40,352 bases of DNA from Bacteroidales bacterium. Lineage in GTDB: Bacteria > Bacteroidota > Bacteroidia > Bacteroidales > WCHB1-69. The translations under genes and the position numbers were made by a program. Position 1 is the first letter of the stretch. The number at the start of each line of letters is the position of its first letter. This document shows positions 1-40,352 of this stretch, one piece after another. The stretch is from assembly GCA_017633495.1 (NCBI GenBank), contig JAGBPE010000128.1, forward strand, positions 1 to 40,352, read 5' to 3'. The notes under the pieces were generated by a model. It was not told where the DNA came from and ran no database searches. It saw only the letters and a program-made list of their open reading frames with translations.

Positions 1-467
1 AGTCCTCGCTTCTCGTCGCGAGAGACAGCTGTACATTGGCATCCTGCTCTTTCCAGCACGTAGGAGACTGCTGCTGCGGCTCCGCCCGTGCCCAACACCA
101 ACGCTCGCTCTGGGATGTCGCATCCTTGCAACGACTGCCGGAAACCGATGATGTCGGTATTGAACCCCTTCGTAACGAACTTGTTTCCTGTACGTTGAAT
201 CAATACGGTGTTGACGGCATGCACAGCTGTCGCCTCGTCGGAAAGAGCAGCCAGATAAGGGATGATGGTCTGCTTGTAGGGAATGGTGACGTTGAACCCA
301 ACTAAGTCGGGATGTTGTTGTATGAAAGAAATAATATCTTGAATGTCAGTTATTTCAAATAGAGAATATGAAGCATCTGAAATCTGCTCTCGACGGAACT
401 TCTCATCAAAATAGATTTTCGAGAAGCTGTGCGAGAGAGTTTTTCCGACAAGTCCGAATTGTCGCAT
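1..467 (-). CDS. aroE: shikimate 5-dehydrogenase, N-terminal ~155 aa; the 3' end of the gene lies beyond the left window edge
   Basis: Absent from the ORF track because the frame runs off the edge. Reverse-strand translation from the ATG at 467-465 gives MRQFGLVGKTLSHSFSKIYFDEKF...DLVGFNVTIPYKQTIIPYL...AVNTV...GFNTDIIGF...ALVLGTGGAAAAVSYVL with no stop down to position 1. This matches the AroE substrate-binding N-domain and the start of its NADP Rossmann GxGG segment. Confidence 0.85.
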   Translation of the reverse strand, partial: MRQFGLVGKTLSHSFSKIYFDEKFRREQISDASYSLFEITDIQDIISFIQQHPDLVGFNVTIPYKQTIIPYLAALSDEATAVHAVNTVLIQRTGNKFVTKGFNTDIIGFRQSLQGCDIPERALVLGTGGAAAAVSYVLERAGCQCTAVSRDEKRG

Positions 468-468
468 C

Positions 469-1236
469 TTATTGTTGATCCGTGGGTTCTGCGTTTTTGC
501 GCTTTTTGGCGGAAATGATCCACTTGACCACCACATAGGCCACTCCGATGGCGAAGATGGCTAACAGAGCGATGGTGAGTTCGTGGTTGTATTTGTCGAT
601 CAGGTCTTTTTGTCCGTGCGCAACATAGCCGAGGATGGCCAGCACCGTGTTCCATGCGGCTGCACCGAGCGAGGTGAAGAGGATGAACATCCCGATGTGC
701 ATCTTGGCGAGACCGGCAGGAATGGAGATGAGCTGACGGATGGCGGGAATAAAGCGGCCCACCAGTGTGGAAACATTGCCGTGCTCGCGGAAATAGTCCT
801 CTGCCTTCTGCACTTTTGCGCTGTCGAGCAGCAACATGTGACCCACTTTGCTGTCGGCGAACCAATAGATGATAGGGCGTCCGAGCCAAAGGGCCAGCAC
901 GTAGTTGATGAGAGCTCCGATGAGGGCTCCGAGCGTGGCGAACAGAATGACTAACAGCACGTTAACGAAATTCGACGAAGTGACGTGCAAGGTTTCGTTG
1001 TCGCTATTGCATGCTTGATAGGCGGCGGGCGGCACAATCACCTCCGACGGGAACGGGATGAACGAGCTCTCGATGGTCATCAGCAGCGTCACCGTGCCGT
1101 AGTTCAGGTGCTCGTTGTACCAAGAGATCACGCGTCCAGTAGCGGACGTTTCGGGTTGTACTTCGGGATTATCGGTTTGAGCCGTACCCATAAAGGCGCA
1201 GGCCGCGATGATCAGGATGAGCAGGACTTTCTTCAT
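469..1236 (-). CDS. DedA family membrane protein
   Basis: 255 aa multi-pass hydrophobic protein carrying the DedA signature VGRFIPAIRQLISIPAGLAKM. The N-terminus looks like a signal peptide (MKKVLLILIIAACAFMGTAQ). Its stop codon lies 1 nt before the aroE ATG. Confidence 0.85.
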   Translation of the reverse strand: MKKVLLILIIAACAFMGTAQTDNPEVQPETSATGRVISWYNEHLNYGTVTLLMTIESSFIPFPSEVIVPPAAYQACNSDNETLHVTSSNFVNVLLVILFATLGALIGALINYVLALWLGRPIIYWFADSKVGHMLLLDSAKVQKAEDYFREHGNVSTLVGRFIPAIRQLISIPAGLAKMHIGMFILFTSLGAAAWNTVLAILGYVAHGQKDLIDKYNHELTIALLAIFAIGVAYVVVKWIISAKKRKNAEPTDQQ

Positions 1237-1247
1237 CTATTGAAAAA

Positions 1248-2699
1248 CTAATTGTTGTGAATATCAGGAAGATGGTCGATGTAAGGGCTAACCATCATGA
1301 GTACTTCGGGATTCTGAGTGTAGAGGAGGTCAGTGTCGAGGTCGAGGAAGTCTTGTCGCACCCCTTCTTCGTTGATAATGAGGGCGTTTTGCAGGTGTTG
1401 AATGCCGATGGCCGGCTTTCCGTCCGCGATATAGAGCAGTGCGAAATAGTAGCCGAGATGCTTGTAAATCTCCGGATCGGGAAGGTCGGCAAAGCGCTCA
1501 TTCAGGATGTCGATGGCGATATGCTGCCAATGTACCACGTAGGTGAATTCGGTCAGCCATGCGCAGTAATCCAACGAGTTTTCGAACATGCTTTCGGCCA
1601 AGATGCAGAACTGACGGAAGGCATCTTCCAGTCCGTCGGTGCAGAGCGTGTCAAGTACCCACTCCAACTTCTCCAGCGTCAACTTTTGGGTGTTGTAGAA
1701 TTTCTTCACGAATTGCGCGGTTTCGTCCAGACGTCCTGAAAGTCGCAGCGTCTCAATGATTTCCGACAAAGAGTTGGGGTATTCGGGGTCTTGCTCGTTG
1801 GTCTGGTTGATTTGGAACAGCGCCTCGTCGTAGTATCCAAGTTGCCGGAAGGCGATGCCAAGCAGGATGCGCGGGTTGATGGTGTTGGTGTCGTGAACTT
1901 GCCAGCAGAGCTCGATGCATTTGTCATAGTTGCCGAGCATATAATGCTCTTTGGCAATGGCATACAGACAAGAGGGGTCGGGCTCGATGGCGTAAGCAAA
2001 CTCGAAAGCCTCCAGCGAGGTGGCGTGATTGTCATCGGCGGCGTTGAGCGCTCCCGTCACCATCCACGTCTGCTTGGAGAGCGGGAACTCTTTGTTCAGA
2101 CGAGTCACCAACTCAAGTTCGGAGTCAAAGCGGCCGGACTTGAAATGGCTGTTGGAAAGCACCAAAAGGTCGATATTGTCGAGCACGTTGTTGTCGTAGC
2201 GGGTGGCCTCCATTATACAATCGAATGCCTTGTCGACGTTGTGCTTGTCGAGATAGAGGTTGGTGAGGATGAAGTAGGCGTTGGAAGAGGGCTCGATGGC
2301 GATGGCCTTCGTGACCAACTCTCTGACGTTCAGGTTGAAATGGAACGTGTAAGCCATGAATGCAATTTCTTCGTAGAGCTCTGCAGAGGGTGGAAAGCGT
2401 CGCAGGGCGGTCATGATGAACCGCTGGGCCTCCTCCTTCTGGTCGTTCCAGATATAGAAACGAGCCTGCCAGATGGCAAATTCAGGATCTTCGGGGAATG
2501 CTTTTCTCGCACCGGCGATGGCTTTTTTGAGGTAATCGCCTTTTTGAGAGAACATTAGGTTTGAGATGATGATGTCATACTCCGCCTCATTATACGTTTT
2601 GTTGATCCCTCTGTCGCAGGCATCACAGAACGCATTCGCCAAAGTGATTTCCTCTTCGGTGAATTCATCTTCCTCATTATCATCATTATAGAATTTCAT
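1248..2699 (-). CDS. cytoplasmic helical-repeat (TPR-like) protein of unknown function
   Basis: 483 aa ORF with an acidic N-terminus (DDNEEDEFTEEE) and no signal peptide. The composition is alpha-helical repeat. A -7 promoter box sits 22 nt upstream. I do not recognise the family. Confidence 0.6.
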   Translation of the reverse strand: MKFYNDDNEEDEFTEEEITLANAFCDACDRGINKTYNEAEYDIIISNLMFSQKGDYLKKAIAGARKAFPEDPEFAIWQARFYIWNDQKEEAQRFIMTALRRFPPSAELYEEIAFMAYTFHFNLNVRELVTKAIAIEPSSNAYFILTNLYLDKHNVDKAFDCIMEATRYDNNVLDNIDLLVLSNSHFKSGRFDSELELVTRLNKEFPLSKQTWMVTGALNAADDNHATSLEAFEFAYAIEPDPSCLYAIAKEHYMLGNYDKCIELCWQVHDTNTINPRILLGIAFRQLGYYDEALFQINQTNEQDPEYPNSLSEIIETLRLSGRLDETAQFVKKFYNTQKLTLEKLEWVLDTLCTDGLEDAFRQFCILAESMFENSLDYCAWLTEFTYVVHWQHIAIDILNERFADLPDPEIYKHLGYYFALLYIADGKPAIGIQHLQNALIINEEGVRQDFLDLDTDLLYTQNPEVLMMVSPYIDHLPDIHNN

Positions 2700-2721
2700 T
2701 GCCTCTCTTTTTTACAGTTTG

Positions 2722-2729
2722 CAAAGATA
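2722..2729 (-). promoter_or_regulatory. Bacteroidetes -7 promoter box TATCTTTG
   Basis: The reverse strand reads TATCTTTG, matching TAnnTTTG, 22 nt upstream of the ATG at 2699. It lies inside the TTTGCAAAGATA word that recurs at other starts in this window. Confidence 0.5.
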
Positions 2730-2734
2730 CACTT

Positions 2735-3688
2735 TTATCGGTAGCGTTCGGCACTGTCGGTGTCTCCCATGGCGGTGTAGGCCTCAAACAGACCTTTGCG
2801 AATCTGCTGCATCAATTCCGCGTCGAAAGCGAAAGCACGCGCTTGTTGGTAGTACTCCACAGCTTTGTCGGGCTGGCCGGTTTTCAAAAATGCATGAGCC
2901 AGCGCAGCCAGAATAGCGGAGGATTGCGGGAACAGAGTCGTCAGATCCTCTTCGTATGCAGTGAATTTCCGCCATTGCTGGGCCTTGTCGGTGGCTTCCG
3001 CGAAAGCCATCCAGAGGTCGTAGTCGGTGTCGTCATGAGTTAATGAGTTCTCGAGCGCGATGACTGCCTGCGAATAGTTCTTCTCTGCCAATAACTTGAT
3101 GCCATTCTCTTTGTTCTTTTCATTGTCAGGCATTTCAGGTGTGGGCTCTTGAACCGTTTCCGTTTCTCCGGTCAGTTTTGCCAAGCGTTCATGAACCTCA
3201 ATGGCTTTCTCGTTCATTTGGCAGATGGAGTAGCACATGTAGAGACGCTCCAGGTATCTCTCGTTGTCGGGCATCTTTTGGCAGATTTTCTCCCAATAGG
3301 GGATAGGGTCTTTGTAGTTGCCCGTGTGCATGTAATACTCGGCCAGCTCCACTTGGTACCAGATGTTGTTCTTCTCCAATTTGATAGCTTGCTTGAAAGC
3401 GTTTTCGGCTTCCGAATACTGCTTCCTTTCTGCGTAAACACGTCCGGTCATGAAGTAGGAGGGGGCATGCTTGGGCGCGTCGATGAGGATGCCGGAGAAT
3501 TGCTGCAGCGCCTCTTCGTACTGCGCCGTGTAGTAAGAGCGCAAACCTTGGTTGAAACGGTTCGAAATTTGCCGCTCAGTGACTGCCTCTTTGCTGTTGG
3601 AAGCGGTTTTGCGCACCTTTTTACCGGATTGGGCGCTCAGACCTGCCGTCAATGCGACGCAAACGATGAAAATCAGGAGTCTTCTCAT
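2735..3688 (-). CDS. secreted tetratricopeptide-repeat protein
   Basis: 317 aa with signal peptide MRRLLIFIVCVALTAGLSAQ. TPR-like segments include YEEALQQFSGILIDAPK, YSEAENAFKQAIKLEKNN and YSQAVIALENSL. Confidence 0.7.
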   Translation of the reverse strand: MRRLLIFIVCVALTAGLSAQSGKKVRKTASNSKEAVTERQISNRFNQGLRSYYTAQYEEALQQFSGILIDAPKHAPSYFMTGRVYAERKQYSEAENAFKQAIKLEKNNIWYQVELAEYYMHTGNYKDPIPYWEKICQKMPDNERYLERLYMCYSICQMNEKAIEVHERLAKLTGETETVQEPTPEMPDNEKNKENGIKLLAEKNYSQAVIALENSLTHDDTDYDLWMAFAEATDKAQQWRKFTAYEEDLTTLFPQSSAILAALAHAFLKTGQPDKAVEYYQQARAFAFDAELMQQIRKGLFEAYTAMGDTDSAERYR

Positions 3689-3700
3689 GATCTTTCGGGA

Positions 3701-4144
3701 TTATTTTTTACCGCTGTGACCGAAACCGCCGGCACCGCGTTCGGTGTCAGAGAGCTCTTCCTTCGAAGCCACCTCTTGAACCTCCACCTGTTGGAATTTG
3801 GCGATCACCATCTGGGCGATGCGCTCACCATGCTGGATTTCAAACGGCTCTTGCGAGAGGTTGACCAGAATCACACAAACCTCGCCACGGTAGTCGGCGT
3901 CGATGGTGCCTGGACTGTTGAGCACCGTGATGCCGTGTTTGAGTGCCAATCCGCTTCGAGGACGGATCTGTGCCTCGCAATCTGGCGGAAGTTCCATGAA
4001 CAATCCGGTCGGAATCAACTTTCGCTCAAGGGGTTGCAACACCACGGGCTCTGAAAGGTTCGCCCGCAAATCCATGCCCGCCGCACACTCCGAGGCATAC
4101 GCCGGCAATTGGTTGGTTGATTGGTTGTATATTTTTATTGTCAT
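3701..4144 (-). CDS. dut: dUTP diphosphatase
   Basis: 147 aa with canonical dUTPase motifs: [34 protein letters not shown] and a C-terminal [10 protein letters not shown]. Confidence 0.95.
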
Positions 4145-4153
4145 AATTAGTAA

Positions 4154-4996
4154 TTACTGCACAATTTCACCTTCTTTCACCGCTTTGTCGTACAACTCCT
4201 GGATATAGCGGTTGATGTACTCCGCTTTGCGTTGGTTCATCAGGAGCATGCCGGCGGCGGCGCGTTCCTCTTTGGTCTCATTCACAGAACGTTGCGAGCG
4301 GTAGTCGAGGATGACCAGCAAGATGGTGTTGTCGCCCACCTCCTTTTCAATCTTGACGATTTCCCCTTTGTTGGCAGCCTTCTCGGCATCGATTTGGAAG
4401 GAGACTTCGTTTTGCAGGTCGTCCAGATAGAGCCAAGCGTCGTCGTCGAGCAGATACTCAATGGTGTCACCCAATAGGCTTACCAGGCGTTCCTTCTCCT
4501 CGTGGCGACGGCTTTCGTCGAAGAGAATCTCTTTCGCTTTCGAAACCGCAGAGTTGCCGGTTGGGATTTTCGCGTAGTTGACCCTCACTATCTCTTTGTC
4601 AACGGTGTAGCGACTGTCCAAAGAGCGGGCGAACTCCGAAATTTCTCCGGAAGTTATCTTGTTGCTGAGGGTGTCCTTCCGCCAGAGTTTTTCATAATAT
4701 CTGTTGATTAACAAAGAGTTGCGGTATTCGGTCATCTCTTTGTCGAAGTTTTTTTCACGCGGAGTGAGATGCTTTTCTGCTTCGTGCAGCACCAGCTTCT
4801 CCTTTACCCAGCTGTCGATGTAGTCGCGCACCATGGCCAGACTGTCATCGGGGGAGAGCCCAACGGGCATGCCGGACCGGACCTCGGAGGCGTAGAGCTT
4901 GTATTGGTACACCTGAGCCACCACGGGGTCGTCTTTCTTCCGGCAACCGGAGCAAAAGATGATGAGGATGCAGAGTATGACGCTGATTCTCTTCAC
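4154..4996 (-). CDS. SurA-N-like periplasmic chaperone lipoprotein without a parvulin domain
   Basis: 280 aa with a lipoprotein signal (ILIIFCSGC). The helical body resembles a SurA N-terminal domain. Its ATG lies 1 nt after the stop of the upstream PpiC gene. Confidence 0.6.
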   Translation of the reverse strand: MKRISVILCILIIFCSGCRKKDDPVVAQVYQYKLYASEVRSGMPVGLSPDDSLAMVRDYIDSWVKEKLVLHEAEKHLTPREKNFDKEMTEYRNSLLINRYYEKLWRKDTLSNKITSGEISEFARSLDSRYTVDKEIVRVNYAKIPTGNSAVSKAKEILFDESRRHEEKERLVSLLGDTIEYLLDDDAWLYLDDLQNEVSFQIDAEKAANKGEIVKIEKEVGDNTILLVILDYRSQRSVNETKEERAAAGMLLMNQRKAEYINRYIQELYDKAVKEGEIVQ

Positions 4997-4997
4997 G

Positions 4998-6743
4998 TTA
5001 TTTCTTTAAGATGGAACGGAAAACCTCTTCGTTCAACTTCACCGGATATTTTTGGTGCAGCTCTGCCAACCACTGCTTCTCGAGCAGGTCTTGGTATTGG
5101 CTGATAACCACGGCGCGCACTTCGCTGAACGGCTTGTAAGGATTGAGGGAGTCGCCGGTGGCGAATTGGGCCTTGGTCTCCTCGTAGAGACGCTCCGCTC
5201 CGACAGTGTCTTGGATGGCGGCGTTCCACACTTTCAAAGAGTTGACCTCGTAGATCATCAGACCGTCGTACACCTCGTTCACCACGTCGCGATATTCGGG
5301 ATACTTCGTCATCAGTTGCGTGCTCTCATAGCGCAAGATGTTTTCTCCCACGAAGTTAGAATATTCTTGTTCGAGGAATGCCGCCACAGTGCCGGTCAGT
5401 TGTCTGCCTTGGAAACGTGAAAGGTATCTGCCGAAATCCTGGGCTGTGAGCTGTTTGTCGGCAAACGTACACATCGGTTTCAGCTTTTCGATACCCTTGA
5501 TGGAGTCGATGGCGACGGTTTTGGTCTGGAAGAAGTTTTCGCTCATGTTCTTCTGGAGGAATTTCATGGCCGCTTTCTTGCCTTTCTCGTCATAGTTGTA
5601 TTCCACTTTCAGCTTCTCCACAAGCGAGGCCTTGCTCTTTTTAGAGCGGGAGTCGCGCCCGAGACGGTTCTTGAGCATATATTTGAACTCATCGTTGACG
5701 GTGGTGTAGACGATGGAGTCAAGCTTGAGGATGTGCCAGCCGATAGCCGAGGGTACCGGATCGGAAATCTGACCGCGCTTCAGATTGATGGCCGCTTGGA
5801 TGTAGTTGCCGGGGCGACGGTTCGGGGTGAAAGGTTCCATACGACCTCCGTTGAATTTAGTGGCTTGGTCGTCTGAAAACTGAGCGGCGAGACTGTCAAA
5901 TGAGATTCCTTCAGAATATTTGTGTTTGATGAGTGCGCATTTTTGCATGGCGGCGTAGTTGTCGACCTTGGAGTCAAGAGCGTTGCTGTCTCTGATAAAT
6001 ATTTGAGATACAAACAGTTTCGCAATTGCAGGGATTTTATCTTGTACATACACGAGGTGATAGCCGAATTGGGTGCGCACGGGTTGGGAAACCTGTCCGA
6101 CCGGCGTGTTGTATGCTGCTGTCTCGAAGGGGTAAATCATCTCTAACACAGAGAAATAACCGATGTCGCCTCGGTTGCCGTGGGTCAGACGATGGGATTG
6201 AGGGTTTACATAGTCGCGGGCAGACTGGTCATCGGAATAAAGCACAGCAGCCTCTCCAAAGTCGAGTCCGTTGGTGATCTCTTCTCTGATTTTCATGATT
6301 TTGTGATAGGCGGCCAAAGTGTCTTTCGGACTGGCATCCTCGGGTACGCGAATCAAGATGTGGGAAGCACGGACATGATAACGCGCACGCTCGGTGGTCT
6401 CGTCCAACAGCTGGTCACTCACCTCGGTATCAATCAAATACTGCTGAGCGTATTGGCTTTTGTAGGAGGCCCACTCTTTCTGGAAACTCTGCGCCGTGTC
6501 GAGTTTCAACTCCTTGGCTTCCTGCACTTTCATGCGATAGTCCATATAGAGCTGGAGATACTCGCGCAGATCGGCTTCCGTAGCTTCGCTCAAAGAGCTG
6601 TTCTTCTGGTATGCCTTGATGAACTCGGATTTTGTCACGTTTTCTTTGCCTACAGTCATCAGCACGGGATCGTTGCTTTGGGCGCAAACCATGACATTCG
6701 CAAGTGCGAAAATGGAAATCATCAAAGAGATTGTTTTTTTCAT
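4998..6743 (-). CDS. peptidyl-prolyl cis-trans isomerase, SurA/PpiC family, with two parvulin domains
   Basis: The start is moved from the ORF-track 6848 to the ATG at 6743, giving the signal peptide MKKTISLMISIFALANVMVCAQS. Parvulin blocks are VRASHILIRV...GDIGYF...FGYHLVYVQDK and SQIFIR...GWHILKLDS. Confidence 0.85.
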   Translation of the reverse strand: MKKTISLMISIFALANVMVCAQSNDPVLMTVGKENVTKSEFIKAYQKNSSLSEATEADLREYLQLYMDYRMKVQEAKELKLDTAQSFQKEWASYKSQYAQQYLIDTEVSDQLLDETTERARYHVRASHILIRVPEDASPKDTLAAYHKIMKIREEITNGLDFGEAAVLYSDDQSARDYVNPQSHRLTHGNRGDIGYFSVLEMIYPFETAAYNTPVGQVSQPVRTQFGYHLVYVQDKIPAIAKLFVSQIFIRDSNALDSKVDNYAAMQKCALIKHKYSEGISFDSLAAQFSDDQATKFNGGRMEPFTPNRRPGNYIQAAINLKRGQISDPVPSAIGWHILKLDSIVYTTVNDEFKYMLKNRLGRDSRSKKSKASLVEKLKVEYNYDEKGKKAAMKFLQKNMSENFFQTKTVAIDSIKGIEKLKPMCTFADKQLTAQDFGRYLSRFQGRQLTGTVAAFLEQEYSNFVGENILRYESTQLMTKYPEYRDVVNEVYDGLMIYEVNSLKVWNAAIQDTVGAERLYEETKAQFATGDSLNPYKPFSEVRAVVISQYQDLLEKQWLAELHQKYPVKLNEEVFRSILKK

Positions 6744-6799
6744 AATAATCTGTATATCAGTTCTTTTTATTTGTTTGTTTATTTCTTCAATTTGAGATG

Positions 6800-6807
6800 C
6801 AAAGATA
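6800..6807 (-). promoter_or_regulatory. -7 promoter box TATCTTTG for the ppiC-led gene array
   Basis: The reverse strand reads TATCTTTG, 57 nt upstream of the ATG at 6743. Confidence 0.55.
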
Positions 6808-6879
6808 ACATAAATAATCAACTTTGAATCATTAAAAATGCAACCCAAAATAATGTTGTTTTGCGTGGCTTTTTAGTTT

Positions 6880-6903
6880 GAAAAATTAATAGAAAAATTA
6901 ATA
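6880..6903. repeat. perfect 12-bp tandem repeat GAAAAATTAATA x2
   Basis: Read directly from the sequence. It lies in the divergent ppiC/capD spacer. Confidence 0.9.
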
Positions 6904-6914
6904 AATCATTGCTG

Positions 6915-6929
6915 TTTTTTTTTTTTTTT
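6915..6929. repeat. T15 homopolymer tract
   Basis: 15 uninterrupted T residues between the two outward-facing -7 boxes. A further T8 run lies at 6955-6962. Confidence 0.95.
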
Positions 6930-6992
6930 GATAAACAAAATGGTGTCAATAAAATTTTTTTTGTGAGTGTTGATACTGTTATATTTATTTTC

Positions 6993-7000
6993 TAATTTTG
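6993..7000 (+). promoter_or_regulatory. -7 promoter box TAATTTTG, candidate capD promoter
   Basis: Matches TAnnTTTG about 100 nt upstream of the ATG at 7101. This implies an unusually long leader. Confidence 0.4.
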
Positions 7001-7100
7001 CCTTTATGTTTTTTAAATGAAAAACTCGAAGTTTGAAGAAGAGAGGCTTGATTTGTAAGTGAGTGATTCATTGTTTGTTGTTAAGTAATTGCATTAAAAT

Positions 7101-9026
7101 ATGGCAAATATAATAGACAGACTGGCCGGCAAGATTTCGACATTTTTGGATTCGAGATTGATTTTTTTGCTGGATTTGGTGAACTCATTGGCGGCTTCAT
7201 TGCTCGCTTTGCTTGCCCTCGGCTATATGCGGGGCACATTTTATGCCTCCGGTCGCTTCGCGTTGCTGTGGATGTGCACATCCTTGATCGCTTTCGTGGT
7301 CGCCATGCTGATTTTCAAGGGGCATAAGCTGATTATCAGGCATTTGAAGTTCTTCGATATGATTTGTTTCATGGAGGAGGCAGGATTCAAAGTCGTGGTG
7401 ATGGCGATTGTGATGACGGTTGCTTATATGAAGTTGTATGCCGGAGTGCTCTTCGCTCTTTTTGCAGACTTTGTCTTCACGATCCTCTTTTTGCTTGGTG
7501 TTCGTCTGATGATGATTGTCGCTTACCGCATCTTTCTGAACAAACAGGTGGCTAAGCGTAACTGTCAGCGGGTGCTCCTGTTCGGAACCTCCGACAAAAC
7601 ATTGGCGGCTATTATGCGTCTGGAGAATTCCACTCATTATCAGGTGGTGGGTATGATTTCCAAGGAGAAACAGCCTGAGAATCTGAGAATTGCCGACTAT
7701 CCCGTTTTTAACTATGACGATGTCAAGCGCTTTGAGCAGATTGTGAATGAATATGACGTGGACGCTGTGCTCTTCACCTCTGAGATTGATGCCAAGAACG
7801 AACGCGACGGACTGGTGAAAATCTGTTCGGATTTGCATATCCGCCAACTTATTATCCCGAACATTGATGTGATGTCCGGCAATTTTACTCACAACAACAT
7901 TCGTAACGTCAAAATTGAGGACTTGCTGGGTCGTGAGGAGATCAAAATTTCCATGGATGCCATTATCGCCAATTTCAAAGACAAGGTGGTGATGGTGACG
8001 GGCGCTGCAGGCTCCATCGGCTCCGAACTCTGTCGTCAGCTCGCCGGATTTGGCGTCAAACAGCTGGTGCTTTTCGACAATGCAGAAACGCCGATGCACA
8101 ACATTCGCCTCGAACTCGAAGAGAAGTTCCCGCACCTTTCATTCGTCCCCGTTATCGGTGATGTGCGGCAAGGTCCTCGCGTCGACTATGCATTCCGTAA
8201 ATTCCACCCGCAAATTGTCTTCCATGCAGCCGCTTACAAGCATGTGCCGCTTATGGAGGAGAATCCCTGCGAGGCCATCCGTGTCAATGTGCATGGTACC
8301 CACACCGTGGCCGACAAATGTATCGAATACGGTGTTGAGAAGATGGTGATGATTTCCACCGATAAGGCGGTGAACCCCACCAACGTGATGGGCTGTTCAA
8401 AGAGAATTGCCGAGATTTACGTGCAGTCGCTCGGACTTGCCATCGAACGCGGTGAGATTAAGGGCAATACCACATTCGTGACCACGCGTTTCGGAAACGT
8501 GCTGGGTTCCAATGGTTCCGTGATTCCGCGTTTCAGAGAACAGATTGAGAAGGGCGGTCCTGTTACGGTCACCGATCCCAACATCACCCGATTCTTCATG
8601 ACCATCCCCGAGGCTTGCCGTCTGGTGATGGAGGCTGCCACGATTAGTACCGGCACCCAGATTTTCGTTTTTGATATGGGCGAGTCTGTGAAGATTGACG
8701 ATTTGGCTAAACGCATGATCGACCTTGCCGGACTGAAACTCGGCGAAGACATCGAGATTGAATATGTGGGTCTGCGCCCCGGTGAAAAACTTTACGAAGA
8801 GGTGCTCTCCAACAAGGAGAATACGATAGAAACCGAACACGACCGTATTTTCATCGCCAAGGTGCGCAAATACGACTACAAAGAAGCCCTTGCCGCCGTG
8901 GAGGATATGGAAGAGAAGTCTATCTTTGTGCAGATTCCTGAGATGGTGAAGAAGATGAAAGAGTTTGTGCCTGAGTTCATTAGTCAGAACTCCGTTTTCC
9001 AGCAATACGATAAACCTCGGCAATAA
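7101..9026 (+). CDS. membrane-anchored NDP-sugar 4,6-dehydratase/epimerase, CapD/WbpM/PglF family
   Basis: 641 aa with four N-terminal TM helices and an SDR Rossmann motif (VTGAAGSIGSEL). Catalytic region: AAYKHVPLME...STDKAVNPTNVMGCSKR. Confidence 0.9.
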   Translation: MANIIDRLAGKISTFLDSRLIFLLDLVNSLAASLLALLALGYMRGTFYASGRFALLWMCTSLIAFVVAMLIFKGHKLIIRHLKFFDMICFMEEAGFKVVVMAIVMTVAYMKLYAGVLFALFADFVFTILFLLGVRLMMIVAYRIFLNKQVAKRNCQRVLLFGTSDKTLAAIMRLENSTHYQVVGMISKEKQPENLRIADYPVFNYDDVKRFEQIVNEYDVDAVLFTSEIDAKNERDGLVKICSDLHIRQLIIPNIDVMSGNFTHNNIRNVKIEDLLGREEIKISMDAIIANFKDKVVMVTGAAGSIGSELCRQLAGFGVKQLVLFDNAETPMHNIRLELEEKFPHLSFVPVIGDVRQGPRVDYAFRKFHPQIVFHAAAYKHVPLMEENPCEAIRVNVHGTHTVADKCIEYGVEKMVMISTDKAVNPTNVMGCSKRIAEIYVQSLGLAIERGEIKGNTTFVTTRFGNVLGSNGSVIPRFREQIEKGGPVTVTDPNITRFFMTIPEACRLVMEAATISTGTQIFVFDMGESVKIDDLAKRMIDLAGLKLGEDIEIEYVGLRPGEKLYEEVLSNKENTIETEHDRIFIAKVRKYDYKEALAAVEDMEEKSIFVQIPEMVKKMKEFVPEFISQNSVFQQYDKPRQ

Positions 9027-9046
9027 TATTAAGGTAATAAATATTG

Positions 9047-9080
9047 AAAAAAGGCTGTCTTTCCGGACAGCCTTTTTTAA
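9047..9080. terminator. intrinsic terminator hairpin with flanking A and T tracts
   Basis: AAAAAAGGCTGTC-TTTCCG-GACAGCCTTTTTT, a 9-bp stem at 9051-9059/9066-9074, placed 20 nt after the capD stop. Confidence 0.8.
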
Positions 9081-9089
9081 TAAAAAGTG

Positions 9090-9097
9090 TATATTTG
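9090..9097 (+). promoter_or_regulatory. -7 promoter box TATATTTG
   Basis: Matches TAnnTTTG 20 nt upstream of the ATG at 9117. Confidence 0.55.
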
Positions 9098-9116
9098 CCG
9101 CTTAAAGTTTAGTATT

Positions 9117-10190
9117 ATGGATAATTATTATCTCGTTGGTATTCAGCAAATTGGCATCGGCACGGAGGATATGGTTGCGTCGTGGAAATGGTATGCTGAC
9201 ATGTTTCAGATGAATGTCAGGATTTTGGAGGACGACACGGTAGCCGAAAGGATGCTTCCCTATACGAACAACAAACCCGAGAAGCGGCATGCTTGCATAG
9301 CGGCCAACCTGCAGGGCGGCGGCGGTTTCGAGATTTGGCAATATTCGGAGCGTAAGCCTCTTCCTATCGATTTTGATGTGCAGATCGGCGATCTCGGTGT
9401 CTTCTGTGCCAAGATCAAATCCCATAACATCACCGCATATCACGCCGAACTGGCTGCCAAATACCAGAACGTTTCGCAAATATTCACCGATCCTCAGGGA
9501 CTTCCCACTTTTTATCTCTACGACCCCAACGGAAATCTCTTCCAGGTGGTGGAGGATAATTACATCTTCATTGATGAGAACCGCTATTCAGGCGGTGTGG
9601 TTGGTGCGATGATCGGCGTTTCCGACATCGACAAGGCGCTGACGGTTTACCGGGATATCCTTGGCTACGATACGGTGGTTTACGACAAAAACGGCACTTT
9701 TAGCGATTGGCAGACGTTGCGAGGCGGTACGCAGCACTACAGACGTGTGTTGCTGAGCCACTCCCAGCCGTTCAAAGGACCTTTTGTGAATATGTATGGC
9801 AGCAGTACCATTGAACTGGTGCAGGCCATCGACCGCGAACCGCGCAAGATTTTCGAGAGTCCTCGTCAATGGGGCGATCCCGGCTATATCCAGATCTGTT
9901 TCGATGTCGTGAACATGCGCGCTCTGGAGAAGCATTGCCAGTCACTCGGTCATCCTTTCACGGTGGACAGCTGTCCCGGCGACGGCGACTTCGACATGGG
10001 TCTCGCTTCCGGCCATTTTACCTATATCGAAGATCCAGATGGCACCCTGATCGAGTTTGTGGAAGCCCATAAGATTCCGATTAGCAACCGATTCAATCTC
10101 TGCTTAAACTTGATGAAACGCGACCGGTCGAAAGCATTGCCGACGTTCCTGTTCAAATTGATGAAACTGAACCGAGTGAAATTCGACTGA
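9117..10190 (+). CDS. two-module VOC (glyoxalase/bleomycin-resistance/dioxygenase superfamily) protein
   Basis: The start is moved from the GTG at 9087 to the ATG at 9117 (MDNYYLVGIQQIGIG). The 357 aa contain two beta-alpha-beta-beta-beta-like halves (IGIGTEDM...FEIW...YLYDPNGNLFQVVE and IGVSDIDKAL...ELVQ...TYIEDPDGTLIEFVE). Confidence 0.7.
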   Translation: MDNYYLVGIQQIGIGTEDMVASWKWYADMFQMNVRILEDDTVAERMLPYTNNKPEKRHACIAANLQGGGGFEIWQYSERKPLPIDFDVQIGDLGVFCAKIKSHNITAYHAELAAKYQNVSQIFTDPQGLPTFYLYDPNGNLFQVVEDNYIFIDENRYSGGVVGAMIGVSDIDKALTVYRDILGYDTVVYDKNGTFSDWQTLRGGTQHYRRVLLSHSQPFKGPFVNMYGSSTIELVQAIDREPRKIFESPRQWGDPGYIQICFDVVNMRALEKHCQSLGHPFTVDSCPGDGDFDMGLASGHFTYIEDPDGTLIEFVEAHKIPISNRFNLCLNLMKRDRSKALPTFLFKLMKLNRVKFD

Positions 10191-10191
10191 T

Positions 10192-10791
10192 ATGGGCAAT
10201 CTGTTAGATCAAATCAAGAAGGATTTGCGTTATGAAGAGGCGCTCCATGCCTGCATGAACTGCGGCATGTGTACGGCTGTGTGTCCGGCGGCGGAGTTCT
10301 ATGACTACGACCCGCGCCGCATCTGCGACCTCGTGCAACGCAACGACGAGGCGGTCATCGAGGAGCTGCTGCGTTCCGAAACTATCTGGTATTGTGGACA
10401 ATGCATGTCGTGCAAACCCCGCTGTCCGCGTGGCAACGCTCCTGGCGAAATCATCAACGTACTGCGCAAAGTCTCCCAAGAGACCGGCTATTTCCGTGAC
10501 AGCGAGATGGGTCGTCAGCAAACGCAACTGATGAACTCCATCGAACAGAATATCCTCGATATCGGCTATTGCGTGCACCCCGACCGTGTGGATCCCGACT
10601 ATCACGTGGAGCAGGGACCCGTTTGGCGTTGGTTTGTGGACAACATCGAGGAAATTGCCCCGAAACTCGGCGCGAACTACCATGGCGATGGCCCCGGCGC
10701 CCTCCGCACCATCCCCCACGAGGACATGGCGGAAGTACATAAGATTTTCGAAGTCACCGGCGGCTTTGATCTTCGCGAGAAAGTGAAATAA
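10192..10791 (+). CDS. HdrC-like 2x[4Fe-4S] ferredoxin-domain protein
   Basis: 199 aa with two CxxCxxCxxxCP motifs (CMNCGMCTAVCP and CGQCMSCKPRCP). Its ATG lies 1 nt after the VOC stop (TGA-T-ATG). Confidence 0.7.
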   Translation: MGNLLDQIKKDLRYEEALHACMNCGMCTAVCPAAEFYDYDPRRICDLVQRNDEAVIEELLRSETIWYCGQCMSCKPRCPRGNAPGEIINVLRKVSQETGYFRDSEMGRQQTQLMNSIEQNILDIGYCVHPDRVDPDYHVEQGPVWRWFVDNIEEIAPKLGANYHGDGPGALRTIPHEDMAEVHKIFEVTGGFDLREKVK

Positions 10792-10828
10792 TTGATAATT
10801 GATAATTGAGAATTGAGAATTGAGAATG
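10790..10828. repeat. 7-bp tandem repeat (AATTGAT)x2 (AATTGAG)x3
   Basis: Read directly from the sequence. It begins inside the stop codon of the preceding gene. Confidence 0.9.
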
Positions 10829-10887
10829 AAAGGGGTAAGTACCTGAAGATTGCTCAATAGTCAAAGTTAAGGATAAAGTCAAAGTCA

Positions 10888-11916
10888 ATGAGAAGAATAA
10901 TCATACTAATCAGTGCTATTTTTCTGCCATTGCTCATCATGGCGCAGGACCGCATCAATGTGACCGACAAAAACGGCAAGAAACAGGGCGTCTGGAAAAA
11001 ATACGAGCAAGGTAAGTTGCTGTACGAAGGGCAGTTCAAGGATGACGTACCCTACGGAACGTTCAAGTACTACTATACCGACGGCAAGCTGAAGAGTGTT
11101 ACCGAGTTTGTGCAAGGTGTGCATAAAGTGCATACGACCATGTATCACGAAAATGGGAAAAAAGCCTCTGAAGGTGCTTACATTGACCAGCAGAAAGACG
11201 GCGAGTGGCGCTACTATTCCAATCAGGATACCTTGATCAAGGTGGAAAACTACCAGGTAGGCAACCGACAAGGAATATGGCAAACCTATTCCACATCGGG
11301 AGTGCTGTTGGAGGAGACAAATTACTTGAACAACAAGCGCAACGGTCTATCCAAAGTCTATTATTTGAACGGTCAGGTGCAGTTGGAGGCGAATTATGTA
11401 GGCGGCAAGACCAATGGTAAGAGCACTTCCTATTATCCGAATGGAAAGATATCAATGACAGGTGATTACCACGATGGATGGCGCGACGGAGAGTGGAATG
11501 CATACGATGTGAACGGCAAAATCCGCTCCACAACGGTTTATAAAGACCAGCGACTGGTGAATACCTACATCTATATGTATCAAAAAGGGGTGGGACAGAA
11601 ACTAAAACAGGATATCGTGGCCTATTTTGTGAAAAACCGCGACAAAGTGACGGTCTATTTGAAAAACGGCAACAAGATTTCAATTGACGAAACATTCGAA
11701 GAGGTTGAGCAATGGATTGATTATACGGTGTTTACGAGGGTTAATCCGCGCTATATCGTCGCTATTGACGCCATTGTGAGTTATAAGCCTGTGGCGGATG
11801 CCGACGACGCTATCATTCTCAAAATCAACCCCGCTCCCGACGAGGAAATATATTCCGAAGGCAATGACGCCAAACTCCTCAAAGCGTTATTCAATCCGGA
11901 AAAACCCCAAGAATAA
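10888..11916 (+). CDS. secreted MORN-repeat (YwqK-like) protein with a LytTR-like C-terminal domain
   Basis: 342 aa with signal peptide MRRIIILISAIFLPLLIMAQ. About 8 MORN-variant repeats follow (GxWKxYxxxGKLxxEGxF...). The C-terminus, DIVAYFVKNRDKVTVYLKNGNKISIDETFEEVEQWI...FTRVNPRYIVAIDAI, follows the LytTR pattern. Confidence 0.65.
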   Translation: MRRIIILISAIFLPLLIMAQDRINVTDKNGKKQGVWKKYEQGKLLYEGQFKDDVPYGTFKYYYTDGKLKSVTEFVQGVHKVHTTMYHENGKKASEGAYIDQQKDGEWRYYSNQDTLIKVENYQVGNRQGIWQTYSTSGVLLEETNYLNNKRNGLSKVYYLNGQVQLEANYVGGKTNGKSTSYYPNGKISMTGDYHDGWRDGEWNAYDVNGKIRSTTVYKDQRLVNTYIYMYQKGVGQKLKQDIVAYFVKNRDKVTVYLKNGNKISIDETFEEVEQWIDYTVFTRVNPRYIVAIDAIVSYKPVADADDAIILKINPAPDEEIYSEGNDAKLLKALFNPEKPQE

Positions 11917-11923
11917 AAATATC

Positions 11924-12004
11924 ATTCCTTAAGCAGCCTCGAAGAGGCAAGACGCACGAAGTGCTAATAACCCCACATAAGCGACGTAGGTGCGCAATGT
12001 GGGG
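11924..12004 (+). repeat. structured intergenic repeat, copy A (full length, three hairpins)
   Basis: ATTCCTTAAGCAG, then hairpin GCCTC-GAA-GAGGC, hairpin GCAC-GAA-GTGC, and hairpin CCCCACAT...ATGTGGGG. It starts 7 nt after the upstream stop and ends 33 nt before the MATE ATG. Confidence 0.8.
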
Positions 12005-12037
12005 CCGAAAAAGAAACTAAGAACCATACTCTTATCA

Positions 12038-13327
12038 ATGAATCGCGAAATCCTCCGCATTTCTCTTCCAAGCATCATCACCAACATCACCGTGCCGCTA
12101 TTGGGCATGGTGGATGTGGCAATCGTGGGGCATATCGGTGATGCGACCTATATCGCGGCCATTGCGTTGGGGACGATGGTTTTCAATCTTATATACTGGA
12201 ATTTCGGTTTCCTGAGGGCAGGAACATCGGGTATGACAGCGCAGGCATATGGTGCGGAAGACAAGACGGAATATCTGAACGTTTTAGTGCGCGGCATTGC
12301 CATCGCATTGGCGGCGGCGCTGCTCATCATTCTGTTGCAGCGACCTGTCGGCTATCTCTGCAAGAAATGGATAGACAGCTCTTCCGAAACAATGGGATTG
12401 ATGCTGACCTACTTCTACATCCGCGTCTGGGCGGCCCCGGCCACCATCAGCATTTTCGTGTTGAAAGGCTGGTTTTTGGGAATGCAGAATGCCAGCTCCC
12501 CGATGTGGATTGCCACGCTGATGAATGTGGTGAACATCCTCTGTAGTCTGCTGTTCGTCTATGTGTTGCACGCCGACATTTCCGGTGTGGCGTGGGGCAC
12601 GGTGGCGGCGCAGTACAGCGGTCTGCTGTTAGCCATCACGATTTGGATTCGTCGTTACGGGTATCTCTGGAAGGATATCCGTTGGAAAACGGCTTTGCAG
12701 TTGCGCAAAATGGTTCGTTTCTTCAAGGTGAACGCTGATATTTTCCTCCGTTCGCTCTGTTTTATCGCGGTGTTTACCTTCATTCCGTACATTTCCGCCC
12801 ATTTCGGGGAGGAGATCCTGGCCGCCAACACTCTGCTGATGCAGCTCTTCACGCTCACTTCCTATGTGATGGACGGTTTCGCCTACGCCGGCGAGTCGCT
12901 CGTGGGCAAGTATGTGGGTGCGCAAGACAAGCTCCGTCTCCGTCTCACCATCCACTACCTGCTCTATTGGGGTGTCGGACTGGCGATCTTCTTCACGTTG
13001 CTGTTTATCTTTGCCGGAGAGCCGCTCTTGCGTGTCCTCTCCAGTGACGAAACAGTCATCCAGACCTCCCTGCAATACATGTTTTGGACCTATCTACTGC
13101 CTTTCACCGGTTTCGCGGCCTTCATCTACGACGGCATCTACATCGGTGCGACGGCTTCCGCTCCTATGCGCAACGTGATGTTCGTGGCCACGGCAGTCTT
13201 CTTCGTGGTTTACTATGCACTCGTCGGTCGCTGGGCCAACCACGCCATCTGGTGCGCTTTTATCTTCTTCCTGACGTTCCGTGGCGTGCTGATGGCGATG
13301 GGACAAAAGAGGTACATTCTTAGTTAG
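12038..13327 (+). CDS. MATE family efflux transporter (DinF-like)
   Basis: The start is moved from the GTG at 11990, which lies inside the repeat hairpin, to the ATG at 12038 (MNREILRISLPSIITNITVPLLGMVD). 429 aa with about 12 TM helices. Confidence 0.85.
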   Translation: MNREILRISLPSIITNITVPLLGMVDVAIVGHIGDATYIAAIALGTMVFNLIYWNFGFLRAGTSGMTAQAYGAEDKTEYLNVLVRGIAIALAAALLIILLQRPVGYLCKKWIDSSSETMGLMLTYFYIRVWAAPATISIFVLKGWFLGMQNASSPMWIATLMNVVNILCSLLFVYVLHADISGVAWGTVAAQYSGLLLAITIWIRRYGYLWKDIRWKTALQLRKMVRFFKVNADIFLRSLCFIAVFTFIPYISAHFGEEILAANTLLMQLFTLTSYVMDGFAYAGESLVGKYVGAQDKLRLRLTIHYLLYWGVGLAIFFTLLFIFAGEPLLRVLSSDETVIQTSLQYMFWTYLLPFTGFAAFIYDGIYIGATASAPMRNVMFVATAVFFVVYYALVGRWANHAIWCAFIFFLTFRGVLMAMGQKRYILS

Positions 13328-13351
13328 CAGTTAGTAGTTAGTAGTTAGCAG
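13320..13351. repeat. 7-bp tandem repeat TTAGCAG/TTAGTAG x4 overlapping the MATE stop codon
   Basis: Read directly from the sequence. An inverted 11-mer copy, CTAACTGCTAA, lies at 13365-13375. Confidence 0.9.
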
Positions 13352-13377
13352 TCAAAGCCAACACCTAACTGCTAAAG

Positions 13378-13405
13378 GCCAATAGCTAATAGCCAACAGC
13401 CAAAA
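13378..13405. repeat. degenerate 7-bp tandem repeat GCCAATA GCTAATA GCCAACA GCCAAAA
   Basis: Read directly from the sequence. The same GCYAAnn heptad family appears on the reverse strand at 14906-14933. Confidence 0.8.
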
Positions 13406-13443
13406 AAAAAGCGCCCGAGCATGATGTTCGGGCGTTTTCTTTA
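13402..13443. terminator. bidirectional intrinsic terminator between convergent MATE and mscL
   Basis: An A9 tract, then the stem CGCCCGA / TCGGGCG (13412-13418 / 13428-13434), then TTTTCTTT. Confidence 0.85.
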
Positions 13444-13461
13444 ACGGAATTGCGTGCCGGC

Positions 13462-13893
13462 TTATTTCTCCTTCAGCAAATCGCGGATTTCGGTGAGAAG
13501 CTTCTCTTCGGCGCTTGGCTCGGGAGCAGGTGCCGGAGCCTCTTCTTCCTGTTTCTTCACCAAGCTGGTGGCCTTGTTGATACCCTTCATCACGAGGAAG
13601 ATACACAATGCCACAATCAGGAAGTCGATCGTCACCTGGATGAAGTTGCCGTAGTTGAGGGTGACGGCCTCTTTCACAACTTCGCCAGCCTCGTTGAGCT
13701 TCGGGGTGCGGAGGGTCAGCGAGAGCGTCGTGAAGTTGACGTTGCCGATGAGCGCACCGACGAGCGGCATGAGAATGTCATTCACCAAAGAGGTGACGAT
13801 TTTACCGAAGGCACCGCCGATGATCACACCGATGGCCATGTCCATCACGTTGCCTTTCATTGCAAATTCCTTGAATTCTTTAAAAAATCCCAT
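13462..13893 (-). CDS. mscL: large-conductance mechanosensitive channel
   Basis: 143 aa starting [33 protein letters not shown], with two TM helices and a charged C-terminal helix. Confidence 0.95.
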
Positions 13894-13931
13894 AGCGTTA
13901 AAATTTTAATGATGTTTGAAAGTGCAAAAGT

Positions 13932-13972
13932 AAAAAAAAATACAGATTGTTGTGCTAATCTGTATTTTTTTT
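13932..13972. terminator. intrinsic terminator hairpin with flanking A9 and T8 tracts
   Basis: ATACAGATT-GTTGTGCT-AATCTGTAT, a 9-bp stem, immediately downstream of the glycosyltransferase stop at 13982. Confidence 0.85.
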
Positions 13973-13981
13973 CTTATTGAC

Positions 13982-14902
13982 TTATTCATCGGAATTCAGT
14001 AGGTTGTGCATCACCGAAAGCTTGTATAAATCCAAGAACATCAGGCTGTTATACGTAGATGCGATGTTTCTCAGCGGTTGCTTGATTTTTCCGAGCAGCG
14101 ATAGGGTGAATCGACCCGAAATCGTTCGTTTAAGCTTTTGGTAGGTGGCTAACAACGTGCTGACAGCCAAGAATTTGTCGTCTAATTTGTTGTGGGATTG
14201 CAGGTTGACAAGATTGGCGACACCCGCTGCCACTTTGTCCAAAAGCAGTTCGTTGGTGTCGATGCCTTCGTGATAGAGCTCATTGTCAATGTGATAGACG
14301 GGGATTCCGCATTTTTTGAGCTCAATGCCGAAGAAGGTATCTTCGTAGCCATATTGTTTCAAACTCTCTTCAAAACGACATTTCTCGAACACCGATTTGG
14401 CAATCAGCATGTTGAACGGGGTGAAAGCCCTGTAGGGATCGCGGTTCCGTTCATACGCCGGTCGCACCTCCCGTTTGATGCCGTAACGATAGCGCAGCAA
14501 TTTGGTCTTTTCGGGACGCATTTCACGATAGCTCAAACCTCCTAAAACCACAAAATCGGTTCCCTGGAGATTATTCTCTTGCAAAAAACGGATATAATTC
14601 GAGATATAGTCACTGCTTTTTACGCGAGCGTCGCAGTCCATGAAGAGCAGGGTTGGGTATTTCGCAGCATCCGCCAGACTGTTACGGATTTTGGAGCGAC
14701 CGATGTTCTGCTCATTTTGGATATACTGCACGTGATACTGCTCCGCCAATAGCGAATTGTGATAGCGCACCGACGTGTCCGACGATGCATCATCTGAGAT
14801 GATGATCTCGTACTCGATATTGCTCTCATTCAATTGCGCTTGTAATTCCGAAACTAGCGGATGCAGATTTGTATTATATGTTGGAATTAATATTGATAAC
14901 AT
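13982..14902 (-). CDS. family 2 (GT-A) glycosyltransferase
   Basis: 306 aa starting MLSILIPTYN, followed by IIISDDASSD and the DxD-type motif FMDCDA. Confidence 0.85.
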   Translation of the reverse strand: MLSILIPTYNTNLHPLVSELQAQLNESNIEYEIIISDDASSDTSVRYHNSLLAEQYHVQYIQNEQNIGRSKIRNSLADAAKYPTLLFMDCDARVKSSDYISNYIRFLQENNLQGTDFVVLGGLSYREMRPEKTKLLRYRYGIKREVRPAYERNRDPYRAFTPFNMLIAKSVFEKCRFEESLKQYGYEDTFFGIELKKCGIPVYHIDNELYHEGIDTNELLLDKVAAGVANLVNLQSHNKLDDKFLAVSTLLATYQKLKRTISGRFTLSLLGKIKQPLRNIASTYNSLMFLDLYKLSVMHNLLNSDE

Positions 14903-14905
14903 TTC

Positions 14906-14959
14906 ATTTGGCTTTTAGCTTTTGGCCGTTAGCCATTGGCTTGTGAAACCAATAGCTAA
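14906..14959. repeat. heptad repeats (reverse strand GCTAACG GCCAAAA GCTAAAA GCCAAAT) plus an 11-bp imperfect inverted repeat
   Basis: Heptads span 14906-14933. The hairpin TTAGCCATTGG (14929-14939) / CCAATAGCTAA (14949-14959) has one mismatch. The 12-mer CCAATAGCTAAT also occurs at 13379-13390. Confidence 0.7.
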
Positions 14960-14983
14960 TGCCATAGACAATTACCAATTAAC

Positions 14984-15030
14984 CCTTAAACTATAAACCT
15001 TAAACTATAAACCTTAAACCTCTTAAACTA
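14984..15030. repeat. 14-bp tandem repeat CCTTAAACTATAAA x2 plus two partial units
   Basis: Read directly from the sequence. The last partial unit contains the ftsE-like stop codon at 15023-15025. Confidence 0.9.
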
Positions 15031-15778
15031 AAGAATCAATCAACTTCCCGTCTTCGATGCAAATCGCTCTCGAAGGGAACTTGTCAATCATAGAAAAATT
15101 GTGGGTGGCCATCAGCACGGTGGTACCGGCTTGGTTGATGTGATGGAAAGTCTGGAAGATCTCCTCGGCGGTGATGGGGTCGAGGCTGCCGGTGGGCTCG
15201 TCGGCCAGAATCAGATCCGGACTGTTGAGCAGGGCGCGGGCGATGCAGACACGCTGCTGTTCGCCGCCCGATAGTTGTGACGGCAGTTTGAAATCTTTCG
15301 TCTCCAATCCGACCAAGGTAAGCACCTCTTCGCAGCGGTTGAGCATGAGGTTCTTGTCTTTCCATTGCGTGGCGCGAAGCACGAACATGAGGTTCTCGAT
15401 GACCGTTCGGTCTTGCAGTAGCTGGTAGTCCTGAAACACCATTCCGATTTTCTTGCGCAGTTCCGGAATCTGTTTGGTCTTGAGATTGAGCAGGTCGTAG
15501 CCGAGCATCATCGCCTCTTCGCCCTCGGGCTTGAGTTCAGCGATGAGGGTTTTGAGGATGGAGGATTTGCCCGAACCGGTTTTGCCGATCAGGTAAACAA
15601 ACTCCCCTTGTTTGATGGAGAAGCTGATGTCGGAGAGCACCAGCAGCTTCCGGTGGGCGATGTTCACGTGTTTGAACGAGATGACATCCGCGGGGATGGT
15701 CGTCTCCTGCGTGGGTTGTTCGTTCTCTGTCGTGGTGACTTCGGGCTCGTTGTTGATGATTGCTTCGGGTTCTTCCAT
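15023..15778 (-). CDS. ftsE: FtsE-like ABC ATPase (cell-division ATP-binding protein family)
   Basis: 251 aa with Walker [10 protein letters not shown], signature LSGGEQQR and Walker [14 protein letters not shown] 40-aa acidic N-terminal extension precedes the ATPase core. No permease or FtsX gene is adjacent. Confidence 0.7.
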
Positions 15779-15807
15779 GATGGTTCAATCTCGTATGAAA
15801 CGTTGTT

Positions 15808-15846
15808 CTACCAAGCTCTTGTCCCTGCCGGGACTGCTCAAGGAAT
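15808..15846 (-). repeat. structured intergenic repeat, copy E (5' module only)
   Basis: The reverse strand reads ATTCCTTGAGCA-GTCCC-GGCA-GGGAC-AAGAGCTTGGTAG. It ends 29 nt before the ftsE ATG. Confidence 0.7.
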
Positions 15847-15852
15847 AATATA

Positions 15853-15880
15853 ATTCTTAATTCTGCATTCTTAATTCTGA
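15853..15880. repeat. 14-bp tandem repeat ATTCTTAATTCTGC / ATTCTTAATTCTGA
   Basis: Read directly from the sequence. It lies between the gyrB stop and repeat copy E. Confidence 0.9.
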
Positions 15881-15886
15881 ATTGGA

Positions 15887-17923
<2,037 letters not shown>

Positions 17924-17952
17924 TTAGTGGTTTTTTAATGGTTGGGGGAGAA

Positions 17953-18001
17953 GGCAATAGGCAATAGGGAAAAGGCAATAGGATAGGGTTGAGGGTCGAG
18001 A
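17953..18001. repeat. purine-rich repeat with a 7-nt period (GGCAATA x3 interleaved with GGGAAAA, GGATAGG, GTTGAGG, GTCGAGA)
   Basis: Read directly from the sequence. It lies in the 404-bp divergent gyrB/lipoprotein spacer. Confidence 0.75.
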
Positions 18002-18258
18002 GAAGAGGGAAAGTGGCCGTTGGACATTTTGTAGGAGTAGGTCGCGTCGAATTTCTCGGTCGCGATGAACTGATGGGCGAAATTGATAGCAATAGAGCGT
18101 GATTATTTTTTGTACTTTTGCAGCCATAAATTCATGTCCTATGATGAGATGGTGCCACATCAGCGAATTCAATACCCTGTACGAGCAACCACGTGAATAC
18201 ATCAATGGCAAAAACGAACCAAGACTATAAAAATAGCAACAAATAATAAAGTAATATT

Positions 18259-19050
18259 ATGAAGAAAGTATTTTTAATGCTGGCCGTTGCGGCCACCATC
18301 CTCTGCGGATGCAACAAGGACAAGGACAATCTGTCAGACAAACTGATAGGCAAATGGATGCAGGCTGAAATAGATGGCTTGCCCGCGTTGACCAACGAAA
18401 AAACGGTTATCACCTTCATCTCCGACACAAAAGCTATCCTTAGCGCATCAAGAGCTGATTTCACACAGACGGAATCTAAATGGAACGCCTATTTGGAATG
18501 TGACGTCCAGATTGACGGCGACATTGTGACAGTCACTGGGCAAATCAACGAGTCCAAATCCATTGTTTACAAATACACTGTCAATTCTATTACTGACAAT
18601 GAGATGTCATGCCACTTCAAGGTGACTTCATACACGAATGGGAACGCATTCCACTATCCCGAGGAAGACGTTGTCCTGAAACGCGTCACTGTTGATTATA
18701 AAAACGACGTTGTTGGCATCTGGGAAGGCCGTATCACCAGCCAGGAAGGCTCCGAATTTGACGATGGCGAGCTCCACCGCTGGGAATACAAGGCTGACGG
18801 CACCTACATCTATTATCGCCAGACGGAAGAAGGTCAATGGGTGGACGACGTGAATGCCTTTGCCGAGTATTTCGTGGATGGCAACCTACTGTGCACACGC
18901 TGGCTGAACAATGGTGAGGGGCAGTTTGAGAACCGCGAATGGTGGGAGATTGCCTCCATCACGAACGGCGTGATGTCGTGGACGGCGCTGCGCAATCATG
19001 ATGACGGCACCACCTACACCGCTACTTTCAGCATGACAAAAGTGAACTAA
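18259..19050 (+). CDS. lipoprotein with two lipocalin-like modules
   Basis: 263 aa with a lipobox (ILCGC). Two similar halves begin LIGKWMQ and VVGIWEGR, as in the Bacteroidetes lipocalin-like domain. Confidence 0.6.
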   Translation: MKKVFLMLAVAATILCGCNKDKDNLSDKLIGKWMQAEIDGLPALTNEKTVITFISDTKAILSASRADFTQTESKWNAYLECDVQIDGDIVTVTGQINESKSIVYKYTVNSITDNEMSCHFKVTSYTNGNAFHYPEEDVVLKRVTVDYKNDVVGIWEGRITSQEGSEFDDGELHRWEYKADGTYIYYRQTEEGQWVDDVNAFAEYFVDGNLLCTRWLNNGEGQFENREWWEIASITNGVMSWTALRNHDDGTTYTATFSMTKVN

Positions 19051-19056
19051 CAGACA

Positions 19057-19082
19057 ACCTCGCATATATCCTATGCGAAGGT
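19057..19082 (+). terminator. possible terminator hairpin without a U tract
   Basis: ACCTCGCATA-TATCC-TATGCGAAGGT, 10 bp with one bulge, starting 6 nt after the lipoprotein stop. Confidence 0.35.
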
Positions 19083-19325
19083 CTCTGCCTGATTCCATCG
19101 CACGTTCACAAAAACAAACTACTAAGAAAAAAGGACGATAGAATCGGGTGCTTCCCACGTCATTCCTGCAAGAAAGTTTATTGGATGAAAGACTTCTCCT
19201 TAAATTTTTGCGGGAATGATTTTTTATTGTCCCCCTTTATCACATTCTCAACCTGAAATCCCATCCCGCCTGCCATTTTGTCAGTTCTTCCCCATTGGCA
19301 ACATAATTGCAATATTATGCGGCGT

Positions 19326-19361
19326 GTGCTCACTGAATATTCTGTGCTCACTGAATATTCT
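19326..19361. repeat. perfect 18-bp tandem repeat GTGCTCACTGAATATTCT x2
   Basis: Read directly from the sequence. Each unit carries the 8-bp palindrome GAATATTC (19335-19342 and 19353-19360). Confidence 0.9.
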
Positions 19362-19369
19362 GAAAATAT

Positions 19370-19444
19370 ATTCCTTGAGCAGCCTCGAAGAGGCAAGACG
19401 CACGCAGTGCAATTAACCCCACACAAGCGAAGCGCAGTGTGGGG
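19370..19444 (+). repeat. structured intergenic repeat, copy B (full length)
   Basis: ATTCCTTGAGCA-GCCTC-GAA-GAGGC-AAGAC-GCAC-GCA-GTGC-AATTAA-CCCCACAC-AAGCGAAGCGCA-GTGTGGGG. It ends 33 nt before the clpB ATG. Confidence 0.8.
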
Positions 19445-19448
19445 TCAA

Positions 19449-19470
19449 CCTAAACCTTAAACCTTAAACC
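19449..19470. repeat. 7-bp tandem repeat CCTAAA/CCTTAAA x3
   Basis: Read directly from the sequence. It lies between repeat copy B and the clpB start. Confidence 0.85.
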
Positions 19471-19477
19471 GAAAATT

Positions 19478-22075
<2,598 letters not shown>

Positions 22076-22080
22076 ATGAT

Positions 22081-22115
22081 AAAAAAAAGCGACGAAATTT
22101 CGTCGCTTTTTTTTT
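22081..22115. terminator. bidirectional intrinsic terminator between convergent clpB and the nitroreductase gene
   Basis: An A8 tract, the palindromic stem-loop GCGACGAAATTTCGTCGC (22089-22106), then a T9 tract. The nitroreductase stop codon lies in the T tract. Confidence 0.9.
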
Positions 22116-22752
22116 ATTCGATAATCAACTCTTTCCAACGCACTTTCGGGACGATATGCGTGCCGTTCTCTCGGTAGTACGCATGGCTTTCGTCTGCGGA
22201 AATCTCCTTCAGTTGGATGCACTCACCTCCTTTGCCGATGGCGAGGATGAGTACGGGCGGGTAGGGGAGCGCAAACTCTTCTTCGACTTTCTTTGCATTG
22301 AACGCCCCGATAATCAGACCGTTATAACCAAGCTCTACCGCTTTCAGCAACATGCTTTGTGCTGCGATGCCCACATCCACGTGCAGCATTTTATTGTCGG
22401 GAACGGTGCTGCAGATGATGATGAAGGCTTTGGGCTCGGTGCCTGGAAACGGCAAGTGCAGTTCCGGCAGCATACCGCCCAACTTGATGTTTTCCAACAC
22501 CTTTTCCGCACCAGTCTCTTCCGTGACCAGCTTGAACCGCAATGCTTGCTGGTTCTTCGCTGACGGCAACAAAGGATTCACCGCCACGATTTTCTCCAGC
22601 GTGCTTTTCGAAACTTTATAGGCTTGATCGTATCCGCGGTAACTGCGGTTTGCCTTCAACAGTTGATCCAGCGAATGCCCCGCGGATTTGTACACCACCT
22701 TTTTCTTGCTGTTGTATTCGTCGAATTTGTTCTCTATGTAATTGTCGGCCAT
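22114..22752 (-). CDS. nitroreductase family protein
   Basis: 212 aa. N-terminal RSYRGYD..., PSAKNQQALRF and a C-terminal ...LILAIGKG fit the FMN nitroreductase fold pattern. Confidence 0.7.
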   Translation of the reverse strand: MADNYIENKFDEYNSKKKVVYKSAGHSLDQLLKANRSYRGYDQAYKVSKSTLEKIVAVNPLLPSAKNQQALRFKLVTEETGAEKVLENIKLGGMLPELHLPFPGTEPKAFIIICSTVPDNKMLHVDVGIAAQSMLLKAVELGYNGLIIGAFNAKKVEEEFALPYPPVLILAIGKGGECIQLKEISADESHAYYRENGTHIVPKVRWKELIIE

Positions 22753-22775
22753 TATTTCGTCATTTGTTTTGCAAT

Positions 22776-22841
22776 CCAGGGGTTGCGCTTCGCTTACCCC
22801 TGGCTACCGAGCTCTTGCCCCTACGGGGCTGCTTAAGGAAA
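22776..22841 (-). repeat. structured intergenic repeat, copy D (variant with flipped distal stem)
   Basis: The reverse strand reads TTTCCTTAAGCA-GCCCC-GTA-GGGGC-AAGAGCTCGGTAG-CCAGGGGT-AAGCGAAGCGCA-ACCCCTGG. It starts 7 nt after the upstream stop and ends 23 nt before the nitroreductase ATG. Confidence 0.75.
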
Positions 22842-22848
22842 GTTTTTA

Positions 22849-24144
22849 TTACAGGCTCCAATACGTCATGTTCTTCACCACGTTACGATACAGACCCTTA
22901 ACGTCAACGAAGATGCCATTGCCAAGGGAATATTGCTGGAAATACTCTTCCGAGAGCCCTTTGTATTCGTTGTGGGCGACGGCGAGGATGATGGCGTTGT
23001 AGGGACCTTCGGGCTGCGACTTCAGTTCGAGGTTGTAGCATTTCTTGACCTCTTCGGGGTTGGCGAACGGATCGACCACGTCCACGATGACACCGAAATC
23101 CTGCAGCTCGTGGATGATGTCCACCACTTTGGAGTTGCGGATGTCGGAGACGTTCTCTTTGAAGGTGATGCCCATCACGAGTACGCGTGCGTTCATAGCC
23201 GGTTTGCCGGAAGCGATGATCTTCTTGACCACGTTCTTGGCGATGTAGCCGCCCATGGAGTCGTTGACGAAACGACCGGCGGAGATGACCTGTGTGTGAT
23301 ATTTTAGTTCAGCCGCCTTGTGCACGAGGTAGTAGGGGTCCACGCCGATGCAGTGGCCGCCAACCAGACCGGGGAAGAACTTCATGAAGTTCCATTTTGT
23401 GCCGGCCGCCTCCAACACGTCGTAGGTGTTGATGCCCATTCTGCCGAACAGGATCGACAGCTCGTTCATCAGGGCGATGTTGACGTCGCGTTGGGTGTTC
23501 TCGATGATCTTGGCAGCTTCGGCCACTTTGACGCTCGGGGCGCGGTGCACACCGGGTTGCACGACCATTTCGTAGATTTTCGCAATCTGTTCCAAGGATT
23601 CGTCATCGCAACCGGAGACGATCTTGACGGTCTTTTCCAACGTGTGTACCTTTTCGCCAGGATTGATACGCTCAGGCGAATAGCCGAACTTGAAATCGAC
23701 GCCTGCCTTTAATCCGGAAAGCTGCTCCAAAACCGGAACGCAGTCCTCTTCGGTGCAACCGGGGTAGACGGTGGACTCATAGACCACGTAGTCGCCCTTT
23801 TTCAGCACTTTGCCGACAGATTTGGTGGCTCCGAGCAGCGGAACCAGGTCGGGTTTGTTGTTCTTGTCGATGGGCGTCGGCACTGCCACGATGTAGAAGG
23901 TGGCTTTGGCCAATTCGTCCAAGGAGGAGGTAAACAGGATGTCTGCATTCTCGAACACGCTGTCGTCCAACTCTTTGCACGGGTCTGTACCTGAACGCAT
24001 CACGTTGAGATGATCCTCGTTGATGTCGAAACCGATGACAGAGGCTTTGTGAGCGAAAGCCATCGCCAGAGGAAGTCCGACATAACCCAAACCGATCACG
24101 CCGATTTTGGCATTTTTGCTTAAAATTTCATCGTATATGGCCAT
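22849..24144 (-). CDS. NDP-sugar 6-dehydrogenase of the UDP-glucose/GDP-mannose dehydrogenase family (TviB/WbpO/UDP-HexNAc dehydrogenase-like)
   Basis: 431 aa with an N-terminal Rossmann motif (KIGVIGLGYVGLPLAMAF) and the catalytic-Cys block LVGGHCIGVDPYYL. Confidence 0.85.
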   Translation of the reverse strand: MAIYDEILSKNAKIGVIGLGYVGLPLAMAFAHKASVIGFDINEDHLNVMRSGTDPCKELDDSVFENADILFTSSLDELAKATFYIVAVPTPIDKNNKPDLVPLLGATKSVGKVLKKGDYVVYESTVYPGCTEEDCVPVLEQLSGLKAGVDFKFGYSPERINPGEKVHTLEKTVKIVSGCDDESLEQIAKIYEMVVQPGVHRAPSVKVAEAAKIIENTQRDVNIALMNELSILFGRMGINTYDVLEAAGTKWNFMKFFPGLVGGHCIGVDPYYLVHKAAELKYHTQVISAGRFVNDSMGGYIAKNVVKKIIASGKPAMNARVLVMGITFKENVSDIRNSKVVDIIHELQDFGVIVDVVDPFANPEEVKKCYNLELKSQPEGPYNAIILAVAHNEYKGLSEEYFQQYSLGNGIFVDVKGLYRNVVKNMTYWSL

Positions 24145-24165
24145 ATTGTTGTTGATTTTCGTCTG

Positions 24166-25914
24166 TTAATGAAGGATTTGCTCCAGTTTTTCTTTCTTTT
24201 TTGCGGCGGTCTGACAAATATTGTCGTCCATCACATCTTTCTTTTTATATGGAAATAGGGTGTTTGTCAAACGGAATTCAGTACCAAAATCCTTGGTTCT
24301 TTCTGCTATAACGCGTTCGTAGAAACGGATTTGCACTTTAATTGCCTCTCGACATAGTTCGATGATGCGGGTTGGGGTGACTTCTTCGTCGCACAAGTAG
24401 GGTAACAGGTTTATTGCGTCTGTGAGAGACATCAAAGACCCATTTTCATCGATATAGTCCAGCTGCAGCGCGTGCGCTTCTTTCAACGAGGAAGTGTTGC
24501 AGAGCTGTTGCCATTGTTCAGTGCTCAGCACGTTTCCACCAGCGTTAATCCACTGTAATTTAGCATTATTTTCAAGAATATCAATCAAAGTTTCTGGTTT
24601 GTTGTTGAAGACGCCTTCTGCGAGCACGTAGCAAAGCATCATTTCGCGATATGCGGCGATGGCCTCCTTCTCTTTGAGGATGCGCACCGGTCGGTTCGAC
24701 ATCTCCATTTTGGGCAGTTCCGCTTCGCCAGCCAAATGCTGGGTGAGCAGTCTGTGATTCTCTTTTACGATGTGTATGGTGTCAGGTGCAAGTGGCTTGA
24801 ATTCATAGTATTGCGTGTATGCAATGCGCTTGTCACGGTTTTCGTACTTCCATTCGTTGCGCATCAGCGCGTAGGCGTTGTGCATCCACCAGAATGCGGG
24901 CATAATCTCCAAACAGCCGTCCTTTACATTGTTGTTAATCAGCGAGAAGGCGAACTGAATGGAGAGCGGTCGCGGGTAGTCGCCTTTGGCAATGAGGGTG
25001 TACGGCGCAAACGAACAGGGGAATGCCAATGAGGAGCAGAGTCCGGGCCAGAAACCGCGGCCTGCCACCAAATCGACGTCGTTCTTACGGCCGTTGTGGT
25101 TGGATCCGAGCGTTGCGCCGGCAGCGATGTTGCTCTGTCCTTGGATGTGCGCGGCAATGAGGAATGAGTTGCTGTGGTGCTGCTCGTGACAGGGGTAGAG
25201 GTAGGCATGGCCGACCTCGCAACCCGAAATGTGGCTGTTGTCGCCCACGGCAGACTGATAGACACGCGCCCCTTCCGCAATGCTAACCTGCTGTCCGACA
25301 AGCACGTCGGCGAGATACGAACGGGAGTCAAGGTGCGCGCCTTTGTGTACGATGGCATTGCGCAGAATGACAGCACCTCCAATGCGGGCAGGTTCTTTCT
25401 CAGAAGAGGAAATCCAGGCATGTTTAATCTCACAACATCCTGATAATTCGGTGAATGCGTCGATGTGGACGTTGTGGATGGCGGTGACGTTCTCTATGGT
25501 GCAGTGAGCTCCGATAAAGCCTTCTTTTTCAGTCGGTGCTTCGTGCTCGAACAACGTGGGATTTCCCGTATAGAGACACTGGAAAACATCGGTGGAGTTC
25601 ATCTCGGGAACCGCAACTACCTGAAAACGACCGTCTTCGTTGCAGAGTTCCAAGGTGTAGCCGTAGTGTTCTTCCGTAAAGGTGAGCGACCCGATGTTGG
25701 AAAGTCGGGTGTTCGCACCAATGTGATAGTTCTCAATATGTAAAACATTGGACATCACGACGTTGTCCTCGATGTTTACCTTGCCGTGAAAATGACAATT
25801 GCGTATGTCTAAAACAGAAAAAGTGCGGACGACGGAAATGTCCTTCCAGTCGTCTGCACTATTGTTCTGCTGTATCAGCTGAGTGATTTCAGCGTCTGTG
25901 AGCGGTCTCCACAT
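24166..25914 (-). CDS. uncharacterised beta-helix-like protein resembling Bacteroidetes DUF4954
   Basis: 582 aa from the ATG at 25914; the ORF-track start at 25917 is a GTG. The central region has imperfect hexapeptide-like periodicity (IGAHCTIENVTAIHNVHIDAFTEL..., IGGAVILRNAIVHKGAHLDSRSYLADVLVGQQVSIAEGARV...). The C-terminal ~200 aa is helical. The family name is recalled from memory and was not searched. Confidence 0.55.
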   Translation of the reverse strand: MWRPLTDAEITQLIQQNNSADDWKDISVVRTFSVLDIRNCHFHGKVNIEDNVVMSNVLHIENYHIGANTRLSNIGSLTFTEEHYGYTLELCNEDGRFQVVAVPEMNSTDVFQCLYTGNPTLFEHEAPTEKEGFIGAHCTIENVTAIHNVHIDAFTELSGCCEIKHAWISSSEKEPARIGGAVILRNAIVHKGAHLDSRSYLADVLVGQQVSIAEGARVYQSAVGDNSHISGCEVGHAYLYPCHEQHHSNSFLIAAHIQGQSNIAAGATLGSNHNGRKNDVDLVAGRGFWPGLCSSLAFPCSFAPYTLIAKGDYPRPLSIQFAFSLINNNVKDGCLEIMPAFWWMHNAYALMRNEWKYENRDKRIAYTQYYEFKPLAPDTIHIVKENHRLLTQHLAGEAELPKMEMSNRPVRILKEKEAIAAYREMMLCYVLAEGVFNNKPETLIDILENNAKLQWINAGGNVLSTEQWQQLCNTSSLKEAHALQLDYIDENGSLMSLTDAINLLPYLCDEEVTPTRIIELCREAIKVQIRFYERVIAERTKDFGTEFRLTNTLFPYKKKDVMDDNICQTAAKKKEKLEQILH

Positions 25915-25935
25915 CACACGGTAAAAAAGAAGTTG

Positions 25936-26637
25936 TTATTCTTCGCCACCGCCGCCAAGCATCTTTTTCAGATCCTCGGGAGCATCTTCGAAGTCCTTCG
26001 CGTCAGAGGGAAGGAGGAAGTCAGTGGCTTTCACCTTCTTGTTGGGGGTGATTTTGGTAGCGGTGCTGATCACCGTGAACTCTTCGCCGTTATATTCTTT
26101 CTTTGATTCGGTGCAGAGCGGATAGCCCTTCAGACCAGGGTATGAAGCAAAGTTGATATCGTCGCCAAGACCGAGTTCTGTGGTCACCCAAAGAATCTCC
26201 GTATCTTCTTCATCAGTCTCCAAGTTGGTGATTTTCACGATCACTTTCTTGCAATTGTAGCCTGTGATGTTTTTCGTTTCGTCCGTGTACTCAAAATCTC
26301 TCTTGATGTTGGCAGTAGCCTCTTGGAGTTTTTCAAGAGTGGCTTTGTTATAATATTTGCCATAGCCAGGGATGTCAAAAATGGTGGTGAGGGTCTTTGA
26401 GTTGCCATTTGAAATGATGATCACATCAATACCCATGTTCATGTTAATACGCCAGTTGTTGCCCATAACGATAAACTCTTGGGTCTCTTCAGCAAGCTGG
26501 GAAACGAAATTCGGGTCGCTGCAATCCGGGGAAGTGGATTCAAAAGTGATGTTGCCAGCGAAAGGTTTCTGTGCGAAAGCACTGACACTGAGGATCATCA
26601 CGGCGACGATCATAAAAAAGCGGGTCATTTTTTTCAT
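25936..26637 (-). CDS. secreted protein of unknown function (possibly DUF4412-like)
   Basis: 233 aa with signal peptide MKKMTRFFMIVAVMILSVSAFAQ, a beta-rich body and a C-terminal GGGGEE tail. Confidence 0.5.
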   Translation of the reverse strand: MKKMTRFFMIVAVMILSVSAFAQKPFAGNITFESTSPDCSDPNFVSQLAEETQEFIVMGNNWRINMNMGIDVIIISNGNSKTLTTIFDIPGYGKYYNKATLEKLQEATANIKRDFEYTDETKNITGYNCKKVIVKITNLETDEEDTEILWVTTELGLGDDINFASYPGLKGYPLCTESKKEYNGEEFTVISTATKITPNKKVKATDFLLPSDAKDFEDAPEDLKKMLGGGGEE

Positions 26638-26685
26638 TTTTTCTTAAGTATTTTTGGTTATAATAATCCAACTTAATTCAGACGG

Positions 26686-26693
26686 CAAAGATA
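26686..26693 (-). promoter_or_regulatory. -7 promoter box TATCTTTG
   Basis: The reverse strand reads TATCTTTG, 49 nt upstream of the ATG at 26637. Confidence 0.55.
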
Positions 26694-26723
26694 TAAAATT
26701 TACTGAAAAGTTTAATGAAAAAA

Positions 26724-26738
26724 AACATTGTCAATGTT
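26724..26738. promoter_or_regulatory. 15-bp palindrome AACATTG-T-CAATGTT, candidate operator
   Basis: A perfect 7-bp inverted repeat in the divergent spacer, between the two -7 boxes. Confidence 0.35.
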
Positions 26739-26761
26739 GCGGGCTGTTTGCAAAGATTTTT

Positions 26762-26769
26762 TATTTTTG
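26762..26769 (+). promoter_or_regulatory. -7 promoter box TATTTTTG
   Basis: Matches TAnnTTTG 26 nt upstream of the ATG at 26795. Confidence 0.55.
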
Positions 26770-26794
26770 CTTTTTCATTTTAAAAGTTAAGATA

Positions 26795-27478
26795 ATGGAA
26801 TCTAAAAGGGTATTATTGGCTGAGGACGACATGAATCTGGGCAAGGTTTTGACCACCGTGCTCACCGGCAAGGGTTTCCAAGTGAAACACGCTAACAACG
26901 GTGAGGCGGCCTACGAGCTTTTCTGCACCAACGAGTTCGACATCTGTCTCATCGATGTGATGATGCCGATTAAAGACGGCTTCACGTTGGCGCAGGAGAT
27001 TCGGAAAATGGACAAGAAGATTCCGATTATCTTCTTGACAGCCAAGACCATGCAGGAAGACATGATCAAAGGACTCTCCATTGGCGGTGACGACTACATC
27101 ACCAAACCGTTCACGATGGAGATTCTGCTGGCGCGTATGCAGGCGCTGTTGCGTCGTACGGGCGTGCAGGAGGAGCCGGAGAGCCATATCGTCAACATCG
27201 GAAAAATCCAGTTCGACCGCAAACGTCAGGTGCTGATTGTGGACGGCGAGGAGCAGAAGATGACCTCCCGCGAGGCCGCCCTTTTGGATATGCTGTACGA
27301 GCAGCGCAACGATGTGCTCTACAGAAGTTATGCCTTAAAGAAGATTTGGGGCGAGGACAGCTTCTACAACAGCCGGAACATGGACGTCTATATCACACGT
27401 CTGCGAAAGCTGCTGAAAAGCGAGCCTAACGTGCAGATTATCAACGTACATAGTACGGGGTTCAAACTGGTCTGGTAA
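26795..27478 (+). CDS. OmpR/PhoB-type response regulator
   Basis: The start is moved from 26654 to the ATG at 26795 (MESKRVLLAEDDMNLGKVL). Receiver residues: EDD, DICLIDVMMP, FLTAK. The C-terminal winged helix includes LTSREAALLDML...YITRLRKLL. No histidine kinase gene is adjacent. Confidence 0.9.
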   Translation: MESKRVLLAEDDMNLGKVLTTVLTGKGFQVKHANNGEAAYELFCTNEFDICLIDVMMPIKDGFTLAQEIRKMDKKIPIIFLTAKTMQEDMIKGLSIGGDDYITKPFTMEILLARMQALLRRTGVQEEPESHIVNIGKIQFDRKRQVLIVDGEEQKMTSREAALLDMLYEQRNDVLYRSYALKKIWGEDSFYNSRNMDVYITRLRKLLKSEPNVQIINVHSTGFKLVW

Positions 27479-27480
27479 TC

Positions 27481-28641
27481 TTATCGCGCGGCGGTGCCGA
27501 CCACTACCTCGGCAGCCTTTTGAGAAGCCGAACCGTTGCCCAGCCGCGTGTACAATTCGTCATACTGCGCTTTCATGGCGGCGATGTTTTCCGCATCTTC
27601 CGTGATGAGGCGCAGTTCTTTTTGCAATCTTTCCGGGTTATAGTCGTGCTGGATGAGCTCCGTCACCACGGGTGCGTCCATAATGAGGTTGGGTAGGGAG
27701 ATATAGTTGATTCCGGAGATCAAGTGCTTGGCTATCAGGTAGGAAATCTCGCTTCCAGCATAACAGACCACCTGCGGGGTACCGATCATGGAGGTCTCCA
27801 AAGTGGCGGTTCCGGATGCGACGATGGCCGCTTTGGCGTTGGCGAGCAACGCGTAGGTCTGGTCACAAACCGTATACACGTTACGGCTTTGTAGAGACGA
27901 TGTGCACATCGTCTCTACGGATGTTTGCAAATGTTTGTCATATAGTTCTTTCGGAAGCCACGAAACGGTGGAAACCACAAATTGGTATTGCGGGAATTGC
28001 TCCACCACGCTCAGCATGGTCGGCAAAATGGCGTTGATCTCCTGTTTGCGACTGCCGGGCAAAAGAGCAATAATCTCCCTGTCTTCCAGCTGATTATCCG
28101 TCTTGAAGCTCACAACATCGGAACGTGTACGCAGGTCGCGTTGCACCGCGTCGAGCAGCGGATGACCTACATAATGCACATCCATACCGTTTTTGGCGTA
28201 AAACTCCTTCTCGAACGGAAGAATCACCATCATTTCGTCCACATCGCGCTTGATCTGCTTGATGCGTCCCTTCTTCCAAGCCCAAATCTGCGGCGAAATG
28301 TAGTAAACCACCTTAATGTGGCGCTCTTTGGCGAACTGGGCGATGCGCAGGTTGAAACCGGGATAATCGACCAAAACCAATACATCAGGTAACCACTCTA
28401 AGATATCTGCTTTACAGCGTTTTATGTTTTCTAAAACTTCTGAAAGATGCACGAAAACCTCCCAAAAACCCATGAAGGCCATCTCTTTGTAGTGCATAAG
28501 CAAATCCGCTCCGGCATTGCGCATTAAATCGCCGCCGCAACCCCGAAACAGAGCTTCGGAATCTTTCGCTTTGATGGCCTTGATCAGGTTGGAGGCGTGC
28601 AGGTCGCCCGACGCCTCGCCCGCCACGATGTAATATCTCAT
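27481..28641 (-). CDS. lpxB: lipid-A-disaccharide synthase
   Basis: 386 aa starting MRYYIVAGEASGDLHASNLI, with DYPGFNLR and SGTATLE motifs. Confidence 0.93.
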   Translation of the reverse strand: MRYYIVAGEASGDLHASNLIKAIKAKDSEALFRGCGGDLMRNAGADLLMHYKEMAFMGFWEVFVHLSEVLENIKRCKADILEWLPDVLVLVDYPGFNLRIAQFAKERHIKVVYYISPQIWAWKKGRIKQIKRDVDEMMVILPFEKEFYAKNGMDVHYVGHPLLDAVQRDLRTRSDVVSFKTDNQLEDREIIALLPGSRKQEINAILPTMLSVVEQFPQYQFVVSTVSWLPKELYDKHLQTSVETMCTSSLQSRNVYTVCDQTYALLANAKAAIVASGTATLETSMIGTPQVVCYAGSEISYLIAKHLISGINYISLPNLIMDAPVVTELIQHDYNPERLQKELRLITEDAENIAAMKAQYDELYTRLGNGSASQKAAEVVVGTAAR

Positions 28642-28649
28642 CCGCTAAA

Positions 28650-29108
28650 TTATTGAGCCAAAAGTTGTTTCACAATGTCGGAAACCATCTTGTTGTCGGC
28701 TTTGCCAGCGAAGGTTTTGGTGGAGATACCCATCACTTTGCCCATATCCTTCATGCCGCTGAAGCCATTTTCAGCGATGATGTTTTTCAATGCAGCCTCA
28801 ACCTCCTCTTTGGAAAGCATTTTCGGCAGGTATTCCTTGATGATATCGAGCTGGAATTGTTCTTCAGCAGCCAAATCTTCGCGGTTTTGTGCCTTGTAGG
28901 TCTCTGCCGACTCCTGACGTTGTTTTACTAACTGTTTCAGAATCTTGATTTCAGACTCTTCGTCCAGATCGCCAGCGCCGCCCTTTTGCGTTTTGGCCAG
29001 CAGAATGGCGGATTTCACCGCACGCAGAGCGTTAAGTTTCTGTGATTCACGTGCCAACATGGCCGCTTTGATGTCTTCGTTGATTTTTTGTTCTAATGCC
29101 ATAATCAT
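28650..29108 (-). CDS. GatB/YqeY domain protein
   Basis: About 152 aa with INEDIKAAMLARESQKLNALRAVKSAI...ETYKAQNREDLAAEEQFQLDIIKEYLP. The ORF-track start at 29111 is a TTG. ATGs at 29108 and 29102 are more likely starts. Confidence 0.85.
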   Translation of the reverse strand: MIMALEQKINEDIKAAMLARESQKLNALRAVKSAILLAKTQKGGAGDLDEESEIKILKQLVKQRQESAETYKAQNREDLAAEEQFQLDIIKEYLPKMLSKEEVEAALKNIIAENGFSGMKDMGKVMGISTKTFAGKADNKMVSDIVKQLLAQ

Positions 29109-29122
29109 CAAATTTTGATTTG

Positions 29123-29130
29123 CAAAAATA
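29123..29130 (-). promoter_or_regulatory. -7 promoter box TATTTTTG
   Basis: The reverse strand reads TATTTTTG, 15-21 nt upstream of the candidate yqeY-like ATGs. This implies a very short leader. Confidence 0.4.
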
Positions 29131-29156
29131 TCTTTTTTTCGTGTTCGTCGGACAAT

Positions 29157-30545
29157 TTATCCATTCACCGTGGAGGTGACGGTTCCTTCGTAAAAACGCG
29201 TCTCAATCACCTGACCTTTCGTAAGTTCAGCAGCATTTTTCACCGCTTTGCCGTCCTTCAAGGTGATGCTGTAGCCGCGTTTGAGTACGTTTTCAGGACT
29301 AAGCAGGTGCAACTTTTCGGTTAGTGAGTCGCATTCGCGTGTACGCTTCTGCAACATCGTTCGCACCCCTTTGGGCAGCTGATTTTGCATGAGTTCTAAA
29401 CGCTGCTGCTCGCGATGAATGCTGATTTGCATCTGTTTCCCTATCTCTTGCATGAACCCCTTCAATTGGAAAGTTTGGTTCATGGTCAGCTCTTTCGACT
29501 TGAAAACCAGGTTTTTGGCGATTTCTCCTAAATGGTTCCTGTGTTCGTCGATTACCTTAGGGAGCTTGTATTGCAGGATGGTTTCCGTCTGCGTCAGCGA
29601 CTGTTTGACCTCCGCCAGCTGCAGTTGAGCCTGTTGCGTGATTTTCGTTATGCAGTCGTTCAGTTGCTCTTCGAAACGGCGGAAATACTCCAACAGAGAG
29701 AATGCCACATCCGTGGGGGTGATGAAGTTGGCGTGCGCCACCATATCGGTGACGGAGAGGTTGGTGGAGTGGCCGATGCCGGTGAGCACGGGTAGGGGGA
29801 AGGTGGCCACGCGGTGGGTGAGACCGTAGTCGTCGTAACAGCTCATGCCCACGTCACCGCCGCCGCCGCGCACGATGACGACCACGTCGAACTCGTTCTG
29901 CCGTTTTCCAATCACCTCCAACTGACTTAGAATGCCGGTGATGGCCTTCTCGCCCTGTAGAATCGACGGAAACAGCTCTGTGCTGAATTTATAGCTATGC
30001 TCGTTCTGATGCAGCGTCTGCATGAAGTCGCTGTAGCCCTTGCTGGTCTCCACGGAGATGACTGCCACCCGCTTGGGCAGCAGCGGCATCGTCAGCTTGC
30101 GGTTGAGCTCGAAAACCTCCTCCTTCTTGAGGCGTTCGATGACCTCCTGACGGTTGCGCACCATCTCGCCTAAGGTGTAGGTGGGCTCAATGTCTTCGAT
30201 GTGCAGCGCCAATCCGTGCTTCGGACTGAACTGTATCGTGGCGAGACAGAGGATGCGGATGTTCTCCTTCAGCGGTTCGCCCGTGATTTGGGTGAAGCGG
30301 CGGTTGATGTCCTTGAAGTTGGCGGACCAGATCACCGCCCGCATCTCGGTTTTGATGGTATTGCCTTCGCGCTCAACCAGTTCCGGGTAGCAGTGACCGC
30401 TATAGGGGTAGTAGTTGAGCTTCAGAATCTCCGCTTTGATGTAGTAGGGGCGGGTATAGGTGCGCTCGATCATCTTGTGGAGGCTCATCGCCACATCCGA
30501 CAAAGAGTATACAGTATGGTTATTGAAAGTTTCTCGTTCTTGCAT
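29157..30545 (-). CDS. xseA: exodeoxyribonuclease VII large subunit
   Basis: 462 aa with an N-terminal OB-fold region (YYIKAEILKLNYYPYSGHCYPELVE), the catalytic block VIVRGGGGDVGMSCYDD and a long C-terminal coiled coil. Confidence 0.9.
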   Translation of the reverse strand: MQERETFNNHTVYSLSDVAMSLHKMIERTYTRPYYIKAEILKLNYYPYSGHCYPELVEREGNTIKTEMRAVIWSANFKDINRRFTQITGEPLKENIRILCLATIQFSPKHGLALHIEDIEPTYTLGEMVRNRQEVIERLKKEEVFELNRKLTMPLLPKRVAVISVETSKGYSDFMQTLHQNEHSYKFSTELFPSILQGEKAITGILSQLEVIGKRQNEFDVVVIVRGGGGDVGMSCYDDYGLTHRVATFPLPVLTGIGHSTNLSVTDMVAHANFITPTDVAFSLLEYFRRFEEQLNDCITKITQQAQLQLAEVKQSLTQTETILQYKLPKVIDEHRNHLGEIAKNLVFKSKELTMNQTFQLKGFMQEIGKQMQISIHREQQRLELMQNQLPKGVRTMLQKRTRECDSLTEKLHLLSPENVLKRGYSITLKDGKAVKNAAELTKGQVIETRFYEGTVTSTVNG

Positions 30546-30562
30546 TTTATCTGTTTTTACCG

Positions 30563-30643
30563 CCCCACATTACGCTCCTGCGTCGCTTGTATGGGGTTAA
30601 TTGCACTTCGTGCGTCTTGCCTCTCCGAGGCTGCTCAAGGAAT
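30563..30643 (-). repeat. structured intergenic repeat, copy C (full length)
   Basis: The reverse strand reads ATTCCTTGAGCA-GCCTC-GGA-GAGGC-AAGAC-GCAC-GAA-GTGC-AATTAA-CCCCATAC...ATGTGGGG. It ends 17 nt before the xseA ATG. Confidence 0.8.
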
Positions 30644-30645
30644 AT

Positions 30646-30700
30646 CATCTCCTCATCTTTTCATCTTTTCATCTTTTCATCTCAAGTCTCAAGTCTCAAA
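30646..30700. repeat. 8-bp tandem repeat CATCTTTT x3 (plus one degenerate unit) followed by the 7-bp repeat CTCAAGT x2.5
   Basis: Read directly from the sequence at 30646-30677 and 30681-30700, between the yqgE-like stop and repeat copy C. Confidence 0.9.
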
Positions 30701-30703
30701 TCA

Positions 30704-31285
30704 TTAATTATACATAATATTTTTCGGGATTTTCAGCCAGTGCTCGTAGGGCTTGCCGAGACGTTGCACCGTCCGCGTCCAGACCTCTTCGGCGGGCGTG
30801 TCGAAGACGAGGGATTGCGTGGCGGGGGCAACCACCCACATGTTGCGGCGGATTTCGTCTTCGAGCTGTCCGGGCGACCAACCGGCGTACCCTAACAGGA
30901 ATTTGTGCTTGAGGTTGGCGATAGCGTGCTGCTCGATGACGGCGATCAGTACCGGATTGTAGCCGACATAGACGCCTGGCAACAACCGTGATGCTTCCGG
31001 GCAGGATTCGAAGCTGTGGAGCAGGAAGACGGCCTCTGTCATGACGGGACCACCGAAGAAAATCGGCTCTTCCACCTTGATTTCGTTGACCAGATCGTAC
31101 ACGTTATGAGGCAGTTGGCGGTTGATGATGAGTCCAGCCGTGTGCTCTTCCTCGTAATCCGTCAGCAGCACCACCGAGTGGTTGAAGAACGGGTCGTTGA
31201 AGTAGGGGGTGGAGACCAGTAACCGACCGGCTTCGAGGGAAAGTCCAGTGGGCTCTATCTGCAGATGATCGTTGTATCTATCCAT
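30704..31285 (-). CDS. YqgE/AlgH family protein
   Basis: 193 aa with FFNHSVVLLTDYEEEHTAGLIINR, FFGGPV and GYAGWSPGQLEDEI motifs. Confidence 0.9.
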   Translation of the reverse strand: MDRYNDHLQIEPTGLSLEAGRLLVSTPYFNDPFFNHSVVLLTDYEEEHTAGLIINRQLPHNVYDLVNEIKVEEPIFFGGPVMTEAVFLLHSFESCPEASRLLPGVYVGYNPVLIAVIEQHAIANLKHKFLLGYAGWSPGQLEDEIRRNMWVVAPATQSLVFDTPAEEVWTRTVQRLGKPYEHWLKIPKNIMYN

Positions 31286-31309
31286 TTTGTTGACAATCAG
31301 TGTTATAAG

Positions 31310-32491
31310 TTATGGCTGAATGTTTGTGGGTTTCGAATCCGGGTTGGGTTCGGGAGCGGAAACGTGTTCCGGGTTGGGCTTCTTCCCGGTGAGCATCTCT
31401 TCCCGTTCGTCTGCGGTGGCAAACTGAGCGCCGAAGAATTCGTTGATGATAATGCGCAACAGCGTGTAGGCGGGCACGGCGAAAATCATGGAGAAGACGC
31501 CGCCGATGTAGCCGGCCATCAGGATGACGATGAAGATCTCCAGCGGGTGCGAGTGGGTCTGCTTTCCGTAGATGTAGGGCTGTAACACGAAATCATCCAC
31601 CAATTTGGCTACCACAAAAGCGGCAGCAATCCGGATGACGGTGCTCCAGACGAGCGCCATTTCCGGAGAGGCGGGCAGCAGCGAGGTGACACCCACGATG
31701 ATGCTGACGACAACTGCAATCAGTGTACCCACGTATGGGATGATGTTCAGCAGTCCGCCTATGGTACCGATAATCAGCGCATTAGGCACTCCGAGGATGA
31801 AACAGATCAGGAATTCCAGGAAACCGACGATGAACATTTCCATCATCACTCCTCGGAAATAGGAGGAGAATTGTTTGCCCGTGGCTTCCAAGATGTTATC
31901 GAAATTGTTTTGGTATTTGTTAGGCAGCCAACTGCGGATCATCTTGAAGAAGATGTGGTGGTCTTTGAGTGAGAAAAAGGTCATGAAGAGGATGGAGAAC
32001 AACGCCACGAACAGCGAACCGATCATGCTGGCCGTGCTGCTCACCACACTTGACATGCTGATTCTCTTCACAAATGCGGTGAATTCGTCGTTTATCAGGT
32101 CGGTGACGTGCTGGCGACGTTGCAGAATGCCGTACTTGCGCAACGGCTTGTCGAACTGATTCAGCCAGTCTTGGATACTTTCGCCCACTGATGATAAATC
32201 CAAGGTGGTCAAGAACTTAACCTCGTTCACTAAGGCAGGAATCACCAAGTAGAAAATCAGTCCGATGATGCCGACGATGATCACTAAGGTGATGGCTGCA
32301 GCCAGCGAAGAGGGGAACTGCCATTTGCCGATGCGGATGCTGGTGAGCAATTTCACCAATGGGGACCCGAGTAACGACAAGAGGAAGGCAATGAAGATAT
32401 AGAGGACAATATCTGAAAAGAACCAGCACAGGAAGATGATGATTCCGATTCCGATCAGCAGGGCGATGGCGCTTTTTCCGTTATTGTTCAT
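31310..32491 (-). CDS. AI-2E (PerM/YhhT) family transporter
   Basis: 393 aa with about 8 TM helices and a conserved segment LLNIIPYVGTLIAVVVSIIVG. Its ATG overlaps the tamB stop by 11 nt. Confidence 0.8.
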   Translation of the reverse strand: MNNNGKSAIALLIGIGIIIFLCWFFSDIVLYIFIAFLLSLLGSPLVKLLTSIRIGKWQFPSSLAAAITLVIIVGIIGLIFYLVIPALVNEVKFLTTLDLSSVGESIQDWLNQFDKPLRKYGILQRRQHVTDLINDEFTAFVKRISMSSVVSSTASMIGSLFVALFSILFMTFFSLKDHHIFFKMIRSWLPNKYQNNFDNILEATGKQFSSYFRGVMMEMFIVGFLEFLICFILGVPNALIIGTIGGLLNIIPYVGTLIAVVVSIIVGVTSLLPASPEMALVWSTVIRIAAAFVVAKLVDDFVLQPYIYGKQTHSHPLEIFIVILMAGYIGGVFSMIFAVPAYTLLRIIINEFFGAQFATADEREEMLTGKKPNPEHVSAPEPNPDSKPTNIQP

Positions 32492-35400
32492 TTTGGCTTA
32501 CTTTTTTGGATTGTTTTGATGATTTTCCCTGTTTTCGATTACGTTTTCGCGTGTCGAAGTCCTGTTTGTAGGTCAGAGCGGCCCCAGCCACGTAGTTGTT
32601 GGGGTTATCGTAGTAGTGGGTGTCGTCACGTTCGCCAATGTAGGTGAAAGCCTTCACCCGCCAAGTCCCCGACTTGTTGATGACGTATTCCACGGTCAGG
32701 TCGCCGTAAATGTTGTTGTATGCCCCTCCTTGGGTGGTTTTGTCGTCGTAGTATCCGATACGGGTGGACATAATCACTCTGTTGTTCAGTAAGTTGGCAT
32801 TTGCTCTTACGCCGTATTCAGCTGCCGTTTTGTCGGTCGCCTGGTTGTAGGTGATGCCAAAACCACCACGCTTGCTGTCGATGACATTGCTAAGCAGGTT
32901 GTTGACCGCGTTGCTGAGGAGCGTCATGCCGGAGGTTAAACTTGAGATTCCGTTGATGATGTTCGCGCCAGTCGTGTTTTCAGAGGTAAAAGAGTTGGTC
33001 ACAAGGAAATAGGCGAACTGCTTGGTCATGTTCTCCTTGTTTTGCGTGTCGATGGCGGTGTAGAAAAGGTTGCGGATTTCCGAACTACTGTTGGGCAATT
33101 CGAAGGAGAAAGTGGGCTCAATACGACGCATCAGGGGACCGCTCAGATGGATGTAGGCGTTCACGTCTGTGCTACCCGTAGGTCCCAAATCAGAGTCGAT
33201 GATGTTGGCCAGGGAGGTTTTGGAGGACTTGTAGGCACTCATGTTGACGGTCATGGCATCCAAAGGTCCGTCAAAATTGATGCTTCCGCCCGGCACCAGC
33301 GTGAATTTGGAGTTGACCAAATCATAGAGTGAGATTTTGATATCGCCGGAATGGAGCAGCAGATTGCCGTAGAGGTTCAGCTCTTCGTTGGCGTATACCA
33401 GGTTGAAACGGCCGTCGGCACGGGCGTTCAGAGTGCCGCCGAGCGACTCCAGCAGAATCACCACTTCGGCATCGTTGGTGACGTTGAAGGTGAAATCGAA
33501 GTTGAGTTCGGTGGAGGAGTGACGCTCTTGCTCCGCAACGAGGGAGTCTTTGACAATGCGGCTTTGGAAGTGGATGTAGTCGGTTTCGGAAGCGGAGTTG
33601 GTGGAGTTGACTTGCAGTACGATTTTGGAACCCGTAAGTGTTTTGATGTCAGGACCTTTGAAGAAAAGTTGGTCGCCAGAACCGCTGATGAACACATCTC
33701 CCTTCACGTAGCCGGTGCCGTAAAACACCGAATTGATGGTTCGTGGGGTGTTCAATGCCAAAATACGGTCGGTGTGTATTTGCAAATCGAGTCGCATGTC
33801 TTTGAACATGTTGTGCGCGATTTCACCGGAAAGGATGGCGGGGTTTCCGTCTTTGTCCAAAATCTGCATGTTGCGGAAGGTGATGCCCTTTTTGTTGAAG
33901 AAGATATCTTGGTCAATTACACGATATTCAGTGCCCAAGGCGGCGATGCCCATTTCGGCATCCAGCACATGCACCGTACCGTCGATGTAGGAGGAGTCGG
34001 GAGAGATACATACCGTCATGTCGCCAGATGCGTTGCCCGTCAAATTGTCGCTGAATGCAGAGAGGAACGATTCGAGGAAGTTGGCGTTCAACGTGTCGAA
34101 TTTCGCTTTCGCCATCAAGGTCTTCTTGTCGTATGAGCCTGAAATGTTGGCGATAATGTCTTTCTGCGCTGCAAAATCCCGAATGGAGAAATTCGTCAGG
34201 AAGTCGTAGTCCAGTTTCTGTCCGGGAGCTTCGAAAAGACCTCCGGAGAAACGGACGGCGTTTTCATCGTTGACTCCCGCCATCAGGAACAGGTCACCCA
34301 AACGGCCTTCGTTGATGGTGAGATCGTCGGCAATCAACTTTCCGAAAATCAGCCGACGGTTTTGCCGGTTCATCAGGTTCAGGTCCGCAGACATCCAGCC
34401 TTCGAACGACATATCGCTTAGCAGCGGGTTGATGAGTGACATGTCGAAGTTGCGGGCAGCTAACGACAGACGGCAGGTGTCCTTGGCGTCGAAATTGCCG
34501 TTAAGTTCCATGGAGCTGTTTTGCGTATAGAACAGGAGCTTGTCGAATTCGTAGGTGTGCGACTTGAGATGAATGGTGTTCTGGTCGTTGAAATGACACT
34601 CGTAATCCTTCAGGAAGATTCTGGAAGTGTCCAGATGGATGACGATATCGTCGGTTTTGGCAATGTTAACCGTTCCGGAAAGCTCGGAGTTGTTGCCCGG
34701 CGAGTTGAAAGGATTGTACCAGGCTAAATTGCATTGAATCAGACTGTTGTTGGAATTGGCCTGGATGTCAACTTGGTTGAATAGCAAAGGACTCGAACCT
34801 GCAAATACGATCAGGGAGTCGCCTGTCACTGTCAAATCCAAACGGTTGTTCCCTTTTGTGCTTCCGTTCAGGGCGAAATGGTAGAGACGGAGCTTGTTCC
34901 GGATGGAGAAATAGGGCAGGCTGACCTCCACTTTGTCGGAAGTGTGGTCGTTGCGGATGTCCACGCTGACCGTTGAGTTGGGGGCGATGAACATGTCAGG
35001 AAGCAACAGCTTGGTGAGCGCCCGTGTGTTGTAGGTGGTGATGTTGCACTTGATGTAGTCGGAACTGGATGTGAACTCCTCCGTGGTTGTTTCGTCGGAG
35101 TGCCTTTGTGCGGCGGACACCAACGAGGGGAAGAGGTTGTGGGCGATGTTCTGCAACGAGTCGATCACCGTAGCGATAGGATAGGAGGATTCGAAGTTGG
35201 CATTGACAATGTTGGAGGTGAGGATGTATTTGTGCATCCCCTCGTGGTTGAAAGTGGAGAGTCTGAGCCGGTTGTTGGTGATGCTGTCCTCTTTGTACTT
35301 GATTTTCAGATTGTCACAGCCAATGAAGCCGTTCGCATTGTCCAGATTAGTGCCATGCATGGAAATCTGGAACAGGTCGAAATCGAGTTGTAAGTTAGGA

Positions 35401-37103
35401 TTACGTTGGGCGAGGAGGATGACCTTGTCCAACCCTTTGGCATTGGCAGAATCCACCAATGGCAGCTGTTTGCCGATGTTGCCGGCAGCCAAAGTCAGCC
35501 CGGTGATGTTGCCTTGCAGCGAAGGCGTTTGTTGAGAGCGGTCTAACTGCGCAAGCACTTCGCCTTTGAAGTTAGGGTCGTTGACGGAGAGGGTGCCATA
35601 GATGAATTCCGACTGGTAGTCGCCATCCAACCGTATGTTGCGCAGCGGATAGCCCATCAGCTGAAACCGGTTGGAGTGGCCAGTGAGATGCGCTTGCAAG
35701 GTTTTCAGGTTCTCGGCAGTAAACCCGGAAGAGGCCGTCTGGCCGTCAATGTCGGCGTTCAGCTGGGTGGTGCCGAACAGGTGGTAATCGCCGGTCAGCT
35801 TCGCGAGGTTGAAGTTCGGAGAGGAGAGCTGGCTTTGGAACTTGAGCTTTCCCTCCACGGTCTGCGTGGTCAGCGCGGCGTTCACCGCTCCAAGTCCTGT
35901 GTTGGTCTGCAGGTTGGCGTTGAAGTCGGACAGCACCCCGCGCATGGTGCCCGACAGTGTGGTGGTGCCGATTTTGTTGAGGAAAGCGTTCGTCGGGATG
36001 GTTTTGCCGCCAGGGAGCGTGAATTGCGCTAAATCAGGAAGATGGAAGGAGGTGGAATCCAAGGTGACATCGAATCGGGCATTCAGGAAGTCGATGACAT
36101 TACGGATGGCGATGTCGCCGTGCACACGGTTGTGGTCGTTCCAGGTTGCATCGACATTTTTCAGACGGAAATCGGTGACCACACCGTCTATAGTGTCAGC
36201 TGAAAGGTGGAAAACCTCGTTCATGCCGCGGATGGCGGGCGCAAAACCGGCAATGTCGTCCATAGCCAGCACGGAGGGTCGAATCTCCGCCCCTATGTAG
36301 ACAGAATCCAGAAATTCCGCATACGTGGTCCAATAGTCATAGCGGAAATAGAGGTCCAAATCCAAATCGCTATCGTTGGTTTTGAGCTTTAAGTCGGTAA
36401 ATGTCAAGTCTTTGCTGCTGATATGGAAATCGCCGCTGCACTCTTTCAAATTGAAACCGCCATATTGGGTGAAGGAGAGCTGTTTGATCAACATTCCGAT
36501 ATCATCGTTCACAAGCACGAAATCTTTGGCCTTGATGTTCAGGTCGGCCAGCTCAAGAAAGGCGTAGTCAATGTCGGGACGGCCAGAGGTGTCATACACC
36601 ACGCGTTCGTTGTCATCGATGAGCACAAAACGCCCGTTGGTGATGTCCACTTTGTTGGAAGTGAGTTTGAAAACACCTGTGGTATCATCATCTGCGAACT
36701 TGTAGGACCATTTGGCGATGTTGATGGTGTCCTCGCCTTTGTAGGTGCGCAACACGATGTCCAAATCGTCGAAGGAGACATCGCGCAAACCGAGATGGCT
36801 CGGATTGGTGTGGAAGGAACGGAAGCGCCCTTTCACAGTGCCGGAATAGATCATGTTCTGACGGTGATGGTCCTTGATGGCCACCTCGTGAGCCACAATC
36901 TTCAGCGTGGGGGTGATACGAATGTCTTTGATGGAGATTTCAGTGCCCCATGACTTACTTAAAGAGTCTGTAACTTTGTGAACGACAAAGGTTTGAATAG
37001 CGGGTACAAACAAAAGGCAAACAAGCAATAGATCCAGTGCCAAGAAAACACCGACAATCCATGCCAATATTTTGAGCGCCTTTTTTAAGACCGTTTTTCC
37101 CAC
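32481..37103 (-). CDS. tamB: translocation and assembly module protein TamB (AsmA-like/DUF490)
   Basis: 1540 aa with a GTG start and no nearby in-frame ATG. A single N-terminal anchor (ILAWIVGVFLALDLLLVCLLFVPAI) precedes a long beta-rich body and a TamB-type C-terminus (GDLTVEYVINKSGTWRVKAFTY). Confidence 0.85.
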   Translation of the reverse strand: MGKTVLKKALKILAWIVGVFLALDLLLVCLLFVPAIQTFVVHKVTDSLSKSWGTEISIKDIRITPTLKIVAHEVAIKDHHRQNMIYSGTVKGRFRSFHTNPSHLGLRDVSFDDLDIVLRTYKGEDTINIAKWSYKFADDDTTGVFKLTSNKVDITNGRFVLIDDNERVVYDTSGRPDIDYAFLELADLNIKAKDFVLVNDDIGMLIKQLSFTQYGGFNLKECSGDFHISSKDLTFTDLKLKTNDSDLDLDLYFRYDYWTTYAEFLDSVYIGAEIRPSVLAMDDIAGFAPAIRGMNEVFHLSADTIDGVVTDFRLKNVDATWNDHNRVHGDIAIRNVIDFLNARFDVTLDSTSFHLPDLAQFTLPGGKTIPTNAFLNKIGTTTLSGTMRGVLSDFNANLQTNTGLGAVNAALTTQTVEGKLKFQSQLSSPNFNLAKLTGDYHLFGTTQLNADIDGQTASSGFTAENLKTLQAHLTGHSNRFQLMGYPLRNIRLDGDYQSEFIYGTLSVNDPNFKGEVLAQLDRSQQTPSLQGNITGLTLAAGNIGKQLPLVDSANAKGLDKVILLAQRNPNLQLDFDLFQISMHGTNLDNANGFIGCDNLKIKYKEDSITNNRLRLSTFNHEGMHKYILTSNIVNANFESSYPIATVIDSLQNIAHNLFPSLVSAAQRHSDETTTEEFTSSSDYIKCNITTYNTRALTKLLLPDMFIAPNSTVSVDIRNDHTSDKVEVSLPYFSIRNKLRLYHFALNGSTKGNNRLDLTVTGDSLIVFAGSSPLLFNQVDIQANSNNSLIQCNLAWYNPFNSPGNNSELSGTVNIAKTDDIVIHLDTSRIFLKDYECHFNDQNTIHLKSHTYEFDKLLFYTQNSSMELNGNFDAKDTCRLSLAARNFDMSLINPLLSDMSFEGWMSADLNLMNRQNRRLIFGKLIADDLTINEGRLGDLFLMAGVNDENAVRFSGGLFEAPGQKLDYDFLTNFSIRDFAAQKDIIANISGSYDKKTLMAKAKFDTLNANFLESFLSAFSDNLTGNASGDMTVCISPDSSYIDGTVHVLDAEMGIAALGTEYRVIDQDIFFNKKGITFRNMQILDKDGNPAILSGEIAHNMFKDMRLDLQIHTDRILALNTPRTINSVFYGTGYVKGDVFISGSGDQLFFKGPDIKTLTGSKIVLQVNSTNSASETDYIHFQSRIVKDSLVAEQERHSSTELNFDFTFNVTNDAEVVILLESLGGTLNARADGRFNLVYANEELNLYGNLLLHSGDIKISLYDLVNSKFTLVPGGSINFDGPLDAMTVNMSAYKSSKTSLANIIDSDLGPTGSTDVNAYIHLSGPLMRRIEPTFSFELPNSSSEIRNLFYTAIDTQNKENMTKQFAYFLVTNSFTSENTTGANIINGISSLTSGMTLLSNAVNNLLSNVIDSKRGGFGITYNQATDKTAAEYGVRANANLLNNRVIMSTRIGYYDDKTTQGGAYNNIYGDLTVEYVINKSGTWRVKAFTYIGERDDTHYYDNPNNYVAGAALTYKQDFDTRKRNRKQGKSSKQSKKVSQNEQ

Positions 37104-37129
37104 TTTAATACAATATTAATATAAAGCGG

Positions 37130-37137
37130 CAAAGATA
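37130..37137 (-). promoter_or_regulatory. -7 promoter box TATCTTTG for tamB
   Basis: The reverse strand reads TATCTTTG, 27 nt upstream of the GTG at 37103. Confidence 0.5.
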
Positions 37138-37154
37138 CACTTTTTTAGTGTATC
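37134..37154 (-). terminator. hairpin GATACAC-TAAAAAA-GTGTATC downstream of the aminotransferase gene
   Basis: A 7-bp stem starting 20 nt after the stop at 37175. Its 3' arm runs into TTTG and overlaps the tamB -7 box. Confidence 0.4.
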
Positions 37155-37174
37155 ATGGTCATTTTTAGAACTTT

Positions 37175-38341
37175 TCAAACGCGAACTTGGCAGATTCTTC
37201 GCAGGCCTTCCAGAACGGTTTCGCGGTTTGTGCCGATGTTCATCCTCATGAATCCTTCACCCTCTGCGCCGAAGTCGGTGCCGTTGTTCAGACCGATCTT
37301 TGCATTGTATATCAGTCTGTGTACCAGTTCTTTCTGCGGGAGATTCCAGGCACGGAAGTCCATCCAAAGCAGGAAGGAGGCTTCCGGACGCATAAAGGTG
37401 ATTTCCGGACAATGCTCTTTCAGATACTGTTCCGCTGCATTGATGTTGCCTCGCAGGTACGTCAACAGCTGCTGCAGCCACTCCTCTCCGTGTGCAAAAG
37501 CCGCTTCAGCCGCATAATAGCCGAAGATGTTGCCCAAAGAGAGCTCGTTGTGGTCCAAAAAGCCGAAAAATGCCTTGCGGATCTCTTTGTCTGGAACATA
37601 ACACACGGATGATGCCAATCCCGCCATGTTGAAGGTCTTGCTCGGTGCGAAAAAGGTGATGGAGTTGTGCTCCGCTGCCTCTGAAACATTGGTGAAAGAT
37701 GTATGATGGAACTCGGGAAAGGTGAGGTCGGCATGGATTTCGTCGGAGATGACTAACACTTTGTGCTTGAGGCAGATGTCGGCCACTTGTACCAACTCCT
37801 CCTTCGTCCATACGGTACCGCCGGGGTTGTGCGGGTTGCTCAGGATCATCACTTTGCATCCCTCCGCTTTGCGGTCCAAATCTTCAAAATCGAAGGTGAA
37901 ACGGCCGTTTTCCGTCTTCAGCGGACTGCTTACAAACACGCGTCCCGTGCGGTGCGGCACATTGATGAACGGTGGATATACAGGAGTGGTTATCAGCACT
38001 TTGTCGCCCGGCTGCGTGAAGGTCTGCAGCACGAAAGCTATGCCCTGCACGATACCGGGGATGAAGTGCATGCGGTTCCATTTCGTGGCGATGCCATATC
38101 GTTTCTGGAACCAATTGAGAACAGCCATTTTGTAGCTGTCAGGTGCGAAGGTGTAGCCCAACACCTCGTGGTCGCAACGCTTGCGTATCGCGTCGAGGAT
38201 GAAGTCCGGGGTCTTGAAGTCCATATCGGCGACCCACATCGGTAGCAGGTCGTCGGTGCCGAATACCTCAGGTGTCATGTCGTGTTTCACGCAAAAAGTG
38301 CCTTTGCGTTGGGCGATTTCGTCAAAATTGTATGATTTCAT
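37175..38341 (-). CDS. PatB/MalY-type PLP-dependent C-S lyase (aminotransferase class I/II)
   Basis: 388 aa with the PLP-lysine block FFAPSKTFNMAGL, SNPHNPGG and an N-terminal FDEIAQRKGTFCVKHD. Confidence 0.85.
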   Translation of the reverse strand: MKSYNFDEIAQRKGTFCVKHDMTPEVFGTDDLLPMWVADMDFKTPDFILDAIRKRCDHEVLGYTFAPDSYKMAVLNWFQKRYGIATKWNRMHFIPGIVQGIAFVLQTFTQPGDKVLITTPVYPPFINVPHRTGRVFVSSPLKTENGRFTFDFEDLDRKAEGCKVMILSNPHNPGGTVWTKEELVQVADICLKHKVLVISDEIHADLTFPEFHHTSFTNVSEAAEHNSITFFAPSKTFNMAGLASSVCYVPDKEIRKAFFGFLDHNELSLGNIFGYYAAEAAFAHGEEWLQQLLTYLRGNINAAEQYLKEHCPEITFMRPEASFLLWMDFRAWNLPQKELVHRLIYNAKIGLNNGTDFGAEGEGFMRMNIGTNRETVLEGLRRICQVRV

Positions 38342-38359
38342 GTTAATCGTCTATAAAAC

Positions 38360-38387
38360 GTAGAGACGGTGTACGCACCGTCTCTAC
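38360..38387 (-). terminator. strong 12-bp perfect stem-loop after the T9SS cargo gene
   Basis: GTAGAGACGGTG-TACG-CACCGTCTCTAC. On the reverse strand it is followed by GTTTTAT. It lies 29 nt after the stop at 38417. Confidence 0.75.
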
Positions 38388-38416
38388 AGCAAAAAATATC
38401 AAATAAGTTTTAAGTT

Positions 38417-40352
38417 CTAAAGAATTGTGATGGAACCTTTGTGTGTGGAAGAAACCCCTTCGTAGTCGGTGATGCGCAGGGTGTAGGTGTAGGTGGCGCC
38501 GACGAATAGTTTTCCGTTTTCGGTACCGTTCCACTCAAAGTCCTTGTTGGTCGTGTGGTAGATCATTTCGCCGTTGCGGTTGAAGACAGTGAACTCCAAC
38601 GATTCGATCAGATTTCTCTGGGGAATGTAGAAGTAGTCGTTCACGCCGTCGATGTTGCTCGGGGTGATGGTGTTCGGCAGATTCAGGAACGGTTTGCAGG
38701 CCGGGATGGTGATGCTGTTGTTGGCACCGCAGCCCTCTTCGCTGACGATCTCAACAGAGTAGGTTCCGGGAGCCGTGATGGTGATACTCGGGGTGATTTC
38801 GCCGGTACTCCATTTGTATTCTGCCACATTCTCTTCCGTGCTGGCCGACAATGTAGTCTTGAACTCATCACAATAGTCCAGGTCGAACACGATGTCCACT
38901 TTCGGCTTTTGAATGAGCAACGTCACGTCCACCAGACTGTCGCAACCGTTCCATGCCAACCCTTCATAGTTGACGCGGCGCGTGCCTTCTGTAGACCATG
39001 ATTGCGTGTCTCCGAAATAGTTGGGATCATACACATACGGCAGCTTCTCTTCGCAGGTCTTAACCGTATCTTTGCCAAATACTTTCTCAATGGCAGACAT
39101 ATCCAGTTGTATGGTTTTCACAATAGTGTCGATACATTTCTGATCTTCGTCCTGAACCACAATCTTAAAGGTTGCCTCACCATCAGGCGAGATGGTGGTG
39201 GAGTCGAACACAAAGGTGGGGTCCAAAACGTTTTGAGCGATAGGAACGAAAGTGTTGTATTTTTTGACAAACCATTGAATGAATTGAGTCTGCTGATACA
39301 CAGTGTCTTCTGTGCCTCCTTGTTGTGTCGGAGGTACCACCGTGTAGATCGTGCTGTTGTCTTGAAGTTGGATGCTCAAGTCGCAATTGTTGAAGTTCTG
39401 AGTGAAGGTGTAGTCGGGTTCAATATAGTAGGATTTTACGTGAGCCTCATAGATGAAAGGCACGCCGGTGTAGGATCTCATCTCGCAGCGGTAGTAAGGC
39501 CATACTCTGGCGGTGTCGCGGTTGATGAAAACGTCGGTTTGTCCCACCGGGGTGATACCAGGCAGCGGGGAACTCAAATCCAGGATTTTGTTTTTCGCAT
39601 CCAAAGAGTCGTAGCCGTAGTGCCATTCGTAGGTCTGTTCCAAGAAACCCCATGGCACGGAAAGGTGGATGTCGTCACCGCCGCAGGCGTCAACTTGGAT
39701 GGCGCCCGGAATCATTTTGGCGGTGAACAGACCGTAAGCCCAGTGTGCGGTAGCGCTGCAACCATAGGTGTAGATGCGCAGCTTCACCGATTTCTGCGGG
39801 GTGAAGTTGCCGTTCAAGTCCACATTCTGGGAAGCTTGCGCCGACAAGTTGAAGGCCAACGGTTTATACTCGAACCATTCTACAGGATAGGAGCTGCTGC
39901 TTCCACCGGTCTGGCTACCAGGACATTCACGGTAGGGGAAGGTGGTGGGGGTGGCGTAACCGTAAGAGTTCTGACCAGCCCAATAGTAGGTGGTGATACC
40001 GTAAGAGTCGGAGGGGTTCTGCGAGTCGCCGCTGGTACCGCATCCGCTCGGCCATGCCAGGAACTTGGAGTAGGGCCAGTGGTTGTTCGGCACCGGATTG
40101 GCTGTCTGCTGGGATGCCTTGGTGGGATAGTAGCCGATGTTCAGCAGCTGATTGGTCTCGCCGTCGTAAACCTCGATATAGAACTGGGGATTACGCAGAG
40201 AACCGCAGCCCGTTGCTGCATCATGCGTGCTGTTCACATTCTGGATGGCGAAGGAGAATAGCACCAACAGTGTGCTCAACGAGTCCTCTGGATAGAACCA
40301 GTACTCGATTTGCGCTGCCTTGTTACAGGTGCTGTTGCTCGTTCCGCAACCG
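38417..40352 (-). CDS. large cell-surface protein with a T9SS type-B sorting (gliding-motility C-terminal, CHU_C) domain; the 5' end lies beyond the right window edge
   Basis: The C-terminal ~90 aa, LPNTITPSNIDGVNDYFYIP...FTVFNRNGEMIY...WNGT...GTYTYTLRI, fit the type-B sorting domain. The ORF-track start at 40279 is a TTG, and the frame stays open with no stop up to 40352, so the gene is truncated by the window. Confidence 0.85.
   Translation of the reverse strand, partial: GCGTSNSTCNKAAQIEYWFYPEDSLSTLLVLFSFAIQNVNSTHDAATGCGSLRNPQFYIEVYDGETNQLLNIGYYPTKASQQTANPVPNNHWPYSKFLAWPSGCGTSGDSQNPSDSYGITTYYWAGQNSYGYATPTTFPYRECPGSQTGGSSSSYPVEWFEYKPLAFNLSAQASQNVDLNGNFTPQKSVKLRIYTYGCSATAHWAYGLFTAKMIPGAIQVDACGGDDIHLSVPWGFLEQTYEWHYGYDSLDAKNKILDLSSPLPGITPVGQTDVFINRDTARVWPYYRCEMRSYTGVPFIYEAHVKSYYIEPDYTFTQNFNNCDLSIQLQDNSTIYTVVPPTQQGGTEDTVYQQTQFIQWFVKKYNTFVPIAQNVLDPTFVFDSTTISPDGEATFKIVVQDEDQKCIDTIVKTIQLDMSAIEKVFGKDTVKTCEEKLPYVYDPNYFGDTQSWSTEGTRRVNYEGLAWNGCDSLVDVTLLIQKPKVDIVFDLDYCDEFKTTLSASTEENVAEYKWSTGEITPSITITAPGTYSVEIVSEEGCGANNSITIPACKPFLNLPNTITPSNIDGVNDYFYIPQRNLIESLEFTVFNRNGEMIYHTTNKDFEWNGTENGKLFVGATYTYTLRITDYEGVSSTHKGSITIL

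Follow-up and report, generated by a model that had tools for sequence, protein, structure and literature searches.

Uncultured Bacteroidales of the rumen and gut carry a previously uncatalogued family of structured intergenic repeats. Five copies lie in the window, i.e., the whole 40,352-nucleotide stretch of Bacteroidales DNA analyzed here. We interpret the element as a polar form of the REP/BIME/BOX-like mosaic repeats that is active, or tolerated, at the level of sense RNA, a function that we infer. Given its strict one-directionality, the element is probably read and folded as RNA. The best explanation seems to be a modular intergenic repeat that punctuates sense RNA, and we give this explanation a probability of about 45%.

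Results

Copies in the window

The original prediction reported five copies, and their coordinates, sequences, stems, and distances were all as claimed (Table 1); none is expected by chance. The exact 12-mer TTCCTTRAGCAG occurs in the window at five sites, 11925(+), 19371(+), 30642(-), 22840(-), and 15845(-). The longer pattern TTCCTTRAGCAGN{11,13}CAAGAN{1,2}CWYG matches the same five sites, against 0.00 matches expected from 100 shuffles. A covariance model built on 40 full-length copies and run with filters off found in the window exactly these five copies and nothing further above noise.

All five copies are in the sense orientation between co-directional genes, which were assigned by Pfam. 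Copy A lies between a LytTR-domain gene (stop codon at 11914-11916) and a MatE gene (ATG at 12038), copy B in a 427-nt region between a hypothetical gene and clpB (ATG at 19478), and copy C between an AlgH-like gene and xseA (ATG at 30545). Copy D lies between genes for UDP-glucose dehydrogenase and a nitroreductase (ATG at 22752), and copy E between gyrB and an FtsE-type ABC ATPase gene (ATG at 15778). According to the ORF table, the 3' ends of copies A-E are 33, 33, 17, 23, and 29 nt from the downstream ATG, and the elements begin 7, 319, 60, 7, and 40 nt after the upstream stop codon. The ORF call of the MatE gene runs into H3 of copy A. No tRNA or tmRNA was found.

The predicted RNA folds of the window copies include three hairpins, with z-scores of -4.3 (A), -3.6 (B), -1.8 (C), -2.1 (D), and -0.7 (E). 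The core of H3 is GCGAAGC in copy B, and H3 of copy C has a U.G wobble in the CCCCATAC/GTAATGTGGGG region. Copy D consists of the leader, H1 (GCCCC-GTA-GGGGC), AAGA, GCTCGGTAG, and a GTAG-tagged hairpin of the H3-II version (CCAGGGG-TAAGCGAAGCGCAA-CCCCTGG). Copy E consists of the leader, H1 (GTCCC-GGCA-GGGAC), and AAGAGCTTGGTAG, without H3.

Table 1. Coordinates of the element copies, their parts, adjacent tandem arrays, and one Rfam match in another locus
Feature	Position	Strand	Details
Copy A, full-length type I	11917..12004	+	covariance model 100.4 bits
Copy A, 5' edge	11917-11924	+	A/T-rich
Copy A, leader	11925-11935	+	TTCCTTAAGCA
Copy A, H1	11936-11948	+	GCCTC-GAA-GAGGC, then linker AAGAC
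Copy A, H2	11954-11964	+	GCAC-GAA-GTGC, then linker TAATAA
Copy A, H3	11971-12004	+	CCCCACAT...ATGTGGGG, inner mini-hairpin within
Copy E, short form	15808..15853	-	covariance model 34.7 bits
Heptamer array, gyrB stop to copy E	15851..15883	-	sense AGAATTA/CAGAATTAAGAATG
18-nt unit directly 5' of copy B	19325..19362	+	GTGCTCACTGAATATTCT x2
Copy B, full-length type I	19363..19444	+	covariance model 104.8 bits
Heptamer array, copy B to clpB ATG	19447..19470	+	TAAACCT x3
Copy D, type II	22776..22848	-	covariance model 51.8 bits
Copy C, full-length type I	30563..30650	-	covariance model 94.3 bits
Short tandem repeats directly 5' of copy C	30645..30699	-	sense GAGACTT x3, GATGAAAA x4-5
Second RF01687 match, in L167	6410-6462

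Family size and organization of the unit

The covariance-model search detected 137 copies among rumen and gut Bacteroidales contigs totaling 0.73 Mb, and a metagenome pattern scan found at least about 105 true copies. A true copy is also present in L055, a Bacteroidales rumen MAG. Two matches in viral contigs were both due to chance and had no hairpin.

The unit consists of an A/T-rich edge, an unpaired 12-nt leader (TTCCTT-R-AGCA-G), and the hairpins H1 (13-15 nt), H2, and H3 (28-45 nt), with loops of the G-N(1-2)-A type. H2 and H3 exist in alternative versions, and short copies have no H3. Units occur together with tandem repeats of 7-8 nt and, optionally, a multi-hairpin module upstream; where units are reiterated (L121, L140, L164, L186, L230, and L241), all are head to tail. 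The leader sequence is conserved far above any stem. It is invariant across species in which the orthologous proteins are only 75-80% identical.

GGTAG directly adjoins the H3-II stem in 26-30 of the 68 type II copies. In type I copies the foot of H3 is AAWTAA, without a GTAG or CGTC tag. The same genomes are also rich in canonical double-foot GTAG REPs, one of which is nested inside an element. The genes inspected between the double-foot REPs are unrelated and include no RAYT-like ORF.

Stem pairing and covariation

A structured repeat family with true stem covariation was originally proposed from the five copies, and this holds on far more sequences. All three stems covary. Standard pairs fill 98.2% of 1149 pair cells, versus 26-69% when the 3' partners are slid, and the observed covariation score was reached by none of 500 shuffles. 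H1 occurs in four perfect stem haplotypes among 114 copies, and its loops start with G and end with A in about 107 of them; the tetraloops GTTA, GATA, GGCA, and GACA are not GNRA. The pairs of H2 are AU 45 times, GC 13 times, and UA 5 times, and the closing pair of H3 is CG 37 times, UA 19 times, and UG 9 times. Copy E and its ortholog in L136 differ by a compensatory change in H1, and the ortholog, unlike copy E, has an H3. Pairing of the leader with the AAGA linker (CUU/AAG) was rejected, since the variants AAAA, AACA, and TTCATT show no compensation.

The sense strand has 30 G.U versus 15 A.C cells, a ratio of only 2:1 from copies that are not independent; in H1 the numbers are 7 and 2. Under RNA parameters, the sense strand folds hardly better than the antisense strand (-27.4 vs -26.9 kcal/mol, p = 0.07), so that the polarity cannot be put down to hairpin stability alone. 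Under DNA parameters, the sense strand folds more stably in 61 of 66 copies. The GCGAAGC core and the G-N-A triloops with a C-G closing pair are typical of stable DNA mini-hairpins and not of RNA.

Orientation and position among genes

Between co-directional genes, 78 copies are sense and seven are antisense (binomial p = 3e-16), and 37 copies found outside the search-pattern selection show an equal sense bias. The strong strand bias expected from the five copies was thus confirmed. The stricter statement that the element is always sense-oriented is true of full-length copies (65 sense, 0 antisense) and fails for the short E-type copies (13 sense, seven antisense, i.e., 7/20). Strict polarity is confined to copies that contain H3. 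In the window, the strands of the copies (+, -, +, -, -) track gene orientation through three switches within 40 kb. Since orientation follows the genes at each strand switch, a replication-strand mechanism of the IS200/IS605 kind is excluded.

Over about 80 copies, the median distance between the 3' end and the ATG is 33 nt, with a lower limit of about 14 nt; this free stretch is A-rich and typically 17-45 nt long. The distance from the upstream stop codon has a median of 38 nt and is at most 1 nt in a quarter of the copies, and the stop codon is often the leader's own TGA/TAA or is supplied by the A/T-rich 5' edge. Seven copies lie in convergent spacers and have no downstream start. The element fills the stop-to-start spacer rather than being placed from the ATG. 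The supposed anchoring to the start codon, drawn from five cases, is only partly true: the gap to the stop codon is as short, and convergent copies have no start.

The copies checked lie outside genes, as anticipated, with one exception, a copy in frame within a peptidase U32 gene (L137/L215). It was the one examined among eight matches within ORFs of a rough gene caller, and its location in a real gene was confirmed.

Gain, loss, and exchange between strains

Close strains have acquired, lost, or exchanged the element as a cassette. Empty orthologous spacers in relatives are 4-11 nt long, some of them inside operons, and the mosaic enlarges such spacers to 100-200 nt. The site of copy A is empty in the orthologous spacer of L201. 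In L178 a spacer is 4 nt (TAAGATTATG), and L164 has an element there. Copy D is absent from L151 (97-99% protein identity), which has 8-mer repeats instead, and in strain L241 it is accompanied by an additional 67-nt module. The same gene can have the element in one strain and none, or an antisense short copy, in the next. Such differences occur between flanks that are 97-100% identical; L137 and L227 have different cassettes between flanks that are 100% identical. Orthologous copies can also be nearly or fully preserved: the ortholog of copy B in L151 differs by one loop change and one more TAAACCT unit, and that of copy E in L207 shows no difference between the leader and the start of the ORF, with flanking coding DNA that differs by 8-13%.

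The empty sites in close relatives imply that no particular gene needs its copy. The element is not a fixed leader of particular genes, since orthologous sites in relatives are empty or have another cassette. No target-site duplication was found in five compared pairs (four filled vs empty, and L137/L227 with different cassettes), in each of which the entire stop-to-start spacer differs. There are no terminal inverted repeats, as the 5' end (the A/T edge and TTCCTTRAGCAG) is not complementary to the 3' RTGTGGGG or CCCCTGG. The original proposal would have been contradicted by random orientation, by target-site duplications as in a plain MITE, or by a lack of covariation, and none of these was observed.

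The tandem repeats 5' of copy C belong to the same mosaic spacer, and repeat units of these types also occur upstream of copies in many loci. The array at copy E is replaced by AATGCTG x4 in L207. The TAAACCT array at copy B differs in unit number among strains, with four units in L151, and the 18-nt unit GTGCTCACTGAATATTCT is single in strain L241.

Transcription context and comparison with databases

Only two of 76 co-directional cases have a strict TAnnTTTG promoter motif between the element and the gene preceding it. In three divergent cases TAnnTTTG occurs 52-58 nt upstream of the element. A promoter inside the element was rejected: the unit contains no TAnnTTTG or TTTG, and sigma-70-type matches are uninformative for this phylum. 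A T tract follows H3 in none of the copies. A terminator scan of positions 11000-30999, which cover copies A, B, D, and E and H3 of copy C, called none of these as a terminator on either strand. A small ORF starting at the RTG of H3 (ATG/GTG TGG GG...) is present in copies A-C and missing in type II copies, and this candidate was also discarded.

The original prediction had recognized no named RNA family, and Rfam 15 agrees: it gave no matches in the window at gathering thresholds and none around copies A and D at E <= 10. RF01687 (Acido-Lenti-1) had two borderline matches in L167, with 39.2 and 37.2 bits (gathering score 37). In one of them (2304-2358), an H3-II-like hairpin, CCCAGGG...CCCTGGG, precedes a hairpin that resembles a terminator. 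The match excludes the leader, H1, and H2, and no window copy is matched, copies A and D not even at E = 10. The identity with RF01687 was therefore rejected, and the match is probably a chance likeness of G+C-rich hairpins. In about 1 Mb of loci no ORF with HUH/Y1 motifs of a RAYT was found, which is uninformative. Literature searches found no described Prevotella or Bacteroidales repeat of this kind.

Discussion

Possible function and competing explanations

Under the preferred explanation, the element would be co-transcribed in 5' UTRs and intercistronic regions, and the folding molecule would be the sense RNA. We infer co-transcription because most copies have neither room for nor a match to a promoter, and the divergent cases have a Bacteroidetes-type promoter upstream. 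The stem-loop block would then most likely be punctuation in polycistronic mRNA, as is established for REP/BIME and BOX-type repeats. The stem-loops could shield the upstream cistron from 3'-exonucleases. If the transcript were cut in the conserved, single-stranded A/U-rich leader, the downstream cistron would have a 5' end protected by structure, followed by an A-rich stretch of at least 14 nt left free for initiation. A protein probably recognizes the invariant leader, be it a nuclease, an RNA-binding protein, or a DNA-level spreading enzyme. Candidates for the spread of copies are recombination or gene conversion between them and a single-strand-DNA HUH enzyme.

A somewhat unlikely alternative is that the element is a selfish REP-like DNA repeat with no host RNA role, whose single-stranded DNA hairpins are spread by RAYT or another HUH enzyme or by ectopic recombination. 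Its polarity would result from the purging of harmful antisense full-length insertions. For example, the reverse complement sets H3 directly before UUAAUU/UUAUUA, which resembles a weak terminator; however, the antisense form does not pass the terminator scan. The cassette swaps and presence/absence differences between nearly identical flanks, the in-frame copy in the peptidase gene, the DNA mini-hairpin chemistry of the loops with the better DNA folding of the sense strand, the GTAG tag at the foot of H3 in 26-30 of 68 type II copies, the double-foot GTAG REPs of the same genomes, and the limitation of strict polarity to copies with H3 are all consistent with a selfish repeat. RAYT subclasses 2.4 and 2.6 are found in Bacteroidetes, the latter with "atypical secondary structures" (PMC6006769). 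On the other hand, orientation tracks the genes through the strand switches of the window, and the units run head to tail, in contrast to the inverted dimers that predominate among REPs (PMC3733652). The invariance of the leader between diverged proteins and the identity of the L207 ortholog amid diverged coding DNA exceed the conservation expected of resident selfish copies, although recombination could also give it. The uninformative search for RAYT-like ORFs lends the selfish repeat no support.

It is doubtful that the element is a dedicated cis-regulatory leader. In that case the leader and H1 would dock a global RNA-binding protein or nuclease, or form a standby or landing site for ribosomes that work without Shine-Dalgarno pairing. 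The carrier genes would be a post-transcriptional regulon, with the flanking forward heptamer arrays as part of the signal. Conservation of the leader far beyond any stem, the free A-rich stretch before the ATG, and the strict polarity argue for such a role, and heptamer arrays have been proposed as sites of the S1, Csp, or Csr type in Beggiatoaceae, cyanobacteria, and some Bacteroidetes (PMC4679880). However, the downstream genes have unrelated housekeeping roles and share no theme, and across strains the same gene occurs with the element, without it, or with an antisense short copy. Copies in convergent spacers and inside a gene also speak against a dedicated leader, and no candidate binding protein is known.

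A broader version of the preferred explanation is rather improbable. The heptamer arrays, the multi-hairpin module, and the unit might together form one polar mRNA punctuation system, in which a specific nuclease or RNA-binding protein would cut or mark polycistronic transcripts at the leader and thereby set downstream decay and translation, and cassette swaps would tune expression. Such tuning between strains would be exemplified by L137 and L227.

A transcription terminator or attenuator separating neighboring genes, also among the initial proposals, is very improbable: stable G+C-rich hairpins do directly follow stop codons, but no U tract follows H3, the terminator scan calls none, and the element lies inside operons with gene gaps of 4-11 nt in relatives and downstream of promoters, in 5' UTRs.

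Comparison with known repeats

Among the candidates originally listed, a REP-like element fits best. REP/BIME elements, known from Enterobacteria and Pseudomonas and comprising the GTAG and CGTC superfamilies, are transcribed with operons and act as barriers to mRNA decay. They are G+C-rich, imperfect palindromes of 20-40 nt that occur many times over, in the spacers between genes, and combine into mosaics in which a few hairpin types are joined by constant linkers; the element described here shares these features. It also shares subfamilies that differ by complementary stem changes and G.T pairs, the tendency to adjoin or supply stop codons, and occasional intragenic copies; a GTAG tag adjoins H3 in part of the type II copies. 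REPs are likewise known to be transcribed, to contain G.T pairs, and to supply stop codons (Di Nocera et al. 2013, PMC3733652); GTAG REPs were unreported in Bacteroidetes in that 2013 survey. In contrast to REP/BIME, full-length copies here are strictly sense, the units are head to tail and not inverted dimers, each unit has three different hairpins behind an unpaired, invariant leader of 12 nt, type I copies lack GTAG/CGTC tags, and no RAYT gene has been linked.

BOX elements of Streptococcus pneumoniae, boxA-boxB(n)-boxC, are modular, with variable internal modules, and lie in intergenic regions near gene starts. They form a stable RNA structure and are reported to modulate the expression of neighboring genes. 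Our element is similar in its modularity, its position close to gene starts, and its stable RNA fold. It differs in its unrelated sequence and in phylum, and the boxA/boxC ends are partly inverted repeats. We know of no strict polarity of this kind in BOX elements.

Mycobacterial MIRUs are repeats of 40-100 nt, often tandem, that lie in operon spacers and all point the same way with respect to transcription, in which they resemble the element. However, the small ORFs in MIRUs overlap the stop and start codons on either side (translational coupling), and MIRUs are not hairpin-based. Our element has stops in the leader (TRA: TGA/TAA) and in the H2-H3 linker (TAA), and at least 14 nt of untranslated sequence separate it from the ATG.

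The flanking arrays, and only these, resemble the forward heptamer arrays (TAACTGA) upstream of start codons in some Bacteroidetes, including Paludibacter of the Bacteroidales (MacGregor 2015, PMC4679880). Both are intergenic and forward, have stops in all three frames, and differ between strains by 7-nt indels. The units here, however, are AGTTAGY, GGCAAYA, GAATTRA, GGTTTAR, GAGACTT, and others, not TAACTGA.

Implications

Bacteroidales are dominant in the rumen and gut. To our knowledge, they have no Hfq, ProQ, or CsrA and do not use Shine-Dalgarno pairing, so the balance of expression within their operons is largely unexplained. The repeat is missing from Rfam and from the repeat catalogues searched. 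It breaks metagenome assemblies and misleads gene callers, as in the extension of the MatE ORF into H3. The density in the window, one copy per 8 kb, would correspond to a few hundred copies per genome if it is typical, and the carriers include housekeeping spacers and 5' UTRs such as those of gyrB>ftsE-type ATPase, clpB, and xseA. For a REP-like repeat such strict polarity is unusual, and it makes the choice between RNA and DNA directly testable. If the element has any effect at the RNA level, it would be a genome-wide source of expression variation.

Copies in the window and in related genomes

Exact matching of the leader TTCCTTRAGCAG returned five occurrences in the window, which coincide in coordinates, strand and sequence with copies A to E of the original prediction; the ORF table also bears out the distances to flanking stop and start codons that it had given. 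A longer core pattern matches the same five sites, compared with 0.00 expected in shuffles, and a covariance-model search with filters off found A to E and nothing further in 40 kb. This is one copy per 8 kb, with approximately one in six spacers occupied. According to Pfam, the genes flanking the five copies are housekeeping genes unrelated to one another (see the table). The repeat misleads start-codon calls, as at MatE: the longest ORF begins at a GTG within H3 of copy A, and in related contigs the product is called as 442 aa instead of 429 aa.

The core pattern was first checked on the window and then run on metagenome contigs, where it matched at least 120 loci. Among these listed matches, approximately 105 loci have a copy whose H1 stem is intact; the other matches are chance ones in coding DNA from other phyla. 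The covariance model (R1) was built from 40 full-length copies and detected 137 copies in 0.73 Mb of these loci. The 37 of them that do not fit the search pattern therefore serve as an independent sample. A true copy is present in a rumen Bacteroidales MAG (L055), and the locus of the window recurs on NCBI contig JAZOAN010000014.1 and in several gut and rumen assemblies. No true copies were found in 2.9 million viral contigs.

Coordinates of the repeat copies and associated features (window positions unless an L-number is given; L-numbers denote loci on other contigs)
Feature	Position	Strand	Context
Copy A	11924-12004	+	LytTR>MatE
Copy B	19370-19444	+	hypothetical>ClpB
Copy C	30643-30563	-	AlgH-like>XseA
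Copy D	22841-22776	-	UDP-glucose dehydrogenase>nitroreductase
Copy E	15846-15808	-	GyrB>FtsE-type ABC ATPase
GTG of longest MatE ORF	11990		within H3 of copy A (region 11990-12037)
Segment with copy D	22753-22848		replaced by 8-mer repeats in L151
7-nt (sometimes 8-nt) arrays	10790-10827, 13322-13403, 14907-15021, 15851-15883, 17952-17982, 19447-19470, 30645-30699		in spacers
Double-foot REP	27891-27918		inside the 27481-28641 ORF call
Double-foot REP	38360-38387		spacer before gene starting 38341, just 3' of promoter-like T-rich/TTTTTTGC stretch
22-nt inverted repeat AAAAAGTGTATATTTGCCGCTT	9082-9103	+	
22-nt inverted repeat AAAAAGTGTATATTTGCCGCTT	37124-37145	-	
Spacer of 8-mer repeats	L151 1590-1633		site of copy D
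5' UTR cassette	L137 ~850-1000	-	GGCAATA heptamers, sense full-length type I copy
5' UTR cassette	L227 ~1000-1150	+	antisense short type II copy, GTTCAAA heptamers
In-gene short copy	L137 10023-10089	+	peptidase U32/DUF3656 gene
In-gene short copy	L215 4154-4216	-	peptidase U32/DUF3656 gene
Double-foot REP in place of H2	L210 3782-3882		within an element
Double-foot REP (example)	L241 10767		
Borderline RF01687 matches	L167 2304-2358, 6410-6462	+	39.2 and 37.2 bits

Anatomy of the unit

With the copies aligned on the leader, conservation ends about 16 nt 5' of it. The 5' edge is A/T-rich at -16 to -8, carries AAA at -7 to -5 in about 80% of copies, and is followed by the leader consensus TTCCTT-R-AGCA. 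The first hairpin, H1, has the form G-YCYC, loop, GRGR-C. Its stem occurs in four perfectly complementary versions (59, 22, 19 and 2 copies), and its loop has G first and A last in approximately 107 of 114 copies (GAA, GGA, GTA, GTTA, GATA, GGCA and others). The linker AAGA leads to the second hairpin, which is either H2a (C-GCAC-GAA-GTGC, 41 copies) or H2b (GCTC-GGTA-GAGC, 71 copies, mostly shortened to GCTYGGTAG). In type I copies the linker AAWTAA precedes H3 (CCCCACAY...RTGTGGGG); H3 of type II (CCAGGGG...CCCCTGG) lies immediately 3' of GGTAG. Both H3 types surround a variable inner mini-hairpin, e.g., GCGAAGC, GGCGATAGCC or GCGACGAAGTCGC.

The modules are combined in several ways. Hybrids of H2b with H3 of type I occur in L121 and L204, two or three units stand head to tail in L121, L140, L164, L186 and L230, short copies such as E lack H3, and copy D has an additional 67-nt module in strain L241.

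Covariation and the folded strand

RNA folding reproduced the three hairpins of the original prediction, with z-scores for the window copies from -4.3 (A) to -0.7 (truncated E). The covariation claimed for the stems holds on 68 full-length copies, in which standard pairs make up 98.2% of 1149 pair cells, compared with 26-69% when the 3' partners are slid by 1-3 columns. None of 500 shuffles matched the observed covariation score or number of double changes, and a MAFFT alignment agrees. Five pairs have changes on both sides: in H1, columns 21-32 (CG 44, UA 23) and 23-30 (UA 38, CG 30); in H2, columns 41-76 (AU 45, GC 13, UA 5); in H3, columns 93-132 (CG 37, UA 19, UG 9) and 87-138 (few changes); these are not independent events because the copies are paralogues. 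The four versions of H1 assort freely with the H2 and H3 types. A compensatory H1 change is also seen between orthologous copies, GTCCC/GGGAC in copy E and GCCCC/GGGGC in L136.

G.U cells outnumber A.C cells, 30 to 15 overall and 7 to 2 in H1, a weak indication that folding takes place on the sense strand. Under RNA parameters the two strands hardly differ in folding energy (-27.4 kcal/mol for sense and -26.9 kcal/mol for antisense, p = 0.07); DNA parameters favor sense in 61 of 66 copies. The predicted energies do not discriminate between folding as RNA and as DNA. C-GNA-G loops, GCGAAGC and non-GNRA tetraloops are classic stable DNA mini-hairpins, and the description of GCGAAGC as a very stable one in the original prediction was a correct lead.

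Orientation and placement

Genes in the loci were called with a simple longest-ORF caller, which reproduces the genes of the window. Between co-directional genes, 78 copies lie in sense and seven in antisense (binomial p = 3e-16); another 12 lie between divergent and seven between convergent genes. Of the background gene pairs, 74% are co-directional, 12% divergent and 14% convergent. Copies with H3 are strictly polar (65:0) and short ones weakly so (13:7; Fisher p = 7e-5), so that the sense orientation originally predicted for every copy is retained for the former only. Within the window, orientation tracks gene direction across three strand switches, which excludes a replication-strand rule.

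The 3' end of the element lies a median of 33 nt from the ATG (interquartile range 18-70, floor about 14 nt). The gap from the upstream stop has a median of 38 nt and is at most 1 nt in a quarter of cases. Leader positions 6-8 are TGA or TAA in every copy; five upstream ORFs end on this codon, and for approximately 18 others the end lies within the 8 A/T-rich nt immediately before the leader. Since the gaps are equally short on both sides and stop codons lie in the leader and edge, the element occupies the spacer as a whole and is not placed at a set distance from the ATG; the proposed anchoring to the start codon was borne out only in part.

Transcription context

Of 76 co-directional cases, only two have the strict Bacteroidetes -7 motif TAnnTTTG in the stretch from the upstream gene to the element; in the stretch from the element to the next gene it occurs in only nine of 91, mostly with long gaps. 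Three divergent cases have it 52-58 nt 5' of the element, which would place the element there within the 5' UTR. The orthologous spacers measure 4 nt in L178 (TAAGATTATG), 9 nt in L205 and 11 nt in L158, and L164, L157 and L167 carry a mosaic of 117-167 nt at these sites. Since spacers of 4-11 nt in relatives mark positions inside operons, the insert is presumably read through. There is no T tract 3' of H3, and a terminator scan of window positions 11000-30999, which cover copies A, B, D and E and H3 of copy C, called no copy on either strand. The 22-nt inverted repeat of the window holds TAnnTTTG followed by CCGC; the form TAnnTTTGC(C/G)GC is also found upstream of elements in L124, L137, L159 and L231.

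Turnover between strains

In L201 the orthologous LytTR-MatE spacer lacks copy A (proteins 75-92% identical), and L151 lacks copy D (proteins 97-99% identical). In L151 the spacer consists of the 8-mer repeats GCCTCTAA GCCTGTAA GCGCGTAA GCGTGTAA ACCAATAA, starting with the upstream gene's own final 8 nt, stop codon included, which gives the impression of a reiterated stop-codon region. Several sites are occupied by a type I copy in one genome and by a type II or short copy in another. L137 and L227 have 100% identical flanks, including promoter and ORF, and different 5' UTR cassettes, exchanged just 3' of the promoter/TSS region and just 5' of the ATG. The whole-cassette swap also involves L218. 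Between the window and L207 there is complete identity from the leader of copy E to nt 55 of the ORF, while flanking coding DNA differs by 8-13% and the heptamers upstream of the copy differ; between the window and L136 the heptamers are common and the element differs. The pattern is that of a recombination mosaic whose breakpoints fall at module edges. Terminal inverted repeats and target duplications were not seen at the compared sites.

One short copy (CCCCAATAT..AAAC, leader, H1 and linker) lies in frame within a gene. It falls in an inter-domain linker (amino acids ~336-358, EPQYSKTSSLSSPGRGKKLGG) and the orthologue retains it, with 79% nucleotide identity.

Associated repeats

At many loci, arrays of 7-8-nt units lie directly 3' of the upstream stop or promoter and again 5' of the ATG. 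They resemble the forward heptamer repeats described by MacGregor (PMC4679880). The window has such arrays as well, with the units AATTGAG, AGTTAGC, AGCCAAC, GGTTTAA, AGAATTA, AGGCAAT, TAAACCT, GATGAAAA and GAGACTT in gene direction. Most units contain a stop codon, so all three frames are stopped. Across many metagenome loci the unit types recur, invariably in forward orientation, with copy numbers that differ between strains.

Some loci have an optional multi-hairpin module of about 75 nt upstream of the leader, ACGGGCRACCCCAATT-CCCCTTCT(NNN)AGAAGGGG-T-GCCCGAAGGGC-GGGGTAGTAATATAAAAC, with two hairpins within ACCCC/GGGGT and usually with AGTTAGY heptamers 5' of it (L157, L158, L209, L213, L216, L220, L236 with two copies, L140, L125, L174 and L194); a short form is GACGAAAAGCCCCAATATATTAAAC. 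The module is absent from the window and has no match in Rfam.

The same genomes contain a canonical second REP family, perfect "double-foot" GTAG palindromes GTAGAGACG-(palindromic centre)-CGTCTCTAC, with 34 copies in approximately 1 Mb (L121-L241) and two in the window. They match the REP type of RAYT subclass 2.4 described in PMC6006769, and their presence makes the studied element something additional. Two borderline matches to Rfam Acido-Lenti-1 (RF01687, gathering score 37) were found in L167; the first comprises an H3-II-like hairpin and then a terminator-like one, with TTGACYN heptamers 5'.

Discussion

The element is a new and abundant intergenic repeat, modular and under structural constraint, whose orientation is polar relative to transcription and which turns over fast. 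No description of the leader-H1-H2-H3 unit was found in the literature searched. Tried as a MITE, for IS200/IS605 orientation, as a terminator, as a MIRU and against Rfam, it belonged to none of these. It probably works like REP/BIME and BOX elements, and shares with REPs palindromes, mosaic build, complementary stem subfamilies, G.T pairs, stop-codon supply and intragenic copies (PMC3733652); 26-30 of 68 type II copies also have a GTAG foot. Unlike REPs, its units are arranged head to tail and not as inverted dimers, and type I copies have no tag. The structured, covarying, polar and REP-like character was seen correctly in the original prediction; its start-codon anchoring is supported only in part, and its uniform sense orientation only for full-length copies.

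We infer that the unit is read through within mRNAs and that the sense RNA is what selection sees. By analogy, we tentatively favor (probability roughly 0.45) a REP/BIME-type mRNA mechanism adapted to asymmetry, with an exonuclease barrier upstream and a protective 5' end downstream. The stem-loop block would be the barrier that protects the upstream cistron; after an endonucleolytic cut within the single-stranded A/U-rich leader, it would become the protective structured 5' end of the downstream cistron, and the A-rich unstructured initiation region would always stay free.

The main rival explanation, that the repeat is purely selfish at the level of single-stranded DNA and merely tolerated in sense, seems to us somewhat less likely. 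It would require the antisense long form, with H3 followed by UUAAUU, to be harmful; strict polarity only in copies with H3 agrees with this, but the antisense long form falls below the criterion of the terminator scan. As in REPs, the mRNA mechanism and selfish spread could operate side by side. A dedicated leader of the regulon type is improbable, the presence and absence of copies between strains being hard to square with it. A terminator can practically be dismissed, as anatomy and operon-internal sites contradict it.

We regard the element as a Bacteroidales relative of REP/BIME/BOX repeats that is polar, has a leader and is arranged head to tail; it is not a new principle. It is widespread and uncatalogued, lies at a blind spot in how Bacteroidales express their genes, and has an unusual and testable polarity.

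What the first reader, a model, noticed from the sequence alone, without database searches (positions are those of the whole stretch)
22776..22841. Copy D keeps the apical AAGCGAAGCGCA but inverts the polarity of its enclosing stem
In copy B the apical 12-mer AAGCGAAGCGCA is enclosed by CCCCACAC...GTGTGGGG, with the C-rich arm on the 5' side. In copy D the identical 12-mer is enclosed by CCAGGGGT...ACCCCTGG, with the G-rich arm on the 5' side. A wholesale strand swap that preserves both the helix and the loop sequence is hard to explain by common descent alone. It is the strongest single indication that the secondary structure is under selection. Copy D also has the compensated hairpin 1 (GCCCC-GTA-GGGGC) and lacks the middle mini-hairpin, sharing the CAAGAGCTYGGTAG linker with copy E. 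It occupies nearly the whole 96-nt gap between the dehydrogenase and nitroreductase genes.
Basis: seen in the sequence. Interest (0 to 1): 0.65.

Follow-up and report, generated by a model that had tools for sequence, protein, structure and literature searches.

The report
REP-like modular hairpin repeat, variant copy
Copy D is one member of a very abundant, modular, hairpin-forming intergenic repeat family of uncultured rumen Bacteroidales. Its "inverted" stem is a recurrent alternative module that looks like a classical GTAG-tagged REP palindrome, so it is a new variant of a known kind of bacterial repeat rather than a one-off structural oddity.

Summary
On the minus strand, 22840->22776 reads TTCCTTAAGCAG / GCCCC-GTA-GGGGC / AAGA-GCTCGGTAG / CCAGGGGT-AAGCGAAGCGCA-ACCCCTGG. 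The window holds five family copies, all sense to the flanking genes.

It has two architectures:
- Type I (copies A, B, C): a GAA mini-hairpin followed by a CCCCAYAY...RTGTGGGG hairpin.
- Type II (copies D, E): the linker GCTYGGTAG, followed by nothing or by a CCAGGGGT...ACCCCTGG hairpin.

The D-type stem recurs in many MAGs. It carries the identical apex at three other loci, and hybrids between the types exist. All hairpins show compensatory changes, and 119 of 122 hairpin-1 loops are G..A on the sense strand. Orientation is 85 sense to 11 antisense.

The "apex" is an inner GCGAAGC mini-hairpin flanked by an AA/GCA bulge. Together with the 5' GTAG, this matches the determinants of E. coli REPs. 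No cognate RAYT transposase was found; the RAYT-like genes in these MAGs flank a different palindrome (GTAGAGACG...CGTCTCTAC), which has two copies in the window.

Verdict: a REP/BIME-like composite repeat whose structure is under selection. The polarity "swap" is module exchange, not compensatory evolution. Function is inferred, not shown.

The parts
22776..22851 (-). Copy D, the whole composite element (type II with distal hairpin), from the stop codon of the upstream gene to the end of the distal hairpin.
22829..22840 (-). Conserved single-stranded 5' motif TTCCTTAAGCAG. It is preceded by the A/T-rich leader at 22841-22848.
   Evidence: Position table over 135 copies; listing.
22817..22829 (-). 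Hairpin 1: GCCCC-GTA-GGGGC, with a GNA triloop.
   Evidence: Covariation and loop census; RNAalifold.
22804..22812 (-). Type II linker GCTCGGTAG. Its last four bases (22807-22804) are a GTAG tag directly 5' of the distal palindrome.
22776..22803 (-). Distal REP-like palindrome. Lower stem: CCAGGGGT/ACCCCTGG. Bulge: AA / GCA. Inner mini-hairpin: GC-GAA-GC (apex 22784-22795).
   Evidence: comparison with E. coli REPs
19371..19444 (+). Copy B (type I), 33 nt upstream of the ClpB start codon. It carries the same apex inside CCCCACAC/GTGTGGGG.
   Evidence: An RNA contig joins it to the clpB coding sequence.
11925..12004 (+). Copy A (type I), upstream of a MatE transporter gene.
30563..30642 (-). 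Copy C (type I), upstream of the exonuclease VII large subunit gene.
15808..15845 (-). Copy E (type II core without a distal hairpin), upstream of an ABC-transporter ATPase gene.
   Evidence: The orthologous copy is in L076.

Best explanation
What it is. Copy D is a type II member of a lineage-specific, modular, REP/BIME-like intergenic repeat family of uncultured rumen Bacteroidales. The unit is built from interchangeable modules:
- an A/T-rich leader plus TTCCTTRAGCAG
- hairpin 1
- CAAGA
- then either a GAA mini-hairpin plus a C-first palindrome (type I), or GCTYGGTAG with or without a G-first palindrome (type II)

D's distal palindrome has the hallmarks of a GTAG-tagged, bulged REP: a 5' GTAG, a lower stem ending in T, an AA/GC(A) bulge and a GC-rich upper mini-hairpin. 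The polarity 'inversion' is the second of two discrete stem modules. It shares the inner mini-hairpin with the first by module exchange or by common constraint.

Shown here:
- family membership
- recurrence of both stem classes
- covariation in the hairpins
- folding of the sense strand
- strong sense orientation
- turnover between strains and species
- presence in RNA assemblies

Inferred mechanism. The sense strand folds into very stable GNA-loop hairpins. As single-stranded DNA these are the substrates by which such palindromes are spread or rearranged, either by an HUH/Y1 RAYT-type enzyme or by slippage and recombination at the shared GC-rich cores. Once transcribed inside mRNAs, the hairpins sit 15-60 nt ahead of the next start codon. 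There they act as decay barriers or structural insulators between cistrons. That would explain why only sense-oriented copies are kept.
For: Distribution:
- Summed contig depth over the element is roughly 30-170 times that of the flanks in runs of unrecorded type.

Architecture:
- Table of architectures and hybrids.
- The exact D-type 33-mer occurs at three other loci: L041, L049, L094.
- 10 of 10 G-first hairpins found from the apex alone are preceded by GTAG and the 5' module.

Structure:
- Compensatory changes.
- 119 of 122 hairpin-1 loops are GNA or GNNA on the sense strand. None of the four-base loops is GNRA.
- This fits the GCGNAGC/GCGNNAGC mini-hairpin rule, which is far more stable in DNA than in RNA (PMC13037366).

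Orientation and position:
- 85 sense to 11 antisense between co-directional genes, p = 2.5e-15.
- For type I copies with a hairpin the count is 40 to 0.
- The distance from element end to ATG has a median of 39 nt and, apart from a few overlaps that are probably start-codon miscalls, a minimum of 14 nt.
- Flanking genes are functionally unrelated.

Turnover:
- There is presence/absence and copy-number variation at orthologous sites: L001-L006, and further pairs.

REP likeness:
- Real E. coli REPs read GTAG-GCMGGAT-AAGGCG..CGCCGCA-TCCGGC.
- GTAG and the AA-GC bulge are the experimentally defined determinants for TnpA_REP (PMC8266576; PMC3733652).
- RAYT-like genes exist in the same MAGs.

Transcription:
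- Metatranscriptome contigs contain D-type and B-type elements, and one contig runs from copy B into clpB.
Against: - No RAYT flanked by D-type or B-type hairpins was found. The three RAYT-like ORFs in 0.85 Mb of MAG loci, and 80 further RAYT loci from metagenomes, are associated with a different palindrome (97 copies, against 0 D-type).
- The palindromes are never in inverted pairs and were never found solitary, unlike REPINs and BIMEs.
- GTAG is part of the type II linker even when no hairpin follows (32 copies), so it may not be a REP 'foot'.
- The excess of G.U over A.C in stems is only modest: 32 to 18, p = 0.065 overall.
- No transcript ends could be mapped, because only assembled contigs without strand information were available.
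- There was no sign that element RNA accumulates over DNA copy number.
- Gene contexts rest on a crude longest-ORF gene call.
Confidence: 0.55

Rival explanations
1. Dedicated cis-acting RNA leader. The conserved single-stranded TTCCTTRAGCAG and the hairpins would be bound by a global RNA-binding protein or RNase. This would set translation or stability of the gene immediately downstream, acting as a general 5' leader or intercistronic cassette in Shine-Dalgarno-poor Bacteroidales. On this reading the REP likeness is convergent.
For: - All 47 type I copies with a hairpin and a callable downstream gene have that gene on the same strand, with none in the antisense or convergent contexts.
- The distance to the ATG is tight: median 32-40 nt.
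- The non-palindromic 5' motif is nearly invariant.
- Copy B is kept at clpB across species, as in L060.
- An RNA contig links copy B to clpB.
Against: - There is no functional theme among the downstream genes.
- The element is dispensable or variable at the same locus in near-identical strains.
- Tandem amplification of modules occurs.
- Type II copies also occur antisense and in convergent gaps.
- The four-base loops avoid GNRA.
- No Rfam family matches.
Confidence: 0.25
2. Purely DNA-level element. The elements would be binding or action sites for DNA proteins (gyrase, IHF-like or nucleoid proteins, as described for E. coli BIMEs), or single-strand initiation signals on the sense strand.
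For: - The loops follow the DNA mini-hairpin rule (PMC13037366).
- Density is similar to that of E. coli REPs (own knowledge).
- The mosaic build resembles that of BIMEs.
Against: - The 85 to 11 bias follows gene direction. Double-stranded protein sites or cruciforms would not need this.
- The elements are depleted in divergent and convergent gaps.
Confidence: 0.1
3. Transcription punctuation: the element is a promoter for the downstream gene or a terminator for the upstream gene.
For: - It sits between functionally unrelated co-directional genes and fills the gap.
Against: - No U-run follows the hairpins. The sequence that follows is A-rich.
- Canonical hairpin-plus-T-run terminators occur separately next to some copies: L099, L031, L011.
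- There is no TTTG / TAnnTTTG-like Bacteroidetes promoter consensus on either strand of the leader (the consensus is from own knowledge).
- An RNA contig from the no-element allele runs from the dehydrogenase 3' end into the intergenic gap.
Confidence: 0.07

Closest known systems
E. coli REP (y/z types) and BIMEs, processed by TnpA_REP/RAYT (Quentin subclass 2.2, 'long with bulge')
   Same: - High-copy intergenic GC-rich imperfect palindromes.
- A GTAG directly 5' of the stem.
- A lower stem ending in T.
- An AA...GC(A) bulge.
- A GC-rich upper stem. Compare AAGGCG..CGCCGCA in E. coli with AAGGCGAAGCCGCA or AAGCGAAGCGCA here.
- Combination with other conserved motifs into mosaics.
- Preference for gaps between co-directional genes.
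- Transcribed.
   Different: - The phylum is Bacteroidota, not Proteobacteria.
- The palindromes are in direct orientation and attached to a non-palindromic 5' module, never in alternating or inverted pairs.
- There is a strong sense-strand bias.
- They lie nearer to the downstream start codon than to the upstream stop codon.
- No cognate RAYT was found.
Double-footed GTAG REPs with RAYT subclass 2.4 (Cyanobacteria/Bacteroidetes; PMC6006769)
   Same: - Present in the same genomes, and twice in this window (27891-27918 and 38360-38387).
- Also GTAG-tagged.
- Inserts next to or inside the TTCCTT elements (L050, L105).
   Different: - It is a perfect palindrome, GTAGAGACG-N10-CGTCTCTAC, with feet on both sides and no bulge.
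- It flanks and interrupts the RAYT-like gene.
- It has no sequence relation to the D-type stem.
BOX elements of Streptococcus pneumoniae (boxA-boxB(n)-boxC) (own knowledge)
   Same: - Modular composite repeat with a variable number of a middle or terminal module.
- Intergenic and transcribed.
- Forms stable secondary structure.
- No transposase of its own.
   Different: - No sequence similarity.
- Different phylum.
- BOX elements lack GTAG-tagged bulged palindromes.
Mini-hairpin DNA GCGNAGC / GCGNNAGC (PMC13037366)
   Same: - The apex contains GCGAAGC exactly.
- The middle hairpin and hairpin 1 have C-GNA-G or C-GNNA-G loops.
   Different: - This is a structural motif, not a genetic element.
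- Its presence says which strand folds, not what the element does.

Membership tests
TTCCTT modular repeat family of rumen Bacteroidales (defined here) | A/T-rich leader + TTCCTTRAGCAG + 5-bp hairpin 1 with a GNA/GNNA loop + CAAGA | tested here: met
   Copy D matches all of these.
TTCCTT modular repeat family, type II | Linker GCTYGGTAG followed by nothing or by a CCRGGGGY...RCCCYKGG palindrome | tested here: met
GTAG-tagged REP (bulged, E. coli-like) | High-copy, mostly intergenic, 20-40-nt GC-rich imperfect palindrome | tested here: met
GTAG-tagged REP (bulged, E. coli-like) | Unpaired GT[AG]G tetranucleotide directly 5' of the stem | tested here: met
   10 of 10 G-first hairpins found from the apex alone. 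However, GTAG is also present in type II copies that have no hairpin.
GTAG-tagged REP (bulged, E. coli-like) | Conserved AA-GC mismatch bulge between lower and upper stem, with T before AA | tested here: met
   T-AA...GC-A in 16-17 of 23 D-type copies. Compared with E. coli REPs read. The determinants are as in PMC8266576. There is one extra A on the 3' side.
GTAG-tagged REP (bulged, E. coli-like) | Cognate RAYT/TnpA_REP gene flanked by the same REPs (a REPtron) | tested here: inconclusive
   None was found in 0.85 Mb of MAG loci or in 80 RAYT loci. Those RAYTs flank GTAGAGACG-type palindromes instead. Whole genomes could not be scanned.
GTAG-tagged REP (bulged, E. coli-like) | Units commonly paired in inverted orientation (REPIN/BIME) | tested here: not met
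   Hairpins are single or in direct tandem and always in one orientation relative to the 5' module. There is one inverted apex, in L095.
GTAG-tagged REP (bulged, E. coli-like) | Strand-specific binding and cleavage by TnpA_REP at a CT near the REP | not testable with these tools
   Needs an in vitro assay.
Rfam cis-regulatory or small RNA families | Match to a curated covariance model | tested here: not met
   No match at gathering score or at E <= 10 over copy D. Only chance-level hits were found near copy B. There were none on 8 related loci.
Intrinsic terminator | GC-rich hairpin immediately followed by a U-run | tested here: not met
   The hairpins are followed by A-rich spacers.

The most novel reading that the evidence does not exclude
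The D-type palindrome may be a genuine E. coli-style (GTAG plus AA/GC-bulged) REP operating in Bacteroidales. It would either be serviced by an undiscovered or heterologous Y1 transposase, or have arisen by cross-phylum convergence on the same recognition design. In this lineage it would have been welded to a sense-specific RNA module, so that the composite works as a general intercistronic leader placed just upstream of start codons in Shine-Dalgarno-poor bacteria.
Probability: 0.2. Interest if true: 0.7.

Novelty: new variant of a known kind. Interest (0 to 1): 0.45.

Why it matters
- The family is one of the most abundant sequence features of a major group of uncultured rumen Bacteroidales. 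It occurs about once per 8 kb here, and it is frequent enough to appear as many collapsed 45-55-nt contigs in the assemblies examined.
- The 2013 survey read here listed GTAG-tagged REPs for Proteobacteria, Cyanobacteria, Chloroflexi and the PVC group, but not for Bacteroidetes.
- A bulged GTAG palindrome fused to an oriented, non-palindromic module would extend the REP/BIME concept.
- It would give a handle on mRNA organisation in bacteria that largely lack Shine-Dalgarno-led initiation.
- It provides a strain-typing marker, because copies differ between near-identical strains.

Tried and rejected
- Rfam, at gathering score and at E <= 10, on the window and on 8 related loci: nothing relevant.
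- An outer helix, UUGAGC/GCUYGG, was proposed by RNAalifold for type II. The R7:Y33 combinations occur as expected under independence (A.C observed 3, expected 3.2), so it is not supported.
- Promoter and terminator readings were rejected on sequence grounds.
- RAYT hunt: tblastn and phmmer with E. coli RayT and with the MAG RAYTs, plus one metagenome scan, found only RAYTs tied to a different palindrome.
- Viral contigs: no copy of the family.
- Transcript-end mapping was not possible. All runs were available only as unstranded contigs.
- Comparison of element-to-flank depth between RNA runs and runs of unrecorded type gave no sign of RNA accumulation.
- The G.U versus A.C test for the folding strand was only weakly informative: 32 to 18 overall, and 22 to 7 at internal type I positions. 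Copies are not independent.
- Looked for clean insertion boundaries or target duplications at orthologous empty sites. The intergenic sequence is replaced wholesale, often by short tandem repeats, so no boundaries could be defined.

Full report
**1. The observation**

Copy D lies on the minus strand. Reading 22851->22776 gives:
- the stop codon of a 431-aa UDP-glucose/GDP-mannose dehydrogenase-family gene
- an A/T-rich leader
- TTCCTTAAGCAG
- hairpin 1, GCCCC-GTA-GGGGC
- AAGA and the linker GCTCGGTAG
- CCAGGGGT-AAGCGAAGCGCA-ACCCCTGG
- 23 nt further on, the ATG of a 212-aa nitroreductase

The exact 12-mer occurs only twice in the window: here, and in copy B at 19425-19436, where it is enclosed by CCCCACAC/GTGTGGGG. 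The linker is shared only with copy E. The description and coordinates are therefore right.

The window has five copies:

| Copy | Coordinates | Strand |
|---|---|---|
| A | 11925-12004 | + |
| B | 19371-19444 | + |
| C | 30642-30563 | - |
| D | 22851-22776 | - |
| E | 15845-15808 | - |

Every copy is in the same direction as the genes on both sides. All fold better than their shuffles except the short copy E.

**2. The family**

A scan of one genome per species used the 5' module, leaving two stem pairs of hairpin 1 free. All were from uncultured Bacteroidales MAGs of cattle, sheep, goat, yak, buffalo and reindeer gut or rumen. No viral contig has the element, and no Rfam family matches it.

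The listing of 119 copies and its parsing show a modular build.
- All copies share a W-rich leader ending in AAAAC-W-T-N, then TTCCTTRAGCAG, hairpin 1 and CAAGA.
- Type I continues with a mini-hairpin CGCRC-GAA-GYGC, then WAWTAA, then a C-first palindrome CCCCAYAY-apex-RTGTGGGG. The palindrome is sometimes repeated in direct tandem.
- Type II continues with GCTYGGTAG, followed either by nothing (32 copies) or by a G-first palindrome CCAGGGGT-apex-ACCCCTGG (about 30 copies).
- Type I never has a G-first first palindrome.
- Eight copies were flagged as hybrids. The clearest are GGTAG plus a C-first palindrome in L019/L063 and L107, and mixed linkers in L036 and L092.

The exact D-type 33-mer GGTAG...CCTGG, with apex AAGCGAAGCGCA, occurs at three unrelated loci in three other MAGs: L041, L049 and L094. 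So both polarities recur with the same apex, in one family, with intermediates.

**3. Is structure selected?**

Yes, for each hairpin.
- Hairpin 1 occurs as GCCCC/GGGGC (73), GTCCC/GGGAC (22), GCCTC/GAGGC (19) and GTCTC/GAGAC (1). About eight stems are imperfect. The varying positions were left free in the search pattern.
- The middle hairpin alternates between A-T (25) and G-C (24) at one pair.
- D-type stems switch between CCAGGGGT/ACCCCTGG and CCCAGGGT/ACCCTGGG by two double changes. RNAalifold on 20 copies finds 4 pairs with compensatory changes.

The strand that folds is the sense strand. 119 of 122 hairpin-1 loops are G..A (GNA or GNNA), and the middle loop is GAA in 44 of 62 copies. G.U exceeds A.C only modestly: 32 to 18 overall, p = 0.065.

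The four-base loops are GTTA, GATA, GGCA, GACA, GGTA and GTCA. None of them is GNRA. They obey the GCGNAGC/GCGNNAGC 'mini-hairpin DNA' rule, which is much more stable in DNA than in RNA (PMC13037366).

**4. What the 'apex' is**

The 12-mer is not a loop. It reads AA-[GC-GAA-GC]-GCA: an inner mini-hairpin set off from the outer stem by an asymmetric bulge. Other apexes keep the same frame:
- AA-[GGC-GAA-GCC]-GCA
- AA-[GC-GCA-GC]-GCA
- AA-[GC GA C-GAA-G GA GC]-GCA
- In type II, AA-[GGCGC-GAGGCACGA-GCGCC]-GCC

These are seen. Given that frame, only about 16 twelve-mers are possible (my estimate). An identical apex in two stem classes is therefore less surprising than it looks.

The same GCGAAGCGC core also forms the middle hairpin of many type I copies. 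L102 differs from its orthologue L056 by a deletion running exactly between two such cores. One type I copy (L095) carries its apex inverted. Module exchange by slippage or recombination is therefore directly visible. The polarity 'swap' is best read as two alternative stem modules around a shared inner module, not as compensatory evolution of one stem.

**5. Likeness to REPs**

I read real E. coli REPs from NC_000913. An example is GTAG-GCAGGAT-AAGGCG-TTCA-CGCCGCA-TCCGGC. The D-type palindrome has the same plan:
- GTAG directly 5' of the stem
- a lower stem ending in T
- AA on the 5' side and GC(A) on the 3' side of a bulge
- a GC-rich upper stem

For E. coli TnpA_REP, the GTAG and the AA-GC bulge are the experimentally defined determinants (PMC8266576; PMC3733652). 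In an apex-anchored search that did not use GTAG, 10 of 10 G-first hairpins were preceded by GTAG. The 2013 survey listed GTAG REPs for Proteobacteria, Cyanobacteria, Chloroflexi and PVC, but not for Bacteroidetes.

Other defining features are not met.
- The palindromes are never in inverted pairs and were never found solitary.
- GTAG belongs to the linker even when no hairpin follows.
- I found no cognate transposase.

RAYT-like genes do exist in these MAGs: L050 1048-1611 and L023 5985-6641. They score 52-62 bits against NCBIfam REP_Tyr_transpos, below the cut-off of 80. However, these genes are flanked, and even interrupted, by a different double-footed perfect palindrome, GTAGAGACG-N10-CGTCTCTAC. 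This fits subclass 2.4 of Quentin et al.. Eighty further RAYT loci from metagenomes carried 97 such palindromes and no D-type hairpin.

**6. Genomic behaviour**

Using a crude longest-ORF gene call, the gene contexts are as follows.
- Copies between co-directional genes are sense in 85 cases and antisense in 11, p = 2.5e-15.
- Type I copies with a hairpin are 40 sense to 0 antisense. In all 47 cases with a callable downstream gene, that gene lies on the same strand.
- Type II is less strict: 38 to 10.
- Copies are depleted in both divergent and convergent gaps. They make up 5% and 8% of copies, against a background of 13% and 15% of gaps.
- The element ends a median of 39 nt before the next ATG, and rarely less than 14 nt. 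The distance from the upstream stop codon is broad.
- Flanking genes have no common theme: GyrB/ParE-like, ABC ATPase, MatE, ClpB, XseA, AlgH-like and nitroreductase.

At the D locus itself, contigs encoding the identical nitroreductase carry one of three alleles:
- the same element (L001, L003, L006)
- an expanded element with two distal palindromes (L002)
- no element at all, with a 41-nt gap made of a gtaagcg repeat (L004, L005)

Other orthologous pairs show empty sites, extra units and changes in tandem copy number. In contrast, copy B at clpB is kept in another species (L060).

**7. Transcription**

Rumen metatranscriptome assemblies contain D-type and B-type elements from many loci. One RNA contig runs from copy B into the clpB coding sequence. 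Another carries the no-element allele read through from the dehydrogenase gene.

Only unstranded contigs were available, so no ends could be mapped. The element-to-flank depth ratio is no higher in RNA runs than in the runs of unrecorded type.

**8. Explanation and verdict**

Settled with good confidence:
- D is a type II member of a modular, structure-conserving, sense-oriented intergenic repeat family.
- Its stem is a recurrent alternative module.

Inferred:
- The sense strand folds into very stable GNA-loop hairpins.
- At the DNA level these make the modules prone to spread and rearrangement, either by an HUH/Y1 enzyme or by slippage.
- In mRNA the hairpins act as decay barriers or insulators just ahead of the next start codon, which would explain the orientation and spacing.

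Rival explanations are a dedicated RNA leader bound by a global factor, a purely DNA-level protein site, and transcription punctuation. The last is the least likely, because no U-run follows the hairpins and no promoter consensus is present.

In kind, this is a new variant of the REP/BIME class, and it works somewhat like pneumococcal BOX elements. It should not be filed as a proven REP, because the REPtron and inverted-pair criteria are not met.

Noticed in passing
window 27891-27918 and 38360-38387: Two copies of a second repeat: the double-footed perfect palindrome GTAGAGACG-N10-CGTCTCTAC, whose central bases co-vary. There are 25 copies in the related MAG loci. In L050 and L023 it flanks, and sits inside, a RAYT-like Y1 transposase gene (a subclass 2.4-type REPtron).
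   Followed up: yes
L017, L026, L033, L040, L054, L058, L077, L078, L091-L095, L109, L110 (27 sites); none in the window: A third repeat module: ATTCCCCYYC-TTTAG-GRRGGGG-TGCCC-GNA-GGGC-GGGGTRG. In 16 of 27 cases it lies directly upstream of a TTCCTT module. In L026, L048 and L065 it sits inside or replaces hairpin 1. The mosaic therefore has more parts than the window shows.
   Followed up: partly
window 19325-19362, 19447-19470, 30645-30699, 15851-15883, 14979-15021, 13322-13403, 10790-10827: Intergenic gaps in this genome are full of short 7-18-nt tandem repeats. Many lie directly next to the elements, and in other strains or species they stand where an element is absent (L004/L005, L077, L097).
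   Followed up: partly
L002 2845-3000; L004 509-549; L005 427-467: The D locus is polymorphic among contigs encoding the identical nitroreductase. One allele is expanded, with a second distal palindrome (apex AAGGCGTGAGGAACGAACGCCGCC). Another allele has no element.
   Followed up: yes
L095 (+) about 5094-5180: A type I copy whose apex is inverted (TGCGGCTTACGCCTT) inside an unchanged CCCCACAC/GTGTGGGG stem, as expected from a flip between the palindrome arms.
   Followed up: no
L056 versus L102: A deletion or duplication runs exactly between two GCGAAGCGC cores: the middle hairpin and a later apex. The shared mini-hairpin core acts as a slippage or recombination point.
   Followed up: partly
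L064 178-663: A degenerate RAYT-like ORF. Its N-terminal half is replaced by a tandem peptide repeat (NGVCDTTD...), while the C-terminal Y-motif half is kept.
   Followed up: no
window 19351-19473 in runs X14-X17: The element region collects summed contig depths of about 350-14,000, against roughly 50-150 for the neighbouring clpB sequence. Many of the matching contigs are only 45-55 nt long. The family is frequent enough to appear as collapsed short contigs in these assemblies.
   Followed up: no
L087 1668-1776: A Bacteroidales small SRP RNA (Rfam RF04183, 93.5 bits) lies in one of the related loci. This is an incidental confirmation of the lineage.
   Followed up: no
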